A stretch of 64,000 nucleotides of DNA from the NCBI GenBank assembly GCA_016930635.1, contig JAFGGI010000019.1:9929-73928 (forward strand), read 5' to 3'. The notes beneath the pieces were generated by a model, which ran no database searches, was not told the origin of the DNA, and saw nothing but the letters and a program-made list of their open reading frames with translations. Origin of the DNA: Sedimentisphaerales bacterium (lineage in GTDB: Bacteria > Planctomycetota > Phycisphaerae > Sedimentisphaerales > UBA12454). Made by a program: the position numbers and the translations under genes. Positions 1 to 64,000 of the stretch are shown here, in pieces; the stretch's first letter is position 1; each line of letters opens with the position of its first letter.

Positions 1-1098
1 GTAACCAACCCCGGAAGCAGAAGTTATTTCCAGCCGCCTTTTTATCCGGCTGAAACCATAGCTTTAAGAGCGGTATTAAAAAAGGAAATCCAGAACAGGC
101 TTATGCACGACCGCTGGCCTGAATGGCTCGACGTTCCTGATGAATTGAAATATCAGGAGAAAAAACAACAACTTCTGGAACAATATGAAAATTTTCTCGA
201 CCCCCAAAAACACTGGTTCAAACCTGCCTTTCTTCATAAGGCATTGTTAAATACAAAAGTCAGAACAAATCGTATACCAATAGCACTTTATTACAAAGCG
301 ATGTTAAGCGAACTTTCACCCGAACTTAATATGCTCGTTGATAAGGAAATTTTACACTTCTACAATGACTATCCACATAAGGAAAACCTGCCCATATGGC
401 ATAGACTTTTCTCTAAGTACCCTAATAGCACAGAATCCATAGAAGCCCGCTGGCGAAGAGCTTTCCATCTTGCAGGAATGGAACAATTCTCTTTTGCAAA
501 TCAACTTATAGATGAAGCATTGAAAATGGCTGAAAGAGAGTCAATTAAGATGATTGCGATATCAACAGATGAGCCGGAAAAAATATTTCGAAAACCACAA
601 ACCACTGTCATTACAGAATTCGAACTGAAAAAAATACAAAGAAAACTCGAATACCTGCAGCATTTAATCAGCAGTGAAAATCTCGGTAATGACGATAAAA
701 CCCCACAGTTGCTGGCACAGTTTATTCTGCTAAATCCTCATGATCCGATTTTCGAGATACATCTCGAAAATCTCTTGCAGCAGGCAGGAGAAAAAAGTCC
801 TCTCATTGACAATATATTACTTGCACAAACTATGCTTACTCCGGACGCCGTTCTGAGAGAACAGCGTCTCGGTCAGCTCGCAGATAAATACCCGGGTACT
901 GACGGCGGAATACAGGCAAAATTTGAACAGGCCTGCCTGAAACTATCCATCTGGAAAGAACACGACTTAAGTGAGACAGAAAAACAGGCTTATCTGGTCC
1001 AAGCAAGGGAAGATCTTGAAAATTTTCTCAAAAACCATCCTGACAGTATTTATGCAGATCAAGCCAGCGAGAAACTTTCCGCCCTGCCAAGCCAATAA
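1..1098 (+). CDS. hypothetical protein, 5' end probably outside window
   Basis: ORF track 103..1098. Frame 1 has no stop from nt 1, so the CDS likely continues upstream. Helical, repeat-like composition with no catalytic motif recognised. Confidence 0.5.
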   Translation, partial: VTNPGSRSYFQPPFYPAETIALRAVLKKEIQNRLMHDRWPEWLDVPDELKYQEKKQQLLEQYENFLDPQKHWFKPAFLHKALLNTKVRTNRIPIALYYKAMLSELSPELNMLVDKEILHFYNDYPHKENLPIWHRLFSKYPNSTESIEARWRRAFHLAGMEQFSFANQLIDEALKMAERESIKMIAISTDEPEKIFRKPQTTVITEFELKKIQRKLEYLQHLISSENLGNDDKTPQLLAQFILLNPHDPIFEIHLENLLQQAGEKSPLIDNILLAQTMLTPDAVLREQRLGQLADKYPGTDGGIQAKFEQACLKLSIWKEHDLSETEKQAYLVQAREDLENFLKNHPDSIYADQASEKLSALPSQ

Positions 1099-1135
1099 TC
1101 CACTATTATTTACAAATTGACCTATTTTGCCCAGT

Positions 1136-1164
1136 TTGACTTTCCTGCGGTATTGTAGTATAAT
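1136..1164 (+). promoter_or_regulatory. sigma-70-type promoter TTGACT-17 nt-TATAAT
   Basis: TTGACT at 1136-1141, 17-nt spacer, TATAAT at 1159-1164. The -10 ends 6 nt before the ATG at 1171 and no SD is visible. Confidence 0.5.
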
Positions 1165-1170
1165 AGACCC

Positions 1171-2220
1171 ATGATGCAAAGCAGGATAAATATAGACAGT
1201 AACGATAAAAATGGGAAAATACTGTTAATAGGCCGGGCTGAAACAACCGCTGTTGACACTTCTAATTGTCCATCGATACAGTTCCAGAGATGTCTCAATA
1301 TACCTGATGCTATTGTTGCTGCATCAACAAATGATTTCTGTATTATTGCAATGGTAGCAGAGGATTTTGGTGAAAGCACCATCCTGTCGCTTAGAACTAT
1401 CAGAAAAGTAACCCCAAATTCAAAAATTTTTCTGCTTACACAAATGTGGCAGGAGCCGAAGGTGGTCGAGTTTGTCCGTTCATCAAGCAACGGAACAAAA
1501 CTCGCCGACGACTACTACATTCTGCCCGTAAGTTTCACACTTCTTACAACTGACAGTGAACAGTCCACAAATAAGCAGTCTGAAGCCGAATTGCTGACTC
1601 AACAAAGAAAGCGTATTGAGATACTTGAAAAGCTTGTTATGGAAGATGAGTTGACTGGTGTTAAAAACAGAAGATTTGTCAGAGAGTTCTTACGGCAGAT
1701 TACCAATCAGGCTCAGAAAGAATCTCTGCATGTCACACTGCTTGTCTTTGACATAGATAACTTCAAACAATATAACGACCTTTATGGACATCCTGTAGGA
1801 GATAACATCTTGAAGCAGGCTGCGGTCCTGATGCAAAAAAGCTGCAGAAAGCAGGATGTCGTAGGCAGAATAGGCGGAGATGAATTTGCCGTTGTATTCT
1901 GGAATTTGCCCACCGACAAGTCTGTCTCTCTTGATGATAAATCCAGAGAAGAAAGAAGACGTCTTGAAAGTGAACATCCTACACAGGTAATAAACATTTG
2001 CGAAAGATTCAGGAGTGAGCTCAAAAAAACGGATCTTCCCGCACTCGGTGCAGAAGGCAAGGGCACCTTGACTATAAGCGGCGGCCTGGCAACATTTCCA
2101 CGTGACGGCTCAACCGTAGATGAGCTTTTCAATCAGGCTGACCAGGCATTACTGGAAGCAAAACGCAGCGGCAAAAACCGCGTCTATCTCGTTGGGGAAG
2201 AAAAGCAAGAGGCAAAATAA
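1171..2220 (+). CDS. diguanylate cyclase (GGDEF domain) with N-terminal receiver-like region
   Basis: Typical GGDEF-domain sequence: LTGVKNRR...LLVFDIDNFKQYNDLYGHPVGD...GRIGGDEFAVVF. Confidence 0.85.
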   Translation: MMQSRINIDSNDKNGKILLIGRAETTAVDTSNCPSIQFQRCLNIPDAIVAASTNDFCIIAMVAEDFGESTILSLRTIRKVTPNSKIFLLTQMWQEPKVVEFVRSSSNGTKLADDYYILPVSFTLLTTDSEQSTNKQSEAELLTQQRKRIEILEKLVMEDELTGVKNRRFVREFLRQITNQAQKESLHVTLLVFDIDNFKQYNDLYGHPVGDNILKQAAVLMQKSCRKQDVVGRIGGDEFAVVFWNLPTDKSVSLDDKSREERRRLESEHPTQVINICERFRSELKKTDLPALGAEGKGTLTISGGLATFPRDGSTVDELFNQADQALLEAKRSGKNRVYLVGEEKQEAK

Positions 2221-2240
2221 GATTCTTCAATCTGCTTTTC

Positions 2241-3443
2241 TCACGGCCTTATAACTTCCGACGGACCAGCAAGTTTATATTTTACGCCCCGCCAATTTAT
2301 CGTTCTGCCAAAAGCAGAGGAAGCAATACAGAAAAACATAAGCCATGACCAGAATGGACTGCCTATAATATCTACCCTGGAGGCAGCTTTCATTTTCTCT
2401 GTCTCTGCAGGCAGAAGCTTTGGTATCATTTTCTGACGTAAAAATGCCCTTGTTAACTGGCCTGTAAAGAAAACTATCGGCACTATTACAAAGGCATCCC
2501 AATTTTCTACGCCCTTATACCAAAAGAAAAATGTCAATATACCGAATCCCCACAATCCTAAAATGGAAAATATACTGCTCAGGAAACCAAACCACCATGT
2601 TCCCGGAACAGTAACTTTTGTAATAATATACTGCCGTCTGGCAAATTCAAAAAGGCCGGGCCAGGTGGTTTCTTCAAAAGAAGCGACAAAACAGCCTGGA
2701 GCGAGAGCAACACGCTTTTTGACCCTTTTTACTTCTCTGGTAATCGTAAGGTCATCACTTGCTGCCTTTTGCCATATCTTATCAATCCCAAGCTCTCTAA
2801 AAAGAGAAACACGTATCGCCATTGAGCCTCCCCAGGCACAATTAAACATTGTCGGGCCAAGCATCTCGGCAACTTTGGCATTTAATGCAGACAGTGCCAG
2901 CGTTGCGAGATTATTCTTCAACGGCACATACAAACGATAGCCGGTTGATACGCCATATTTTTCCTTACGCAGCGGATAAACAAGACTGCTCAACCAGTTT
3001 TCATGAACACAAATATCGGAATCAGCAAATGCAAAAACTTCAACATCATCATCCGCACTGTTACATGCACAAAGAAGATTATGCAGTTTTTGACTTCCCT
3101 GACCGGCCAGGCCGGCTACAACAACCCTTATCTTAAATGCCTTTGAACTGCTCTGGAGCTGTCCTTTAAGCTCAAGCAAATGATTATAAGCAGGGTCATG
3201 GTCGCTTTCGGTCACGAATATTATCTCGAAATCGCTGTAATCAAGCTGATAAAACGAACGAATATTCCTGTCGAAGGCAGTGTCAAGCCCCTTGCAGGGC
3301 ACTATCAATGCGACTTTAGGAAGGAAGGTAACGTGCTTTTCAGCAAATTTCCTCAAAACATATCTATAGTGGCGGAAGATTTGAACAATAAATAAAATCT
3401 GCAGCGTGATAAAGATTATCGCTATCGTAGATAAAAAGATCAT
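2241..3443 (-). CDS. family 2/21 glycosyltransferase, membrane-bound (ceramide glucosyltransferase/HpnI-like)
   Basis: N-terminal TM segment, VALIVPCKG..., FADSD motif and C-terminal TM segments. Precise subfamily not resolved. Confidence 0.6.
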   Translation of the reverse strand: MIFLSTIAIIFITLQILFIVQIFRHYRYVLRKFAEKHVTFLPKVALIVPCKGLDTAFDRNIRSFYQLDYSDFEIIFVTESDHDPAYNHLLELKGQLQSSSKAFKIRVVVAGLAGQGSQKLHNLLCACNSADDDVEVFAFADSDICVHENWLSSLVYPLRKEKYGVSTGYRLYVPLKNNLATLALSALNAKVAEMLGPTMFNCAWGGSMAIRVSLFRELGIDKIWQKAASDDLTITREVKRVKKRVALAPGCFVASFEETTWPGLFEFARRQYIITKVTVPGTWWFGFLSSIFSILGLWGFGILTFFFWYKGVENWDAFVIVPIVFFTGQLTRAFLRQKMIPKLLPAETEKMKAASRVDIIGSPFWSWLMFFCIASSAFGRTINWRGVKYKLAGPSEVIRP

Positions 3444-3452
3444 ATCAGACTT

Positions 3453-4301
3453 TCAGTAAATACCCGCGATAGGCACAAGAGAGTCGACTAATTTTTGTAT
3501 GGTATATTGACAAGTAAGATCTATATGCATCAGATGGCCATGATTATGCTGTGAATCTATAATAATAAGGTTTTTATTATTGCTCATCCAGCCGGTTTCC
3601 TGTACCTGATGGCCAAGCACGAAAAAATCAATATCAAGTTTATCAGCCATAAAATCAAGAGTTTCCTGGCTATGTCCTCTGCCCCAGGTCAGCAGATAAG
3701 CTGAATTAGGTCTTACAATATCATTTATTTTCAATTTTCTGACAAAGATTGAAAAGTCAAATTTTTCAAGCATTCTGTTTGCAGGCAGTGAATGCGATAT
3801 CCATATTCGGTTAGCGGTTTTAACTGCTAAAGGTTGTGAAAAAAGAAATTTTTCGATCGCACTTTCCACATCAAACACCCGGTCACCAAAACGCCTTTGC
3901 ATTGCAGCCCGCATCGCTGCGTTCATTTCCTTACCGCCCTTCATAACTTCGTTGTTGTTTATAAAGGCAGTATCATGATTTGCGAGAATAAAATGCACCC
4001 TGTCCGGATAATATATTTTCAGTTTGACAGCATCAGCCAGCACTTCAAATGACAGACAGCCGCCCTGTTCATCTTCAAGTCCGCCATGTATTATCTCCTG
4101 AAGTATCAGATGCCTGTCAGGATTTTTATCTAATGCGGCATAATTTACTACTCGCTCAAAATTGCGACGATGGCCGTGGATATCGCCGGCAATAACCATA
4201 TCACCCTTATCCGGCCCCACTATCAAATTATGTCGTCTGCAGCTGTCCTTATGGTTAGCTTCCATACCAATCTGCAGTAAATCTATAAAATTCTGCGTCA
4301 T
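3453..4301 (-). CDS. metallophosphoesterase, PPP-like Ser/Thr phosphatase
   Basis: GDIHGH and LANHD metallophosphoesterase motifs. 4-nt overlap with the upstream kinase gene. Confidence 0.7.
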   Translation of the reverse strand: MTQNFIDLLQIGMEANHKDSCRRHNLIVGPDKGDMVIAGDIHGHRRNFERVVNYAALDKNPDRHLILQEIIHGGLEDEQGGCLSFEVLADAVKLKIYYPDRVHFILANHDTAFINNNEVMKGGKEMNAAMRAAMQRRFGDRVFDVESAIEKFLFSQPLAVKTANRIWISHSLPANRMLEKFDFSIFVRKLKINDIVRPNSAYLLTWGRGHSQETLDFMADKLDIDFFVLGHQVQETGWMSNNKNLIIIDSQHNHGHLMHIDLTCQYTIQKLVDSLVPIAGIY

Positions 4302-5140
4302 TCCTGCCCGCCTAATTTCTTGGCAAAAATATTATGGATTAAAAGATCAAGCCTTGAAATCACCTGCGCCATTGAACTTGGACGCTGTTCCGGCTCCTCT
4401 TTAACACAGTCCATCACAATTTTCGAAACTCCAAGAGGAATTCTGCGATAGAGCTGGTGTGGTGCAGGAAAATCCCGCTGGCCAAGCATCGCAGATAAGT
4501 CATTTGTCTGCGGTATAAGCGTCGGCACATTCTTACCCGTCATCGCCCAGTACATAGTTGCCCCAAGATTAAATATGTCAGTCCTCCCGTCAAGGTGCAT
4601 CCTTTTAACCTGCTCCGGCGCGATATAATCAGGAGTGCCCTGTATCCTCGGCTTGATTGTACCGATTTTACAGCCCTGACCAAGGTCAATTATCTTAATA
4701 GCACCGGATTCGCTTATCAGTATATTGTTCGGTTTGATATCACAGTGAATATATCCCTGCTGATGCATGGCATTAAGGCCCGTAGCAACCATACGAAATA
4801 CCAACAGAACATCACCTAAACTCAGATTCCTGGATTTTTCGAGAGATTCACCTTCAAACATCTCCATGGTAAGTAACAATTCTTTAACCTGGAGCATTTT
4901 GCGGATCTTAATCAGTTTGCCGCATTTACGAAGGTATGGATGCTGAACTACCTTTGAAACCTTGTATTCATTCGTTATCTGCTCAAAAATTCTGGTATCT
5001 TCGGGCTTTTCATAAATTGCGCGTTTAAGCGCAATTGTATTGCCGGTTTCTTCATCCAGCGCAAGATAAATTATGCTTCGGGCACCAGTGCCAAGCTTCC
5101 TGATTATCGTAAAACCATCTAATTCGAGTCTGTCGGCCAT
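4298..5140 (-). CDS. serine/threonine protein kinase (kinase domain only)
   Basis: Hanks-type kinase motifs: GTGARSIIY...ALK, HCDIKPNNILI, DLG, GTPDYIAPE. Confidence 0.9.
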   Translation of the reverse strand: MADRLELDGFTIIRKLGTGARSIIYLALDEETGNTIALKRAIYEKPEDTRIFEQITNEYKVSKVVQHPYLRKCGKLIKIRKMLQVKELLLTMEMFEGESLEKSRNLSLGDVLLVFRMVATGLNAMHQQGYIHCDIKPNNILISESGAIKIIDLGQGCKIGTIKPRIQGTPDYIAPEQVKRMHLDGRTDIFNLGATMYWAMTGKNVPTLIPQTNDLSAMLGQRDFPAPHQLYRRIPLGVSKIVMDCVKEEPEQRPSSMAQVISRLDLLIHNIFAKKLGGQE

Positions 5141-5351
5141 TATTGATATTATAGCAATTTAAACATATTTGAAAATAAACTTCACCACCCCTGAAATATC
5201 CCTATAAAAGACATCTCAAGTTCAGAAAGTCGGGTATAATACCCTAAATTTACCTATTTGTCCAGTCTTTCTCGTTTTTTTACCGATATAAATACAGTTA
5301 TACTTGACATATCGGCTAAAATCTGGAGAATTCTTGCTGCTTTTTGGTTAT

Positions 5352-5424
5352 TCCCCGATAGCTCAATTGGTAGAGCGAGCGGCTGTTAACCGCTAGGTCG
5401 TAGGTTCGAACCCTACTCGGGGAG
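5352..5424 (+). tRNA. tRNA-Asn (GTT)
   Basis: Manual cloverleaf: acceptor TCCCCGA/TCGGGGA, D arm GCTC/GAGC, anticodon arm AGCGG-CTGTTAA-CCGCT, T arm GTAGG-TTCGAAC-CCTAC, discriminator G. 73 nt. Confidence 0.95.
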
Positions 5425-5642
5425 CTTTATATTGGGTCGCTAAACTAAGCGACCCAACTGTTAACAACAAAGGCCGCCGGCGAAAACCTGTGGCCTTTTT
5501 CTTTTAAGTCCTTTTCTATAAAGACTTAGTGGCAATTCCCATGTTGCTGCCAAATCTCACCTGTTCGAAACCGAGAGTCAAGCAGCCCGATCTGAACTCG
5601 TGGTTTCCGGATCGCACCCCGATTCTAACGCGAAAACTCTCT
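5422..5642 (+). repeat. direct repeat copy A (tRNA-Asn 3' flank)
   Basis: Aligns with 16237-16458. By manual alignment the first 56 nt are identical, with ~24 substitutions and one 1-nt indel over 221 nt. Confidence 0.9.
5468..5505 (+). terminator. rho-independent terminator after tRNA-Asn
   Basis: Hairpin AAAGGCCGCCGG...CCTGTGGCCTTT followed by a T-run. Preserved in repeat copy B. Confidence 0.7.
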
Positions 5643-5921
5643 ATCTCTCTATTTGAGGCATCCCCGAATGGTTAACAGGAAAGTTAGATATGAGCCGCAT
5701 GAGAGACTTTGCGAAATGGGGCTTTTTCAGAGAGTGCTAAAACTCTCTCTGTCTCTGCGATCTTTCATCATAAGATGGGCTAAACGGCTTTGTTCTTTCC
5801 TGAACAAGGCCTATTTTTGTCTTTTCATGGAGAGAAACAGAGAAACTTGGCGGGTTTGTGTTTTCTAAAAAATCGCGTATAATTGTGGCTTTCATTTAAC
5901 CAAATAAATTCGTGATATATT

Positions 5922-7259
5922 ATGAAAAAAGAATTCCAGAAAAGCCAGTTTTTCGCCATTTATACTCGCCAGTCGAGAGAGTCCGGGCTGGATATGAATT
6001 CCTGTCAGGCCCAGTATGATATCTGCCTGAACCACGCCAAAAAACACCGCCCTTATATCTACTGGGTTGCTGAGCGTTTTGATGATGAAGGCTTTTCCGG
6101 GGCAACTCTGGATCGGCCTGCCCTGAATCGTCTTCGAGAGAAGATCAAAGAAAGGCGATTTACCCATGTCTTCATAACTTATCTTGACCGGCTCAGCCGT
6201 AGCCTGACAGATACTGCTATGCTGCTTGAGGAATTCCAAAAAGCTGGAATAAAACTGCATGTTGTCAAAATGCCCCAATTCAATACAGAAGTTCAGGGCA
6301 ATTTCTTGAGCAGCCTTCTGGCATCTTTTGCGGAATTTGAAAGGGATCTGATTAAGGAGCGAATAGCCTCTTCAAGAGAGCACCTAAAAGCCTATGGCCG
6401 CAGATTGGCAGGTCGTATTCCGTTTGGCTATGATACTGATCCTGCCACGAAGCAATTGATCGTTAATAAGGAGGAATCCGCTCAGGTGCAAAAGATATTT
6501 GCAATGGCCTGCGAGGGCAAAACTCCTTCTGGAATTACAGCTATTATCAATAAAAGAGGCTGGCGAACCAAAAGGCATATAGCCAAAAGCAGCGGCAAAG
6601 CAAGCGGTAATAATCACTGGCTGCCCCGGCAGATTGGAGCCATACTGAGAAATCCTGTCTATGTTGGTAAATTCAAAGACGGAAACTCTGCTCGTCACGG
6701 TGGACATGAAGCTATCATTGAGCCGGATCAGTTTGAAAAAGTTCAGCAGATAATTGACAGCCGTCGAACAAAAGATGTTTATGGGAAGCGATCAAAACGC
6801 AAGCATGACGAATTCCTTTTACGAGGCAAGATTATCTGCCCTAAGTGCGGGCGAAAGCTAACGACCGATACCGCCAACAAGAAACAAACCAATCGGAAAG
6901 GTGGCATCACTTACCGCTATTATCGCTGCCGTTCTACTGCTGGCGGCAAACCTCCCTGTAAAGATGTGCGGTATTCCGCCTATGAACTGGAACGGCTTGT
7001 CTGTGATGCTATGGGAGATGCAAAGTTCTGGCAGAAGATCAAGAAAGTCATGCCCAATGAAGCGGATACACTGAATAGGATGTTTACGATTTGGTCTTTG
7101 CTGGATGAATCTGTTCGGCAGGAGTTTATCCCCGACATCATCGAAGAAATCAGGTTGACCGAAAAAGACCAGATCCAAATCAGCTGCTACTCTGACCTAT
7201 TGAGTAGGTTCCCAATTTACAAGGGTATGCCGAAAACAGATTCGCTAAACAGTATATAA
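5922..7259 (+). CDS. large serine recombinase (resolvase/invertase N-domain + recombinase domain + zinc ribbon)
   Basis: N-terminal FAIYTRQSRE (catalytic Ser context), DRLSRS and FAEFERDLIKERI motifs. Later CPKCG...YYRCRS zinc ribbon. 445 aa. Confidence 0.9.
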   Translation: MKKEFQKSQFFAIYTRQSRESGLDMNSCQAQYDICLNHAKKHRPYIYWVAERFDDEGFSGATLDRPALNRLREKIKERRFTHVFITYLDRLSRSLTDTAMLLEEFQKAGIKLHVVKMPQFNTEVQGNFLSSLLASFAEFERDLIKERIASSREHLKAYGRRLAGRIPFGYDTDPATKQLIVNKEESAQVQKIFAMACEGKTPSGITAIINKRGWRTKRHIAKSSGKASGNNHWLPRQIGAILRNPVYVGKFKDGNSARHGGHEAIIEPDQFEKVQQIIDSRRTKDVYGKRSKRKHDEFLLRGKIICPKCGRKLTTDTANKKQTNRKGGITYRYYRCRSTAGGKPPCKDVRYSAYELERLVCDAMGDAKFWQKIKKVMPNEADTLNRMFTIWSLLDESVRQEFIPDIIEEIRLTEKDQIQISCYSDLLSRFPIYKGMPKTDSLNSI

Positions 7260-7368
7260 TGTGTGGATAATATTCCTGAAAACTGTGCTTGAGATTTGAT
7301 TATAGTCATGATATTGTTTTTATCATTAAATGTTTATTTGTTGCTAAGTCTAGTCCAGTTTGTAGGTT

Positions 7369-7551
7369 ATGAGTAAAGATAAGAATAAAAGAAAGATTGT
7401 TCATACATGTGGCGATTGCACTTTTTGGCTTACTTTGAAATCAAAGAAGCACTCAACAAAAGGTAATTGCAAAAAGTTCCTCTGTAAAAGAAGTTCTGAT
7501 AGCGGTGCCTGTTCGTCATATCACCAAGAAGGTTACCCAGAGAATTCGTAA
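7369..7551 (+). CDS. small Cys-rich hypothetical protein
   Basis: ORF only. Lys/Cys-rich with a CGDC...C..C pattern. No family recognised. Confidence 0.2.
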   Translation: MSKDKNKRKIVHTCGDCTFWLTLKSKKHSTKGNCKKFLCKRSSDSGACSSYHQEGYPENS

Positions 7552-7594
7552 AGTATTTGATTGTTTTCCAAGTTAATTCTTTTAGTTATCTTTT

Positions 7595-7717
7595 TCAAGA
7601 TTCAGTATGTTTTTGGTCAAGTCGATGTATGATACGCCGACACCATAAAACTAAAATAATCTGAAGGATCAGTGCTCCTGCTCCGACTAGAATACCAATT
7701 ATCATATCTTTGCTCAT
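7595..7717 (-). CDS. possible 40-aa single-TM peptide downstream of trkH
   Basis: My translation is MSKDMIIGILVGAGALILQIILVLWCRRIIHRLDQKHTES. The ATG lies 16 nt after the trkH stop. Below the ORF-track cutoff. Confidence 0.3.
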   Translation of the reverse strand: MSKDMIIGILVGAGALILQIILVLWCRRIIHRLDQKHTES

Positions 7718-7732
7718 AAAATCAACCTGATT

Positions 7733-9199
7733 TCATTTTGGTAGAATATCTCTGATTAGTTTTGCTGTTCCTGTTATTATTACAAAAAACTCCAGTCTCC
7801 CTAAGAGCATTCCAAAAATCTCGGCCCACAAAATAACAGGCGAGGCATGTGAGTTGGTTACCCCAACTGATAATCCCACGGTTCCTAGTGCCGATGCAAA
7901 TTCAAACAATGATTCCTTGAGACCTATGCCCGTCGAGGCGATGACAAGGCTGCCGATGATATAAGTGGCCAAATAGAGAAACACAAATGTCCCAATTTGT
8001 TTTATTCTGCCATCACTGATAAAATCTTTTTGCTCTCCCTGCCAGATGTGATTTTCTGAGACAGCGGTTCGGGGCAGAAAAAATCTTTTGATCTCCCAGA
8101 CAAATGATTTATACAGAACATATATTCTGTATTGCTTAATACCGCCTGCAGTCGAACAGGTTCCGCCACCAATTAGCATCAGCATAATCATCAGCAAAAA
8201 ACCAAATGAGTTCCAACTGCCGTAACCAACAGTTGAAAAGCCCGTTGTAGTCAATGCAGTTACAGTCTCAAAAACAGCAACACGAACGCTTTTCGACAGT
8301 GTTGGATATAAGCTTGTACAAACAAGAAAGAATAAAGCAACAGCACAGATCGGGATCAGCAGCAGCATTAAACGAACTTCGCCATTCTTGGAAGCTGCTT
8401 TAGTTTGGCCGTGAAAAAGCAGGTATGCTGTCAAAAAGTTCAAGTTACCCAATATCATCAGTGGTAAAGTTACAGCTTCAACTGAAATGGAATTCCAATG
8501 ACCTATACTGTCCACTTTAGTGGAAAATCCGCCGGTTGATATAGCAGCGAAGGTGTGATTAACCGCATCAAAGAGATCAAGACCGGCAATATAATATGCA
8601 ATTGTACCTATAATTGCATAAGCAGCATAAATCTTCATTACTAGTCTTGCCGATTGGCGTACCTGCGGCACCAGTTGTTGACTTCTGCCTTCTGCAATCC
8701 CCACAGCAGACCCAACAGGACCGACTATCGTAGCAAGCATTATTATGGCCAATCCCGCACCGCCTGCCAACTGCATGATACTTCGCCACAGCAAAATCAA
8801 ATTGCTGGACTGCTCTACATCGACCACCGATAAGCCTGTTGTCGTCCATCCGCTGACAGACTCAAATACAGCTTGTGTAAAACTGAGCTTCTGCAAGGCC
8901 ATAAAAGGCCACGCCGAAAACAGACAGACGATGAGCCAGCTTAAAACAACAATGACCGCACTCTGCTGAATATCAAGTGAGTGATCGTTTCTTTTTCTGA
9001 ACACGAACCACAGGAACACCCCCAATGCCGCCAACCCAATAGCAGGGACAGCCAAGCCCCATATCTGCTTGATTTCTTCAGGATAGAAAAAAAGGCAAAG
9101 CAGCGGCGAAAGCATCAATACACCAGACAAGATAAATATCAGTCCTGTGTAATGGAGTATATTTGAATATGATTGTATAAGTCCGTATTTTTGTTTCAC
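7733..9199 (-). CDS. trkH: TrkH/KtrB-family potassium uptake protein
   Basis: Polytopic membrane protein with four pore-loop glycine motifs (TTTGLS, STGGFS, TTTGFS, GTVGLS). Confidence 0.85.
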   Translation of the reverse strand: MKQKYGLIQSYSNILHYTGLIFILSGVLMLSPLLCLFFYPEEIKQIWGLAVPAIGLAALGVFLWFVFRKRNDHSLDIQQSAVIVVLSWLIVCLFSAWPFMALQKLSFTQAVFESVSGWTTTGLSVVDVEQSSNLILLWRSIMQLAGGAGLAIIMLATIVGPVGSAVGIAEGRSQQLVPQVRQSARLVMKIYAAYAIIGTIAYYIAGLDLFDAVNHTFAAISTGGFSTKVDSIGHWNSISVEAVTLPLMILGNLNFLTAYLLFHGQTKAASKNGEVRLMLLLIPICAVALFFLVCTSLYPTLSKSVRVAVFETVTALTTTGFSTVGYGSWNSFGFLLMIMLMLIGGGTCSTAGGIKQYRIYVLYKSFVWEIKRFFLPRTAVSENHIWQGEQKDFISDGRIKQIGTFVFLYLATYIIGSLVIASTGIGLKESLFEFASALGTVGLSVGVTNSHASPVILWAEIFGMLLGRLEFFVIITGTAKLIRDILPK

Positions 9200-9211
9200 G
9201 ATTTACTTCCC

Positions 9212-9877
9212 TTATACTTTGCTGCCGGTCAGAAATTTTAAAACCTGCCCATGGTTCTCAGGCATTGTGATTAGTACAAGTTGATCCTGTGCATGTAATT
9301 TCGTAGAGCCTCGCGGGATTATAGTACTGCCATTTCTTAAAATACAGGCGATGAGCGAATCAGCAGGAAGCTCTAATTCCATCAGTGAAGTATTAAGAAT
9401 CGGCGAATCGTCTTTTAAAATTACCTCTGTAACATTTACTTTACCTTCCGCTACTGAAAAAAGCCCTACAATATCTTCAAGGCCGGTACGCTGTTCGATA
9501 AGAGAAGATATAATATGTGTCGTTGAAAACGCAGTTGTAACACCAAGCTCATGAAATACTTCTTCGTTATCAGGGTCATTGACTAAAGCAAGTGTTCTTT
9601 CTACGCCATAATTTAACTTCGCCAGCTGGCAGATAACCAGATTGTCCTCATCATTGGGGGTAACAGCCAAAACTGCATCCATTGAAAAAGTCTTTGCGTC
9701 TTTTAGGATCTGTGGGTCTGTTGCATTGCCAAAAACTACCGTTGCCTTTGTTTGCCTTGCAAGCCAGCTGCATTCTTCTTTTTTGCGGTTGATGATGGTC
9801 ACATTATAACCTTTTGAGAAAAACACTTTGGCTAAAAAGTAAACAATCTTGCCGCCGCCTACAATTAATATATCCAT
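9212..9877 (-). CDS. trkA: TrkA/KtrA-type RCK protein (NAD-binding N domain + TrkA-C)
   Basis: MDILIVGGGKIVYFLAK Rossmann motif. The start is moved to the internal ATG at 9877, because the ORF-track extension overlaps the upstream gene. Confidence 0.8.
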   Translation of the reverse strand: MDILIVGGGKIVYFLAKVFFSKGYNVTIINRKKEECSWLARQTKATVVFGNATDPQILKDAKTFSMDAVLAVTPNDEDNLVICQLAKLNYGVERTLALVNDPDNEEVFHELGVTTAFSTTHIISSLIEQRTGLEDIVGLFSVAEGKVNVTEVILKDDSPILNTSLMELELPADSLIACILRNGSTIIPRGSTKLHAQDQLVLITMPENHGQVLKFLTGSKV

Positions 9878-9888
9878 ATTCACACCGT

Positions 9889-10320
9889 TTAACTTTCCGG
9901 ATTTTGTTTTAAGCTTGTTATCATTTTTTCTGCCGCCATAGTAGTTGGGCAGACACATTCAATACCTATTGCTTTGCAGAAAGACTCTTTATCGGGATCA
10001 ATAATTCTGACAAATACTTTTGGGACATTGAATCTGTTTTTAGCTATCTGGGCAGCCATGATGTTCACATTTTCATCATGGGTTGCACCAATTACGACAT
10101 CGGCCTTATCAATTTTTGCTTGCTTAAGAACGCCAAGCTCAGTTGCATCACCTTCTATTCTGAACCCGCTGAACTGATCCGGAGTTAATGCATCAAAAGC
10201 AGTTGTGCTGATATCTACCACGACAATGCTGTGCCCTTCATTGCTTAGTTTATTTGCAAGTAATGAACCGAGCCTGCCGCATCCAATTACAACAATATAT
10301 AAATTATGATTCGAAGTCAT
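9889..10320 (-). CDS. TrkA-N (RCK N-domain only) protein
   Basis: Rossmann-type RCK_N sequence VVIGCGRLGSLLANKL. 143 aa with no C-domain. Confidence 0.75.
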   Translation of the reverse strand: MTSNHNLYIVVIGCGRLGSLLANKLSNEGHSIVVVDISTTAFDALTPDQFSGFRIEGDATELGVLKQAKIDKADVVIGATHDENVNIMAAQIAKNRFNVPKVFVRIIDPDKESFCKAIGIECVCPTTMAAEKMITSLKQNPES

Positions 10321-10335
10321 CTTCTATGCCCGTAA

Positions 10336-11022
10336 TTAATAGGATGTTTTTTCATCGATTTTAATTTTCTCATCCGCATTGAGATTTGCATGAGTAGATC
10401 TGCTTAAATTATCCTGGGCTGGCTTATAAGTTGAGTCAAGTGAGAGAGCTGCCCTGTAATTTTTTTGACCTTCAAGTCTGTCGCCCTGTATTTCGCACAA
10501 TGCACCTAAAAAATTAAACGCATCAGGCCGAGATGGCTCCAGCGATATAGCTTTTTTGACATGCTCAACAGCTGCTTCCAAATGGTTGTCTTTAACACAT
10601 TGCTTGGCTAGTTTCAGACATGAATCATAATCTTGCTTTTTATCTTTGCCGTTTGACTCTCTTTGAATAAATTTAGAAACCAATTCCCTGATCTCTTTAG
10701 GAGTAAAAGGCTTCTGGATGAAATCAACAGCACCTTGCTTCATTGCCTCTACCGCCGAATCAATCGTGCCATGAGCGGTAACAATTATAATTTTGACATC
10801 AGGCCTATCCTTGCTGAGTCTGTCAAGTACCTGCATGCCATCAATTCCCGGCATGCGTAAATCAAGCAGTACAAGCCCGAAATCACCGTCTTCGAGTTTT
10901 GATAAAGCTTCCTCACCGTTTACAGCTGTGTCAATTTCAACATCCATATCCTCTAAGGACTGGGTAACAGTCATTCGGATATTTTTTTCGTCATCCACGA
11001 TAAGTATTTTGTTCGCTTTCAT
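10336..11022 (-). CDS. response regulator, receiver domain fused to TPR-like C-terminus
   Basis: KILIVDDEKNIR...LVLLDLRMPG...IIVTAHG receiver motifs. The ATG at 11022 is preceded by GGAGG; the ORF-track N-extension is rejected. Confidence 0.85.
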   Translation of the reverse strand: MKANKILIVDDEKNIRMTVTQSLEDMDVEIDTAVNGEEALSKLEDGDFGLVLLDLRMPGIDGMQVLDRLSKDRPDVKIIIVTAHGTIDSAVEAMKQGAVDFIQKPFTPKEIRELVSKFIQRESNGKDKKQDYDSCLKLAKQCVKDNHLEAAVEHVKKAISLEPSRPDAFNFLGALCEIQGDRLEGQKNYRAALSLDSTYKPAQDNLSRSTHANLNADEKIKIDEKTSY

Positions 11023-11042
11023 ATTAATACCTCCGATTAAAG

Positions 11043-12896
11043 TTAGCCTGCTACAGGAACAGTAAATGTAAAAGTGCTTCCATGATCGGGCTGTGAATCT
11101 ACCCATATCGTTCCGCCATGAGCCCGAACAATTTCTTTGCATATTGCCAATCCTAATCCGGTTCCGCCAAGTGCCTTTTCAGTTTTTACCTGAACAAATT
11201 TATCAAATATTCTTGATTGATATTCATAAGGAATTCCTGCCCCATTATCTGCAACAGAGATGTGTATCTGAGAACCCACTTCTTCTGCCGACAATTTAAT
11301 AAAGCCGTTAGCTTCTGTATAGCGCAAGGAATTTGAAATAAGATTGGTCAAAACCCATGTTATCTTGTTAACGTCAGCTTCAATATTGGGCAAATCAGGA
11401 ATGGACTCGTAGGACAAATCAATGTTTTTTTCCTCAGCCTGGTTTTTTAGCACTGCGACAGCCTTTTCAAGAAGCAATTCAACTGGAACTGAATCAAAAT
11501 CAATATCCATTTTACCTGCCTCTATCTTTGAAATATCCAGCAGGTCATTAACAAGTGCTTTAAGTCTTTGAACTTCTTCATCAGCTGCCAAAAGCAGTTC
11601 AGCCTCTTTTGAGTTCAGTTTATCAATAGCTTTTTCCCTTAAAAGAGAAATGCTCATCCCCATGCTTGTAAGCGGTGTTCTCAATTCATGAGAAGCAGCC
11701 ATCACGAACTCAGTCTTTAATCTGTCCAGTTCCTTCAGGCGGGTAACATCACGAAGAAGCAAAACCATACTGACCACCGATTCTTTTCCTATAATTACCG
11801 GGGTTGCGGAAAAAAGAAAATACCGCTGCACTTGACCGCTTTCAATTGTCAGTATGTTGGCATTGGGGTCTTGATCTTTTTTGACGATTCCTGCCTCCAA
11901 AGCCTGTTTAAGATAATTATAGAGCTTCTCATCCTTTGTAATTTCAAGCAGGTGGCTGCCTTTGATTTCATCAGAAGTCTTTTTGAAAATATCCGCTGCT
12001 GTAGGATTAATATCTTCAATTTTCAGTTCAGAATTTAATACGATCAGTCCGTCATCAATACTTCGAATAATGGCTTCACTCTTGTGTTTTTCGCTAAGTA
12101 TTTGCTTAACATTCAAATCACGATAGGCTTTTAATTTTTTAACCATTAGGTTAAAATCATTAGCCATCACTCCAAGTTCGTCACGTGAGTTGGCTTTTAC
12201 CTGAATATCATAATCACCTTCAGAAATTTTTTGAGTGGCATTGATTATCTGGTGAACCGGTTTTACGATAAGTCCCGCTAGCAGAAGACTGAATCCAAGT
12301 CCTGTAATAACAGAAACCGAACCGGCTGTAAAAACAGACCAGAATGCCCGATCAGCGACACTGTTAGCCCTGCTGCTGGCATTGAACATTGTTTCCTGAT
12401 TAATTTCTCTAAGCTTAACACACTCAGCCCTTACATCTTTAAAGGATGGAAGTACTGTCTCGTGATAGTATTCTGCCGCCTTGCTCGTATCGGTTTCTAC
12501 TATTGAGCTTAGATTAGTAAAAAAGATCAAATACTCTGAATAACCGTCACTGATCTTTTTAATAACAGATTCTTCGCCTGAGATTGTTATATTATCTCTG
12601 GCTCTGCCCAGCCATTGAAGAAAGTGACTCTCATTTTCACGAAACTGCTTTAATGCCTCATTCGGATAGTTCAACATGAGAAGCAGGATGGCACTGTCCT
12701 GCCTTTCAATTGAATCAACCATGTTCTCTGCTGCTAAAATACTTTTGTAATTTTCCCTGAGGATAGCATCAGCGGCATTGCCAAGGCGAACCATATTTAT
12801 CAAAGACCATACAATTACCGCAATAATAAGGCACAGTGCCAGACTATAACCGATCAGTATCTTTTTTCTTAATGTCCAGTATATCTTGCGTTCCAT
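11043..12896 (-). CDS. sensor histidine kinase (2 TM, periplasmic helical domain, HAMP, PAS, HisKA, HATPase_c)
   Basis: HAMP region, H-box SHELRTPLTS, DNGAGIP and GGTGLGLAICKEIV. Confidence 0.9.
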   Translation of the reverse strand: MERKIYWTLRKKILIGYSLALCLIIAVIVWSLINMVRLGNAADAILRENYKSILAAENMVDSIERQDSAILLLMLNYPNEALKQFRENESHFLQWLGRARDNITISGEESVIKKISDGYSEYLIFFTNLSSIVETDTSKAAEYYHETVLPSFKDVRAECVKLREINQETMFNASSRANSVADRAFWSVFTAGSVSVITGLGFSLLLAGLIVKPVHQIINATQKISEGDYDIQVKANSRDELGVMANDFNLMVKKLKAYRDLNVKQILSEKHKSEAIIRSIDDGLIVLNSELKIEDINPTAADIFKKTSDEIKGSHLLEITKDEKLYNYLKQALEAGIVKKDQDPNANILTIESGQVQRYFLFSATPVIIGKESVVSMVLLLRDVTRLKELDRLKTEFVMAASHELRTPLTSMGMSISLLREKAIDKLNSKEAELLLAADEEVQRLKALVNDLLDISKIEAGKMDIDFDSVPVELLLEKAVAVLKNQAEEKNIDLSYESIPDLPNIEADVNKITWVLTNLISNSLRYTEANGFIKLSAEEVGSQIHISVADNGAGIPYEYQSRIFDKFVQVKTEKALGGTGLGLAICKEIVRAHGGTIWVDSQPDHGSTFTFTVPVAG

Positions 12897-12940
12897 TGCT
12901 TAAATTCCTTGCACAAAAAAAATTCTATATGATTTTATAA

Positions 12941-12957
12941 ATGCAAACGGCATGCCT
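12941..12957 (-). promoter_or_regulatory. sigma-54 (-24/-12) promoter
   Basis: The minus strand reads aGGCATGccgtTTGCAt, which matches TGGCAC-N5-TTGCW with correct GG/GC spacing. About 45 nt upstream of the kinase ATG. Confidence 0.75.
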
Positions 12958-13011
12958 AAAATAAACCGATTTTTTGGCTTGAAACAGCGATTGCCAGCGA
13001 TAAACCTTGTG

Positions 13012-13056
13012 AAATGCAAAGTGGGAAGAATGCAACCTTGCAAAATGCAAGGTGGG
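13012..13056. promoter_or_regulatory. putative enhancer (UAS) for the NtrC-type activator
   Basis: AAATGCAA(A/G)GTGGG repeated 31 nt apart (13012 and 13043), flanking the inverted repeat TGCAA-CC-TTGCA (13031-13042). 55-115 nt upstream of the sigma-54 promoter. Confidence 0.5.
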
Positions 13057-13086
13057 TTTGAGATTGAAAAGTAAAAGGGAATGTGA

Positions 13087-14448
13087 TTATATATCGTAGG
13101 CTTTACGTTTCCGCCAGAGGGTTGCCTGATCAATACCAAGGATATCCGCTGCTTCCTGTAGTGATTTTGTGGAAGCTAAAATACGCCGGATGTGTTCTTC
13201 CTCGACTTTATCCAAAGAAATATTGTCACCCAATTTTGCGTGGGTTTTAGCAGGTCTAATAGTTTCGGGAAGATTTTCAATACTGATCGCATCTAATTTG
13301 CATAAAATTACTGCCCGCTCAATTACATTTCGCAGTTCACGAATATTACCCGGCCAACAGTGTTGTTTCAGTGCAGATAATGCATCTTCCGTAAATCCGG
13401 CGATGCTTTTATGATTTTGGCTGTTGAAAAACGCCAGCATATTTTCAGCCATATTTTGGACATCATCAGGCCTTTCACTCAAGGGCGGTATAAATATCTC
13501 AAAAACATTTAGGCGATAATAAAGGTCTTCGCGAAAACGTCCATCTTGTACAGCCTGTTGCAAATCAACATTTGTGGCAGCAATGATCCTTATATCGGCA
13601 GTCAATGTGCGATGATCGCCTACACGTTCATATTCTTTTTCCTGAATAAAACGTAAAAGTTTTGGCTGTAAAGTTAACGGTAGGTCTGCGATTTCATCAA
13701 GCAGAATTGTGCCTCCCTGGCACATGGCAATCCGGCCCGGATTATCTTTTATTGCCCCTGTAAAAGCTCCTTTAACATGACCGAATAACTCACTTTCCAA
13801 TAGTTCAGATTGCAATGCCGGACATGAAATCACTCCGAAAGGTTTATCGCTTCGGTTGCTCCATGAATGTATAGCTTTTGCCAACACGGTTTTACCGGTT
13901 CCACTGGGGCCTCTTAATAATACAATTGCATCGGATTCTGCCACCTGATGGGCCTGCTCTACAGCTTTTTGCATCGTGGCATATTTGCTGGAAAACATTG
14001 GTTCCGGTCCGGACTGTGTAAGATCATGCTGAAGCTGAGAAATATGCTGCTCCATGGATTGAACCTGTTGTATTCTGTTGAGGATGATAGCTACATTTTC
14101 AGGATCAAAAGGTTTAGGGATATAGTCGATAGCGCCTTTTTGAATAGCTTCTACAGCAGTGTCAATAGATGCATATGCAGTGATAACCACTATTTTTGCC
14201 CATGGTGCGGCTGTTTTGACATCAGGGATCAAATCCAGACCATTTGTTTGCCCCAGCCTCAAGTCTAAAAACACAAGATCGAAAACTTCTGTGCCGATCT
14301 CATTTAGGGCATCCTTGGCATTGCTCACCGCTTTTACATAGTGCCCCTCGCCCTCAAGGTAAATCCCCAGAGTTTTACGTATATTCGCTTCGTCATCTAC
14401 TATTAGAATCCGAAGAGCTAGCGGTATATTTCTTTCATGCATTGACAT
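13087..14448 (-). CDS. sigma-54-dependent response regulator (NtrC/Fis family: REC + AAA+ + HTH)
   Basis: Receiver motifs, Walker A GPSGTGKT, GAFTGA loop, ESELFGH and C-terminal Fis-type HTH. Confidence 0.92.
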   Translation of the reverse strand: MSMHERNIPLALRILIVDDEANIRKTLGIYLEGEGHYVKAVSNAKDALNEIGTEVFDLVFLDLRLGQTNGLDLIPDVKTAAPWAKIVVITAYASIDTAVEAIQKGAIDYIPKPFDPENVAIILNRIQQVQSMEQHISQLQHDLTQSGPEPMFSSKYATMQKAVEQAHQVAESDAIVLLRGPSGTGKTVLAKAIHSWSNRSDKPFGVISCPALQSELLESELFGHVKGAFTGAIKDNPGRIAMCQGGTILLDEIADLPLTLQPKLLRFIQEKEYERVGDHRTLTADIRIIAATNVDLQQAVQDGRFREDLYYRLNVFEIFIPPLSERPDDVQNMAENMLAFFNSQNHKSIAGFTEDALSALKQHCWPGNIRELRNVIERAVILCKLDAISIENLPETIRPAKTHAKLGDNISLDKVEEEHIRRILASTKSLQEAADILGIDQATLWRKRKAYDI

Positions 14449-14701
14449 TTATATTCATAATCCGTGTTTGTTAAGGAAAATATTTTATCATAAACTTCTT
14501 ATATATCAATAACTAAGATTCTATTTCGCTTGGGCTTTTATCAGTCGCTAATCACAACCACAAAAACCGGTAAGATTCAAGTCCGTTATTCATGATTATC
14601 AAGAATATTCGGTTTACGAATATCTGCCGAAATCGGATTGACTTAACAAATGTTAGAATTCACATTTGCTGCAATTCTGGAACAAATCCTCGTATGCAAA
14701 A

Positions 14702-15874
14702 CTACGATCCAACAAGTTCGGAAGTATTGCTGAAATTCAGCATGTGCGTTGTTTCAGATTGGGTTTCCATTTCGCCTGCATAAACAACCGAACCGGGCAA
14801 GGCCTCATCGAACCGATTGCAGAAATGCTTCAATTCCTTAGTCATATCCGGTGAATATGTCATCGCTGCCTTGATTTCGACAGGTTTTAGCTGTCGATGC
14901 TGGCGTATGATCAGGTCAACTTCATGGCCTTTGGTGTCCCGATAAAAATACAGGTTCGGCATCTGTCCTGCATTGAGTCTGGCCTTGAGAGCCTCGACAA
15001 CAACCATATTCTCGAAAAGATTCCCCATAAGAGGATCACGTGCGATTTGTTTGGCTGTTTCTATTTCCAACAGCCATGCGACCAGTCCGGGCTCTGTGAA
15101 ATACAGCTTGGGTGTCTTGATGGCACGCTTGTTGGCGTTTTCGAACCATGGCGGCAGTCGGAAAATGATAAACGAGGACTCAAGCACCGAAAGCCACTCA
15201 TTCAACGATGAGCGCGATACCCCGACATCACCTGCCAATGAACTGATATTGATAACCTGTCCGACCCGGCCAGCCAGTACCCGCATAAACTTTTCAAATA
15301 ACAGTAAGTCACGAATTGCAGCAAGCTGACGGAGGTCTCTCTCGATATAGTTCTGGAAATACTCCGAGTAAAGCGTTGTCGGGCGAATATCCTCGTGATA
15401 AAGACGAGGCATGAAACCCTTGAACAATATTTCATCTCTTTCAATCTTTACTCCTGCACTCTTCAGTTCTGCCAATGACAGAGGCAGTAATCTAAGCAAG
15501 GCAGTACGGCCAGCAAGCGATTGGCTTACTGCCGCTGCAAGCCCCATCTGATGACTGCCGGTGAGGATATATTGGCCCCGCTTACTTGTCTGGTCAGCGT
15601 AAACCTGTATATAGGAGAGAAGTTCGGGGGCACGCTGGACTTCGTCAATAATAACCGGTGCGGGATATGCACTAAAAAAAGCCTTCGGATCGCTTTGGGC
15701 CAATTTACGGACATCCGGCAATTCCAGATTGGCATAGGCGTATCCCTGACAGTACCGTTTGGCAAGCGAAGTTTTTCCGGACTGCCTGGGGCCGGTAATA
15801 GTCACCACCGGATACTCTTTACATACCCGGCTAAGTTCAACCTCTATCGAGCGATTTATCCATTTTATAGCCAT
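14702..15874 (-). CDS. AAA ATPase with DUF4143-type C-terminal nuclease-like domain
   Basis: Walker A GPRQSGKTS, IIDEVQ, and C-terminal EVDLI...VEIK (PD-(D/E)xK-like). Paralogue of 37547-38779. Start set at the internal ATG (MAIKWINR). Confidence 0.7.
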   Translation of the reverse strand: MAIKWINRSIEVELSRVCKEYPVVTITGPRQSGKTSLAKRYCQGYAYANLELPDVRKLAQSDPKAFFSAYPAPVIIDEVQRAPELLSYIQVYADQTSKRGQYILTGSHQMGLAAAVSQSLAGRTALLRLLPLSLAELKSAGVKIERDEILFKGFMPRLYHEDIRPTTLYSEYFQNYIERDLRQLAAIRDLLLFEKFMRVLAGRVGQVINISSLAGDVGVSRSSLNEWLSVLESSFIIFRLPPWFENANKRAIKTPKLYFTEPGLVAWLLEIETAKQIARDPLMGNLFENMVVVEALKARLNAGQMPNLYFYRDTKGHEVDLIIRQHRQLKPVEIKAAMTYSPDMTKELKHFCNRFDEALPGSVVYAGEMETQSETTHMLNFSNTSELVGS

Positions 15875-16195
15875 AAGCTTATCCTTTGTATTGGGATATC
15901 TTTTTAATTTCTTATAAGGCCAATCATAGCATATATGGAACATATTGCAAGGTTTAGTTATCAATATATCCCACTATTGCCATTTCAGAAAAGTCTCATT
16001 TTTCTGCTATTATGAACAAAATGACGACAGATGTTAGTTTCTATCATTAGCTTATATCGGATATTTTGCTACCTTTACTTTGCAATTTATCCCATATTTC
16101 TTGTTTTCAGCTTAGGGGTTAACAGTCTGAAAATGATAGAATTTGAGAAATTGATGAGATTGTAAGGCGTTATATAGTAAGTGGTTATGTATTTG

Positions 16196-16236
16196 GGCTG
16201 TTAACCATTCGGTCGAAAACCAGGAAGTATGTTTTT
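16196..16236 (+). other. degenerate tRNA-Asn anticodon-arm/3'-half fragment
   Basis: GGCTGTTAACC is identical to tRNA positions 5381-5391 and lies at the same 34-nt offset from the start of the direct repeat. The following bases are only partly conserved (GGTCG retained). Confidence 0.55.
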
Positions 16237-16458
16237 GAGCTTTATATTGGGTCGCTAAACTAAGCGACCCAACTGTTAACAACAAAGGCCGCAGGATAAA
16301 ACCTGTGGCCTTTTTCTTTTAAGTGCCTTTCTATAAAGACTTAGCGAACATTCCCCTGTTGTTCCAAAATCTCACCTGTTCGAAACCGAAAATATAGCTG
16401 TTCGATCTGAACTCGTGGTTTCCGGATCGAACCTTGATTCTAACTCGAAACACTCTCT
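16237..16458 (+). repeat. direct repeat copy B
   Basis: Aligns with 5422-5642, including both hairpins. Confidence 0.9.
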
Positions 16459-16520
16459 GTTTCTCTACAAAACTAAAACCGCATGGTTAACAACACTTCT
16501 TCAAAAAAACTCTTGACAAA

Positions 16521-17675
16521 TTGCAGACTATGAGTAGCATGACTTGTATAAATAACAGTTATGAAAAGTTAAGTATAAGATTAAAGATGACCCTAAAAAT
16601 AGACAATCGTTGCGATATTAATAACCGGAAAATTTTACCAACCAGTACGGTAGGTAGAGGTAAAACGGTATCAATTAAATCAAAACCATCTTTTGAGACT
16701 TGGAGTGACCAATATGTGTCATTGTATTTGGGAAATAGTTTAGAATTTTATAATGTTTGGACACCACCAACGGTTATAGTTTCTGATGGAGCTTATGGAA
16801 TTCTTGGATTTGAAGGCGATACTTCTGACCATTTGGGGCTGCCCGATTGGTATGAACAACACATCAAAGCATGGTCAAAATATGCATTACCTGAAACAAC
16901 GCTATGGTTTTGGAATTCGGAAATAGGATGGGCGGCTGTACACCCAATTCTGGAAAAATATGGTTGGAGATATCAAAATTGCAACATTTGGAACAAGGGT
17001 AAAGCTCATATTGCTGGCAATGTAAACACTCAAAAAATCAGACGCTTTCCTGTTGTAAGTGAAGTTTGCGTTCAATACACTTTTGAGGTAAAAATCGATG
17101 GATTGATTTTAAAACAATGGTTAAAAAAAGAATGGCAAAGAACAGGGCTACCACTTAAAAAAGCAAATGAGGCTTGTGGAGTTCGTGATGCAGCCGTTAG
17201 AAAATATTTAGACCAAGGCCATCTTTGGTACTACCCTCCACCTGAAATGTTTATTTTGTTACAGGAATATGCAAATAAATTTGGAGCCCCAGAAGGCCGA
17301 CCCTATTTTTCCTTAGATGGAAAGAGTCCTTGTTCAAAAAAAAAATGGTCAAAAATGAGAGCCAAATTTAAATGCCCACATGGATTTACAAATATATGGG
17401 ATAGAAATCCAACTAATGGCAAGGAAAGGATCAAATCCCCCAATGGCAAGGCAGCCCATTTAAACCAAAAACCTTTAGACCTGATGGAATTAATTATCGA
17501 ATCCTCTAGTTCTGTTGGCGACGTTATTTGGGAACCATTTGGAGGTTTATTTTCAGCGAGTCTTGCTGCAACTCAAATAAAACGCCATGCCTTTGCTGCT
17601 GAAATAGATAGCACATATTTTCAATTAGGAGTTGAAAGGTTTACTACAAATTTTCAGGGGCAAAAGTTATTTTGA
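16521..17675 (+). CDS. DNA methyltransferase (N4/N6, beta-class order) of a type II R-M system
   Basis: HLNQKPLDLMELII (HxxQKP-type motif) followed by EPFGGLFSAS (motif I-like). N-terminal VIVSDGAYG sits where DPPY/SPPY is expected. Start uncertain: TTG 16521, or ATG 16530/16587. Confidence 0.65.
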   Translation: MQTMSSMTCINNSYEKLSIRLKMTLKIDNRCDINNRKILPTSTVGRGKTVSIKSKPSFETWSDQYVSLYLGNSLEFYNVWTPPTVIVSDGAYGILGFEGDTSDHLGLPDWYEQHIKAWSKYALPETTLWFWNSEIGWAAVHPILEKYGWRYQNCNIWNKGKAHIAGNVNTQKIRRFPVVSEVCVQYTFEVKIDGLILKQWLKKEWQRTGLPLKKANEACGVRDAAVRKYLDQGHLWYYPPPEMFILLQEYANKFGAPEGRPYFSLDGKSPCSKKKWSKMRAKFKCPHGFTNIWDRNPTNGKERIKSPNGKAAHLNQKPLDLMELIIESSSSVGDVIWEPFGGLFSASLAATQIKRHAFAAEIDSTYFQLGVERFTTNFQGQKLF

Positions 17676-18552
17676 ATTTTTCGTGGAGAGTTGAAGACAG
17701 GCTGCTTTCGCTTCCTCGGAAAAGTAACTGACTCCACTCTTGTATTGACTTACCATGAATTTGTTTTAAGAGAACTTTTGATTTGAAGGCTTCAATTTGG
17801 GAGTGATTTATCCTGTCCATTTTAGCGAAATTGGTATCTAGCCTATAAGGGTATTTTGCTATCAATTCACGAAGTTTAATCTGATACTCCCTCGTAGGTT
17901 TATAATGACTACCATCAGCACCCCATGATTCCACAATTTTTTTTGCAGATTCAAACTGCTTTGGGTTACCTTGCCATTTATAACCATTTGTATTAGTCTG
18001 TTGTAGATTTCGAGTACGGGAAGTAGTGTCCTCCGGCTCTAAAACCAAATAATCTGGTGGATTGTGATAGTGTTCATCTCTTGCTTCAGCAATTGATAGA
18101 CCAGAGAATACACAAACATCAATAATTTCAGGATATCCAAATATTAAATTCTCTGGCAACCAAGCAAGCATGACAACGTGTGTTTTATCTTGCCCGAAAT
18201 GATTTTGGGAATCCTTGAAGCGTGCTGTGATCTCGGTTGCAAGAGGAAACCAAGCCTTAATTTCGAAACCCGGAGGCGGATCAATATCCCCTTCAAAAAG
18301 AGCGTCTGGAAAATCTGGGTCTTGGCGTTTCCAACTCCCAATAGATTTAAATTCATCGAGTGTATTTAAAAACTCAATTGTATTAAACTCAATAAGATTT
18401 CCAAGAATCGGTGAAAGCTTTGAAACAACTTTAGATAAGTTTAGAGCAAAAGCCATGGAATGAGGCTTGCCGATAATTAAAGAATCAAACCTATGCCCTT
18501 TGAGTCTTTGCAAGTGCTCACTCGCAATCTGAATGGCTTCCTGTGTATTCAT
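17644..18552 (-). CDS. putative type II restriction endonuclease
   Basis: Co-transcribed with and 4-nt overlapped by the controller gene; convergent with the methyltransferase. PD...(E)IK-like motif (PDFPD...GFEIKAW). Confidence 0.55.
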   Translation of the reverse strand: MNTQEAIQIASEHLQRLKGHRFDSLIIGKPHSMAFALNLSKVVSKLSPILGNLIEFNTIEFLNTLDEFKSIGSWKRQDPDFPDALFEGDIDPPPGFEIKAWFPLATEITARFKDSQNHFGQDKTHVVMLAWLPENLIFGYPEIIDVCVFSGLSIAEARDEHYHNPPDYLVLEPEDTTSRTRNLQQTNTNGYKWQGNPKQFESAKKIVESWGADGSHYKPTREYQIKLRELIAKYPYRLDTNFAKMDRINHSQIEAFKSKVLLKQIHGKSIQEWSQLLFRGSESSLSSTLHEKFKITFAPENL

Positions 18553-18800
18553 TTTTTCTTCTCAGAAAGTGTTAACAATTGGATTACACTTACATCAAGA
18601 GCGTGAGCTAATAACTCCAAAGAACTTAATGTAACATTACGTTCAGATCTTTCAACAGACCCAACATAGGTTCGATGCAAACCTGACAGTTCCGCTAATT
18701 TTTCCTGAGATAAATTTCGTTCCCGTCTTAGCTCGCGAATATTCTTGGCAAGAATATCTGCAATTTCTTTTGATGGTTTTCGAAAAGTTTTATTTTCCAT
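18549..18800 (-). CDS. controller (C) protein, XRE-family HTH
   Basis: 83-aa HTH protein (LSQEKLAELSGLHRTYVGSVERSERN), located immediately upstream of the nuclease gene. Confidence 0.8.
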   Translation of the reverse strand: MENKTFRKPSKEIADILAKNIRELRRERNLSQEKLAELSGLHRTYVGSVERSERNVTLSSLELLAHALDVSVIQLLTLSEKKK

Positions 18801-18850
18801 ATAGCAACTCTAATATAAAATTTTATGAGACAAATTATCATCAAATGCAC

Positions 18851-18876
18851 CCTATAAGTCTACAGACTATAAGTGG
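18851..18876 (-). promoter_or_regulatory. C-box operator
   Basis: The minus strand reads cACTtatAGTC-tgta-GACTtatAGg, matching the GACT-N3-AGTC x2 architecture of C-protein operators. 50-75 nt upstream of the C gene. Confidence 0.75.
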
Positions 18877-19186
18877 CATTTCGGGCGAAATATTATGCTT
18901 ATATTGTTGGTCATAGAAAATAATATTACCAGAAATGAATGTTTTTTCTAAAACCGCTGGTTAACAGCTTTTCGAGACATCAACTTTCTCTGAGCTATAC
19001 ACTCGAGTTCGGATCGATGTGCGATCCTGACTCGCTTTCTGGCGGACGTGCGGGAAATTGATGGATAAGTCGTTATCAGATAAGCTTTAATCTGGTGGTT
19101 AACAGGTTCAAAATCGGGTGCTTGAAATAATCTCAAATGCATGTGTTAGAATCGGTTGGGTTCGGGGAGTTTCAGTAAAAAAAGGC

Positions 19187-19216
19187 CATCCTATGACGGC
19201 CTTTTTCGCTAAATAT
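19187..19216 (-). terminator. rho-independent terminator downstream of the ELWxxDGT gene
   Basis: On the minus strand, GGCCGTC-atag-GATGGCC hairpin followed by T7. Confidence 0.7.
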
Positions 19217-19233
19217 CACAATAAATAAGTTTC

Positions 19234-22050
19234 TTAAGCACCTGCCAGCCAATTATCGCATACAATCTTCAAATCGGTAAAATCGATTCCTCCGTCACCA
19301 TTGCATTCTGCACCACCGCAGACGCCGCATTTTGTCTCAAGCCAATAGTTCGCAAATATAGCAAGATCGATCATATTCACTTTGCCATCAAAGTTGGCAT
19401 CTGCATCCAGGCTGTCCGGATAATAAATCCACAACTCAAGTCCGGACATATAATGATTTGCAGCGAAGAAAATTGCATCATCTGCAACAGTAAATCTTCC
19501 AGGGCCTGAACTGCCGTAGGAATCTATATCTGCAACTCTGACAGTTCCGGCTTCGGTTCCGTCACTTTTCCAAAACTCCCATCCATAGGTATCATCATAT
19601 GCCGTGAAGAATACCATATCGCCCCAGGCTATTAAATCCTGCGGTGAGCCTTCGCCGGGACTGATATCCTTGACAAGTACGGTACCCACATCTGTTCCAT
19701 CGCTTTTCCATAACTCTGTCTCGCCGCCTATCTCATCAGCAGCGAAGAATAACGTACCATTTACATCTGTAAGCGAATTAGCCCACCAGGTCGAAGAGTC
19801 AACGACCACAGTGTTAGGTTCGGTCCCATCGGTTTTCCATACCACATAATACGAGCCGTCATAAGCCACGAAGAAAATAATACCACCTGACTCTACCATA
19901 TTGCTCGGGTTGGACCCCCACGAGCCGGACATTAAATCTTTTACAATCACCGTACCGGCTGCGGTCCCATCGCTCTTCCATAACTCACTGCCATGTGTTC
20001 CATCATCAGCTTTAAAGTACAACGTATTATTAATATAGGCCAGAGCCTGCGGTGTCGAATCTCCTGATGGATTAATATCCTTGATCATTACCGTACCGGC
20101 TGAAGTACCATCACTTTTCCATAATTCCCTGCCGTGTGTATCATCGATAGCCGAGAAAAATAATACACTATTCCCATTAATAAATGATGAGGGCCAGGAG
20201 TGGTCTAAAGTATTGATATTCTTGACCATTGTTGTACCAGGAGCCGTTCCGTCACTTTTCCACAACTCATATCCATTAACATTATCATCGGCACCAAAAA
20301 ACAGCGTGCCGCCTACATTCGTCATACCATACGGCATAGAACTGCCTGTTAAATTGATATTTTTGACCATTGCAGTACCCCCTGCCGTTCCGTCGCTCTT
20401 CCACAGTTCTACTCCATTGGTGTCATCGGTAGCAGCAAAATATAATACCGAGCCGATTTTAGCCATATCAGTTTCTGTAAAAGCATCGCCGGCGGTATTA
20501 ATATCTTTAATCAGCACTGTGCCGGCATCTGTACCATCGCTTTTGTAAAGCTCTTTTCCATATATTCCATCATCAGCAACAAACATCAATGTATTATCTA
20601 CTTCTTTAAGATAGTTAGGCGATGCAGAATCAGTAGCTTCGGCAATATCTTTGACCATTACCGTACCGGCCAAGGTGCCGTCGCTCTTCCATAATTCTAT
20701 TCCATCAGGACCATTATCAGCTGCGAAGAAAATAGTCCCGCTGATATTAATAAGATTAGCCAGCGATGAACTGCCTGAAGGATTAATATTTTTTACCATT
20801 ACCGTTCCCAGAACCGTTCCATCACTTTCCCATAATTCTGCCCCATTGCTACCATCATCAGCTCTGCAATATAATAACCCTCCCATTTGGGCCAGACTTG
20901 ATGGTGATGAACTGCCCGGACCCGGATTAATATCATGGACTATTGCCGTTGCAATTGCTGTTCCGTCACTTTTCCAGAGTTCTGTTCCATTCGTTCCATT
21001 ATCAGATGCAAAATATACCGTCCCGCTGATATTGAGCAGACCTGATGGTGACGAACTGGCTGAGCCGGGATTAATATCCATAACCATTACCGTGCCGGCT
21101 GTAGTTCCATCACTTTTCCACAACTCGATCCCATTAGAACCATTATTAGCAGGAAACAAAATCTCAGTGCCTTTAACTGTTATATCAGAGATCGCCGAGC
21201 TGCCTGTGCCGGGATTAATATCCTTGACCAATACCGTACCGGCTGAGGTGCCGTCACTTTTCCACAATTCCCAGCCGTTCGGACCGTTATTGGCAATAAA
21301 TACCAGTGTGCCGTTAAAGTCTGTCAGGTCCGAAGCCATCGAAGGAGACCCCGGCGTAGGATTAATATCCTTGACCATTACAGTACCGGGTGCGGTTCCG
21401 TCACTCTTCCACAATTCCCTGGAAGCAACCGAACCATCATCGGCAACAAAAAACAACGTACTGCCTACTGCCGTCAGATGCATAGGCGACGAGCCGGACG
21501 TGCCGGGATTAATATCTGCAAGCATTCCTGTCCCTCCCGATGTGCCGTCACTTACCCATAACTCCTGGCCGGAGGTACCATCTGTAGCTGCAAAGTAGAG
21601 AAGAGAACCCATAGCGGTCAGGTAAGATATTTGCGCATTACCCGACGGATAGATATCCGTGACCATCACCGTACCCAATGCAGTTCCGTCGCTTTTCCAT
21701 AGTTCATAGCCGTTTACTCCATCGCTGTCAGCGGCAAAGAATAACGTACTGCCCACGTTCGTCAAATGACGAGGATTTGAACCTATAAATGAAGTAGTAT
21801 TAATATTCTTAACCATCACAGTACCCGCTTGGGTACCGTCACTTTTCCATAATTCTTCTCCATTTACATAATCATTAGCCACGAAAAACAGTGTGCCTCC
21901 TATATTGACACACTCTTTCGGTCCTGAATCATAAGAATCCAAATTAATGTCTTTTACCAGCCAAGGCGGTGTGCCCCATACACTACTGCCAATAACTAAC
22001 AGGAAAATTACAAAGAGAATATCTGTTTTAATTGAAAATCGAATACCCAT
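19234..22050 (-). CDS. secreted ELWxxDGT-repeat protein with dockerin-like C-terminus
   Basis: Signal peptide, 17 copies of the (E)LW(K)SDGTxxGT core at ~52-55 aa period, and a C-terminal DGKVNMIDLAIFANYW / GDGGIDFTDLKIVCDNWLAG module. Confidence 0.85.
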   Translation of the reverse strand: MGIRFSIKTDILFVIFLLVIGSSVWGTPPWLVKDINLDSYDSGPKECVNIGGTLFFVANDYVNGEELWKSDGTQAGTVMVKNINTTSFIGSNPRHLTNVGSTLFFAADSDGVNGYELWKSDGTALGTVMVTDIYPSGNAQISYLTAMGSLLYFAATDGTSGQELWVSDGTSGGTGMLADINPGTSGSSPMHLTAVGSTLFFVADDGSVASRELWKSDGTAPGTVMVKDINPTPGSPSMASDLTDFNGTLVFIANNGPNGWELWKSDGTSAGTVLVKDINPGTGSSAISDITVKGTEILFPANNGSNGIELWKSDGTTAGTVMVMDINPGSASSSPSGLLNISGTVYFASDNGTNGTELWKSDGTAIATAIVHDINPGPGSSSPSSLAQMGGLLYCRADDGSNGAELWESDGTVLGTVMVKNINPSGSSSLANLINISGTIFFAADNGPDGIELWKSDGTLAGTVMVKDIAEATDSASPNYLKEVDNTLMFVADDGIYGKELYKSDGTDAGTVLIKDINTAGDAFTETDMAKIGSVLYFAATDDTNGVELWKSDGTAGGTAMVKNINLTGSSMPYGMTNVGGTLFFGADDNVNGYELWKSDGTAPGTTMVKNINTLDHSWPSSFINGNSVLFFSAIDDTHGRELWKSDGTSAGTVMIKDINPSGDSTPQALAYINNTLYFKADDGTHGSELWKSDGTAAGTVIVKDLMSGSWGSNPSNMVESGGIIFFVAYDGSYYVVWKTDGTEPNTVVVDSSTWWANSLTDVNGTLFFAADEIGGETELWKSDGTDVGTVLVKDISPGEGSPQDLIAWGDMVFFTAYDDTYGWEFWKSDGTEAGTVRVADIDSYGSSGPGRFTVADDAIFFAANHYMSGLELWIYYPDSLDADANFDGKVNMIDLAIFANYWLETKCGVCGGAECNGDGGIDFTDLKIVCDNWLAGA

Positions 22051-22199
22051 AACACTAACCTCCTTTTCTCATCTGGCCGAAAAATATTGAAAACCCTCTG
22101 CAGCAGTTCTCTCAAGTTTGCAGCAATTCAAAAGGAGTGATAAGACTTATTTCAGCTATCCTCCTCAAGAATCGCTCAAAATATGTGATGTCCTATAAT

Positions 22200-22238
22200 A
22201 TAACCGTTTTTGCCCTATATGCAAAGAAAAACGGTTAT
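22200..22238. repeat. perfect 12-bp inverted repeat (hairpin) between two secreted-protein genes
   Basis: ATAACCGTTTTT (22200-22211) and AAAAACGGTTAT (22227-22238), with a 15-nt loop. Confidence 0.6.
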
Positions 22239-22281
22239 GGAGGGATTTTATGCTCTTTTTAACCTTTTAGGAGTATTTACT

Positions 22282-23553
22282 TTATTGTGTCCCTGCCAGC
22301 CAGTCGGCAGCCATTAAAGCAAAATCTTCAAAATCAACATCACCATCGCCATCAAGATCACCATCATAGCCAGGCAACGGATAGGTATCCGAAATTGTAT
22401 TGCCGCCGCCATCGAGACAATTGCCTTCTATCTGATTAAAAGCAAAATATCTCAATACGCCGTTTCTAACTTTATAATTTCCAAAGACAGCGGTATCAAA
22501 AATTGTCGTATAACTTGCATCGTCATATATTCCGCCGCCATAAGCATAGATACCGCTGGCAGAGTTGGAACATGCTGAGTTGCCACTTATAGTACAATTT
22601 CTAATAGTCGCATTGTTGCTGTCGGAAAAATACATTGCCCCGCCATAAGAGTAAGAATAGGCCGTGGATGAAGAAGCAACGGTAGCATTAGCGGTATTAG
22701 CACTGAATGTGCAGTCGGTAATAGTCAGATTGCTGTCACGACAGGAAATTGCACCGCCGAAAGAATAGGCTCTTGAATAGGAATAAGCCGTCGAGGTAAA
22801 TGAAGCTGCTGAGTTGCCGTTAAACTCGCAACCGGTAATAGTAGGATTCCCGTAACTGCAATATATCGCCCCGCCATATGAATAAGATTTTGTTGCAACT
22901 GAATTCGGCGTATATGTATATGAATAGGCCAGATTAGCACTAAAAACACAGTTTGTGATAGTTATATCACTGAAGTAACAGTATATCGCTCCGCCGTAGG
23001 AATAGGCATCTGATAATTCCCGGGATGAAGTCATATTTCCGCTGAACGTACAATTTGTAACTGTGGGACTGCCGAGTTGGCAGTACATTCCGCCGCCGCT
23101 GGCCTGAGTATCCGCAGGGGAAAGGATGTTTCCGCTTATAATGCAGTTAGTAATTGTCGGGCTGCTGTACTGACAATATATTCCGCCGCCGAGATATCCG
23201 CCGCCGTTCGTTATGAAAAAACCGTTCAATACTGTATTAGTATCCTCACCAGAGTCAAATCTAACACAACTATCAATGCCGTTGCCGTCGATGATCGTAC
23301 TTAAAACTATATCTGAATCAGTTGGACTGCTGCTTTGAAGGGTTACCGCCTTGCCTGAGAAATCAATATTTTCAACATATGTACCCGGCATAACGGTAAT
23401 AACATCCCCATTATTTGAATCATTTATGGCTAACTGAATACTGCTGTAATCTGCAGGGCCGTCATCATCGACGGTATACTCCACTGCAAAAACAGATACA
23501 GTAATTAACAATACAATTGACACTATCAGCGCAAAATAAGACTCAGTCGGCAT
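22282..23553 (-). CDS. secreted parallel beta-helix protein with Pmp-type GGAI/FxxN repeats and dockerin-like tail
   Basis: Repeated YGGAIYC...ITNCxFSxN units. C-terminal DGDLDGDGDVDFEDFALMAADWLAG. Start set at the ATG at 23553, which is preceded by AAGGAGGG. Confidence 0.8.
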   Translation of the reverse strand: MPTESYFALIVSIVLLITVSVFAVEYTVDDDGPADYSSIQLAINDSNNGDVITVMPGTYVENIDFSGKAVTLQSSSPTDSDIVLSTIIDGNGIDSCVRFDSGEDTNTVLNGFFITNGGGYLGGGIYCQYSSPTITNCIISGNILSPADTQASGGGMYCQLGSPTVTNCTFSGNMTSSRELSDAYSYGGAIYCYFSDITITNCVFSANLAYSYTYTPNSVATKSYSYGGAIYCSYGNPTITGCEFNGNSAASFTSTAYSYSRAYSFGGAISCRDSNLTITDCTFSANTANATVASSSTAYSYSYGGAMYFSDSNNATIRNCTISGNSACSNSASGIYAYGGGIYDDASYTTIFDTAVFGNYKVRNGVLRYFAFNQIEGNCLDGGGNTISDTYPLPGYDGDLDGDGDVDFEDFALMAADWLAGTQ

Positions 23554-23615
23554 TATCACCCTCCTTAGGGACATTTGTAGGTTACATCGAAATACATATG
23601 TTTAGACAGACCATT

Positions 23616-23644
23616 ATTATATATTAATGGTCCTATAAAATCAA
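23616..23644 (-). promoter_or_regulatory. sigma-70-type promoter TTGATT-17-TATAAT
   Basis: The minus strand reads TTGATT ttataggaccattaata TATAAT, upstream of the beta-helix gene. Confidence 0.5.
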
Positions 23645-23703
23645 GCTGGCGCAGCATTTATGCCGGTTTAAAGGGGTAAAAACGCCAATTTGAGGTGATT
23701 ATT

Positions 23704-25659
23704 TTATGCCTCTGCAGAGCTTGTAACAGGCGGATCCTCAACCTTTTGATTTGTGGCAAGCGGCAAAGTAAACCATATTGTCGTGCCATGCTCATAGACA
23801 GACCTTATGCCCATTTGGCCTCCGTGTCTTTCAACTATCTTCTTGCAGACAGTCAGGCCGATGCCGACACTTTCCTCGGTTTCGCTGTCTATATGCTGCA
23901 GGCGTTTGAAGGGGTCAAAGACATTGCCGAGCTGTTCTTCCCTGATGCCCATTCCGTTGTCCTCTATCTCTATACGCACGGTCTGGTCATCTTCTTTAAA
24001 TGCCTGTACAATAATCTCCAGCGGAACATCCTCTTTCCTGAATCTTAAACCGTTTGCTATAATCTGCTCCATAACCTGATGCAGTTTAACAGGACATCCG
24101 CTGATTACAGGTAATTTTCTGGGGACCGAAATAACAGCATGCATCTGTTCAATCTCATCTGCCAGGCTTATACTTCTTATATTCTCCATAACCAGATTCA
24201 AATCAATATCCTCAAATTCCATTTTTTCCACGGAGACCTGCAAATAAAGTCTGAGCCCTTTAACCATCTGCTCAATTTTCATAGCACCATCAATCATAAA
24301 GCTGAGATTTTCCTGCTGGTCGGTATCCAGCTTACCTGTCAGCGACCTGGCCAGGAGCCTTCCGAACATGGATATTTTTCTGACCGGTTCCCGCAAATGA
24401 TGAGAGGTAATAAAAGCGAACTGCTCGAGCTCCTGATTAGCTACAGTAAGCCTTTTAATCGTCGTTTCCAACTCTGTATTGAGTTTCTGCAGTTCAGCTT
24501 GTGTTTTCTTGCGTTCGGCAACTTCTTTGCGTAATTCGGAAGTGCGTTTTGCCACATCAAGTTCCTTTTGATTATAGGCCTGCTGTAGTTTTTCCTCGAT
24601 CTTTTTCTGCTGCTCCATCTTATCGTACAGGTCCATATATGTACCTGCCAGTTTTGATTCGGCACGGAGCATATATAAATGAGACAGCAACCACGACACC
24701 GCTCCTGCCGCTACGGCTATGGAAGTCAGCATCATTATAAACACTTCCATTGCCGATCTTATCGGCGTCATATCCTTTAGAACAACGATATCACCGATAT
24801 GTATATGAGCTGCGTTAACCAGCGGGATAAAGCCGCCTTTGTAACTGCGGTCTGTAATTGCTGTGCTGAACAAAGAATCATTATTCCGTTCAAGAACCTT
24901 TCTTGCCTTGTAAAGAGATTTCTCTGAAATGTCTTCAAGTGTAGCTCCCGCTATTACCTTGTCGGATAATAAATCCCAATTAGCATTTTCCCTGCCTATC
25001 ATTCGCATGCCCTGTTCCCAATTGGCACGCTGGAGGCACTCTTTATCAACAGTTATCAATAATTCAACATCAAGAACTTCCTTCAACACCGGCAGGATAT
25101 ACCCGATATCTTCGCCTATTTCGATATAACCGCTCAATTCACCGTTTATGACCCATGGATGTACAACACGAACTGTCAGCGTACCATACGGATCGAACTC
25201 CGTACCCCATACAGGACGCTGCCATTTTTCAGCCTGGTTCACTGTAGGTCTTGTAACAGTATCGCCGTGCCTGGCAGGATTATGTACCCGCAGGAAGCAA
25301 TTCTTATCGAGATCGTGGAAGTAGAGATGCGTTACTTTACCTTTGGAATAGATACCGTTTAAAATCGGTTTGGACAATTCCAGTAATTTAGCACGGTTCT
25401 TTTTAAGCCAGGCCGATTTTAATCCCTCATCTTCCTTAATGAAATCAAACAGGCCATCCATTTCCTGCGTATGTGTATTTACATACCTGTTATAAAGCAG
25501 ACGTGCTCCCTCAATTTCTATCTGCAGCTTGTCAGTGTTACTGCGCCACTGCAGCCAGGAAACACCAATAACTGAGGAACTCAGCAGTATCAGAATTGTC
25601 AGCACTATCGGCAACAGCACTGGTATTCTGATCTTCATTTTTTTGCCATCAGTCTGCAT
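23704..25659 (-). CDS. sensor histidine kinase (extracytoplasmic sensor domain, coiled coil, HisKA, HATPase_c)
   Basis: TM segment, ~280-aa periplasmic region, second TM, coiled coil, H-box FITSHHLREPVRK, then DNGMGI and VGIGLTVCKKIV. Confidence 0.85.
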   Translation of the reverse strand: MQTDGKKMKIRIPVLLPIVLTILILLSSSVIGVSWLQWRSNTDKLQIEIEGARLLYNRYVNTHTQEMDGLFDFIKEDEGLKSAWLKKNRAKLLELSKPILNGIYSKGKVTHLYFHDLDKNCFLRVHNPARHGDTVTRPTVNQAEKWQRPVWGTEFDPYGTLTVRVVHPWVINGELSGYIEIGEDIGYILPVLKEVLDVELLITVDKECLQRANWEQGMRMIGRENANWDLLSDKVIAGATLEDISEKSLYKARKVLERNNDSLFSTAITDRSYKGGFIPLVNAAHIHIGDIVVLKDMTPIRSAMEVFIMMLTSIAVAAGAVSWLLSHLYMLRAESKLAGTYMDLYDKMEQQKKIEEKLQQAYNQKELDVAKRTSELRKEVAERKKTQAELQKLNTELETTIKRLTVANQELEQFAFITSHHLREPVRKISMFGRLLARSLTGKLDTDQQENLSFMIDGAMKIEQMVKGLRLYLQVSVEKMEFEDIDLNLVMENIRSISLADEIEQMHAVISVPRKLPVISGCPVKLHQVMEQIIANGLRFRKEDVPLEIIVQAFKEDDQTVRIEIEDNGMGIREEQLGNVFDPFKRLQHIDSETEESVGIGLTVCKKIVERHGGQMGIRSVYEHGTTIWFTLPLATNQKVEDPPVTSSAEA

Positions 25660-25904
25660 TTCTACTTTTCCATTCGGTATTTATATACATTATGCCTGTA
25701 AAGACAGACCTACCAGTTATGTTTTTCGGCTGGACCTAAGTTGGTCTTAACTACAAACAGGCTTTGCGGTTATCGTCTGAAATGCATTCATATTGGGTTA
25801 AGTTAACCAAGGATTTATAGGACGAAAATTTGTGTTTTAATATCAGGTGTATAACAGAGTCGCCAGAGTCCTATAATAATAAAGGAATTTATTTGATATA
25901 TCTT

Positions 25905-27515
25905 CTATGGATTATAGTATTGTTCGTCAGTTTTAAGCCAATTTTCCACAAAGACAGTGTAATCAATAGCATTTATAACACCATCAGGCACAACATCTGT
26001 ATCACCTGCAGCACTTAGCCAGTCAGATGCCAACTGACCTAAATCAAGCCAGTCCACTATATAGTCAACATTAAAATCACAAGTCAATGGACCAAGTCTT
26101 TCGAATACCATACCATAATCGCGTGTTTTTGAAGTAGTATTTGTAAGAGTGATTTCATACTCACCTGCCAATTCGAGCAGTATATCCATCTTAGTCAGAT
26201 TATTAAGCGCATCAGTTTCCCAATACACCTCCGTACCGCATGGATCTGTAACAGTTATATCTATATTAAACTTAGTTCCTGATTCATCATAATATTTCCA
26301 AGACTGCGCTTGCCACTGTCTTGTAACCTCTCTGTTCCATGCAACTGTCATAACTAACCGTTCTCTTCGCTGGGCATTTACGAGATATGTATGCACCTGA
26401 GAATCGCCCAGTACATCATACGCCCAGCCTCTCACAGCATCTGTCGAATTTCCTGCAACAAGCTGGTCAGCAGATAATGTAAGATATGCACGATATGCGT
26501 CAATCCTGCCGTAGCCTCGATGCGGATGCCAAGTCTGATTAGCAGGGTCTGTAAAATTGCCGTTTTTATCTAATATGTTCGGAAAAGTCGAATTAACGAT
26601 TACAGCTCTTATAACCTCACTATAACCATCATTTAATGCAGGGCTTTGGTTCGCATATTCAAGCAGCAAAGCTGCAATACCGCCGGTCTGAGGAACAGCA
26701 AAACTTGTAGCGCCGTCTTTAATGGTGTTATAATAGGCCACATCACTCCAGACAGAAGTTGTGGTCTGGCTGCTGCCCGGGCAGGATATGTCCGGTTTAT
26801 TTCTTCCGTCAACAGTAGGACCGGTAGCTGACATATTTCCAATCCTGATATAAAAATCATTCGGTTCATCGATCAGTGCCGCTGTTGTAATACCGTTGTA
26901 TATATCACCAAAAATGTAAGGATGTGATGCATTATTACCGCTGGCTAATGCAAAGATAACATCTCCGGTATTTGCAAAATAATCATACATCAAACTATAA
27001 TCACTCGATCCATCCGCCTCACCAGCCAATGCCACGGCAGTTACAATCACCTTACAGCCATATGTATTAATTAATGCTTCCAAGGCATTTTCAACATAAC
27101 TCATTGATATATTGCATGCATCGTTAACAACCCTTGCTGAATAAAGATCACAGCCCGGTGCCGTGCCGATACTATCCAAATAACCTGTCCAGCCTCTGCT
27201 TGCAATAATACCTGCAACCCATGTATCATGGCCGGTAATGAGACCTCCCATATAATTTACCCCGCTTGTAGAATAATCATAATTGAAAACATGAGGACCG
27301 TTGGAATCGTTAAATGCCTGGTGGGTATCTCGGACATTGCGTACAGCAATCAGCCCAATATTTATTCCTGCTCCGGTGATGTTAATATCGTGAAGTGCCT
27401 GACAATTGGAACCATCTGCCGCTGTCGAGCCGTGCAGAGCATAAACACTTGTGCAAAACAGCAAGACCAGCAGCAATATTATAGGACTAATTCTATATAA
27501 ATACAGTCTTCTCAC
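25905..27515 (-). CDS. secreted subtilisin-like (S8) serine peptidase with dockerin-like tail
   Basis: GHDTWVAGIIAS (His motif), LASGNNA (oxyanion Asn), GATSFAVPQTGG (Ser motif). GTG start. The catalytic Asp position is not obvious. Confidence 0.75.
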   Translation of the reverse strand: MRRLYLYRISPIILLLVLLFCTSVYALHGSTAADGSNCQALHDINITGAGINIGLIAVRNVRDTHQAFNDSNGPHVFNYDYSTSGVNYMGGLITGHDTWVAGIIASRGWTGYLDSIGTAPGCDLYSARVVNDACNISMSYVENALEALINTYGCKVIVTAVALAGEADGSSDYSLMYDYFANTGDVIFALASGNNASHPYIFGDIYNGITTAALIDEPNDFYIRIGNMSATGPTVDGRNKPDISCPGSSQTTTSVWSDVAYYNTIKDGATSFAVPQTGGIAALLLEYANQSPALNDGYSEVIRAVIVNSTFPNILDKNGNFTDPANQTWHPHRGYGRIDAYRAYLTLSADQLVAGNSTDAVRGWAYDVLGDSQVHTYLVNAQRRERLVMTVAWNREVTRQWQAQSWKYYDESGTKFNIDITVTDPCGTEVYWETDALNNLTKMDILLELAGEYEITLTNTTSKTRDYGMVFERLGPLTCDFNVDYIVDWLDLGQLASDWLSAAGDTDVVPDGVINAIDYTVFVENWLKTDEQYYNP

Positions 27516-27535
27516 CTTCCCTTCCTTCCTCGCGT

Positions 27536-27564
27536 ATTATAGCATAAATCGATTAAAAAATCAA
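27536..27564 (-). promoter_or_regulatory. sigma-70-type promoter TTGATT-17-TATAAT
   Basis: The minus strand reads TTGATT ttttaatcgatttatgc TATAAT, 20 nt upstream of the GTG start of the S8 peptidase. Confidence 0.5.
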
Positions 27565-27612
27565 TGTGTAAGGGAAATTGGCTTAAAAGATAAACTTTTC
27601 TGTTTTTTATCT

Positions 27613-28245
27613 TTACTGCCCGGGTTGTTTGAGTTCTTCTACCTTTGGCAGGTCTTTTAATGAGTTTAAACCGAATACTTCGAGGAATTTTTTTGTTGTG
27701 CCGTAAAGGAGAGGCCTGCCGAGGATCTCGGCTTTGCCGACTATTTTGACAAGACCTTTGTAAATAAGCGAGCGTATCATTTCGCCGCAGGCAACACCGC
27801 GAATTGCTTCCACATCTGCTCTGATTACAGGCTGCTTATAAGCAATAATAGCAAGGGTCTCCAGCGCAGCAGGAGAAAGTTTGGTTTCTCCCCTCTGACG
27901 TAAAAGTTTTCTAAGCCAGTTATTATAGTCCGGCAGCGTCATCATCTGGAAACCGCCTGCGATCTCTTCTATTCTGAATGCCCTGCCGCTTCGACCATAC
28001 TGCTCATTAAGCCTTTCGATACACTCTCTGATTTGTGAAGGCGGTCCGTTAAATTCAGAAATAGCGCCAATCCGCTCGGCAGAGAGCGGTTCATCAGAAG
28101 CAAAAAGTACCGCCTCGATCACCGATTCGGTGGTTATTTCCTGTGAAGGAGTACTCGACGCCGTGCCGGCATCGGCTAAACTACCATCTTCGTAATCTAT
28201 CAACTCCTGGTGCTGTTCAATTTCTTCGCTCATACCTTCGTCCAT
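27613..28245 (-). CDS. scpB: segregation and condensation protein B
   Basis: VIEAVLFASDEPLS..., winged-helix ScpB pattern, acidic N-terminus. Confidence 0.85.
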   Translation of the reverse strand: MDEGMSEEIEQHQELIDYEDGSLADAGTASSTPSQEITTESVIEAVLFASDEPLSAERIGAISEFNGPPSQIRECIERLNEQYGRSGRAFRIEEIAGGFQMMTLPDYNNWLRKLLRQRGETKLSPAALETLAIIAYKQPVIRADVEAIRGVACGEMIRSLIYKGLVKIVGKAEILGRPLLYGTTKKFLEVFGLNSLKDLPKVEELKQPGQ

Positions 28246-29330
28246 TCAAAGGGGTCTTTATCTTTCTTACTGATGATGATTTTAACATCTTTCAGATTTT
28301 TTTGTAGTTCTTTTGCAACTTTTTTAAGTATAAATCTCTCCGAAACGCTGTGGCCCAGACACACAACCGTCATCCCGGCTTCCTGGGCCGCAAGTGCCTG
28401 GTGATGCTTTATCTCGCCAGTCAGATAAAGGTCGCATTTAGCTGCAATTACATTCATTATCAATTTACTGCACGAACCGGCACAAACCGCGGCTTTTTTT
28501 ACTGTCCGTCTCTTTGGTCCGACAATTCCCGCTGCCCTGGCTCCGGTAACAGCCTTGATTTTCTTTAGTATCATACTCAACTGCACCGGCTTTTCGAGTA
28601 ACCCTATCCTGCCGAGCCCGATTTTGTCCTCAACATCATACAATTTTATAACATCAAAGGCCGGCGTCTCATAAGGATGGGCCTTTCTCATCACCTTTAC
28701 AACATCAGCTATTTTCCCAGCAGGTACTATCGACTCAAATCGTATCTCATCGACTTTTTCGAGTTTACCTTTTTTGCCAATTGCAGGTTTAGCACCTTTC
28801 AGCGGCAAAAATGTCCCCTCGCCTGCACTGCGAAAACTGCAATGGCTGTAATTGCCTATCGCCCCTGCGCCAGCCTTGAAAATCGCATCAGCAACCTTTT
28901 CAAGTGAATCAACCGGAACAAAAACTACAAGCTTATAATTATCATGACCACCCTGGACAAAATCTCCAATAGGTTGCGGATTTTTTATTCCGACAATCTC
29001 TGCAAGTCCGTCATTTACTCCGCCACTGGCTACATCAAGCGCGGTATGTATCGAATAGACACTTAGCCCATTGCGGATAAGCTCGTAAACAACCAAATCA
29101 CTGGTAATATTTTTCAAGCCATCCCAGATAACCGGATGATAACTTATAATAAAATTACAGCCTGCCTGCTTAGCTTCTTTTACAACATCTTTTGTTATAT
29201 CAATCGTCAGCAGGATTTTCTTGGCCGTCGAACTGCTGTCGCCGATAAGCAGGCCGGTATTGTCCCAGTCCTGTGCAAGATTAGGCGGGGCAAGCTTTTC
29301 AATTACCGTAATAATGTCTTTAATTCTCAT
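28230..29330 (-). CDS. Nif3-family dinuclear metal centre protein (YqfO-like, with inserted domain)
   Basis: N-terminal DWDNTGLLIGD, and C-terminal LYLTGEIKHHQALAA...GHSVSE. Confidence 0.85.
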   Translation of the reverse strand: MRIKDIITVIEKLAPPNLAQDWDNTGLLIGDSSSTAKKILLTIDITKDVVKEAKQAGCNFIISYHPVIWDGLKNITSDLVVYELIRNGLSVYSIHTALDVASGGVNDGLAEIVGIKNPQPIGDFVQGGHDNYKLVVFVPVDSLEKVADAIFKAGAGAIGNYSHCSFRSAGEGTFLPLKGAKPAIGKKGKLEKVDEIRFESIVPAGKIADVVKVMRKAHPYETPAFDVIKLYDVEDKIGLGRIGLLEKPVQLSMILKKIKAVTGARAAGIVGPKRRTVKKAAVCAGSCSKLIMNVIAAKCDLYLTGEIKHHQALAAQEAGMTVVCLGHSVSERFILKKVAKELQKNLKDVKIIISKKDKDPFEWTKV

Positions 29331-30184
29331 TATTCTTTCCTTGAACAGTATTGATTGAAAAATTCTGTATAAAGAGCAGCTATTTTCTTTGTCATCGTAC
29401 CAGGCTTTGCATTTCCAACATCGTGTGCTTCAATTTTTATTACAGGCATTACCTGCATTATAACATTTGTAATAAAAACTTCATCTGCCGCGAGCAGTTC
29501 TTCAATACCAAACTCTTCCTGACAAACTTTTATCAAATTTTTCTCAGCAAGGTTCAGTACTGTTTTCCTTGCGATGCCGGGCAGGACACCAACTTCCAGC
29601 GAAGGCGTAAAAAGAACCGAATCTTTCACGACAAACACATTGCTCACACATCCTTCAGCCAATCTGCCGTCGATCGTAAACCACAACGCCTCGGCGGCGT
29701 GTTTGTGATGAGCCATTCCCAAAGCAGATATCCTTGAAAAATAGCTTGTCGTCTTGTGCCCTGCTAATATATCTGCGGGATTCTGCCTGTAAGAGTTCAG
29801 CACAACCATAATTCCTTTATCGTAATACTCCTTCGGATAAGGGTCGAACTTAACAGCAGTGACAAGCAGTGTCGGCTCGGGATTTTCGCCGCTGACAGCC
29901 CCGCTTGTTGCAGTCAGACGTATCCGGGCATCTTTGAGTTTATTTGCATTTAAAGTTTCATAGACTGCTTTAGCAAAAAATTTCTTGTCGCCTCGCAGAT
30001 TTATTTTTAATTTAGCAGCACTGTCAAAGAGCCTGTCCAGATGGTCATCCAGTGCAAAAACGACACCGTTTGAAGCTCTCATAGTCTCAAACAGCCCAGC
30101 CCCATATAAAAATCCGCCATCCGAGCAGCTTATTGAAGCTTCAGAGCTTTCTACTATTTGGTTATTCAAAAAAATCTTGCTCAT
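29330..30184 (-). CDS. pabC: aminodeoxychorismate lyase / class IV aminotransferase
   Basis: Class IV fold motifs (FETMRA..., LPGIARKTVL). Adjacent to pabB. Confidence 0.75.
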   Translation of the reverse strand: MSKIFLNNQIVESSEASISCSDGGFLYGAGLFETMRASNGVVFALDDHLDRLFDSAAKLKINLRGDKKFFAKAVYETLNANKLKDARIRLTATSGAVSGENPEPTLLVTAVKFDPYPKEYYDKGIMVVLNSYRQNPADILAGHKTTSYFSRISALGMAHHKHAAEALWFTIDGRLAEGCVSNVFVVKDSVLFTPSLEVGVLPGIARKTVLNLAEKNLIKVCQEEFGIEELLAADEVFITNVIMQVMPVIKIEAHDVGNAKPGTMTKKIAALYTEFFNQYCSRKE

Positions 30185-30185
30185 T

Positions 30186-31757
30186 TTACTCCTGAACTGC
30201 TTTTATTCCTGCAAGTAATGCTTTTGCTTTGATAAGTGTCTCTTCCCATTCAGCCTGCGGGATAGAATCGGCTACAATGCCACCGCCGGTCTGAGCAAAA
30301 GCGGTATTTCCCTTTATGATAATTGTTCTTATGACGATATTCAAGCAGGCGTTGCCTTTCAGGTCTATCCAGCCGATACAGCCCGTATAAAGACCTCTCG
30401 CCGTCGGTTCAAGTTCATTGATTATCTTCATCGCGCTTATTTTCGGAGCACCGGTAATTGAACCGCCCGGGAAAATAGCTTTTAGAATATCAACAAAATC
30501 TATTTTTTCTTTCAGTCTGCCCTGAATTGTCGCAACCGCATGAAAAACTGTTGCAAATGTCTCTATATCACGTCTTTTTACAACTTTAATCGTGCCGGGT
30601 TTGCAAATCCTGCCCAAATCGTTCCGCTCAAGGTCGATTATCATATCAAGCTCTGCTTTTTCCTTCTCGTTGGCAATGAGCTCGGCGCAATTTTCTTTAT
30701 TAATTTTTTCGTCATCTGTTCTCGGTCTTGTACCCTTGATTGGACAGGTTGTAATTGTGCCGTTATTTATACTTATAAAAAGCTCAGGCGATGCGCTTAC
30801 GATCTGGAAATCACCTGCATCTATATATGCTGAGTACGGGCTGGGGTTAAATTTGTTTTGCCAGAGGAAAAGCTTATAAGCATCTGCATTGAAATCAGCA
30901 CTGAACCGCTGAGAGAAATTTATCTGATAGACATCGCCGTCGTAGATATACTTTTTTGTCTTTGCGATAGCATCGAGGTAATAGTCCTTTGTTATATTAG
31001 ACTTGAAATCTTTATTTATTTGGTTAGCTCCCAACTTTACGTTGGGAGTCTGGCCGCCGTTTGCGGCGGCCGCTAAACAAGTTTCCAGTTTTTTGATCTT
31101 TTCTTCACCTGTTGTTTTATCATTCGGCAGTTCAATCGCAAAAAGGTGGAAACAATTCTCTATATGGTCGAAACAGATAACCTTGTCATAAAAACATAAC
31201 CTTATTAACGGCAAACAGATATCGTCTTCCGCAGTCGGGATATTTTCGATGTGTCTGTTGAGGTCGTAGCTGAAAAAGCCGAGCCAGCCGCCCGTAAAAA
31301 CTCCCTCAATACCTGAATTCATCTTTGGAGTTGAGATTGCTTCGTCCACCTTAAGGTGTCCTCGCAATGACAAATTAGAGTCTCTTATGTCATTGCGAGA
31401 CCTGCGAAGCAGGTCGTGGCAATCTCTTTCTTCAAGATGATATTTATTTAGAACAGCTTTTAATTTCTCTAAGGGTTTTTTTTCAGTGTTTAAACATTCG
31501 AAAACTTCGACAGGCTCAGCGGCAAAATAGCTGTATCTATTTCTGTCAGAATTAAATTCTGCTGCGCCGAGAATCGCAGGATTATTGAGAGTTGAAAAGT
31601 ACCGCACCAAACTCTGAAGTTTAACATTTGCTGATATGCTTTTATAAACTAATCGGCAATAACTTTTCTTCTCTATACCTAAAGCAGAAAACCCGCCGTG
31701 AAACGGCGGGCTAAATATTTTTGAATTCGTGTTAGTTTGTGTTAATTCGTGGCTCAT
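30186..31757 (-). CDS. pabB: aminodeoxychorismate synthase component I
   Basis: Chorismate-binding domain with PIKGT (Lys typical of PabB rather than TrpE), FPGGSITGAPK and GGGIVADS. Confidence 0.85.
   Translation of the reverse strand: MSHELTQTNTNSKIFSPPFHGGFSALGIEKKSYCRLVYKSISANVKLQSLVRYFSTLNNPAILGAAEFNSDRNRYSYFAAEPVEVFECLNTEKKPLEKLKAVLNKYHLEERDCHDLLRRSRNDIRDSNLSLRGHLKVDEAISTPKMNSGIEGVFTGGWLGFFSYDLNRHIENIPTAEDDICLPLIRLCFYDKVICFDHIENCFHLFAIELPNDKTTGEEKIKKLETCLAAAANGGQTPNVKLGANQINKDFKSNITKDYYLDAIAKTKKYIYDGDVYQINFSQRFSADFNADAYKLFLWQNKFNPSPYSAYIDAGDFQIVSASPELFISINNGTITTCPIKGTRPRTDDEKINKENCAELIANEKEKAELDMIIDLERNDLGRICKPGTIKVVKRRDIETFATVFHAVATIQGRLKEKIDFVDILKAIFPGGSITGAPKISAMKIINELEPTARGLYTGCIGWIDLKGNACLNIVIRTIIIKGNTAFAQTGGGIVADSIPQAEWEETLIKAKALLAGIKAVQE
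31334..31427. repeat. palindromic (MITE/REP-like) element embedded in frame in pabB
   Basis: Outer arms GAGATTGC/GCAATCTC, inner perfect 12-bp arms CTCGCAATGACA/TGTCATTGCGAG, plus an ACCTGC-gaa-GCAGGT hairpin. Confidence 0.7.
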
Positions 31758-32845
31758 TATAAACTTTCAAGCCGAAGTTTTTTATCGTATTCAATCAATC
31801 CTGCGATAAGTTCATCCATCCCGCCAGCCATAACCTTATCGAGATTGTAAAGCGAAAGGTTTATCCGATGATCTGTAACACGGTTTTGTGGATAATTATA
31901 TGTCCTTATTTTTTCGGAGCGGTCGCCGGAGCCTATCATAGTCTTTCTCGTCTTGTCTCTCTGGGCCCGTTCGATACGCTGGTAATGTTCGTAAACCCTG
32001 CTTCTAAGCAGCCGCCATGCTTTGGCTCGATTTTTATGCTGACTCTTTTCTTCCCGCATACTGACCATTATACCGGTCGGCTTATGTTCGAGTTTTATCG
32101 CACTGTTGAGTTTGTTAACACTTTGGCCGCCGGGGCCGCCTGCCCTGCTGACATGTTCAATAACATCATCAGGTTTTATATCAACTTCCAGCTCTTCCGG
32201 CTCAGGCAAAACGGCAACAGTAACCGCAGAGGTATGCACCCTGCCCTGGGCTTCGGTCTGGGGCACGCGCTGCACCCTGTGTCCACCGCCTTCGTATCCA
32301 AGATGTGCCCAGACATTCGGGCCTTTTATATTAAAGATGACCTCGCGGAATCCGCCAAGCTCACTAGCGCTGAAGTCGAGCTGTTCGACTTTCCATCTTT
32401 GTTTTTCCGCATAACGGATATACATCTCGTATAAGTCGCGGGCAAAAAGTGCCGCTTCATCTCCTCCGGTCCCTGCCCGTATTTCCACTATGACCGAACC
32501 TATCGCCGCATCATCAGCCATTACAAGTGAATCTTTAATTTGTTCCAGCAGCTCCGTCTTTTTTGCTTCAAGACCGGTTATCTCTTCGGCGGCAAGAGCT
32601 TTCATATCAGAGTCGGATTCGCTGTCATCTAAAATTGCCTGAGCCTCGGCGATATCTGAAAGCAGCTTCTTATAATTTCGATAGTTCGTTACCGTTGTCC
32701 GGAGCTTGCCCTGCTCTTTTGTGATGGAAACAAATTTCCTCGGATCCGTAGCCACCTCAGGGTCTCCGAGCTGTTGTTGGAGCTCGCAGAATCTTCCGTT
32801 AAGCTCATCAAGTTTTTTTATAAGTGCTGAATCAGTTTCGCTCAT
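31757..32845 (-). CDS. prfA: peptide chain release factor 1
   Basis: GGQ motif (GPGGQSVNK) and RVQRVPQTEAQGRVHTSA (PxT-type RF1 recognition region). Confidence 0.95.
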   Translation of the reverse strand: MSETDSALIKKLDELNGRFCELQQQLGDPEVATDPRKFVSITKEQGKLRTTVTNYRNYKKLLSDIAEAQAILDDSESDSDMKALAAEEITGLEAKKTELLEQIKDSLVMADDAAIGSVIVEIRAGTGGDEAALFARDLYEMYIRYAEKQRWKVEQLDFSASELGGFREVIFNIKGPNVWAHLGYEGGGHRVQRVPQTEAQGRVHTSAVTVAVLPEPEELEVDIKPDDVIEHVSRAGGPGGQSVNKLNSAIKLEHKPTGIMVSMREEKSQHKNRAKAWRLLRSRVYEHYQRIERAQRDKTRKTMIGSGDRSEKIRTYNYPQNRVTDHRINLSLYNLDKVMAGGMDELIAGLIEYDKKLRLESL

Positions 32846-32936
32846 AGGATCGGCCTAAACAATCCAAAAAAAATACGCCGCCGGTACATAATTCTGTTTG
32901 AATAAGACCAACAGCGTAGTTTGTAAATCAAAAAAT

Positions 32937-33188
32937 CTAATTTTCTTTTTTATCTTGTGCCTTGTTGTCCTTTTTTGCTTTGTCCATATAGGTTTGACCG
33001 TATTTTTGCTTGAAACGCTCGATCCGTCCTGCCGTATCAACGAATTTCTGCTTGCCTGTATAGAACGGATGGCACATTGAGCATATTTCAGCGTGGATTT
33101 CCTTGACCGTACTGCGGGTCTCGAAACTGTTTCCGCAGCCGCATTTGACCTTTACTGTCTGATAATTAGGATGTATGTCTTTTTTCAT
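32937..33188 (-). CDS. rpmE: 50S ribosomal protein L31 (Cys-containing form)
   Basis: MKKDIHPNY...CGCG...[13 protein letters not shown]. Confidence 0.95.
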
Positions 33189-33316
33189 TTTTTAATACCT
33201 TAAATATAGAGCGAGGTATTATACATTTTTCCCAGACCAATGCAAGAACTCTTTAAATAACTCTTTTTTCTATTAAAAAACCCTATTTTAAAGCCTCCCA
33301 AGCCAGTTAGCCGCCT

Positions 33317-33398
33317 GCCCCGTTAGAGACAAGCAGCTCTAAGACGGTTATCAGGCATTACGTATGTCCTGTCTCTAACGGGGCTTGTCAAAAGCCCC
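33317..33398. repeat. 15-bp perfect inverted repeat plus overlapping second hairpin upstream of dapB
   Basis: GCCCCGTTAGAGACA (33317-33331) and TGTCTCTAACGGGGC (33370-33384). GGGGCTT/AAGCCCC (33380-33398) overlaps the right arm. Confidence 0.7.
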
Positions 33399-33441
33399 GG
33401 ATTAGCTTATACTTACGCCGAATTTGTGGAAAGGACGTAAA

Positions 33442-34239
33442 ATGAAACCAAAACTGATTATCGTTGGCGCAGCCGGCAGAATGGGCAGAAGGATTCTATA
33501 CCTCGCCGGCCAATCGCAGAATTTTGATATAATCGGAGCAGTTGAAGATAAAAATTGTCCTGATATAGGAGCCGATGCCGGTCTGCTGGCAGGCCTGGGA
33601 CAGAACGATATCAAGATAAGCTCAGATTTTCCACCTGCCGGCGATGTGGTAATAGATTTTTCACTGCCCGCAGCTTTCAATAATACCATGGATTATTGCC
33701 TTGCCAATAATTGCGCACTTGTGATGGGTACAACAGGTCTATCTGATGAGCAGATCAAAAAAGTAGATAACGCCGCAAAAAAGATCCCTCTCATCCAGGC
33801 AACAAATATGGGAGTTGGAATGAATCTGCTTTTTGAACTCGTCGGTATAATCGCACAAAAATTAGGTGACGAATATGATATTGAAATTACTGAAGCACAT
33901 CATCGTTTCAAAAAAGACTCTCCCAGCGGTTCAGCTATAACGCTTGCCGAGAGAATAGCTGCTGCGACAGATAAAAAAATTCCTGATTGTCTTGACATAG
34001 GCAGGAAAGGTAAAGATGTCCCTCGCAAAAAAGGTTCTATCGGAATACAGGCAGTCAGATTAGGCGACACCGTAGGCGAGCATTCGGTAATGTTCGGCAC
34101 ATTAGGAGAAACTATAACGATATCGCACAGTGCTCACAGCAGAGACACCTTCGCATCAGGAGCAATAAGAGCTGCCGGCTGGCTGGCCAGCAAAGATGCA
34201 GGAAGATACTCAATGGCCGATGTGCTGGGTCTTAAATAG
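33442..34239 (+). CDS. dapB: 4-hydroxy-tetrahydrodipicolinate reductase
   Basis: KLIIVGAAGRMG NAD(P) motif and EAHHRFKKDSPSGSA catalytic motif. Start set at ATG 33442 rather than the upstream GTG. Confidence 0.92.
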   Translation: MKPKLIIVGAAGRMGRRILYLAGQSQNFDIIGAVEDKNCPDIGADAGLLAGLGQNDIKISSDFPPAGDVVIDFSLPAAFNNTMDYCLANNCALVMGTTGLSDEQIKKVDNAAKKIPLIQATNMGVGMNLLFELVGIIAQKLGDEYDIEITEAHHRFKKDSPSGSAITLAERIAAATDKKIPDCLDIGRKGKDVPRKKGSIGIQAVRLGDTVGEHSVMFGTLGETITISHSAHSRDTFASGAIRAAGWLASKDAGRYSMADVLGLK

Positions 34240-35179
34240 CCTTACTGCCCAATAATGCAAAAGTTATCATTACTGAATTGAAGATGCAGTGTACAAATAT
34301 TGCCCGCAAGAGCGACCCACTTTTTTCATAAGCATAGCCCATAGCGATTGATAAAATCAACAATGCGGGCAGATGCATCAGCGGATGAAGCAATGAAAAG
34401 ATTACCGAGGCCATGAAGATACTTCGCCAGGGACTATAACCGATATTTCGAAAATAGGTTTGCACAAGTCCTCTGAAAACAAGTTCTTCAAACACAGGCG
34501 TTATGACCGCCGCGAAAAAAATCATAAAAATTCTCAGGCCTATTTGATCACCTTCGAGTATTACTACCAGCCCTTCATTTTGCTGCATATGGAATTCAGC
34601 CCCTTTAATAATAGTGCCGAACATTGCCACCAGACGAAGCGACCCTGTAGCCAGCGGCCAGACCGTCAGGAATACCAATGCAGCTGCGCCAATATCTTTT
34701 AAAATTCCTTTTTTGCGCAAGCCAAAGCCAGCCAGACCTGCTGCAAAATATTTCCGTACCGCACCAAGAATAAAAACGATAAGAACCACATCTATTAAAG
34801 CAATAATCAAATATGTAATAAACTCCTGCTCCCATTTGGGCAAATGCTCTGTAAGTTCTCTGGACATATCTGCCGCAACCATATACATACCAAGCCAGCC
34901 GCAAACAACCGCAGCGGGAATATAATAAGGCATGGAATTATATCGGAAAACCGCCCTGTCAAGCTCCTTTGAGCCGAATTCGCGTGTAGTCGCCCAATAA
35001 GCAAATAATGCCAGACCGGCGGCAACTAAAATGAACATAGCAGCAGATATATAGATGTTATATCCATAACCTAATAAGCCGGTCAACAGCAAATTATTGA
35101 CAAAAAACACAAAACACCTCCAACGGCTGCGCCGCGAAAATGGAAAGCTGAGAGTCGAAAGTTGAGCATTAAAGGGCAC
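34232..35179 (-). CDS. CPBP-family intramembrane glutamic endopeptidase (CAAX protease-like)
   Basis: Polytopic, with EELVFRG, SLLH and HCIFNS motifs. Confidence 0.8.
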   Translation of the reverse strand: MPFNAQLSTLSFPFSRRSRWRCFVFFVNNLLLTGLLGYGYNIYISAAMFILVAAGLALFAYWATTREFGSKELDRAVFRYNSMPYYIPAAVVCGWLGMYMVAADMSRELTEHLPKWEQEFITYLIIALIDVVLIVFILGAVRKYFAAGLAGFGLRKKGILKDIGAAALVFLTVWPLATGSLRLVAMFGTIIKGAEFHMQQNEGLVVILEGDQIGLRIFMIFFAAVITPVFEELVFRGLVQTYFRNIGYSPWRSIFMASVIFSLLHPLMHLPALLILSIAMGYAYEKSGSLLRAIFVHCIFNSVMITFALLGSKAI

Positions 35180-35284
35180 AACTTGCCTTTTTCTATGCCC
35201 TAAATCCTAAACCCAAAACCCTGCTATTGCATAAGCTGCCCTTTTGTATTAAATTAGGCCTGTCTTTTCAAGGAATTTCGGCAT

Positions 35285-36556
35285 ATGGCTCTTGATATAT
35301 TTAAAATTTCAGGTCCAGTAAGGCTAACCGGCGAAGTTACCATCAGCGGGTCCAAAAATGCTGCCCTGCCGATAATAGCGGCAACAATCCTTGCTCCAGG
35401 CAAAAGCACCTTATGCGGTGTTCCAAACCTCAGCGATATCAAAGTAATGTGCCAACTAGTCGAAAATCTCGGCTGTAAAGCGAGTATCGACAACGGCACG
35501 GTAACTATTGACTCAACAAATATTGATAATCCTTTCGGCGATTACGAAATTGTCAGAAAAATGCGGGCAAGTGTTTGCATCCTCGGCCCCCTTCTTGGAC
35601 GCTGCGGCAAAGTCGAGGTCTCAATGCCGGGCGGATGTGCGATCGGATACAGACCTGTCGATATTCATCTGCGCGGTTTGAGAGAACTGGGAGCAAAAAT
35701 TGAACTTAAAAATGGTTATATAGTTGCTCACGCAAACGGCGGGCTTAAAGGTGCAAATATATTTCTCGGCGGACCTTTCGGTTCAAGTGTCCTTGCTACC
35801 GCAAATGTCCTGTCAGCATCAGTCCTTGCAAAAGGAAAAACTATTATTGACTCAGCAGCCTGCGAGCCGGAGATAACAGATCTTGCAAAATGTCTTAAAA
35901 AAATGGGAGCAAAAATCAGCGGCATAGGTTCACCCCAGCTTACAATAAAGGGAGTAAAAAAACTCAAACCGATCGAGCATACGGTAATACCGGATAGAAT
36001 CGAGGCGGGAACCTTTCTTGCGGCCGCTGCGATAACCAAGGGCAATTTGAAACTTAAAAACAGCAGAGTCGATCATCTTATGGCTGTTATCGATAAGCTC
36101 AGAAGTATGAATGTTACTGTCGAACAAACCAAAGATGGTTGTGAAGTTGTTTCCAACAGTCTGAGCAAACCAACAGATATTACAACGCTGCCGTATCCCG
36201 GATTTCCAACAGATTTGCAGGCACAATTCATGGCCTGCCTATGTCTGGCAAAGGGAAACAGTGTAATTTCTGAAAAAATCTTTCCGGACAGATTTATGCA
36301 TGTATCGGAATTGAGCAGAATGGCTGCAAATCTCAGAAAAGAAGGTCCGCATGTAATAGTCAGCGGCGTAGAAAAGCTGATTGCCGCCCCGGTAATGGCT
36401 TCTGACCTGAGGGCTTCAGCAGCTCTTGTCCTTGCCGCTCTGGCTGCTCAGGGCGAAACTATTGTAAATCGTGTTTATCATATAGACAGAGGTTATGAAA
36501 AAATCGAGGAAAAACTAAATGCCTGTGGTGCAAAAATCGAGCGTCAGAGCATATAA
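35285..36556 (+). CDS. murA: UDP-N-acetylglucosamine 1-carboxyvinyltransferase
   Basis: ISGSKNAALP, full-length EPSP/MurA fold pattern, ...IDRGYEKIEEKL. Confidence 0.95.
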   Translation: MALDIFKISGPVRLTGEVTISGSKNAALPIIAATILAPGKSTLCGVPNLSDIKVMCQLVENLGCKASIDNGTVTIDSTNIDNPFGDYEIVRKMRASVCILGPLLGRCGKVEVSMPGGCAIGYRPVDIHLRGLRELGAKIELKNGYIVAHANGGLKGANIFLGGPFGSSVLATANVLSASVLAKGKTIIDSAACEPEITDLAKCLKKMGAKISGIGSPQLTIKGVKKLKPIEHTVIPDRIEAGTFLAAAAITKGNLKLKNSRVDHLMAVIDKLRSMNVTVEQTKDGCEVVSNSLSKPTDITTLPYPGFPTDLQAQFMACLCLAKGNSVISEKIFPDRFMHVSELSRMAANLRKEGPHVIVSGVEKLIAAPVMASDLRASAALVLAALAAQGETIVNRVYHIDRGYEKIEEKLNACGAKIERQSI

Positions 36557-36558
36557 AA

Positions 36559-36849
36559 CTAATTCTTAGGAACAATTTTTCTCCATAATGCACACTCACT
36601 TGAGCTTCCATGAATATTCACAGACCAAGACTGTCCTTGCTGTCGTTCAACAAGAATACCTTCAAATTTTGCTATCAAATGACCAATCTGCCGATGTACT
36701 GTGAGAGTTATATTATTACCCTGATAACCCGAACAGAAATTTAAATAATCATCTGAATAATTCTTAATTAGCTCATCAACTACAAAATGGCTGTCAAAAT
36801 AATAACCCGGTTTTACTTCCTGTAAGATTTTTTCGATACAGTTTTTCAT
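36559..36849 (-). CDS. hypothetical protein (96 aa)
   Basis: ORF only. Follows the 154-aa ORF on the minus strand after a 23-nt gap. Confidence 0.4.
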   Translation of the reverse strand: MKNCIEKILQEVKPGYYFDSHFVVDELIKNYSDDYLNFCSGYQGNNITLTVHRQIGHLIAKFEGILVERQQGQSWSVNIHGSSSECALWRKIVPKN

Positions 36850-36872
36850 AAATTTTTCCTTCTATTAAAAAG

Positions 36873-37313
36873 TTATTGTTCTCCTCTTCCTGGGTTAAAC
36901 CCAAACAAACATACACAAATTTCTTTGGCAATAGGCAAAGCAATCTGTGTTCGTTCATCAATTCTGCCAGGGTTTGCCCACCTTCTTAACCTTTTTTCAG
37001 TAACGCTGGTAAGAAACTCTCTGGAGTTACCTGTTTCTAAAACCTGATAGCGGAGTTCCCTGCACAACATTAAAGCAACCTGTTGTTTTTCCAAACTTTC
37101 GATAAGCTCTCTAAGCCTGTTAACATCAAAATCTTCTTTCAGTTTCAAGTTCTCAGCCTTATCCGAAGTGATTCTAACGGTCTGCTCCGAAAAAACAGTA
37201 ATATCAGGTATTAAAGCTTTTAAGAGTTCAGCTGTTCCAATTCCCAACTTTCCTGCAACAAACTCAAGTCGACCATACTGGCTATCTGTTAATTCAATAT
37301 TTAATTTCTTCAT
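36873..37313 (-). CDS. hypothetical protein with possible N-terminal ribbon-helix-helix
   Basis: KKLNIELTDSQYGRLEFVAGKLGIGTAELLKALI resembles the RHH/CopG pattern. Start chosen at the ATG preceded by GGAG; alternatives are 37325 and 37337. Confidence 0.4.
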   Translation of the reverse strand: MKKLNIELTDSQYGRLEFVAGKLGIGTAELLKALIPDITVFSEQTVRITSDKAENLKLKEDFDVNRLRELIESLEKQQVALMLCRELRYQVLETGNSREFLTSVTEKRLRRWANPGRIDERTQIALPIAKEICVCLFGFNPGRGEQ

Positions 37314-37546
37314 ATCATTCTCCATAAAAACCACCAATTTGCCATTTATTTATCGCCTATTAGCTGTCAATTATATAACTATACTATTTATTGTCAAATA
37401 AAAAAAATGGAAAATATAGTTTTATCAGCCAATCACAGCAGAAAATTTCACAAATAGGTTAAGATTAGCCCAAAATTGGCAGATTTAATCAATAACCATA
37501 GAGATAATACTTGATATTTGATGATATGATCATTAGAATTCAGGTT

Positions 37547-38779
37547 ATGTATAAAGAACGAATTATTACAAGTCGTTTAAAAAAACTATTCGACTCTTTT
37601 CCCTCTGTGGTCATTTTAGGCGCCAGACAGGTTGGGAAAAGTACGTTAGTACAGCATGTCTTTCCGAAATTAGATTATTTTGTTTTTGACCCTGTAATAG
37701 ATATGGGCAATGCAAGAAGCGATCCTGACTTATTTCTCGACAATCATCCCGCTCCTGTCATTCTTGATGAAATCCAGTATGCCCCGGAACTTGCGGCTGC
37801 TATAAAACGCCGAATCGACAAAACACAACAACCCGGCCAGTACCTCATAACTGGCAGTCAGCAGTGGGCTGTTATGAAATCTATTTCTGACAGTCTGGCA
37901 GGAAGAGCAGTTTTCCTCAATCTGGAAAGTTTTAGTCTTCGTGAAATTTACGAACAAACCTCTAAAGAATGTTGGCTCCAGCGATGGCTGGAAAATGACA
38001 GCGATCTTATAAAAAACAAACCAATATATCTGGAAACAAAAAAAACTCTATACGAGCATCTATGGCAGGGCTGGCTGCCGGGAGCAGGCAAAATCGATTC
38101 AGAACTCATTCAGGATTTTTATAACTCATATCTGCAAACATATATCGAACGCGATGCCCGCCTAATTTCAGACACCGCTGACTGGCAACAATTTGGAAGA
38201 TTCGTCCAATTAATCGCTGCTCTCACAGCACAGGAAATAAATTATTCCCAACTCGGCAGAGAATTATCAATAACTCCTCAGACTGCGCAACGCTGGCTGG
38301 CAACTCTTACGGCAACTTTTCAATGGTTTGAAATACCTGCATATCATGGAAATACCCTCAAAAGAATCAGTAATAAACCAAAAGGTTTTTTTGCCGACAC
38401 AGGATTGGCCTGCGCACTACAAATGATTTCTTCACCCAAGGCTCTCAGCGGCAATCCGCTGTTGGGAGCATTATTTGAAACTGCTGTTATCGGAGAATTA
38501 CGAAAACTATATAACAGCTTCTCTTCGCCTGCCGGGTTGTGTCACTGGAGAAGTCATAGTGGAGGAGAGGTCGATGTCATTCTTGAAAGAGATGGTAGAT
38601 TTTTTCCGATTGAAATCAAAGCCACGACAAAACCTTCAAAAAATGATTGTCGTGGAATAACCGCCTTTCGTAAAACATATCCTGACCTGAGTATCGCACC
38701 GGGACTTATCATTTGTGCCTGTGAAACCTTCCAACAACTCACAGAAAATGATTATGCTATTCCATGGAATACTATATAA
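37547..38779 (+). CDS. AAA ATPase with DUF4143-type nuclease-like C-terminus (paralogue of 14702-15874)
   Basis: Walker A GARQVGKST, ILDEIQ, and C-terminal GGEVDVILE...PIEIK. Confidence 0.7.
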   Translation: MYKERIITSRLKKLFDSFPSVVILGARQVGKSTLVQHVFPKLDYFVFDPVIDMGNARSDPDLFLDNHPAPVILDEIQYAPELAAAIKRRIDKTQQPGQYLITGSQQWAVMKSISDSLAGRAVFLNLESFSLREIYEQTSKECWLQRWLENDSDLIKNKPIYLETKKTLYEHLWQGWLPGAGKIDSELIQDFYNSYLQTYIERDARLISDTADWQQFGRFVQLIAALTAQEINYSQLGRELSITPQTAQRWLATLTATFQWFEIPAYHGNTLKRISNKPKGFFADTGLACALQMISSPKALSGNPLLGALFETAVIGELRKLYNSFSSPAGLCHWRSHSGGEVDVILERDGRFFPIEIKATTKPSKNDCRGITAFRKTYPDLSIAPGLIICACETFQQLTENDYAIPWNTI

Positions 38780-38832
38780 ATATAGATATTGTTTGCAAAA
38801 TAATCCCACATCCTGTATGATTCTGAACTCTT

Positions 38833-40065
38833 ATGACTGAAAAAATAGACACATATAAGCTGTCTAACGGGATGACTGTTCTCGGTATTCCAATGGCATC
38901 GGTGCAGTCAGCTGCAATCGGTTTATTGCTGCCGGCCGGAGCTGCCACAATACCGGACGGATGCTGCGGGGCAGGAACCATAATAGCCGACTGGATATTC
39001 AGAGGAACAAAAGACAAGACAAACAGAGAGCTTGCAGATGCACTCGACGGACTGGGACTGCTAAGAAACAGTAACGTTGAATCAAAGCATATCGCTTTAT
39101 CGGCAGCTTTAGATGCAAGTAATCTGTTAGAAGCAATTGAGCTTTATGCTCAGATGATACTTAATCCGGCTCTCGACAGCGAGCAGTTCGAATACTCAAA
39201 ACAACTTGCACTGCAGGGGCTGCTCAGTCTCGAAGATGATCCCCGGCACGAGACAATGCTTTTGCTAAAAGAGCATTTCTATCCCGACCCTCTGGGCAGG
39301 AATACCGCAGGTAAAAAGGAAGATCTGCAAAATCTTACCGCAGAAAAAACCAAACAGATAATATCGGAAAATTTCGATCTTTCTCAGACTATCCTTGCTA
39401 TCGCAGGAAAATATGACATTCAAAAGCTTCGTCCACTTACTGAAAAGCTGTTCGCCGGCGAAAAGCCGAAAAGCAAAAAGGAAATAAACACAAAAGAACC
39501 ACTTCTCGATTATCATCATCATCCGCATGACGGATCGCAGGTACATATCGGGATAATGACTCAAAGTGCAACACCGCAAAGTGGTGATTATTATAACGCA
39601 AGAGTCGCAACTGCAATACTTTCCGGCGGAATGAGTTCAAGATTATTTGAGGAAGTCAGAGAAAAAAGAGGTTTGTGTTACATTGTAAGTGCCGGCTACC
39701 ACTGCTTAAAAGAAACCGCAGGCATAGCCTGTTATGCAGGCACAACACCAGACAAGGCACAGGAAACATATGATGTTATAATAAAAGAGTTCAGACGGCT
39801 CGCTGAAGATATCGACGCCGATGAGCTGCAAAGGGCAAAAATAGGTCTTAAAAGCGGCCTTGTAATGCAAAGTGAATCGACAATGGCACGTGCGCAAGCT
39901 GCTGCAACAGATCATTACATCCTTGGAAAAGTCAGAAATCTTGAAGAAATACTACAAAATATAGACAAAACCAGTATTAAAAGCATTGTTGATTTTCTGA
40001 AAAATAATCCTTTTGAAAACTTCTGCTCTGTAACTACAGGGCCAGTAAAAATAAAACCTGTATAA
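38833..40065 (+). CDS. M16-family peptidase subunit lacking the HxxEH zinc motif
   Basis: M16 fold pattern (SRLFEEVREKRGLCY), but no HxxEH in the N-terminal region. Confidence 0.75.
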   Translation: MTEKIDTYKLSNGMTVLGIPMASVQSAAIGLLLPAGAATIPDGCCGAGTIIADWIFRGTKDKTNRELADALDGLGLLRNSNVESKHIALSAALDASNLLEAIELYAQMILNPALDSEQFEYSKQLALQGLLSLEDDPRHETMLLLKEHFYPDPLGRNTAGKKEDLQNLTAEKTKQIISENFDLSQTILAIAGKYDIQKLRPLTEKLFAGEKPKSKKEINTKEPLLDYHHHPHDGSQVHIGIMTQSATPQSGDYYNARVATAILSGGMSSRLFEEVREKRGLCYIVSAGYHCLKETAGIACYAGTTPDKAQETYDVIIKEFRRLAEDIDADELQRAKIGLKSGLVMQSESTMARAQAAATDHYILGKVRNLEEILQNIDKTSIKSIVDFLKNNPFENFCSVTTGPVKIKPV

Positions 40066-40067
40066 AA

Positions 40068-41288
40068 ATGGAATTTAAGCATAAAAAACTTGTAAACGGT
40101 CTTAACGTCATAGGCGAGGTTAATAAACACGCTCTCTCTGCCGCGATAGGCTTCTTCGTCAGAACAGGCAGCAGGGATGAAACAGATGATATCAGCGGTG
40201 TAAGTCACTTCCTCGAACATATGCTTTTCAAAGGCACTGATAATATATCGGCACATGAGGTTAATCGAATTTTCGATGACCTCGGGGCACAATATAATGC
40301 TCACACTACCGAAGAAAATACTGTTTATTATGCCGCAGTTCTGCCCGAACAACTTCAGGAAGTCACAAAATTATGGTGCCAGCTAATGAGACCCAGTTTG
40401 AGGGATGAAGACTTCGATATCGAAAAAAATGTTATTCTCGAAGAAATCGCCATGTATAAGGACTACCCGCAATTCGAGGTTATCGAAAAATGCAGAAATC
40501 TGCACTTCGGATCACATCCATGCGGAAGAAGTGTACTGGGCACTGTAGAAAGTATAACAGCACTGACAAGCGGACAAATGAGAGAATACTTTGAGAGCAG
40601 ATATTCACCGGATAACATCACTGCTGTAATTGCAGGTAATTTTGATTTCGAAAAAATATGTCAATACATAGAAGCCGGATGCGGAAACTGGCAGCCTAAA
40701 GAAGCCGGGCGAAAAATCGAATATTTTGCCGGCACTGCCAAAAGAAACTATGAAAGGAAACATAATCTGTTCTGCAGGCATATCTGCCTGGCCAGCCCAA
40801 CTGTTTCATATCAGGATGAAAGAAGCTATGTCGCAACATTGCTGGCTAAAATCATAGGAGACAGCACAGACTCACGATTTTTCTGGCAGCTTGTTGACAC
40901 TGCTATCGCCGAAACCGCAACAATGCATTGTGATGCGATGGACGGGGTGGGAGCCTTTTTCAGCTATATCAGAAGCAGTGAGGAAAACGGTCCAAAGGTT
41001 CTGCAGATTACTGAGCAGATTTTCGAATCAGTCCGGCAAGAAAAGATCTCCGCTCAGGAGCTGCAAAGAGCCAAGAACAAAGTCCTGTCCGGCATGACTA
41101 TTAAAAACGAAATTCCTATGGGCAGACTCATCGAACTGGGAATCAACTGGGTATATCTGAATAAGTATCGACCAATCGAAGAGGAAATACAGCGGATAAA
41201 AGATGTAACGCTCGATGATTTAACCGCCCTTTTGGCAGATTATCCGCTTGTACCATTTACCGAATTTTCTCTTGGGCCGGAAAATTAA
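40068..41288 (+). CDS. M16-family zinc peptidase (catalytic subunit)
   Basis: HFLEHMLFKGT inverted zinc-binding motif. Confidence 0.85.
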   Translation: MEFKHKKLVNGLNVIGEVNKHALSAAIGFFVRTGSRDETDDISGVSHFLEHMLFKGTDNISAHEVNRIFDDLGAQYNAHTTEENTVYYAAVLPEQLQEVTKLWCQLMRPSLRDEDFDIEKNVILEEIAMYKDYPQFEVIEKCRNLHFGSHPCGRSVLGTVESITALTSGQMREYFESRYSPDNITAVIAGNFDFEKICQYIEAGCGNWQPKEAGRKIEYFAGTAKRNYERKHNLFCRHICLASPTVSYQDERSYVATLLAKIIGDSTDSRFFWQLVDTAIAETATMHCDAMDGVGAFFSYIRSSEENGPKVLQITEQIFESVRQEKISAQELQRAKNKVLSGMTIKNEIPMGRLIELGINWVYLNKYRPIEEEIQRIKDVTLDDLTALLADYPLVPFTEFSLGPEN

Positions 41289-41376
41289 AATATCGAAATT
41301 ATAACACCCCTAAAAAAACACACTTATAACACCTGATAAAAAACTGTTTTTCCTTGCAATATTCTCTTTTTATGAT

Positions 41377-41874
41377 ATGATAGCAGCGATTCAAGGATGG
41401 TTTATGGAAAACGGCAGTTACAACAAGCAAATGGAACAAGATATTCAAAACCTCACAGAAGATGTCCGGCAACAGAATAATCCATCTAAATCTCAAAAAC
41501 AAAAAACTCCTGCTCGCACTATGCCTACATTAGAGGAAATCACAGGGCACAAAAATCCAGAAACACATTCTCCTCTTCAAAGCAATAACAGTAAGGAGTT
41601 CGTTCATCAAATGGTTGAAAAGATCGGCCGTGCTCAACCGGAGGACCGCTCAAGTCAAATGCCTTCACTTAACCTGGCTGACAAGATACTGGCCCAGCAG
41701 AGAAAAATTGCGGCACTCAAGAGAAAATCGCCTCCGGAAAATAATAATCAGCCGTCCAGCAAACCTGAGCCTGTACACATAAACTCCATGCCGTCACCAC
41801 CGGCTTCACCTCAGCAGAAGATCATCGCTGATATTGTCGCAAAGCAAATCGTTGCTTTATCTGTGGAAAGATAA
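41377..41874 (+). CDS. hypothetical Pro/Gln/Ser-rich protein
   Basis: ORF only, low-complexity sequence. Confidence 0.35.
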   Translation: MIAAIQGWFMENGSYNKQMEQDIQNLTEDVRQQNNPSKSQKQKTPARTMPTLEEITGHKNPETHSPLQSNNSKEFVHQMVEKIGRAQPEDRSSQMPSLNLADKILAQQRKIAALKRKSPPENNNQPSSKPEPVHINSMPSPPASPQQKIIADIVAKQIVALSVER

Positions 41875-42095
41875 GCTGTCGTTAAGTCATCTCTTCTTAG
41901 CCAACTACAAAACGTCCGTATTTATTTTCAGGATTATTATCGGACAAAATCAGATTTTGCCTCAAACAATAACTGTTAATCAAAGACTGCTTCAGTCAGT
42001 TGTCATAAATGCCGATTCAACCGGCTGTAGCAGTCTATAGTTTATAAGTATTTTAAAGCCGATTGCCCGTTTTATTTATTTTGAAAGAGTAAATA

Positions 42096-42263
42096 ATGAG
42101 GACTGTAATTAAAAGATTTTTAAACGATGAGAAAGGCCTGGAGACTATCGAGTATGCTATTATTTCCGGCCTTATTACAGTTGGCGCAATAGCTACAATT
42201 GCCAGCGTTGGTACCTGGGTAAGTACAAGGTTTAACGAAGTACTGACTGCCCTTAATCCTTAA
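42096..42263 (+). CDS. flp: Flp-family type IVb pilin (55 aa), copy 1
   Basis: My translation is MRTVIKRFLNDEKGLETIEYAIISGLITVGAIATIASVGTWVSTRFNEVLTALNP, with the G/xxxxEY processing motif. Below the ORF-track cutoff. Confidence 0.9.
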   Translation: MRTVIKRFLNDEKGLETIEYAIISGLITVGAIATIASVGTWVSTRFNEVLTALNP

Positions 42264-42550
42264 TTCAACAACATCAACACTTTTATCCACTTAAAACACT
42301 ATTCATTTTATCGGGCTATCCACCATAGCCTGGCGAGTCACTGTAAGATTATTATCGGACAATTATCCGAATTTTAATTCAAATAATCATTAGTTAATAT
42401 CCGCTAAGTTCAGATACCTGCCACAAATGCCGATTCAATTGTCCATAAGGACCGCTGACAATATGTCTCTAATTGCAGCCGGTTTAGGTCCATAGTTTAA
42501 AGGTATTTTAAAACTGAACGTTCGTTTTATTGATTTTGAAAGGAAAAAAA

Positions 42551-42718
42551 ATGAGAACTGTTCTTAAAAGATTAGTCAACGATGAGAAGGGGCTGGAAAC
42601 TGTTGAGTATGCTATTATTGCCGGTCTTATTGTAGTCGGCGTCATAGCAACAATTGCCAGCATCGGTACATGGGTAAACACAAAGTTCGGTGAACTGTTA
42701 ACCGCACTTAGTTCTTAA
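42551..42718 (+). CDS. flp: Flp-family pilin (55 aa), copy 2
   Basis: MRTVLKRLVNDEKGLETVEYAIIAGLIVVG... Start set at the ATG after the GGAAAAAAAA region; the ORF-track extension is rejected. Confidence 0.9.
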   Translation: MRTVLKRLVNDEKGLETVEYAIIAGLIVVGVIATIASIGTWVNTKFGELLTALSS

Positions 42719-42737
42719 TCCTGGTGTACATAAACAG

Positions 42738-43304
42738 ATGTTTTCTAACGTTGAACAAATGACAACTGCAACTCAGTGGGGCATCGTTATTGGTGCCTCA
42801 CTGATTGCAGCCGTTACAGACTTGCGAACAAGACGCATCCCAAATATGCTCACCTTTCCGCTGCTTATAGCAGGATTGGTCTGGGCAGGCTGGGCAAACG
42901 GTCTCTGGGGCGTAGCTAATGCAGCCGGTGCATGTTTATGGCTTGCATTTCCGTTTTTGTTATTATTCATTTTCGCCGGCGGAGGTGCCGGTGACGCCAA
43001 GCTTATGGGAGCAATCGGAGTTTGGCTGGGCATTTCTGAAGGAACCATCGTATTAGTATGCGTTATGATAGCGGGCATTATCATATCTTTATGCAAAGCA
43101 GCAATACATCAAAAACTTAAGCTGGTCCTTACGAATGTATTTATATCCGTATACACATCTATTATTTATGCCCTCAGTCATAATACAAAACCGTTAGTTG
43201 TTAATCAGAACAGCTGTGCCGTCAGCACCGACACACTGACAATTCCATACGGTATAGCAATTTTTGCAGGCGTTTGCATAGCAGGAAGTTTGAGGTTGAT
43301 ATGA
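42738..43304 (+). CDS. cpaA: prepilin peptidase (A24 family, CpaA/TadV)
   Basis: TDLRTRRIPN and GGGAGDAKLMGAIG aspartyl motifs. Confidence 0.85.
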   Translation: MFSNVEQMTTATQWGIVIGASLIAAVTDLRTRRIPNMLTFPLLIAGLVWAGWANGLWGVANAAGACLWLAFPFLLLFIFAGGGAGDAKLMGAIGVWLGISEGTIVLVCVMIAGIIISLCKAAIHQKLKLVLTNVFISVYTSIIYALSHNTKPLVVNQNSCAVSTDTLTIPYGIAIFAGVCIAGSLRLI

Positions 43305-43717
43305 ACATAAAATTGATAAAACAGACATGGAAAAAAGGTGCAGCAGCAGTTGAAGCGGCTATATTGTTTCCTCTGCTTTTACTGTTGACCTTTGCCATCA
43401 TTGAGTATGGCTGGCTATTTCTAAATGCCAATCTTGTAACTAATGCTGCTCGACACGGAGCACGTATTGCAGTCCTTCCGAATTCCACCAGCACTGATGT
43501 AACAAGCGCTATTTCGGATTTGATGAGCACTGCCAATATCACCGGCTACAGCGTAACAATTACTCCATCCGATCTTGCATCATTAACCGTCGGTCAGATT
43601 GTTACCGTGCAGATTACCGTGCCGTGGCAGCAAATAGCAATAATAAACAGTCCTTTTTTGCCAATGCCGACAACCGACTTGCAGGCTTCTGTCTCAATGG
43701 CAAAAGAAGGGCCGTAA
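43301..43717 (+). CDS. tadE: TadE-like pseudopilin
   Basis: KKGAAAVEAAILFPLLLLLTFAIIEYG TadE motif. ATGA overlap with cpaA. Confidence 0.8.
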   Translation: MNIKLIKQTWKKGAAAVEAAILFPLLLLLTFAIIEYGWLFLNANLVTNAARHGARIAVLPNSTSTDVTSAISDLMSTANITGYSVTITPSDLASLTVGQIVTVQITVPWQQIAIINSPFLPMPTTDLQASVSMAKEGP

Positions 43718-43779
43718 CGGCAACAAATTAATGTGGTTAATTTAATATACTTAATTTTTGAATAGGCAGGTGAGATAAA

Positions 43780-44757
43780 ATGAAATGGTCTATTGTATTT
43801 CTGGTAGCGTTAGGATTATTCGCAGCAATTTCAGCATCAGTATTAGTCGGTGCACTACGCGGACTTCCCGCCAGTGCCAGCGCCAGCGATTCATCCTCAA
43901 AAGATGAGGTGATCGTCGCTGCAAAACCACTGATCGCAATGTCTGCAATTGGTCCAAATGATATAAGCATACAAAATGTTTCGAAGGATAATCTGCCGGA
44001 AGGATACTTCTCCGAGCCCGTAGAGGTTATCGGCAGAATCCTCGCTGTATCCGTCGCACAGGATCAGATCTTAACACAGACCTGTCTTGTAAAAGAGGGA
44101 GACAGGGCCAGATTAGCAGCGGCTATCCCACACGGAATGCGTGCTATTACCATGAATTTTCCGAATACCTCCACTACTGGCGGTCTTTTGTATCCCGGCT
44201 GCATTGTCGATATCCTGGCATCTTTTCGCCTGCCGTCGAAAAATCGGGGCAAAGGCAAGGCAATATCTACAACTTTGCTTCAGGGTATTCAGGTGCTCGC
44301 TGTGGAAAACAGCTCTATAGTATCCAAAGATGATGAAGGCGAAAAAGATAAGGAAGAAGCATCTTATTCTGGCCCGGGAGGTAAAAAACTTGTAGTCACT
44401 TTAATGGTAAACTCAAGACAGGCCGAGGCCCTGCAGTTGGCCCGGGAGTACGGCACTGTATCAATTGTAATGAGAAATCCTCTTGATAAGTCACCTGTTA
44501 ACAGTGACTCAACTGTATTGAACGAAGGAAAACTGGCAAAGTCCGGCTCTGCGCTGACTCCTGCAGGCTTAACCCAGGACGGGAAAATAGACCTGTTGAG
44601 AAAAGTAGGCGAACATTCAGCACAAAATAATCTGCTGGACGAATTAGACGAAAACTCAGAACATCTCCCGCCAGAGATGTGGAATGTAACTGTGATTCGC
44701 GGCAAAGAAGTTGAAGTGCAAAAGGTTGATTCTCCAGATGAGGAAGATGACTATTAA
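43780..44757 (+). CDS. cpaB: Flp pilus assembly protein CpaB
   Basis: N-terminal TM, SAF-like region VIVAAKPL, RcpC/CpaB pattern. Confidence 0.8.
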   Translation: MKWSIVFLVALGLFAAISASVLVGALRGLPASASASDSSSKDEVIVAAKPLIAMSAIGPNDISIQNVSKDNLPEGYFSEPVEVIGRILAVSVAQDQILTQTCLVKEGDRARLAAAIPHGMRAITMNFPNTSTTGGLLYPGCIVDILASFRLPSKNRGKGKAISTTLLQGIQVLAVENSSIVSKDDEGEKDKEEASYSGPGGKKLVVTLMVNSRQAEALQLAREYGTVSIVMRNPLDKSPVNSDSTVLNEGKLAKSGSALTPAGLTQDGKIDLLRKVGEHSAQNNLLDELDENSEHLPPEMWNVTVIRGKEVEVQKVDSPDEEDDY

Positions 44758-44825
44758 AATGATAATACGTAAATAGACGCCTAATAAACTTTAGTCGTTT
44801 ATTGAGGTAAGTTGGAGATAAAAAA

Positions 44826-45230
44826 ATGGAAAATTATGAAATTATTCGTGAGTTTCTGGATTATTTGAAATTTGAAAAATACTTCTCTCAGCATACAGCA
44901 AAGGGTTATCATGCTGACCTCAAGCAGTTCTGTCGGTATATAAACAGCCGGCAGGATCACTGCTCATACAACCTCTCAGGCAATGAGCAGTCAGATTCCG
45001 CAACTGTGCAGCCAGAAATAAAGATAGAACAACTTCTTCTCTCGGCAACACCTGAGACCATCCGTACTTATATGGCTGCTTTAAATGACAAGCAATATTC
45101 GCAATCAACTATTGCCCGGAAGCTGGCAACATTGAGAAGCTTTTATAAATTTCTAGTCAAACGCGGCTACATAAGCAACAACCCTGTTACAGCGATAAGA
45201 ACACCCAGGCAGGACAAAAACTTGAAAAAT
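44826..45230 (+). pseudogene. XerC/XerD-type tyrosine recombinase N-terminal (core-binding/SAM-like) domain fragment; catalytic domain absent
   Basis: FLDYLKFEKYFSQHTAKGYHADLKQF...TIARKLATLRSFYKFLVKRGYISNNPV matches the core-binding domain. Has its own GGAG SD, and no stop before the secretin ORF. Confidence 0.7.
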
Positions 45231-45306
45231 ATAATAGCAATAGGAACGCCTGAGCAGGATAAGAACCTGAAAAACAAAAAAGATTATTATTTGGTGAATA
45301 GTACTA

Positions 45307-46811
45307 TGCTAAAAAATAAATTACTATTAAAGACCAAACGGATTGGTGCCCGGCAAATAGTCAGCGCTTTTATTTGCCTGTTTATGACTTGTTTACTTGT
45401 ATATGCCGGCAACGTGAACCTGGCTGATGAGGTCACACCGCTGGGTACTATAGTAATAAATGCCGGGGAATCAAAAATTATAAGAACACAGTTCCCGACA
45501 GTACGTGTGGCAGTTACAAATCCTAAAACTGTCGACGTGAAAGTGCTAACGCCCTACCAGCTTATGCTGCAGGGACTGGAGGTTGGGGAAACAGATGTTA
45601 TTGTCTGGTCCAAAGATGAGGGAGATCTCCAGCAATGGAAAGTCCTTGTTGTAATGAACATATCAACATACGCAGATAAGCTGAAGGAACTGTTCCCCAA
45701 ATGTTCTTTAGAGGTAAGCCAATCGGGCGGTACTCTTATAGTAAGAGGGTTGTTGAGAAGTGCAGACCAGGTCAGACAGCTTCACGATTACCTTGATAAG
45801 TCTGAAGTTACATATATCGATATGACAAGTGTTGCCGGCACTCAGCAGGTTCAGTTAGATGTGAAGGTTGCTGAGGTAAGCCGAACAATATGGCGGTCTT
45901 TCGGTGTAAATGCCCTTTATACCGGTGAAAATCACTTCGGGGGATCCCGTGTAGGTTCATCCAGCGGAGGAGCCCTGGTACCGTCAATTGGGATAGGTCC
46001 CCCGGAAGATACAGTTATTGGGACAAAGGCACCTACAAGTTATGCAATTAACTCAGATATCGTTGCAAGTTCTCTGGTCACTATTTTTGCCGGTATTCCC
46101 CGTTATAACTTTGAAGTATTTATTCAGACACTGGCTGAGAATCAATACTTAAAAATGCTGGCTAATCCGACTTTAGTTGCATTAAGCGGCGAAGAATCCA
46201 GCTTCCTTGCCGGCGGAGAGTTCCCGATACCTGTCGTCCAGGGTGGAAGCGGAGGAAGCTCTATTTCTGTTGAATACCGGGAATATGGTGTTCGCTTGAA
46301 TTTCAGACCAATTGTCCTCGGTGACGGCACTATCCGCCTGTTCGTTGCTCCTGAAGTAAGCGAACTAACCGATGTTGGAGTTATCATTGAAGGTTACAGC
46401 GTACCTTCATTATTGACAAGAAAAGTTGAAACAACTTTAGAACTTAAAAGCGGACAAACCTTCGCTATGGCAGGTTTAATAAAAGATGATATTGAGTCGA
46501 TAAGGGATCGTGTGCCTGGTCTTTCAAACATTCCTGTCCTGGGTACACTATTTCGTTCTACACGTTATAAGAAGAAAGAAACCGAACTTGTCGTACTCGT
46601 AACCGTTTCTTTAGTGGAACCTATTTCTTCATCAAATGTTAGACCTCTGCCGGGCTTTATGCATGCTGAGCCGAATGACTGGGATTTTTATATTGACGGC
46701 TATACTGAAAGTCAGGGGCCGCCAAATGTCCATCCTGAAGATGCCCAAAAGCTGAAAGAGCTTGGCATAGATGATCTCCTGGGGCCTGGTGCATGGGAAT
46801 CCTATAAATAG
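45307..46811 (+). CDS. cpaC: Tad secretin (CpaC/RcpA)
   Basis: Internal ATG followed by a signal-like MLKNKLLLKTKRIGARQIVSAFICLFMTCLLVYAG. BON-like N-domains and secretin C-domain (SGQTFAMAGL...VPGLSNIPVLGTLFRS). Confidence 0.85.
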
Positions 46812-46835
46812 AGTCGTAGAGATAAATAAGGACAA

Positions 46836-48008
46836 ATGATTACACAGACGCACAACATATTATTGCTGACAAAGGACAATTCCGCTGTAGATATGCTGCA
46901 TTCGGTTCTGGAAAAAAGCCAGAATATAGTATTGTCCGGCATATGTCAGGAATTTTCTGAACTTACTTCATATCTAAAGGATATTAAGTTTCAGACGATT
47001 ATTGTTGATATCGACCCGGATCCGCTGAGAATTCTGACCAAGGTCGGAACGATTACAGCTATGTATCCGGAACTGCGCATAGTAGTCATTTCAAACAGTT
47101 TCAGCAATGAACTGATCCTGCACGCAATGCACGCCGGGGCAAGACATTATCTGCTTAAAAGCTCTATTGAAAAAGAGCTTGAAAAAGTGCTGGGACAGAT
47201 ACTCTCTGAAGGCCGTAAAAGTGAGTCAAAACAAGGCTCAATAATATCTGTCATCCCTGTCAGCGGGGGCTGCGGCGCAACGACAGTAGCAGTCAATCTT
47301 GCCAACGAAATACGAATAGCCTCATCTGAAGAAATATTATTAGTTGATATGGACAGCTATTATGCAACAGTTGCATTGCATCTTGGAATATCCACCCAGT
47401 ACGGCATCTCAGATATCCTGTCTCATGAAGATATGATCGATGAAAACTTATTGAAATCCTGCTCATATAACTATATGACCGATTTTCATATATTGACAAA
47501 CAAGGCGATTATAAGTTCGCCTGAACTGAATCCGCCCAGGTATGACAACCTTACCTCTATTCTGGAAGTATGTAAAAATGCTTACAAATATACAGTAATT
47601 GACACTCCTTCCCGTCTGGATAAGGATGTTCTGGAAAAAATACTTGACCTAAGCGACAATATACTGGTCGTATTCCATGCCACCGTAAAAGATTTGAAGC
47701 TGGCGCAGTACCTTATATCATCTGTTCAGTTTCTTACCGCGCCGAATAAGATAATCCCCCTGGCAAATAACTTTGACAAACGAAATTCACTGATAAAACT
47801 GGAAGACTGTAAACAGGCATTGGGAATAGAGCATATCCACAGCATATGCAGCGAACCTCAAAAGGCGCTTAATGCTTTTAATCTCAGCCAGCCTCTTGCA
47901 CAATTCGCAGCCAAGTCAAAAATGCGCCAGGATCTGCAGCAACTTGCTTTAGCTCTAATAGGCGTTGAAGAACCAAATAAAAAAGAAACTATTTTGGGAA
48001 CTAAATAA
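46836..48008 (+). CDS. tadZ: TadZ/CpaE (receiver-like N domain + ParA/MinD-like domain)
   Basis: Receiver-like N-terminus. P-loop region reads VSGGCGATTVAVNLA, deviating from KGGxGKT. Confidence 0.75.
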   Translation: MITQTHNILLLTKDNSAVDMLHSVLEKSQNIVLSGICQEFSELTSYLKDIKFQTIIVDIDPDPLRILTKVGTITAMYPELRIVVISNSFSNELILHAMHAGARHYLLKSSIEKELEKVLGQILSEGRKSESKQGSIISVIPVSGGCGATTVAVNLANEIRIASSEEILLVDMDSYYATVALHLGISTQYGISDILSHEDMIDENLLKSCSYNYMTDFHILTNKAIISSPELNPPRYDNLTSILEVCKNAYKYTVIDTPSRLDKDVLEKILDLSDNILVVFHATVKDLKLAQYLISSVQFLTAPNKIIPLANNFDKRNSLIKLEDCKQALGIEHIHSICSEPQKALNAFNLSQPLAQFAAKSKMRQDLQQLALALIGVEEPNKKETILGTK

Positions 48009-49342
48009 TGGAACTAAAAGAAGGTCAAAACAGAAAATTGACCCTGCAGAGGTTAAAAGCAGAGGTTCATCGGAAGCTGCTTGAAGTATTAAATCTGAAC
48101 GAAGCCAGGAGAGTTTCTATAGAGCAGCTAAAGGAAGAATGCTTCAGCAAAGTCAGCGCTCTGCTGGACGAACAGCAGTTCCCGATATCAGGGCCGGAAA
48201 AACAACAACTGCTGCACGACATTATGGACGAGGTCTTCGGATTTGGACCTTTAGGTACACTTTTGAGAGATCCTTCCGTTAGTGATATTTTAGTGAACGG
48301 CCCGTTCCAGATATACGTTGAACGAAGCGGCCTGCTCGAACTTACAGACTTATCCTTTGCCGACGATGACCATTTGATGCGGGTGATTCAGCGAATCGGA
48401 ACTACCGTAGGCCGACGAATTGACGAAAGCACTCCAATGCTCGACGCTCGTCTGCTGGACGGCTCCCGTGTAAACGCAATTATACCCCCCCTTGCGATAG
48501 ACGGACCTGCGTTGAGTATCAGACGTTTCAGCGGAATCCCTATTGATATCAAGAAACTAATCGAAATAGAATCTATAGCTGAAGAGATGGCCTTTTTCAT
48601 CGAGGCCTGTGTCCAGTGCAAAATGAATGTCCTGATATCAGGAGGAACCGGTACTGGTAAAACTACCATACTCAACGCCCTGTCAAGGTGGATACCTCAG
48701 GGAGAACGTGTGGTAACAATAGAAGATGCAGCGGAATTAAAGCTGCAGCGGGATCACGTCGTACGTCTTGAGACAAGACCCCCTAATGTAGAAGGCGAAG
48801 GAACCATCACCCAGAGGGATCTGCTGCGAAATACCTTGAGAATGAGGCCTGACAGAATCATCATCGGTGAGGTTCGCGGTGCAGAAGCTATCGATATGCT
48901 CCAGGCAATGAATACCGGACACGAAGGCTCAATGACCACGGTACATGCCAACAGTCCGCGTGATGCTATGAGAAGACTGGAAAATATGGCCAGTCTGGCA
49001 GGAGTAAATTTCCCGCTGAAGGCAATTCGCGAGCAGATAAGCTCTGCGATAAACATTTTAGTCCATTTGCAGAGAATGACCGGCGGCCAGAGAAAAGTCG
49101 TCAGTGTTGCTGAAATAACAGGAATGGAAATGGATACGATCTGCCTTCACGATATCTTCCGTTTCGTCCAGGATGGAGTCGATGATGAAGGCAAAGCCAA
49201 AGGACATTTCGAAGCGTGCGGCGTCTGCCCTCAGATATTAAACAGGCTAAAGGAAAAAGGTATGAAAATGCCGCCCGATATGTTCCAGCACAAGATTATC
49301 GGAAAAAGTGTAAAAAAGAAAGAAGCAGTAAAAGTTCGATAA
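48008..49342 (+). CDS. cpaF: Tad pilus ATPase CpaF/TadA
   Basis: Walker A GGTGTGKTT, Asp and His boxes, IIGEVRG. Confidence 0.92.
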   Translation: MELKEGQNRKLTLQRLKAEVHRKLLEVLNLNEARRVSIEQLKEECFSKVSALLDEQQFPISGPEKQQLLHDIMDEVFGFGPLGTLLRDPSVSDILVNGPFQIYVERSGLLELTDLSFADDDHLMRVIQRIGTTVGRRIDESTPMLDARLLDGSRVNAIIPPLAIDGPALSIRRFSGIPIDIKKLIEIESIAEEMAFFIEACVQCKMNVLISGGTGTGKTTILNALSRWIPQGERVVTIEDAAELKLQRDHVVRLETRPPNVEGEGTITQRDLLRNTLRMRPDRIIIGEVRGAEAIDMLQAMNTGHEGSMTTVHANSPRDAMRRLENMASLAGVNFPLKAIREQISSAINILVHLQRMTGGQRKVVSVAEITGMEMDTICLHDIFRFVQDGVDDEGKAKGHFEACGVCPQILNRLKEKGMKMPPDMFQHKIIGKSVKKKEAVKVR

Positions 49343-49366
49343 TAACCAAAGGATACGGTAAATATT

Positions 49367-50350
49367 ATGAGTCCTGACAAATTAGTAAATGTCGTTATTA
49401 TGTTGCTCGTATTCGGGTTGATTTTCTCTGTTTGGGGAATCTGTATCTGCCTATGGATAGTACAATATCTCCGCAAGGCCCGTTCTGCCCGTGCAAAACT
49501 GGGGCTGGATGACAAGCAGGAAGGCGAAGACGAATCAAGCATGCTGAGATTATGGTTCGACTCATACGAAGAGAAAAAACCGACTAAAGCAGTAAAGAAA
49601 AAATCTCTGGCTGTATACCTGGATAAAATGATAGCCCAAACCGGCTGGCATGCTTCGGTCAGGACAATTATATTAAGAATTTTGGCAGCAATCGGTTTGA
49701 CCTCTGTAATAGCATATTTTGTAAGCGGCGATATTGTTGTAGGATTTGGTGCCGCTGCAGTAGCTATATTTATTGCATGGACTTTTATACAAAAAAGAAT
49801 TGCCAAACAAACCGCCCTGTTTGAAAGGCAATTGGCTGATGCATTAGGTATATCCTCCCGTGCACTTCGTGCGGGTCATCCGCTGGTTGAAACTTTCCAG
49901 TTAATTGCTGACGAGATAGGCGAGCCTTTAGGGGATATCTTTGCCAGAATATGCCAGGAACAGTCTCTGGGCCTTGGCTTAAAGGACTCTATACGAAATG
50001 TAGCAGAGACTACCTATAACAACGAACTGAAACTTTTTGCAACTGCGATCTCTATACAGTTTCAAAGCGGAGGCAATCTGGCCGACCTGATGGACAGGTT
50101 GGCATCTGTTATCCGGGCCAGAATGAGATTAAATCGGCGTATTCGTGTTATAACGGCACAGACTCAATTCAGCAAAAAAGTGCTGATCGCACTGCCTATT
50201 ATGCTTTTCTTCCTGCTCAATGTGGTAAATGCCGAATATATGCAGCCGTTATATAACACTGTGGCCGGCAAAGCAATGCTGATAATCGGAAGTGCCAGCG
50301 TATTAATGGGAACATGGATGATGAACCGTCTTTCTGCAATAAAGCTTTAG
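49367..50350 (+). CDS. tadB: TadB inner-membrane platform protein
   Basis: T2SSF-type domain and position in the locus. Confidence 0.8.
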   Translation: MSPDKLVNVVIMLLVFGLIFSVWGICICLWIVQYLRKARSARAKLGLDDKQEGEDESSMLRLWFDSYEEKKPTKAVKKKSLAVYLDKMIAQTGWHASVRTIILRILAAIGLTSVIAYFVSGDIVVGFGAAAVAIFIAWTFIQKRIAKQTALFERQLADALGISSRALRAGHPLVETFQLIADEIGEPLGDIFARICQEQSLGLGLKDSIRNVAETTYNNELKLFATAISIQFQSGGNLADLMDRLASVIRARMRLNRRIRVITAQTQFSKKVLIALPIMLFFLLNVVNAEYMQPLYNTVAGKAMLIIGSASVLMGTWMMNRLSAIKL

Positions 50351-50366
50351 AATAAGAAAGTATAAG

Positions 50367-51296
50367 ATGAATATTTCAAGCTCTGAAATTATAATTCCGG
50401 TACTTACATTTTTATCCGTTGTAACCCTCGGCGGATTAATTATGTTCATCCAGGCCAATAGAAAGAAATCATTGGCAATGAAAATGCTGCAGCATGAAGA
50501 TGCTCTTCCAGGACAAACCGGTGAAGGTGATGTGAAAAAGAAAGATGCTCTTCTGGAAATTTTCGAAAAAATAGGAAATTTCGTCTCCCACGGCCAGACC
50601 ACAACAACTCTTTCAGAACAGCTTATACGTGCCGGATATCATAGTAAATCCGCCTCGGCGATGTACACAGGTGTCAAAATGCTGCTGTTCTTTGTCGGAA
50701 TGGTAATGACCGCATGTATGGTTATAAATATCAACATTAATCTTATAACAAAAATGACTCTCATTTTTGTCGGCGGTGTCGTCTTCTTCTTTTTGCCTAA
50801 TGCCAAAATAATGGTGCAGTTCAAAAAACGCAGCCGTGAGATCAATCGATACCTGCCAGAGGCAATAGACCTGCTTGAAATATGCGTCTCTTCCGGAATA
50901 GGCCTGGATATGGCCTGGAACATCGTTTCCAACGAAATAAAACAGGTCTGCCCTATTCTGGCCGGTGCGATGGATATCAGCAATTTTGAAATGCATTTAG
51001 GTGCAAGCAGAGTAACCGCATTAAAACACATGGCAGCACGTACCGGCGTCGATGCTCTGTCTTCACTGGCAGCTATACTTGTTCAAACCGAAAGGTTCGG
51101 CACAAGTATCGGCTCGACACTGCAGGTATTTGCCACGTCAATGAGAGAAGAAAGAAATTTCGCCGTGGAAGAAAATGCGGAAAAAATGGCGGTAAAGCTG
51201 ATTATTCCGATGGTATTGTTTATTTTCCCGGCAGCCGTTATCACCGTAGTAGGACCGGCTGCTATTGTTATAGCAAAAGTAATGATGACACAATAA
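50367..51296 (+). CDS. tadC: TadC inner-membrane platform protein
   Basis: T2SSF-type domain and position in the locus. Confidence 0.8.
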   Translation: MNISSSEIIIPVLTFLSVVTLGGLIMFIQANRKKSLAMKMLQHEDALPGQTGEGDVKKKDALLEIFEKIGNFVSHGQTTTTLSEQLIRAGYHSKSASAMYTGVKMLLFFVGMVMTACMVINININLITKMTLIFVGGVVFFFLPNAKIMVQFKKRSREINRYLPEAIDLLEICVSSGIGLDMAWNIVSNEIKQVCPILAGAMDISNFEMHLGASRVTALKHMAARTGVDALSSLAAILVQTERFGTSIGSTLQVFATSMREERNFAVEENAEKMAVKLIIPMVLFIFPAAVITVVGPAAIVIAKVMMTQ

Positions 51297-51331
51297 TTGA
51301 CAAAAGAAAATTTAATTAAGGATATTAAATC

Positions 51332-51793
51332 ATGAAAGTATACAAAGTCATAGTTGTTTGCCTGGCTGTTATCGCCTTGGCTGGTTGTTCGGAAAACACT
51401 CAAAAGAGTCACGACACCCATGAACTTAACAGCGAGCTAATAAGGGCCTACAGCCAAATTTCTATTAACAACGCGATTGTCTCACGACACACACTGTTCC
51501 CCTACCACTTCGTTGACAACAGTGCCGAGCTGAACGAACTCGGCAAAAACGATCTGGGCGTGTTAATAAAACACTATAAGGACAATCCGGGGACATTGAA
51601 TATAACTCAGGGTGACGCTACGGATAAGATCTATCTTGCGAGAGTTACAGGTATTATCGAAAAGCTGGGTGATGCCGGTGTCGATAAAAGCAAGATGATC
51701 ATTTTAGACGGCATACAGGGCGGCCGCGGCATGCCTTCAGAAGAAGTCTTAGCTATTTTGCAGGAGGAAGTTACGAATAGTCAAAGTGAATAA
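51332..51793 (+). CDS. lipoprotein of the Tad locus (CpaD-like position)
   Basis: Lipobox LAGC at residues 17-20. No further family call. Confidence 0.5.
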   Translation: MKVYKVIVVCLAVIALAGCSENTQKSHDTHELNSELIRAYSQISINNAIVSRHTLFPYHFVDNSAELNELGKNDLGVLIKHYKDNPGTLNITQGDATDKIYLARVTGIIEKLGDAGVDKSKMIILDGIQGGRGMPSEEVLAILQEEVTNSQSE

Positions 51794-51812
51794 TTATATA
51801 AGGGATTGAGTT

Positions 51813-52475
51813 ATGAAAACTATAACGAAAAAATCAGGTTATCTCAGACAGGTTATAATAATGAGTATTATCTGCCTGGTTGGCCTGTGCGGCTGTAAGG
51901 AATCTGCACAAAAAAGAAAAATGCCAAAAAACAAACCTTTAGGCCCCGACTATTCAAATGTCAAATTCGAACAGGCTAAAGACCCTGCACCAACAGTCAA
52001 AACACTCTATGTTATGGCAGGTATTCTTCAAAATCAGGGCCAATACGCCAAAAGCGAAGCTGTGATGAAAAGTATTATTCATCAGTATCCTAAATCACTG
52101 CCTGCTTACAACCACCTGGCTCAGATGCAATTACAGCAGGGACGAAAAAAAGAGGCAATCGAAACAATGCAAAAAGGTTTGGCTATATATCCCGATGATA
52201 CAACACTGATAAACAATATCGGGATATGCTGGCTGATCTGCAACGAATATGAAAAAGCCCTGGAAATGTTTACCAAAGCAGCCGACATCGTACCTCAAAG
52301 CAAGAGATATCGCGCAAATGCCGCTTTGACATTGTCGCTGATGGAACGCTACGATGAATCATTAGCTCTCTTTGAGCAGATACTGCCGAAGAAAGATGCG
52401 ATTTATAATGTGAATGCAATTCGTAAAAATAAAATGATTGGCCCTCCTCGCTTAAGGGGAATGGAGGCCGGCTGA
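51813..52475 (+). CDS. tadD: TPR lipoprotein TadD
   Basis: Lipobox LCGC, TPR repeats, position in the locus. Confidence 0.7.
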   Translation: MKTITKKSGYLRQVIIMSIICLVGLCGCKESAQKRKMPKNKPLGPDYSNVKFEQAKDPAPTVKTLYVMAGILQNQGQYAKSEAVMKSIIHQYPKSLPAYNHLAQMQLQQGRKKEAIETMQKGLAIYPDDTTLINNIGICWLICNEYEKALEMFTKAADIVPQSKRYRANAALTLSLMERYDESLALFEQILPKKDAIYNVNAIRKNKMIGPPRLRGMEAG

Positions 52476-52517
52476 TAAATCATAAAAAATTGAATTATTT
52501 GAAGAGATATTTTTGAT

Positions 52518-52973
52518 ATGTTGTTCAGAAATATAAAACGCGAACGGAGAAAGGAAAAAAGAAACTACTGCAGCTGGCCTATCTGGTTTGCCGCTAACCG
52601 CAGCAACAGATTCTTCTACGGTGATATCATAGATTACTCCTCTGATTCTCTATCACTAATCTGCAAAAGCGGCACAGTTGCCCTGCATCCAGGCTGTATG
52701 ATAAAGATATACTTCGGCTACTCAAATTCCACCCTCAAAAAATCCCACGGCGTCGAAATGTTCTCATGCGAAGGGAATATTTACAGGGTTGACAACCTGG
52801 GCAGACAGTTTTTACATCGAAACAGCCGAATCGCCGTCAGGTTAGACCGGCAGCTGCCTTTCGCCGCATGCCGGATCAAGGCACTAAAGGTTATATTTGA
52901 GGTTATGGAAGAGCCTAACTCTAATAAACAAGAGCAGTTATGCTCAGCAGGAATAAGCACCGAGTCCGACTAA
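52518..52973 (+). CDS. PilZ-like domain protein
   Basis: N-terminal RKEKR (RxxxR) followed ~30 aa later by DYSSDS (D-x-S-x-x-S in place of DxSxxG). Confidence 0.45.
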   Translation: MLFRNIKRERRKEKRNYCSWPIWFAANRSNRFFYGDIIDYSSDSLSLICKSGTVALHPGCMIKIYFGYSNSTLKKSHGVEMFSCEGNIYRVDNLGRQFLHRNSRIAVRLDRQLPFAACRIKALKVIFEVMEEPNSNKQEQLCSAGISTESD

Positions 52974-53023
52974 TATATTGTATACTTTGTATAGAAGGAC
53001 TCCTTTTTTAGGAGGGTTGTAAG

Positions 53024-54394
53024 ATGAAGGAGCTAAAGAAAAATAAGCATTCGCAATCAAAATTCTCCATCCGCAATGGCATAGTATATGTATGGGCAAT
53101 AATTGTTTTACTGCTGCTTTTAACAACTACCGGTTTATCCCTTGATATTGGAAAAGTTATTTACGTAGGTCATCAACTGCAAAATGCCGCCGATGCTGCC
53201 GCTCTTGCCGGTGCCCGTGTGGTAAAATACAATCAGCCATTAGCCTGCCAGGAAGCTGCTGAAACCGCTCTGCAAAATGCCGCCAACGGACAAAATATTC
53301 AGCTTTCATCCGAAGATATTGTCGTAGGCCGTTACAACTTAGCAACAGGCACCTTCACTCCGACTACCATCGCTGCCAACGCTATACAGGTTACCGCCAA
53401 ACTCACTGACGATTCGGCAACAGGTCCGGTTTCTCTGAATTTTGGTTCTATATTTAATATCAACACCTGCAATCTTACCCGTACTGCAATCGCATACGGC
53501 GCCGGAGGAACCGGTGCAGGTATGATTTCCCTGGCACGTGATGGTATCGGATTATCCATCAACGGCGATATACATCTTACAGTAGAGGACGGCGCTATTC
53601 TGGTTAATTCCGAAGATGATGACGCTGTACGTATTATAGGCCAGCCGGATATTAACGCCCTTGAACTGGATGTAGTCGGTGATGTCGATGCTACCGGCGG
53701 ATTTGAATTCGACCCGAATTTCCCGGTAAACACGGGTATGTGGCCAAATCCAGACCCGCTATGTCCCGACCCGTATAATGGTGATTGTCTGCCTGAACCG
53801 GTCTGGGACCCTGATTATGATATGTCCCCTTCTTCCGGAGAAATAATAAGTGTCACCGGCGGAACAGCAGTATTTGAGCCGGGTTATTATTCAGGCGGGT
53901 TCAATTTCACCGGTGGTGATGTAGTATTTAAGCCCGGCATATATATTCTCGATGGTTCAAAAAAATCAGGATTAGTTATAGGCGGAAATACCAACGTCTG
54001 TGCAAAAGGCGTTATGTTCTACGTCGTAGGCGACGGTATTGTAAATATCGACGGCTCAGGCTCTATAGAATTAAGCCCGGTTCAGTTTGATAATGATGAA
54101 TTCTGTGACACCTCTTACAGCTATCCGCCAGGCACCGATTTTAGTTTTGAAGAAGTAGGAATTTATCAAGCTCGTACCAATACGAACGAGGCCACTATAG
54201 TCGGAACAGGTTCGCTGGATCTTAACGGAACATTATATTTTCCTGAGAATCAGCTTAATATCTCTGGTAACGGTGACGGCTTCGGCGATCAGCTCATCGC
54301 TAAAACAATTGAAGTCTCCGGCGGCGGATATATGGTCATCAGATACGACGGCAGGAACCGAACCCCCGCAAACAGGGCTTTTCTCGTCAAATAG
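53024..54394 (+). CDS. tadG: TadG-like pilus-associated protein
   Basis: N-terminal TM plus GLSLDIGKVIYVGHQLQNAADAAALAGA (TadG N-terminal motif). Confidence 0.75.
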   Translation: MKELKKNKHSQSKFSIRNGIVYVWAIIVLLLLLTTTGLSLDIGKVIYVGHQLQNAADAAALAGARVVKYNQPLACQEAAETALQNAANGQNIQLSSEDIVVGRYNLATGTFTPTTIAANAIQVTAKLTDDSATGPVSLNFGSIFNINTCNLTRTAIAYGAGGTGAGMISLARDGIGLSINGDIHLTVEDGAILVNSEDDDAVRIIGQPDINALELDVVGDVDATGGFEFDPNFPVNTGMWPNPDPLCPDPYNGDCLPEPVWDPDYDMSPSSGEIISVTGGTAVFEPGYYSGGFNFTGGDVVFKPGIYILDGSKKSGLVIGGNTNVCAKGVMFYVVGDGIVNIDGSGSIELSPVQFDNDEFCDTSYSYPPGTDFSFEEVGIYQARTNTNEATIVGTGSLDLNGTLYFPENQLNISGNGDGFGDQLIAKTIEVSGGGYMVIRYDGRNRTPANRAFLVK

Positions 54395-54661
54395 CAAACA
54401 AATCTTTCGAAATACCCGCCAAAAACGGCTTGGCCTATGCAATAAAAACAGCTAAAGGCTGAATTGCAACCTCTTATGTATAAAGCGTTTACGGAAAATT
54501 TTCTACTGAAGTTTTTTTAAGATTTTTCCGGTGTATCCTCAGAATATTTACTATGCTCTATATAGAAGAAGGGTAGTTTTTAAGAGAGGGTTTACAAGGT
54601 AATAGGCAATACATCGTTTAAGCGTTTTTAACCCTGAACTCAAATTTGAAAGGGGAAGAAA

Positions 54662-54829
54662 ATGAAAGCTTTTCTGAAAAACCTGTTCAACGAGGAAAGA
54701 GGCTTGGAAACAGTCGAATATGCTATTATCGCCGGCCTGATTGTAGTTGGCGTTATAGCAACGATTGCAAGCATCGGCACATGGGTCAACACAAAGTTTG
54801 GTGAATTACTCACAGCTCTTAGCTCTTAG
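54662..54829 (+). CDS. flp: Flp-family pilin (55 aa), copy 3
   Basis: My translation is MKAFLKNLFNEERGLETVEYAIIAGLIVVGVIATIASIGTWVNTKFGELLTALSS. Below the ORF-track cutoff. Confidence 0.9.
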   Translation: MKAFLKNLFNEERGLETVEYAIIAGLIVVGVIATIASIGTWVNTKFGELLTALSS

Positions 54830-54887
54830 TTCCGGCGAATATTAGCAATTCCAAAACTAATATCCGACAGGGCTAACAGTTCTCTTT

Positions 54888-54923
54888 CAGGACTGGTGAA
54901 ATACTCGCCAGTCCTGTTTTTTT
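54888..54923 (+). terminator. rho-independent terminator after flp copy 3
   Basis: CAGGACTGG...CCAGTCCTG stem followed by T7. Confidence 0.8.
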
Positions 54924-54935
54924 GTAATGATATGC

Positions 54936-55211
54936 TTATGCTTTGTAGAGTTTATACAAGCCCAGGCCTGCAATACTGAACAAAAGAGGCATAGCAGCTA
55001 TTACGACTCCTGCCATTACGCCCCCTCCGACGATATTGCCTATCACAGCCAGGCCGGAGGTTAACGCGGCATCTTCTATTGTGCCGTTGACAGAACCGGA
55101 CAGAATATCAGAAACAGATATTGCGGTTATCCAGATAATACCTGTAAGTATTGATGCCGCTGCTGAGATTCCGTTTAATTTAGATGTTGCCATTTCTTCT
55201 TCCGAGCCCAT
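54936..55211 (-). CDS. small Gly/Ala-rich membrane protein
   Basis: ORF with two or three hydrophobic segments. No family recognised. Confidence 0.4.
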   Translation of the reverse strand: MGSEEEMATSKLNGISAAASILTGIIWITAISVSDILSGSVNGTIEDAALTSGLAVIGNIVGGGVMAGVVIAAMPLLFSIAGLGLYKLYKA

Positions 55212-55373
55212 TTAAATATGGATTATACAATATCTTATTATACCATTTTTTACGCTGAAAATCAAGCAAAATCATAGCCTATTTGGCCTTATGGATCTGC
55301 TATGAGCAGCCATTTTAGGTATGAAAAAACGGCCGGGACACATTAAAAAACGCAATCCCGGCCGGTAAAAACT

Positions 55374-55448
55374 TAGCCCCAAGGGGATTTGAACCCCTGT
55401 CGCCGGGTTGAAAACCCGGTGTCCTAGACCTGCCTAGACGATGGGGCC
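55374..55448 (-). tRNA. tRNA-Glu (TTC)
   Basis: Manual fold of the reverse complement: GGCCCCA TC GTCT...AGGAC A CCGGG-TTTTCAA-CCCGG CGAC AGGGG-TTCAAAT-CCCCT TGGGGCT A. Confidence 0.9.
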
Positions 55449-55525
55449 ATCATAAGTTTTGAGTTATACGTCTTTAGTTTCAAGTTGACAAACAAGTTAA
55501 CTCAAAACTCAACACTAAAAACTTA

Positions 55526-55699
55526 TTATGCCATTTCTATGGCTTCGACAGAACATTCATCGACGCAAACACCGCAGTCAACACAGGCATCAGCATCAAC
55601 TTCCGCCTTACCATCAACCATTTTTATCGCTTCAGCTGGACAGGCCTCAATACATGCCTCACAGCCTGTGCATTTATCTCTATCTACTTTTGCCGGCAT
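55526..55699 (-). CDS. 2x[4Fe-4S] ferredoxin (57 aa)
   Basis: My translation is MPAKVDRDKCTGCEACIEACPAEAIKMVDGKAEVDADACVDCGVCVDECSVEAIEMA, with two CxxCxxCxxxC clusters. Missed by the >=60 aa ORF track. Confidence 0.85.
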   Translation of the reverse strand: MPAKVDRDKCTGCEACIEACPAEAIKMVDGKAEVDADACVDCGVCVDECSVEAIEMA

Positions 55700-55900
55700 A
55701 ACCTAACTCCTTTCAAAAAATCAAATCATTAATACAAAATTAATACAGTTTGAGGCGAAAATAGTACAAAAGTCCAGCCATTTTAACAATAGAAAATTTG
55801 CTAAAATCTCAACAAAATTAAAAAACCAGTTATATTATAACCCCTTTTTAATAAAGGATTAATCTCATATCAAACATATCCTGAGCATAAAAAAGCAGGG

Positions 55901-58297
55901 CTAATCCGGGTTTTTCTGCTCTGCTGTGGTCTCTTCGGGCACATTCTGCTCAATTTGTTCGCTGCTATCGCTCTCATCAATTCCAACATCCCCCATAAGT
56001 ATGGCAGCTAATTCCCTTACAATAGGCTCTGAGTCATTTTTAGCTGTCCAGCCCAAAACTGATGAAAATTTCTCGTCCTGGTTCCCGGCAAGCGTGAAAA
56101 CAGCCATCAGTCTTACAGGCCAGTTGGGATTATTCAATTCTTCAGAAACCGCCTCTGTAAGCCGATAATCCAGTTTCAGCTTCAACATCGTTGCCATTGT
56201 CTGTACTTTTAAAACCCAATCATCCTCGGCCAGACATCGGGCAAGTGCCGAACTTAAAAGCTCCGGCTCAGCATACATAAACCTATAGGCCGGTCCTGTC
56301 TGCCTGAATTTCTGTTGTTCGGCAAGCAAACCCGCAAAAAGCTGAGCAGATTTCGCCTTTTGGCCCTGATGCCCCTTCTTGATAGCATCAAGCCTCTGCT
56401 GCAAATAGCGAGTATTGAGCTTGAGTTTACGGCGTTGCAGAATCACCTCTACAGGTTTCAGGATAGGTGTATCTTTTACCTGACCATCGGCTGATATCTG
56501 CGGATCAAGATAAGCTGTATATTTGAGATTCAACTGGGCCTGAGGATGATAATCCAGAATACGTTTCACCCTGCCGGTATCCAGCCTAAGCGGAATAAAC
56601 AAGGCATTGCCCGGCCGGATCTCATATGACGGCCGGACAGTTTTTACAATTAAAGCCGGTATCTGCTCGTTTAAATCACCGCTTATCTGCACATCAATCC
56701 GTATATTACCTTTTATCATCGCATCCGGACATACAACTATCGGTTCTGAGTAATGATTTATTATCGCAAGATTACCTGTGATTTGACTGCCGTAGGAAAA
56801 TGTAGAACCTTTGATATTAAATTCCATAGATACCATCTTGTCAGGTTCAACAAACGGGCCGAAAAAGGATTGTCCAAAATCCTTCTGCAGCATCATTTTA
56901 AACTCTGTCATATCCGGCGGCGACTCATAGTCAGGATCTATCTCTTTAAGTTTTTCATCTGCCTGTTTTGCCTCAAAACTCCCCGGTGAAGCCATAAATA
57001 CCTTTTTCAATAATTCTTTGGCCGATTCTGTTTCTCCCTTTTTCGCAAGAAGTATTCCTTTGGCAAGATCAGATATCTGAGTTGCAGTCTCGATTTTTTC
57101 AAGTAACGGCTCAGCAATCTCATTTTGGTTGTTTTTCACAAGCGCATAAGCAAAAAGTGAAGCAGCACCGGGCGAATTTGGTTCCGCATCATATACCTTC
57201 GTCGCCCAGGTCAAATCCTCCTGTGAATTAACATCTGCAATAAAATTAAAGTACCAGGTATAATCCTCCATTTCTGAAAATGATGCTTTTCGCTGACCGG
57301 TAAGAATTTTTTCCGCGCAAGATTCTACCCTGTCAACTATAGTTTTATGGCTTTGCCGGTCATTATTCTGTAACGCCGCTGCCGAGGCAATTGCTTCAAT
57401 ACGCACATCAAATATATCCATACTCCGAAGCTGGGCGGCCATTTGCTGGCACTTACCATATTGCCCGGCATTATAACAACTAAGTACCCATGGCCTGTAA
57501 AGGTCAGGCCCGAGAGTCTGCTGCCCTTTTAGATATTTAACCAGGTCAGCACAGTATCTATATGCCTCGACGGCAGGTTCATAAAGACCCACTAATTCAC
57601 AATGCTGCGCAAAAGAATATACCGAGTCAAAATCGAGCGGATCAGCTCTTACTGCAAAACGTAAATTCTCAAGATAAGCCATATCGGGCAGTTGTTTATC
57701 GTTCATTTCCGCAAGCTCAACAAGCTTGGCAAAAACAAGGCGATTATACTTGTTCGAAGTAAATGCCTGTATCAGATACCCCTGAGCCTCTGCAGAGTCA
57801 GCAGTTTCGGCTTTTAAAAATCCAATCTGGGCAGAAAGGTCTGAGGCAAACATTTCATTCTTATGCTGAAGCTTATGATATAACTTTAAAAGCAGTTCCT
57901 CACGTTCTTCTCTGGTATCAAGTCTCTCGAGCAGATATCCAACAGCCTTTGATGTTATCTCAAGATCGCTCGAACGGTCAACATACTCTGTAAGCGCTAA
58001 TTCAACGGCATCTGACATATTTTCATCCGGATTCTGCCATACGATATTAATAATATCCGGCAAAACATAATCTGCTTTGCTGTCAAGCCTGACGGCGCTG
58101 TTGAAAAATATAATCACCTGCTTAGTCGCAGCAAAGTCAATCTGCTGATCGGCGTAAAGTTCATAACCGATATCATAAAAAGTTCTGGCGGTCAGAGAGG
58201 ATGACAACTCCTCCTGCTCTGCAATGACAGAGCCACTGCACAGATAGAAAATAATCGAAAAGACCAATATCAGAACTTTTGTTTTTTTGCCGAACAT
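55901..58297 (-). CDS. secreted/periplasmic TPR- and HEAT-like repeat protein
   Basis: Signal peptide and helical-repeat composition. C-terminal HEAT-like WPVRLMAVFTL...EPIVRELAA. Confidence 0.55.
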   Translation of the reverse strand: MFGKKTKVLILVFSIIFYLCSGSVIAEQEELSSSLTARTFYDIGYELYADQQIDFAATKQVIIFFNSAVRLDSKADYVLPDIINIVWQNPDENMSDAVELALTEYVDRSSDLEITSKAVGYLLERLDTREEREELLLKLYHKLQHKNEMFASDLSAQIGFLKAETADSAEAQGYLIQAFTSNKYNRLVFAKLVELAEMNDKQLPDMAYLENLRFAVRADPLDFDSVYSFAQHCELVGLYEPAVEAYRYCADLVKYLKGQQTLGPDLYRPWVLSCYNAGQYGKCQQMAAQLRSMDIFDVRIEAIASAAALQNNDRQSHKTIVDRVESCAEKILTGQRKASFSEMEDYTWYFNFIADVNSQEDLTWATKVYDAEPNSPGAASLFAYALVKNNQNEIAEPLLEKIETATQISDLAKGILLAKKGETESAKELLKKVFMASPGSFEAKQADEKLKEIDPDYESPPDMTEFKMMLQKDFGQSFFGPFVEPDKMVSMEFNIKGSTFSYGSQITGNLAIINHYSEPIVVCPDAMIKGNIRIDVQISGDLNEQIPALIVKTVRPSYEIRPGNALFIPLRLDTGRVKRILDYHPQAQLNLKYTAYLDPQISADGQVKDTPILKPVEVILQRRKLKLNTRYLQQRLDAIKKGHQGQKAKSAQLFAGLLAEQQKFRQTGPAYRFMYAEPELLSSALARCLAEDDWVLKVQTMATMLKLKLDYRLTEAVSEELNNPNWPVRLMAVFTLAGNQDEKFSSVLGWTAKNDSEPIVRELAAILMGDVGIDESDSSEQIEQNVPEETTAEQKNPD

Positions 58298-58421
58298 TCT
58301 TAAATTTATATAAAGCTTTCCTTAACTTTTATATCGACCATAACTGTTTATAAATGCAGTATTTATACAACAAGGCCGGCATTACTGAGCCTTTGATTGT
58401 TTCCTGGTACTTTAACCTGTT

Positions 58422-59999
58422 TCATTTAAGCAACTTACGTCCGGTTACCAGTGAAAGCATCTCAGCCTTCAACAGTACTGCCCCTATTGTATATAATATC
58501 ACTGCTGTAACAACTGCCGCTGCTAACTGTACGATTCGCGGCAAAGAATGTGCTGAATTCATTACAAAAAGCGAAACAGCAAACATTACCAGGGTAATAA
58601 TCAAAGTCTTTATAAATTCAACAACCACGCCGTCAAATATTTTTCTACCGAGTTTACCTGCCAGACTTTTCAACAGTATCACAACCTGCAGATAGGAACA
58701 AAACGCCGTTGACAGTGCCAGGCCGGCAGCACCCAGAGGCCAAATAAGAATAAGATTTAAAACAACATTGATCACTACCGCAATAAATGCGCTTTGAGCA
58801 GGCTTTTTTGATTCGTGCAGTGAGTAAAATGCTCTCGTACATATCTGCTGCATAAAAAAACCCGCCAGGCCGATGGAATAAAATGTTAATATAAAGGCTG
58901 TAGAGGTTGTATCTGCTGAACTGAATTTACCTCTCTCAAAAATTAAACTTACCAGGGGTTGACGTACCAGAATCAGACCGGCCGTTGCCGGCAGAGCTAC
59001 AAACATTGCGCCCTTAATCCCTTTGGCTATAGTATTACAAAGAGCATCTATGTTATTTTTTGCAGCATCCGAACTCATCACCGGAAAAATAGCTGTCGCA
59101 AGACTTATTCCAAGTACTCCAAGAGGAAACTGATACAGCCTTTGTGAATAAAAAAGCTGTGAGACCGCACCTTCCCACATCGGATACTGTATTTCCCTGC
59201 CAAACCATCCGAATGCCGCCCCTTTCTGGGCTGAACCAGAAAACCACGCCGCTATCGAAACATCCGCTAATGTATTTATCTGTGTCACTGTCAGTCCGAA
59301 GATCATCGGGGCCATCAATAATATCATCTTTTGGAATTCTTCCGTTTTTACCTGCCAGGAAGGTCTTATCAAAACCCCATGCATTCTCAACGGTATGAAT
59401 TGTACAGCCAGTTGCACAATTCCTGCCACTAAAACTATACAAGCTACAAAATATAACTGGCTTTGTGGTTTCATCGATAAAACCCAGCCGCTGAAAAACA
59501 GCGAACCTATTATAAATATGTTTAAAATTAAGGGGGCAACAGCAGGCATTGCAAAGTGTTTATGGGCATTGAGCAGTCCTGCTGTTATTGCCACAAGACA
59601 TATCAATATCATATAAGGCAGCATCAGGCCGCTAAGCGATAACTTCATCGCTGTAGCCGGCAGCGGCGAGAAAAAAGAGTACCATCCCCAGATAACAGCC
59701 TCCCCTACCAGTACAATACAGGCCAGGATAACAAACACTACTGTAAAAGTTGTCGACGCCAGTACATCTGCTGACTTTCGGTCAATCTCAAGCTGTCGAC
59801 TGTATATGGGTATTAATGAACTCGATGCCGCCCCCTCGCCAAATAATCTTCTTGCCAGATTAGGTATCATAAAAGCGATAACCCATCCATCCATCAGCCC
59901 GGTGGCACCGAAGAAAAACGCAAAAGCCATATCCCGGCACATACCAAGTACCCGGCTTACAATCGTAAGAACAACAAGTTGTCTAAATCCCTTGAACAT
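58422..59999 (-). CDS. murJ: lipid II flippase MurJ
   Basis: N-terminal VSRVLGMCRDMAFAFFFGATGLMDGWVIAFMIPNLARRLFGEGA. 14-TM MOP family pattern. Confidence 0.9.
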   Translation of the reverse strand: MFKGFRQLVVLTIVSRVLGMCRDMAFAFFFGATGLMDGWVIAFMIPNLARRLFGEGAASSSLIPIYSRQLEIDRKSADVLASTTFTVVFVILACIVLVGEAVIWGWYSFFSPLPATAMKLSLSGLMLPYMILICLVAITAGLLNAHKHFAMPAVAPLILNIFIIGSLFFSGWVLSMKPQSQLYFVACIVLVAGIVQLAVQFIPLRMHGVLIRPSWQVKTEEFQKMILLMAPMIFGLTVTQINTLADVSIAAWFSGSAQKGAAFGWFGREIQYPMWEGAVSQLFYSQRLYQFPLGVLGISLATAIFPVMSSDAAKNNIDALCNTIAKGIKGAMFVALPATAGLILVRQPLVSLIFERGKFSSADTTSTAFILTFYSIGLAGFFMQQICTRAFYSLHESKKPAQSAFIAVVINVVLNLILIWPLGAAGLALSTAFCSYLQVVILLKSLAGKLGRKIFDGVVVEFIKTLIITLVMFAVSLFVMNSAHSLPRIVQLAAAVVTAVILYTIGAVLLKAEMLSLVTGRKLLK

Positions 60000-60042
60000 T
60001 TGTTAATTTTATATACTTAACAGGAGTATTTTGCAATGACTA

Positions 60043-60798
60043 TCAACCATTAAACTTCTTCTGTCCCGCAACCGCTAAAACAAACGCAAAAACCTTTTGG
60101 GCCCCTGCCTCTTTTAGAGCTCTGGCACATTCATTTAATGTCGCTCCGGTTGTCTTAATATCATCAAAAAGACAGATAGTCTTATCCTTAAAATCGTGAT
60201 TTTTGCGGACGGCAAAGGCTCCTTTGACATTTTTTCTTCTCGCATACGGACTCAGACCAGCCTGTTCGCCGGTATAGCGGGTTCGAACAAGGTCTGTATT
60301 GAACGCGGCACTGCCAAAATCCAGCCTTTTAGCAATAAGTGCAGATTGATTGAATCCCCTTTTAAATCTTCTCCGCCAGTGCATCGGCACCGGCACAACA
60401 TAATCTATATTATCATTAAAATTCGCTCGCTCGATTGCATCCTGTCCGATACTTACCAGAGGTCTGAGCAGTTCAGTTCGGTCGGACAGTTTGAATTTAA
60501 TAATAAGATTTCTCAGTGCCCCCCGATATATACCAAGACAACTTATCGAATCAAAGTGAAACTCTTCCTGGTTGCATTGAGCACAGCCATTGGGCAGTCG
60601 GCCAAAAACACTCATCTCCCTGCCGCAGCGCAGACAGTGTGAATCAACAATACAAAAACTTAATTCCTGCCAGCAATCGGCGCAAAAATGCTTGTCCTCT
60701 TCACAAATATTAGTACCGCACAGCCGGCAGTAATCCTGCCAGGCAACCTGTCGCAAATTCCTGATTAAATTTCCAGTTGAGGTCAAAATCCTTTTCAC
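60043..60798 (-). CDS. comF: ComF-family phosphoribosyltransferase protein
   Basis: N-terminal Cys4 zinc-finger pairs. C-terminal PRTase motif ICLFDDIKTTGATL. Confidence 0.85.
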   Translation of the reverse strand: MKRILTSTGNLIRNLRQVAWQDYCRLCGTNICEEDKHFCADCWQELSFCIVDSHCLRCGREMSVFGRLPNGCAQCNQEEFHFDSISCLGIYRGALRNLIIKFKLSDRTELLRPLVSIGQDAIERANFNDNIDYVVPVPMHWRRRFKRGFNQSALIAKRLDFGSAAFNTDLVRTRYTGEQAGLSPYARRKNVKGAFAVRKNHDFKDKTICLFDDIKTTGATLNECARALKEAGAQKVFAFVLAVAGQKKFNG

Positions 60799-60813
60799 AA
60801 AGATAATTATAAG

Positions 60814-60893
60814 CCCCGTCAGAAAAAAAGCAAAGACACAATTTCCTTACTATAGAACGCCTGTGACAATAAGATTACAGTTTTCTAACGGGG
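60814..60893. repeat. inverted repeat related to the 33317-33384 element
   Basis: CCCCGTCAGAAAA (60814-60826) versus TTTTCTAACGGGG (60881-60893), 12 of 13 complementary. The left end GCCCCGTyAGArAmAAGCA is shared with 33317. Confidence 0.6.
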
Positions 60894-60923
60894 TAAAAAA
60901 CAATGAGGAAAAATAAAGAATAT

Positions 60924-61700
60924 TCAGAATGGTATCTCTTTGCTGAATCTGCCTATCTTCATATCCGGCATTCTGACGTCATAGCTGTTCTTTTCCGCAC
61001 CTGCTTTATTTACATGGCCATCACCATACAAAATATTCGCTTTCTCCCTGTGTCTGAAATGCACATATTGGCCTCCTGTTTTTTCAACATAGTGCCATTC
61101 TTCAATCATTGGGCTGGTCGGACTGGCAGGAGACTGGAAAGTATTTACCTGCGCACTGTCTGTAAAAATAACTACATTACTCACGCCGCCATTATAACTG
61201 TCAAAGTCCACGACTTTTTTATGGCTCGAGTTAACTAAATCAACGAATAACTTGCTGTTAGCTCCATATGTCATCCATTTACTGCTGTATTTTGGTTTAT
61301 ATCTGCCGTCGCCATAAGGAAATGCCGGACATATCTCAACTGAATCGTACTGTTCTATATATGGGTACAGCCTGGCACGTTCCCTAAACAACTGACGCTT
61401 ACCTTCCGGAAGAGAAAAACTGCTGCCCGGCTCAAAACCAAAATACCATAATACTCCCAGCTGCCCGGCATCATCAAAAGCGTATTCGGCCAGAGGGAAA
61501 ACTTTTCGGTCATGGTCTTCAAGATACATCATGAATGCCAGACCAAACTGACCCAGATTTGAAGAGCACATCACCATCTTAGCTTGTTGTCGTGCACTGG
61601 CCATTACCGGGACAAAAATCGAAACCAGAAGTGCCATTATAGAAATCACAACTAAAATCTCTACCAGCGTAAAACCTTTATTTGTATTGTCCTTCAGCAT
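60924..61700 (-). CDS. prepilin-type N-terminal cleavage/methylation protein with H-X9-DG (DUF1559) domain
   Basis: KGFTLVEILVVISIMALL prepilin motif. C-terminal HREKANILYGDGH (H-X9-DG). Start set at internal ATG 61700, 1 nt after the upstream stop. Confidence 0.85.
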   Translation of the reverse strand: MLKDNTNKGFTLVEILVVISIMALLVSIFVPVMASARQQAKMVMCSSNLGQFGLAFMMYLEDHDRKVFPLAEYAFDDAGQLGVLWYFGFEPGSSFSLPEGKRQLFRERARLYPYIEQYDSVEICPAFPYGDGRYKPKYSSKWMTYGANSKLFVDLVNSSHKKVVDFDSYNGGVSNVVIFTDSAQVNTFQSPASPTSPMIEEWHYVEKTGGQYVHFRHREKANILYGDGHVNKAGAEKNSYDVRMPDMKIGRFSKEIPF

Positions 61701-61701
61701 A

Positions 61702-62865
61702 CTAATACCATCTCGCTGTTTGGCCCCATTGTTTTGCAAGTACTGCAAAATCTTTTAAATCGACAATTCCATCCCTGTTGATATCACCTCTGATATACTC
61801 ACCCTGCAGTAAATAATCTTCAGTCATCAGCATAATATCATAGTAATCGACGATGCCGTCTCCATCCAGATCCGCAGACCAATTGCTCATAGATTCAACC
61901 GCAAATGTCTGCAGCTCATAATCTCCATAGCCTGGAGGTATCATGCCCGAGTCAAATTCGCTTTTTCCATAATACATAACACCGTTGATAATATCAGCAG
62001 CAATCCCGCAAAAACGCCATTGAGGTTTTGGGAAACCATACGGATTGGCGTATATGTCGCCGTCTATTTCGATAACATTAAAATCGTTCGGTTCATTTGT
62101 CGGTATAATCTTAGCAACCCCGACATAACTGCCTATATAAATGTTATAATCACTGTCGATAACTATTGAATCCGACCCGGCCAGAACCACATCATTCACT
62201 ATAATCTCCGGAACAACTGTAAAATTACTATCCTGCACAAATGTATCTATTTGTCCTCTGCTTATTCTGTGGATATTCACATTGCCCAGACCGCTGCCGT
62301 CGTACATCGGCTTAAAATCAGCCAGGTAAAGATTATCAGCAGCGTCAAAACCTATCGCTCCGGAATTCCTATTGGAAACTTGTACCAATTCTGTTTCATT
62401 GCCATCCCCGGCCATCTTCAGCATATACACCGTATTGTTACTCGCAGCATCTACACCGTTGGCAAAAATCTGGTCGGCCCTGAAACGTGAAGCGATCGAA
62501 TAATAGTTTCTGGTAAGATTTATTTTTTCCTCGGCCGTTTGTCCAACAATATCGGCATATATAACCTTACTGGACAAACCTGTCGGCAATATCGCATCAT
62601 TAAAATCGGTGACAAACGCAAAATCAGCAGGGTCCCACGTAAAACCGGCTCCAGCTCCGGCAAAGATAACTATAAAAGCATCCAGCCCCGGCTCATATCT
62701 ATATAAATTCAGTCCGTTGAAAGCATAAAGACTTTCATCGCCGTAACAAAAATCAATCCTTGTAAACCCGCTGCCGCTTACATTATCAGCAGCAGGTGGA
62801 ATTTGCGCCGCCATCGAAGAACTGGTTACTATTAAAAGAACAATTATGAAAATTTTATTTATCAA
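61702..62865 (-). CDS. secreted propeller-like protein with tandem dockerin-like repeats
   Basis: Signal peptide. Recurrent DxxxN(L/I)Y(L/I) strands (DAADNLYLADF, DSDYNIYIGSY). C-terminal DLDGDGIVDYYD...DINRDGIVDLKDFAVLAKQW. Confidence 0.6.
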   Translation of the reverse strand: MINKIFIIVLLIVTSSSMAAQIPPAADNVSGSGFTRIDFCYGDESLYAFNGLNLYRYEPGLDAFIVIFAGAGAGFTWDPADFAFVTDFNDAILPTGLSSKVIYADIVGQTAEEKINLTRNYYSIASRFRADQIFANGVDAASNNTVYMLKMAGDGNETELVQVSNRNSGAIGFDAADNLYLADFKPMYDGSGLGNVNIHRISRGQIDTFVQDSNFTVVPEIIVNDVVLAGSDSIVIDSDYNIYIGSYVGVAKIIPTNEPNDFNVIEIDGDIYANPYGFPKPQWRFCGIAADIINGVMYYGKSEFDSGMIPPGYGDYELQTFAVESMSNWSADLDGDGIVDYYDIMLMTEDYLLQGEYIRGDINRDGIVDLKDFAVLAKQWGQTARWY

Positions 62866-63635
62866 ATTTCCGCTTTCCTTCTTCTTAAAAATACAGCTCC
62901 CGCAAGCATAGCAAATATCGTCGCCGGCTCCGGTACAACATCTGCAAAACCTGCTACATCTGCGATACCACTGTCGTCGGCAATATCAGTGACACGAACA
63001 TACATTATCCAGTCTAAAGGTTCACTCAGCCCTATTGCATTTGATATATCAACCTGTGCTCCGCCGCAGCCGCCGAGAAAATCCGCTTCCACCTCCCCCG
63101 GTAGTCTATTCATATATGGTACATCTGCAGGTGTAGCGTGAAAAAAATTTCCCGCCGATGCCGTGTAGGGATAAAGGGCATCCGCATAAGTATCCGCTAT
63201 TTCATAAAATAAAACTCCATCCTGGCTGACTTCTATTTTGGCAGGTTCAAAAAATGCTCCGGCAATTCTGCCTTCATTTTCATAATCACATGCAAAAAAA
63301 CTGTTTCCAAATACAAGCAGGTCGGTGCCATACTCAACATCTAATGGATTATTCATAACCTGATGGTCAAACGCAATTGTTATCGACCCGCCATTGCCCA
63401 GGCTGACTACATCAGTTTCTTTATAAGGAGCCGACGTTATTGATATCGGCCAGGTGTATCCTTCATAGCTGTCCTCGGCGGGCGGTGCACCGAGAACAAC
63501 TGAAGGATCATTATAATTTGGCTCAGCCCCGAAGCCCTGGCTGAAGTTCACAACTGAATCGGCATAAGGTGTGGCTTTTGATATCATACAACACATAAAC
63601 ATAACCATCAAAAAAACAACTGCCTGACATCTCAT
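62862..63635 (-). CDS. PEP-CTERM-anchored secreted protein
   Basis: Signal peptide. C-terminal VPEPATIFAMLAGAVFLRRRK (PEP-CTERM sorting signal). AGGAGG SD. Confidence 0.8.
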   Translation of the reverse strand: MRCQAVVFLMVMFMCCMISKATPYADSVVNFSQGFGAEPNYNDPSVVLGAPPAEDSYEGYTWPISITSAPYKETDVVSLGNGGSITIAFDHQVMNNPLDVEYGTDLLVFGNSFFACDYENEGRIAGAFFEPAKIEVSQDGVLFYEIADTYADALYPYTASAGNFFHATPADVPYMNRLPGEVEADFLGGCGGAQVDISNAIGLSEPLDWIMYVRVTDIADDSGIADVAGFADVVPEPATIFAMLAGAVFLRRRKAEI

Positions 63636-63685
63636 CTTTTCATTCCTCCTAAAGCTGAACCAGGTAAATATAATTAAAAAACAAT

Positions 63686-63720
63686 AAAAAAAACCGCCGT
63701 TCCCGCAAAAGGAACGACGG
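63686..63720 (-). terminator. intrinsic terminator (riboswitch expression platform)
   Basis: On the minus-strand RNA, CCGUCGUUCC/GGAACGGCGG stem (one G-U) followed by U8. On the plus strand the same position would be a C-A mismatch. Confidence 0.75.
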
Positions 63721-63761
63721 CTTTAATCTTCCACAAATAACACCCATACAAGGTATATTCG

Positions 63762-63961
63762 CTGGTGTTCCTTACGCGAGAACTCTCAACAAACTACTGA
63801 TTACAGACAGGTTTTCTGACTTGCGTCTCGACGAAAGAACCCTTCCCATTCAAAAAGAACAGTGGGACAATTTCTCTCGGCCTTTTCGATACAACTCGAA
63901 ACAACGCTTACAGCGGCGCGACCGCCACGGATTTTCACCGTGTTCCCTTTTCTGCAACCAG
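63762..63961 (-). ncRNA. cobalamin (B12) riboswitch
   Basis: The minus strand reads AAGGGAACACGGTGAAAATCCGTGGCGGTCGCGCCGCTGTAAGC ... GTCCCACTG...ATGGGAAGGG ... GCAAGTCAGAAAACCTGTC (B12-box-like). Possible P1 CTGGT/ACCAG. Confidence 0.85.
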
Positions 63962-63991
63962 ATATAATTTTTTCAAAGAACAATTTGTAAA
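63962..63991 (-). promoter_or_regulatory. sigma-70-type promoter for the riboswitch transcript
   Basis: The minus strand reads TTTACA-18 nt-TTATAT immediately upstream of the riboswitch 5' end. Confidence 0.45.
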
Positions 63992-64000
63992 ATAACAACT

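Follow-up and report, generated by a model that had tools for sequence, protein, structure and literature searches.

A riboswitch-linked cassette from a Sedimentisphaerales genome with a putative BtuH-like B12 binder and a DUF1559 pseudopilin

Introduction

The described B12 proteins closest to the locus analysed here are BtuH and BtuG of Bacteroidota. Our reference for BtuH was the set formed by BtuH1, BtuH2 and the BtuH domain of BtuG1 ('BtuGH') from Bacteroides thetaiotaomicron (PDB entries 7BIZ and 8BLW). The binding site of BtuH2 holds the nucleotide-loop phosphate via Ca/Na; Asn399 belongs to this phosphate/metal site and Phe401 stacks on the corrin. The 2022 description of the domain gave it no structural homologues, and in a review of 2026 it is still regarded as essentially an invention of gut Bacteroidota; the published homologues come from Bacteroidota and three Firmicutes (PMC8941943, PMC13616437). 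BtuG (DUF5074, PF16819) is a seven-bladed surface β-propeller that caps BtuB. The members of a further family, BtuJ (DUF4465), are secreted β-jelly-roll B12 scavengers that are widespread and riboswitch-linked (PMC13398666).

The DUF1559/H-X9-DG proteins (PF07596, TIGR04294) of Planctomycetota, Verrucomicrobiota and Lentisphaerota have a prepilin leader, a C..N.RQ...A...Y pattern and the H-X9-DG motif. Our literature search found no paper that assigns a function to this wider family. To our knowledge, DNA import by competence pseudopili and type IV pili is the only established example of pilin machines taking a large polar ligand into the periplasm by way of a secretin.

The window (the whole 64,000-nucleotide stretch of DNA that was analysed) contains three genes, here called A, B and C, behind a cobalamin riboswitch (Table 1). 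A sequence-only reading had proposed that they form a B12-repressed surface device for corrinoid capture or hand-over, resembling BtuG/BtuH, which would offer a handle on DUF1559. Every computational test that we ran supports this proposal at the level of sequence and predicted structure, and does so more directly than that reading had anticipated.

Table 1 Features of the cassette, in order of transcription (positions are those of the window; domain boundaries are in residues).
Feature	Position	Strand	Detail	Basis
Promoter-like -35/-10 pair	63962..63991	(-)	TTTACA (63991-63986), 18 nt, TTATAT (63967-63962)	Read from sequence
Cobalamin riboswitch aptamer (RF00174)	63789..63992	(-)		Covariance-model match
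Intrinsic terminator (expression platform)	63680..63724	(-)	GC-rich hairpin (63724-63690), then U-run	Terminator scan
Ribosome-binding site and start of gene A	63635..63651	(-)	AGGAGG + ATG	Sequence, ORF table
Gene A, 257 aa	62862..63635	(-)	Signal peptide; putative BtuH-type B12-binding β-sandwich, ~22-233; PEP-CTERM anchor, 234-254	
Gene B, 387 aa	61702..62865	(-)	Signal peptide; six-bladed β-propeller (predicted), ~18-326; two-repeat dockerin-like tail, ~330-381	
Gene C, 258 aa	60924..61700	(-)	Prepilin leader (GFTLVE); divergent DUF1559 globular part; H-X9-DG motif (H217...D227 G228)	

The riboswitch leader

A cobalamin riboswitch had been placed on the minus strand at 63762-63961. The RF00174 scan bears this out with a match of 77.9 bits (gathering score 31.5, E 1.7e-17) that covers the full length of the model (positions 1-189), and the core strings GGGAACACGGTGAAAATCCGTGGCGGT..., CCCACTG...GGGAAGG and AGTCAGAAAACCTGTC are all located in the sequence. 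Because the Rfam match pairs poorly over its first ~35 nt, which overlap the promoter-like hexamers, 63762-63961 is a fair estimate of the riboswitch RNA, which probably starts near 63955. The match is the only one in the 2.45-Mb genome and the same linkage is found in every related locus examined; the association of the riboswitch with these genes is therefore far beyond chance.

The hexamers are present as first read, and the stop of the preceding same-strand gene lies ~30 nt upstream of the pair in the ORF table. A consensus promoter scan lists an overlapping TTTACA-16-AATTAT. The AT-rich region has 27 promoter-like sites where shuffling predicts 19.7, an excess that is only modest, so that the pair is no more than a plausible promoter. 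The terminator, previously described as a stem with one G-U followed by a U-run, was recovered by both the terminator scan and the leader fold. Its stem comprises 15 pairs when G-U is allowed, with a core of CCGUCGUUCC/GGAACGGCGG that includes one G-U, and the hairpin is the dominant element when the leader is folded for minimum free energy (-55.2 kcal/mol, z -2.96). It is placed 65-100 nt past the aptamer. An equivalent hairpin and U-run occurs in 18 of 19 loci, with stem sequences that differ on both arms, and a search of the leader fold for an anti-terminator gave no convincing pairing. A search of sequencing runs found the stretch in one sediment metagenome only, which is probably its source, and listed no RNA run.

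Operon layout and conservation

The AGGAGG motif lies 9 nt before the ATG of gene A, and the tight packing that had been noted is confirmed by the ORF table, with an overlap of 4 nt (TTGA) between A and B and a gap of 1 nt between B and C. The product types assigned earlier also hold: A is a PEP-CTERM protein (TIGR02595), B has a dockerin tail (PF00404) and C carries N_methyl, DUF1559 and H-X9-DG signatures.

The riboswitch linkage is intact in 62 of 62 loci, and the trio of riboswitch, binder and pseudopilin recurs in more than 80 species. The synteny that was to be checked for the whole operon is upheld in part: the riboswitch, A and C are kept in every related locus, whereas the propeller B is found only within the clade of the window and is thus not part of the conserved core of the system. 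The protein directly upstream of C is always dockerin-tailed, whichever domain bears the tail. Most relatives have, in the slot of B, a dockerin-tailed A domain and a small PEP-CTERM protein (X) with a DUF4430-like fold, an assignment based solely on Atlas structure neighbours (TM 0.57-0.63); the profile of the X domain has no match in the PDB. A ComF-family gene is often found directly downstream of C. Two cassettes are carried by a cultured strain, Anaerohalosphaeraceae strain U12dextr, and several metagenomic contigs encoding A-domain proteins are too short for gene context to be judged.

Gene A resembles BtuH's B12-binding domain

The earlier statement that no product of the operon resembles a known B12 protein is wrong for A, which is a remote homologue of the BtuH domain and more than an analogue. 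The structure search with the A domain ranks the BtuH domains ahead of every CBM-like match by 4-5 Z units and ~15 identity points, and the predicted fold is that of the C-terminal domain of BtuH2, clearly above generic β-sandwiches. The sequence link to the B12-binding domain is marginal: among the PDB matches of the domain profile A5, 7biz_A alone has an E-value under 0.01, at 1.3e-3 over profile positions 39-215, and 7BIZ was not recovered by sequence with the dockerin-type sub-profile A3.

The invariant N111 and the conserved F113 of A ('FGNxF') align with Asn399 and Phe401 of BtuH2 (chain positions N299 and F301; the offset of +100 was checked on five other residues). Conserved acidic residues lie near the C-terminal strand of the A domain. 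The corrin-contact residues His476, Tyr510, Trp511 and Trp577 of BtuH2 are not clearly conserved in A; the HMM alignment pairs His476 and Trp511 with positions that are not conserved, and Tyr510 with the F/W of 'DFTxPVDP'. The comparison also included Gln333, Glu406, Asp522, Ser582 and Glu584, and residues past chain position 470 were unaligned. A differs from BtuH in other respects: its domain is ~65 residues shorter than that of BtuH2, it has no lipobox and no PKD stalk and carries instead a Sec signal and a PEP-CTERM anchor (TIGR02595, 23.4 bits, cut-off 16), btuB is absent in and near its operon and its host is a member of the Planctomycetota.

Pfam assigned no family to the A domain in the window protein, 36 family members or ten distant representatives. 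Equating BtuH with DUF4465 was considered and rejected, DUF4465 being the BtuJ family; this family has no match in A or in its own genome, and the structural matches of A are to BtuH, not BtuJ. PF17653 (DUF5522), found on one structural neighbour cluster, was likewise rejected as a 48-position motif unrelated to the A domain. Elsewhere, one metagenomic protein has DUF4465 fused to an A domain, and an A homologue from Binatia lies beside a TonB-dependent receptor (BtuB) and btuFC, without a pseudopilin.

Gene B is a clade-specific propeller

The comparison of B with BtuG made in the sequence-only reading stands in its general part: like BtuG, B is a secreted β-propeller whose gene adjoins that of a BtuH-like binder under predicted B12 control. 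It is not borne out in the specific part, as the predicted fold appears to be a generic one of the NHL/SMP30 type with six blades rather than seven; B has no Pfam DUF5074 match and no BtuG entry is among its top structural matches. B is further set apart from BtuG by its clade restriction, the lack of a BtuB to cap and its type I dockerin tail with paired Ca-binding repeats (PF00404, 26.2 bits over residues 360-381 with a cut-off of 22.9, and another repeat at 330-345). A 547-aa protein in the same operon slot of another genome (G028) matches B in the dockerin tail only. A relationship to two propeller proteins of the Binatia operon was rejected (probability below 1%). Complex prediction for the A domain, B and C's globular part, C being the partner, gave a score of 0.12 (mark 0.32), which speaks neither for nor against binding.

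Gene C is a single-copy DUF1559 pseudopilin

The prepilin methylation motif of C is well above threshold (PF07963, 30.5 bits against 21.2; TIGR02532, 27.6 against 16.3), and F10, L12 and E14 show no variation across 19 orthologues. C shares the C..N.RQ...A...Y pattern of DUF1559 proteins; compared with typical members it is short and only marginally above the family thresholds, both for DUF1559 (PF07596, 24.3 against 23.3, over the N-terminal 44 residues only) and for H-X9-DG (TIGR04294, 19.5 against 19). In the orthologue alignment (A4), H217 is nearly invariant and D227 and G228 are invariant. Its neighbours by Atlas features are clusters of the N_methyl/DUF1559 kind (0.98). The GspG equivalog model TIGR01710 gives 32.7 bits, below its cut-off of 88.85 and over the N-terminal helix only, and PDB matches of the C profile are likewise limited to the pilin N-terminal helix. 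C is the one orthologue in the genome, scoring 254.6 bits where the next pseudopilin reaches 94.7. It belongs to an orthologous subfamily of its own, with one copy per cassette and a strict link to the riboswitch and the putative B12-binder gene.

Uptake and secretion in the host genome

The host genome encodes corrinoid-dependent enzymes, and CbiC, the one marker of corrin-ring synthesis that was searched for, was not found in it. There are many type II secretion (T2SS)-type ATPases and secretins, two exosortases (PF09721) and one TonB-dependent receptor, by virtue of which a classical outer-membrane step is possible in this host. No TonB-dependent barrel was detectable in 12 cassette-bearing relatives.

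Proposed function

We consider it probable that the cassette serves corrinoid scavenging and is switched off at sufficient B12, and we prefer a reading in which import is by a pseudopilus. When B12 is scarce, the aptamer would be empty, the terminator would not form and A, B and C would be made. A would be exported by Sec, anchored in the envelope by the PEP-CTERM/exosortase route and capture free corrinoid, which may be held at its conserved FGNxF and acidic site; B would be a clade-specific accessory. C, once processed by prepilin peptidase, would insert into one of the many type II secretion/type IV pilus-like machines; in the preferred reading it would make up the shaft or the tip of a short pseudopilus on which the binder complex is held. 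This pseudopilus would pass the corrinoid through the secretin into the periplasm, in place of BtuB, a TonB-dependent transporter, and an unregulated ABC importer of the BtuFCD type would take it across the inner membrane. When B12 is replete, its binding to the aptamer would allow the terminator to form and transcription would halt before A. The mechanistic model for this import role is by analogy with the DNA-importing competence pseudopili, from which the cassette would differ in its ligand, a vitamin on accessory binders rather than DNA on a minor pilin, and in lacking genes for a retraction ATPase and a secretin.

The strongest competing explanation, which we rate as rather unlikely, keeps the capture step and turns C outwards: C would be a cargo-specific minor T2SS pseudopilin that meets folded A and B in the periplasm, recognises them and pushes them out to the surface through a secretin, and the corrinoid would enter by a porin or TonB-dependent receptor. 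T2SS tip pseudopilins contact substrates, the N-terminus of C resembles T2SS pseudopilins (in its GspG score and its pilin helices), and secreted A and B must cross the outer membrane in a host with many T2SS-type ATPases and secretins and a TonB-dependent receptor. The strict synteny would follow just as well from a one-to-one match between cargo and pseudopilin. Against this, sorting of PEP-CTERM proteins is attributed to exosortase and not to a T2SS, and the genome has two exosortases; the 12 relatives lack a detectable TonB-dependent barrel, and the Binatia binder, which adjoins BtuB, needs no pseudopilin.

It is distinctly less likely that C stays outside any filament, as a leader-cleaved, inner-membrane-anchored periplasmic protein that takes up corrinoid and hands it to BtuF/BtuCD or tethers the dockerin-tailed protein. 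The Pfam name SBP_bac_10, a legacy of the former view that DUF1559 proteins bind solutes, would suit such a role, as would the constant position of the dockerin-tailed protein and a globular part of ~220 residues with invariant polar motifs (YNYN, H-X9-DG) and a possible pocket, but the prepilin leader is conserved in all orthologues of C, which argues for the pilin assembly pathway. That A is a generic β-sandwich adhesin or glycan binder, with the riboswitch merely coupling surface remodelling to B12 status, is highly improbable in view of the margin of BtuH domains over CBM-like matches, the mapping of the conserved GNxF onto the BtuH2 B12 site, the unbroken riboswitch linkage and the A domains found elsewhere fused to DUF4465 or in an operon with btuB-btuFC.

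Implications

If the assignment of A is correct, the BtuH-type domain would be a large superfamily (3,848 cluster representatives) that has no Pfam family and spans Planctomycetota, Verrucomicrobiota and Binatia, including the Leptospira LIC_13355 lipoprotein family, and the annotation of corrinoid scavenging in sediments and soils would change.

Pseudopilus-borne import by the cassette could be one case of a wider scheme, which we put forward as speculative and on balance improbable. In Phycisphaerae and some Verrucomicrobiota, B12 might cross the outer membrane on a pseudopilus instead of a TonB-dependent transporter, with a cassette-specific DUF1559 pilin carrying docked binders by extension and retraction through the secretin, and the expanded DUF1559 proteins might be substrate-specific uptake pilins. 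Such pilins, if real, would explain at the molecular level the fibre-associated uptake of macromolecules that has been reported in Planctomycetes. Many cassette genomes show no TonB-dependent barrel and the pseudopilin stands in the place that BtuB has in another phylum, which would make a long-standing question, the uptake of large polar molecules by planctomycetes, directly testable. Few uncharacterised families of Planctomycetota and Verrucomicrobiota are larger than the DUF1559/H-X9-DG pseudopilins; if our reading holds, the C subfamily would supply a ligand, a regulator and, as a phenotype, growth at limiting B12, by which the role of DUF1559 could be tested, and would be a first clue to the function of the family.

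Riboswitch, leader and gene layout

The Rfam scan of the window returned a single RF00174 match, covering the full model with a score (77.9 bits, E 1.7e-17) well clear of the gathering score of 31.5, and so bears out the cobalamin riboswitch that the sequence-only reading had proposed. The conserved riboswitch strings and the promoter-like hexamers TTTACA-18-TTATAT quoted in that reading are both found in the sequence. The hexamers overlap the 5′ end of the Rfam match and, because that end also pairs poorly, the riboswitch RNA probably starts near 63955. The predicted fold of the leader is dominated by the terminator hairpin (−55.2 kcal/mol, z −2.96); a terminator is present in 18 of the 19 loci inspected, and both arms of its stem vary among them. 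No other RF00174 match was found in the genome holding the window (2.45 Mb, 64 contigs, 96% complete), and the cassette is therefore its only detectable cobalamin-riboswitch unit.

The protein labels proposed earlier (PEP-CTERM for A, dockerin-like for B and prepilin/H-X9-DG for C) agree with the family scans, and the tight packing of the three genes is as described. Among 20 loci of relatives, at least 12 have the ComF gene behind C, across a gap of 19–46 nt compared with 125 nt in the window; the remaining ones lack it. It may be co-transcribed with the cassette, and hence regulated by B12; alternatively, the cassette may simply have entered at this site in an ancestor. It is curious to find a pseudopilin next to a competence-type ComF protein. 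Past the window's right end, the gene for a 239-residue coiled-coil protein with a C-terminal membrane helix stops approximately 30 nt ahead of the promoter-like hexamers; ORFs of like size (201–249 residues) occur at the same position in close relatives and in the related locus L026.

Features of the cassette and its surroundings (window positions unless a locus is named)
Feature	Position	Strand	Remarks
RF00174 match	63789-63992	-	
Terminator-like hairpin	63724-63690	-	core CCGUCGUUCC/GGAACGGCGG, one G-U pair, long U-run
Ribosome-binding site AGGAGG	9 nt before gene A ATG	-	read from sequence
Gene A	62862-63635	-	PEP-CTERM tail (family scans)
Gene B	61702-62865	-	dockerin-like tail (family scans); 4-nt TTGA overlap with A
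Gene C	60924-61700	-	prepilin leader, DUF1559 and H-X9-DG motifs; 1-nt gap after B
ComF-family phosphoribosyltransferase	60043-60798	-	downstream of gene C
MurJ	58422-59999	-	downstream of gene C, after ComF
Complete Tad/Flp-type pilus cluster	42738-54394	+	~6.5 kb from cassette, opposite strand
Tad secretin ORF	44826-46811	+	
tRNA gene (RF00005)	5352-5424	+	71.7 bits
tRNA gene (RF00005)	55374-55448	-	61.2 bits
Coiled-coil protein	L001:1746-2465	-	
X, example	L031:2358-2927	-	
X, example	L026:1260-1799	+	
Binatia operon	L055:4215-12308		riboswitch-controlled btuB-btuF-btuC; MAG GCA_026415395.1

Gene A is related to the BtuH domain

The A family and BtuH2, a B12-binding surface protein of Bacteroides, have five motif blocks in common in the HMM alignment (BtuH2 numbering is the SEQRES index plus 100, verified on His476, Tyr510/Trp511, Glu406 and Asp522). 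The alignment places an invariant Asn (N111 in the window protein) on BtuH2 Asn399, one of the ligands of the Na/Ca site by which the B12 phosphate is held. The Phe two positions further on (in 'FGNxF') falls on Phe401, which stacks on the corrin. However, the BtuH2 contacts His476, Trp511 and Trp577 are not clearly conserved in the A family, and the A domain is approximately 65 residues shorter. Weighing these likenesses and differences, we class gene A as remotely homologous to the BtuH domain, and as a putative binder in which the best-conserved portion of the B12 site is kept. It resembles the BtuH domain in fold, sequence and key motif, but BtuH is a lipoprotein encoded with btuB, which gene A is not; we therefore regard the two domains as homologous but set in different delivery contexts.

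The A-domain family is very widespread outside Bacteroidota. With an E-value limit of 1e-3, an exhaustive profile search gave 3848 cluster representatives in all, of which 447 remained at a limit of 1e-30. No Pfam family covers the domain in ten architecturally diverse members. One member has it fused to DUF4465 (186 bits), a family for which B12 binding has been shown experimentally (PMC13398666). The NCBIfam model NF033170 (Leptospira 'LIC_13355 family lipoprotein') hits 15 of the 36 A-domain members compared with it (best E 1.5e-16), and the LIC_13355 family may be a corrinoid binder; the sole functional paper on LIC_13355 describes an adhesin-like protein, and B12 is absent from its account.

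The Binatia operon has the order riboswitch (91.6 bits), propeller-like protein, A-domain protein, TonB-dependent receptor, propeller-repeat protein, BtuF-type protein and BtuC-type permease, so that two propeller-like proteins (ScyD/E-like, 461 residues; YVTN-repeat, 429 residues) flank the A-domain gene and the receptor. It recalls, in an unrelated phylum, the Bacteroides BtuG/BtuH arrangement. On another contig, a 1003-residue protein combining a propeller with the A domain is encoded immediately after a 94-bit riboswitch.

Conservation of the cassette

At the order level, 31 of 60 related genomes have an A homologue, and together they span eight families. RF00174 lies upstream on the same strand at all 32 places with an A homologue, and all loci long enough to show it have a C-type pseudopilin directly downstream. 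With one genome taken per species, some of these being shared with the order-level set, a scan found 429 relatives of A, the best 80 of which belong by name to Sedimentisphaerales, Anaerohalosphaeraceae, Phycisphaerales, Tepidisphaeraceae, 'Pirellulales', Kiritimatiellae and Verrucomicrobia. The riboswitch is present in 62 of 62 loci with at least 1.6 kb upstream (57 by nhmmer, the other five by Infernal), and 71 of the 72 with at least 900 nt downstream have a C-type pseudopilin of more than 100 bits, whose gene usually overlaps the end of A. The linkage of riboswitch and genes, the recurrence of which had been posed as a question, thus holds in both sets. The synteny is kept for the riboswitch, the A-type protein and the C-type pseudopilin, whereas the window type of B is found only in the window's clade. 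The genome holding the window has a single copy each of A, B and C; on the orthologue profile of C, C itself reaches 254.6 bits, against 94.7 bits for the next of approximately 20 pseudopilin paralogues.

The usual architecture elsewhere is riboswitch, X, A, C, where X, the first gene after the riboswitch in most relatives, encodes a PEP-CTERM protein of approximately 190 residues and A has a dockerin-like tail ending CTWxC. No Pfam family was found for X across an alignment of the relatives' proteins. In its Atlas model X is similar to Bacteroidota proteins that contain DUF4430 or are associated with DUF5074 (TM 0.57–0.63, a lead only), and in four loci X and the A domain form one protein, with X at the N-terminal end; X probably serves as a second module for corrinoid binding. 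The window's clade (four relatives and approximately 28 metagenomic proteins) lacks X; there, A carries the PEP-CTERM anchor and a new gene, B, the dockerin tail. Both layouts thus keep one protein with a PEP-CTERM anchor, one with a dockerin tail, and the pseudopilin. Anaerohalosphaeraceae bacterium U12dextr has two separate riboswitch–X–A–C cassettes (L089 and L141); it is apparently a cultured strain, its record not being labelled as a MAG, and could be an experimental host for cassette work.

Gene C and pilus-type machinery

In the orthologue alignment, C has a GFTLVE leader followed by an N-terminal DUF1559 motif. Residues W85, C124, P125, Y138, N139, F179, D181 and N186 are invariant, as are D227 and G228 of the motif H217-X9-D227-G228, in which H217 is nearly so. 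Solved pilins match the N-terminal helix of C only, and its language-model neighbours are N_methyl/DUF1559 clusters. The searchable literature yielded no paper that mentions both DUF1559 and cobalamin, and none that brings a cobalamin riboswitch and a pseudopilin together in this way.

The genome encodes at least 14 T2SS/T4P-type ATPases, six secretins, two prepilin peptidases and two exosortases, with approximately 11 DUF1559-like and 20 pseudopilin-like ORFs; the ATPase and secretin counts are strikingly high for its size. The Tad/Flp cluster encodes an A24 prepilin peptidase, RcpC/CpaB, a secretin, two ATPases (one TadZ-like with a receiver domain, the other TadA/CpaF), two platform proteins of the TadB/C type, a TPR protein and a TadG-like protein. 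Since Flp pilins are distinct from the GFTLVE class, this cluster is probably not the assembly machine of C. The Tad secretin ORF has an N-terminal phage-integrase SAM-like match (PF02899, 61 bits) before its secretin domains, an unusual pairing that may reflect a mis-chosen start or a fusion.

Proposed role of the cassette

The host genome encodes two methyltransferase-type corrinoid proteins and five or six B12-binding radical-SAM enzymes. CbiC, the single synthesis marker searched, was not found in it, which is consistent with corrinoid auxotrophy; if this reflects true auxotrophy, the corrinoid-dependent enzymes would need imported corrinoid. The genome also has a BtuF/BtuC/ATPase set, on another contig and with no riboswitch, and its lone TonB-dependent receptor is 15 kb from this set. 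A TonB-dependent barrel was not detected in 12 of the 31 cassette-bearing relatives, all draft genomes, six of the 12 being 94–99% complete.

The computation establishes a regulatory element, a terminator, a BtuH-like A, a strict three-way linkage and corrinoid-dependent host enzymes. In the mechanism that we propose, A would bind corrinoid at the cell surface, B (X elsewhere) would be an accessory binder or hand-over partner, and C would couple capture to the envelope. An import role for C is favoured because C holds the operon position that BtuB has in Binatia, because many carriers show no TonB-dependent barrel and because DNA uptake sets a precedent for pilus-based import through a secretin. 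The fibres on planctomycete crateriform structures, which bind dextran (PMC5394234), argue in the same direction. The main rival, in which C is an export adaptor (a cargo-specific T2SS pseudopilin), fits the synteny as well as import does; a third option is that C is a periplasmic receiver that is not built into a filament.

Bacteroides has a riboswitch-controlled extracellular B12 relay (BtuJ, BtuH, BtuG and BtuB), of which the cassette is functionally a variant. In the searchable literature we found no description of a BtuH-type domain family well outside Bacteroidota, or of its obligatory pairing with a dedicated H-X9-DG/DUF1559 pseudopilin. Should pseudopilus-mediated vitamin import be demonstrated, and only then, the system would be categorically new.

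Follow-up and report, generated by a model that had tools for sequence, protein, structure and literature searches.

A window of 64,000 nucleotides (the whole stretch of DNA that was analysed) from a Sedimentisphaerales bacterium of the phylum Planctomycetota carries, on its minus strand, a cobalamin riboswitch followed by three closely spaced genes (g1, g2 and g3), and the combination is probably a B12-repressed riboswitch with a surface cassette for corrinoid capture, in which g1 is the predicted binder of the BtuH type. B12 is a shared and scarce cofactor, and what is understood so far of its capture at the cell surface comes mainly from gut Bacteroidota (BtuG/BtuH/BtuJ). What the locus suggests is that one order of sediment Planctomycetota shares, throughout the lineage, a surface capture cassette repressed by B12, and that in this genome the single B12 riboswitch serves such a cassette rather than a transporter. 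It suggests a testable function for g1-type PEP-CTERM proteins, and it opens to experiment one subfamily of the large DUF1559 pseudopilin family as well as propellers that carry dockerin tails outside cellulosomes. The features are, in the order of transcription:

63964..63991, minus strand: sigma-70-like promoter, TTTACA-N18-TTATAT (motif match)
63789..63992, minus strand: cobalamin riboswitch aptamer (RF00174; covariance-model match, 77.9 bits)
63762..63775, minus strand: conserved post-aptamer segment UCUCGCGUAAGGAAC, candidate switching sequence (conserved in relatives; RNAfold pairing)
63682..63724, minus strand: intrinsic terminator, putative expression platform of an OFF switch (GC-rich 15-bp stem, loop of 5, U8 tail)
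63643..63648, minus strand: ribosome-binding site AGGAGG of g1 (motif; g1 ATG at 63635)
62862..63635, minus strand: g1, 257 aa, with signal peptide, predicted BtuH-like domain and PEP-CTERM
61702..62865, minus strand: g2, 387 aa, TTG start, with signal peptide, six-bladed NHL/SGL-type beta-propeller and C-terminal dockerin/EF-hand tail
60924..61700, minus strand: g3, 258 aa, N-methyl type-IV-pilin-like DUF1559 protein with H-X9-DG
60043..60798, minus strand: ComF/GntX phosphoribosyltransferase, the conserved next gene after g3

Riboswitch, terminator and operon layout

The aptamer lies far above the gathering threshold of its family (77.9 versus 31.5 bits, E = 1.6e-18 in cmscan), the model being matched in its entirety (positions 1-189) with high posterior probability, and the minus strand contains all of its core strings as well as the GTCCCACTG...GGGAAGG element and a B12-box-like AGTCAGAAAACCTGTC. 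An earlier note, made from the letters of the window, had proposed a cobalamin riboswitch with these strings, a TTTACA-18-TTATAT promoter and an AGGAGG-ATG start, and all three are confirmed (promoter at 63991-63964, AGGAGG at 63648-63643, ATG at 63635). From the promoter-like match, transcription would begin near position 63957, where the aptamer has its 5' end. It should be noted that promoter-like matches are common here (16 found versus 10 ± 3 expected in shuffles, 1.6-fold), so that the promoter is weak evidence by itself. No other B12 riboswitch than that at 63789-63992 was detected in the 2.45-Mb genome.

The terminator has a dG of about -23 kcal/mol. The earlier note had described it with a 10-bp stem and a U8 tail, of which the terminator itself and the tail hold, the stem having 15 bp. 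Its sequence, GCCGYCGUUCC...GGAACGGCGG, is kept almost base for base in about 10 relatives (dG -22 to -30), which argues for a conserved OFF switch acting by transcription termination. According to RNAfold the conserved segment just past the aptamer can pair with the 5' arm of the terminator, and it may have a role in switching; the same arm has alternative GGAAC-containing partners within and just past the aptamer, no single antiterminator being singled out. No kissing loop of the L5-L13 type was found when the post-aptamer segment was searched for 6-bp complementarity to the aptamer. With a corrinoid bound, probably adenosylcobalamin, the aptamer would favour the strong terminator and stop downstream transcription, and when B12 is scarce the terminator would be bypassed and the cassette of extracytoplasmic proteins made. 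That the response to B12 is of the OFF type we infer; an ON-switch or a non-functional riboswitch is very improbable, as no specific point speaks for it and against it stand both the high-scoring aptamer, followed directly by a strong terminator with a sequence conserved in relatives, and established RF00174 biology, in which a riboswitch ahead of uptake genes acts as an OFF switch. Next to none of the sequence words of the stretch turned up in metatranscriptomes from the same sediment study.

The first two genes overlap by 2 nt (TTGA, of which TTG starts g2) and the second and third are separated by 1 nt, a spacing that suggests translational coupling; the gap had been given correctly before, the overlap as 4 nt. 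The ComF/GntX gene follows g3 after 126 nt, with no terminator found between the two, and is possibly co-transcribed with the cassette. The next gene after it encodes MurJ.

Conservation in the order and B12 physiology of the genome

In nearly all of 41 relatives, from 8 families of one order, the genome has a single B12 riboswitch; at 29 of 33 such loci a PEP-CTERM protein is encoded by the gene that comes first, 0-400 nt downstream. Three relative genomes, of the same family and the same order, encode full-length homologs of g2, and all 3 show the arrangement RF00174, g1, g2, g3, ComF and then MurJ or a HEAT protein, with the riboswitch in the identical position. For the wider content of the cassette 12 riboswitch loci were followed 10 kb downstream. 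A DUF1559 prepilin-like protein comes after the PEP-CTERM gene in 11 of them, across families, and ComF is often found further along; the second gene varies, its product being in some loci g1-like with a dockerin tail and in others a propeller, either with a dockerin or of the PQQ type. Elsewhere among the relatives the leading gene encodes a PEP-CTERM protein of the DUF4465/BtuJ type with a conserved NTPAY HI-loop. No classical cob or btu gene was found under a B12 riboswitch in this clade. The synteny check proposed in the earlier note thus turned out in its favour, the linkage of riboswitch and PEP-CTERM gene being kept across the order. The observation is not due to chance because the aptamer scores far above threshold, is the sole B12 riboswitch of its genome and is linked to a PEP-CTERM gene in most of the loci of relatives.

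The genome (64 contigs, 96% complete) was obtained from a sediment metagenome, and the riboswitch locus lies on contig C32. Judged from its gene content the organism is a user of B12, since 8 of the encoded proteins have B12-binding domains. Neither a MetH activation domain nor MetE was found in the genome, and neither an adenosyltransferase of the CobA/PduO type nor CobT. Candidates for transport are encoded on another contig (C23), namely one TonB-dependent receptor and one FecCD/ABC/periplasmic-binding-protein importer, all of which remain below the B12-specific NCBIfam cutoffs, with generic TonB, FecCD and PBP scores, and none of which is preceded by a riboswitch.

The proteins of the cassette

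The three products are what they had been taken for, a PEP-CTERM protein, a dockerin-tailed propeller and an H-X9-DG pseudopilin. In g1 the PEP-CTERM signal is recognized by TIGR02595 (23.4 bits versus a cutoff of 16), and the genome encodes 2 EpsH exosortases. With its signal peptide g1 would be exported, probably be processed by exosortase and come to lie at the cell surface or in the extracellular matrix, by a mechanism other than the lipidation of BtuH. Computed structure comparison matches the fold of g1 to the B12-binding domain at the C-terminus of BtuH, at the level of the fold, and on this modelled structure the homology is a computational result. The g1 sequence, searched against the PDB singly and as a profile, gave no relatives, and the link to BtuH is for this reason a purely structural one. 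A profile of the g1 family gave 2753 matches among 1.8 billion representatives, mostly PEP-CTERM proteins, none of which is recognizable as BtuH in a domain scan.

The relation of g1 to the DUF4465 proteins was considered separately. DUF4465 (PF14717) has no match in g1 and its close homologs even at an E value of 1 and none anywhere in this genome; when the g1 family and the DUF4465 subfamily were compared HMM to HMM, nothing aligned besides the PEP-CTERM tail, and the top Foldseek/VIA matches of g1 include no DUF4465 structure (9FCT, 9HMU and others). PEP-CTERM proteins and the g1 fold are present also in Verrucomicrobiota and other phyla, which contradicts the view of the earlier note that the parts are specific to Planctomycetota. 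In a literature search no earlier description of a PEP-CTERM protein as B12 binder was found. It is g1, rather than the propeller g2, that the modelled fold makes the candidate B12 binder of the cassette, and B12 binding by g1 is predicted from that fold. Because g1 shares the fold of a B12-binding protein known from Bacteroides of the human gut, the bacterium probably makes the cassette to catch scarce external B12.

The tail of g2 is a type I dockerin (PF00404, 26.2 versus 22.9), for which no cohesin partner was found in this genome. By structure comparison its propeller is six-bladed and of the NHL/SGL type; it matches no Pfam propeller family, and the propellers of BtuG2 and BtuG1 are absent from its best 50 Foldseek/VIA matches. 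For these reasons g2 was rejected as an analogue of BtuG, which the earlier note had seen in it, there being no specific similarity to that seven-bladed protein among these matches, although a low rank does not prove that similarity is lacking. A scan of genome contigs with g2 as query gave no relatives; its close homologs belong to MAGs of Phycisphaerae/Planctomycetes. In g3 the N-methyl prepilin motif (PF07963, 30.5 versus 21.2) and DUF1559 (PF07596, 24.3 versus 23.3) were recognized, and H-X9-DG weakly (TIGR04294, 19.5 versus 19). A B12-related fold was found in neither g2 nor g3, and both may have roles in capture or handover.

Interpretation and comparison with known systems

If g1 is sorted by the PEP-CTERM/exosortase system, it would be fixed to the outer face of the cell or within the extracellular polymer around it, and B12 caught there would be passed on to an outer-membrane transporter, for which the TonB-dependent receptor and the importer on contig C23 are the candidates. 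The Ca-binding, dockerin-tailed propeller and the DUF1559 pseudopilin would help in capture or handover. The surface corrinoid-capture device like BtuG/BtuH that the earlier note had imagined is in so far upheld by the order-wide linkage, the modelled BtuH-like fold of g1 and the DUF4465/BtuJ proteins in the corresponding slot of relatives; the propeller as binder has to be given up. Its hope for a functional handle on DUF1559 applies narrowly, to the one subfamily that is co-conserved in the cassette. Its statement that no product looks like known B12-regulated proteins is wrong because g1 resembles BtuH, which in Bacteroides is regulated by B12 riboswitches.

The other readings are weaker than that of capture. 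The one to be taken most seriously, doubtful as it is, holds that only g1 has to do with B12 and that g2, g3 and ComF are unrelated co-transcribed neighbours. Neither g2 nor g3 has a fold that would link it to the vitamin, and the second gene changes among relatives; the retention of the DUF1559 protein across families and the 2-nt/1-nt spacing, however, speak against this reading. It is unlikely that corrinoids are bound and then sequestered or stored outside the cell, be it to starve competitors or as a reserve in the biofilm matrix, instead of being imported. Such a role would suit a cassette that is without a riboswitch-controlled transporter, and PEP-CTERM proteins are, according to PMC1569441, often linked to the exopolysaccharide matrix; but control by B12 scarcity better fits acquisition, and the surface binders of Bacteroides clearly feed import via BtuB (PMC10404256, PMC8941943). 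Slightly less probable still is that the cassette does not bind B12 at all and that the riboswitch couples other B12-linked physiology to it, for instance adhesion or a remodelling of the surface when B12 is limiting, for which one could argue that B12 binding by g1 is a prediction and that the clade has no classical cob or btu gene under such a switch.

Within the capture reading, a pilus-like corrinoid relay can be imagined, in which the BtuH-like binder catches B12 and g2 together with the DUF1559 minor pseudopilin provides Ca-dependent docking and handover to the outer-membrane transporter. This is speculative and has little probability. If true, a specific DUF1559 subfamily would have a role in B12 delivery, and Planctomycetota would have reached the surface-relay strategy of Bacteroidota via an unrelated anchoring and delivery apparatus.

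Among the known systems closest to the cassette are some of Bacteroides thetaiotaomicron. BtuH1 and BtuH2 (7BIZ) have in their C-terminal B12-binding domain the fold common to g1, which is in this respect nearer to BtuH than to the DUF4465 structures. BtuH, from the phylum Bacteroidota, is a lipoprotein and has PKD/Ig domains at its N-terminus; g1, from Planctomycetota, lacks PKD domains, its signal peptide is cleavable and its C-terminus carries PEP-CTERM. The B12 contacts of BtuH (His476, Gln333, Tyr510 and Trp577) and its Ca/Na site (Glu406, Glu584, Asp522, Asn399 and Ser582) are known at the level of residues, and g1 was compared with BtuH at the level of the fold. The H-domain of BtuG1 (8BLW chain B) and the propeller of BtuG2 are also among the closest known systems. 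BtuG is lipid-anchored and seven-bladed (PMC10404256), whereas g2 has six blades and a dockerin/EF-hand tail and, unlike BtuG, no known complex with a TonB-dependent receptor. DUF4465/BtuJ proteins, which fill the first-gene slot in the cassettes of relatives, are experimentally proven B12 binders (PMC13398666), among them a member from the Phycisphaerae (Mucisphaera).

In its logic the regulation is like that of the btuB/btuFCD regulon of E. coli, where uptake functions are repressed through an RF00174 aptamer once B12 is replete. What the E. coli riboswitch controls, however, is a transporter, and what the one described here controls are surface binders and accessory proteins. Sorting by the PEP-CTERM/exosortase (EpsH) system is matched by the TIGR02595 tail of g1 and the two EpsH of the genome. 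In Bacteroides BtuJ, BtuH and BtuG pass B12 on to BtuB (PMC13616437), and the cassette is best read as a functional counterpart, by analogy, of this surface relay with another anchoring system. In this best reading the new elements would be anchoring via PEP-CTERM and exosortase instead of lipidation and, as modelled, a BtuH-type domain in Planctomycetota.

Surroundings of the riboswitch and its cassette

The gene preceding the cobalamin riboswitch stops ~40 nt upstream of it and encodes a 239-aa protein with an N-terminal coiled coil and a C-terminal transmembrane anchor, to which no Pfam or NCBIfam family could be assigned. The protein is kept directly upstream of a B12 riboswitch in ~15 relatives, at 38–92% identity. 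On the other side, the three-gene cassette is followed by a ComF/GntX phosphoribosyltransferase gene, as in 7 of 12 relatives' loci, and by that of MurJ (3 of 4).

Window ~64034–64754 (L001 1746–2465; past the window edge), minus strand: 239-aa protein
Window 63801–63998, minus strand: 65-aa ORF within the riboswitch
Window 60903–61238, plus strand: ORF antisense to g3, the DUF1559 gene
Window 60043–60798, minus strand: ComF/GntX phosphoribosyltransferase
Window 58422–59999, minus strand: lipid II flippase MurJ

The 65-aa ORF is spurious. The translation of the antisense ORF is 51% identical to that of one from the relative locus L017, a similarity that most likely arises as a by-product of g3 DNA conservation.

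Candidate B12 uptake, and B12 use, in the source genome

Candidates for the uptake of B12 or siderophores, which are not under riboswitch control, lie on another contig:

Contig C23, L020 1794–4268 and 15261–17966, minus strand: TonB-dependent receptor and FecCD permease/ABC ATPase/periplasmic-binding-protein importer

The genome (96% complete) encodes eight proteins with a B12-binding domain. Neither the MetH activation domain (PF02965) nor MetE (PF01717) was found in it, and methionine synthase was therefore not detected.

Tandem binder-like proteins in relatives

Several relatives' cassettes (L050, L052, L053) encode two differing binder-like proteins side by side: a PEP-CTERM protein of DUF4465, the BtuJ-type family of B12 binders, and next, as second cassette gene product, a dockerin-tailed protein related to g1, the PEP-CTERM protein with a BtuH-like fold.
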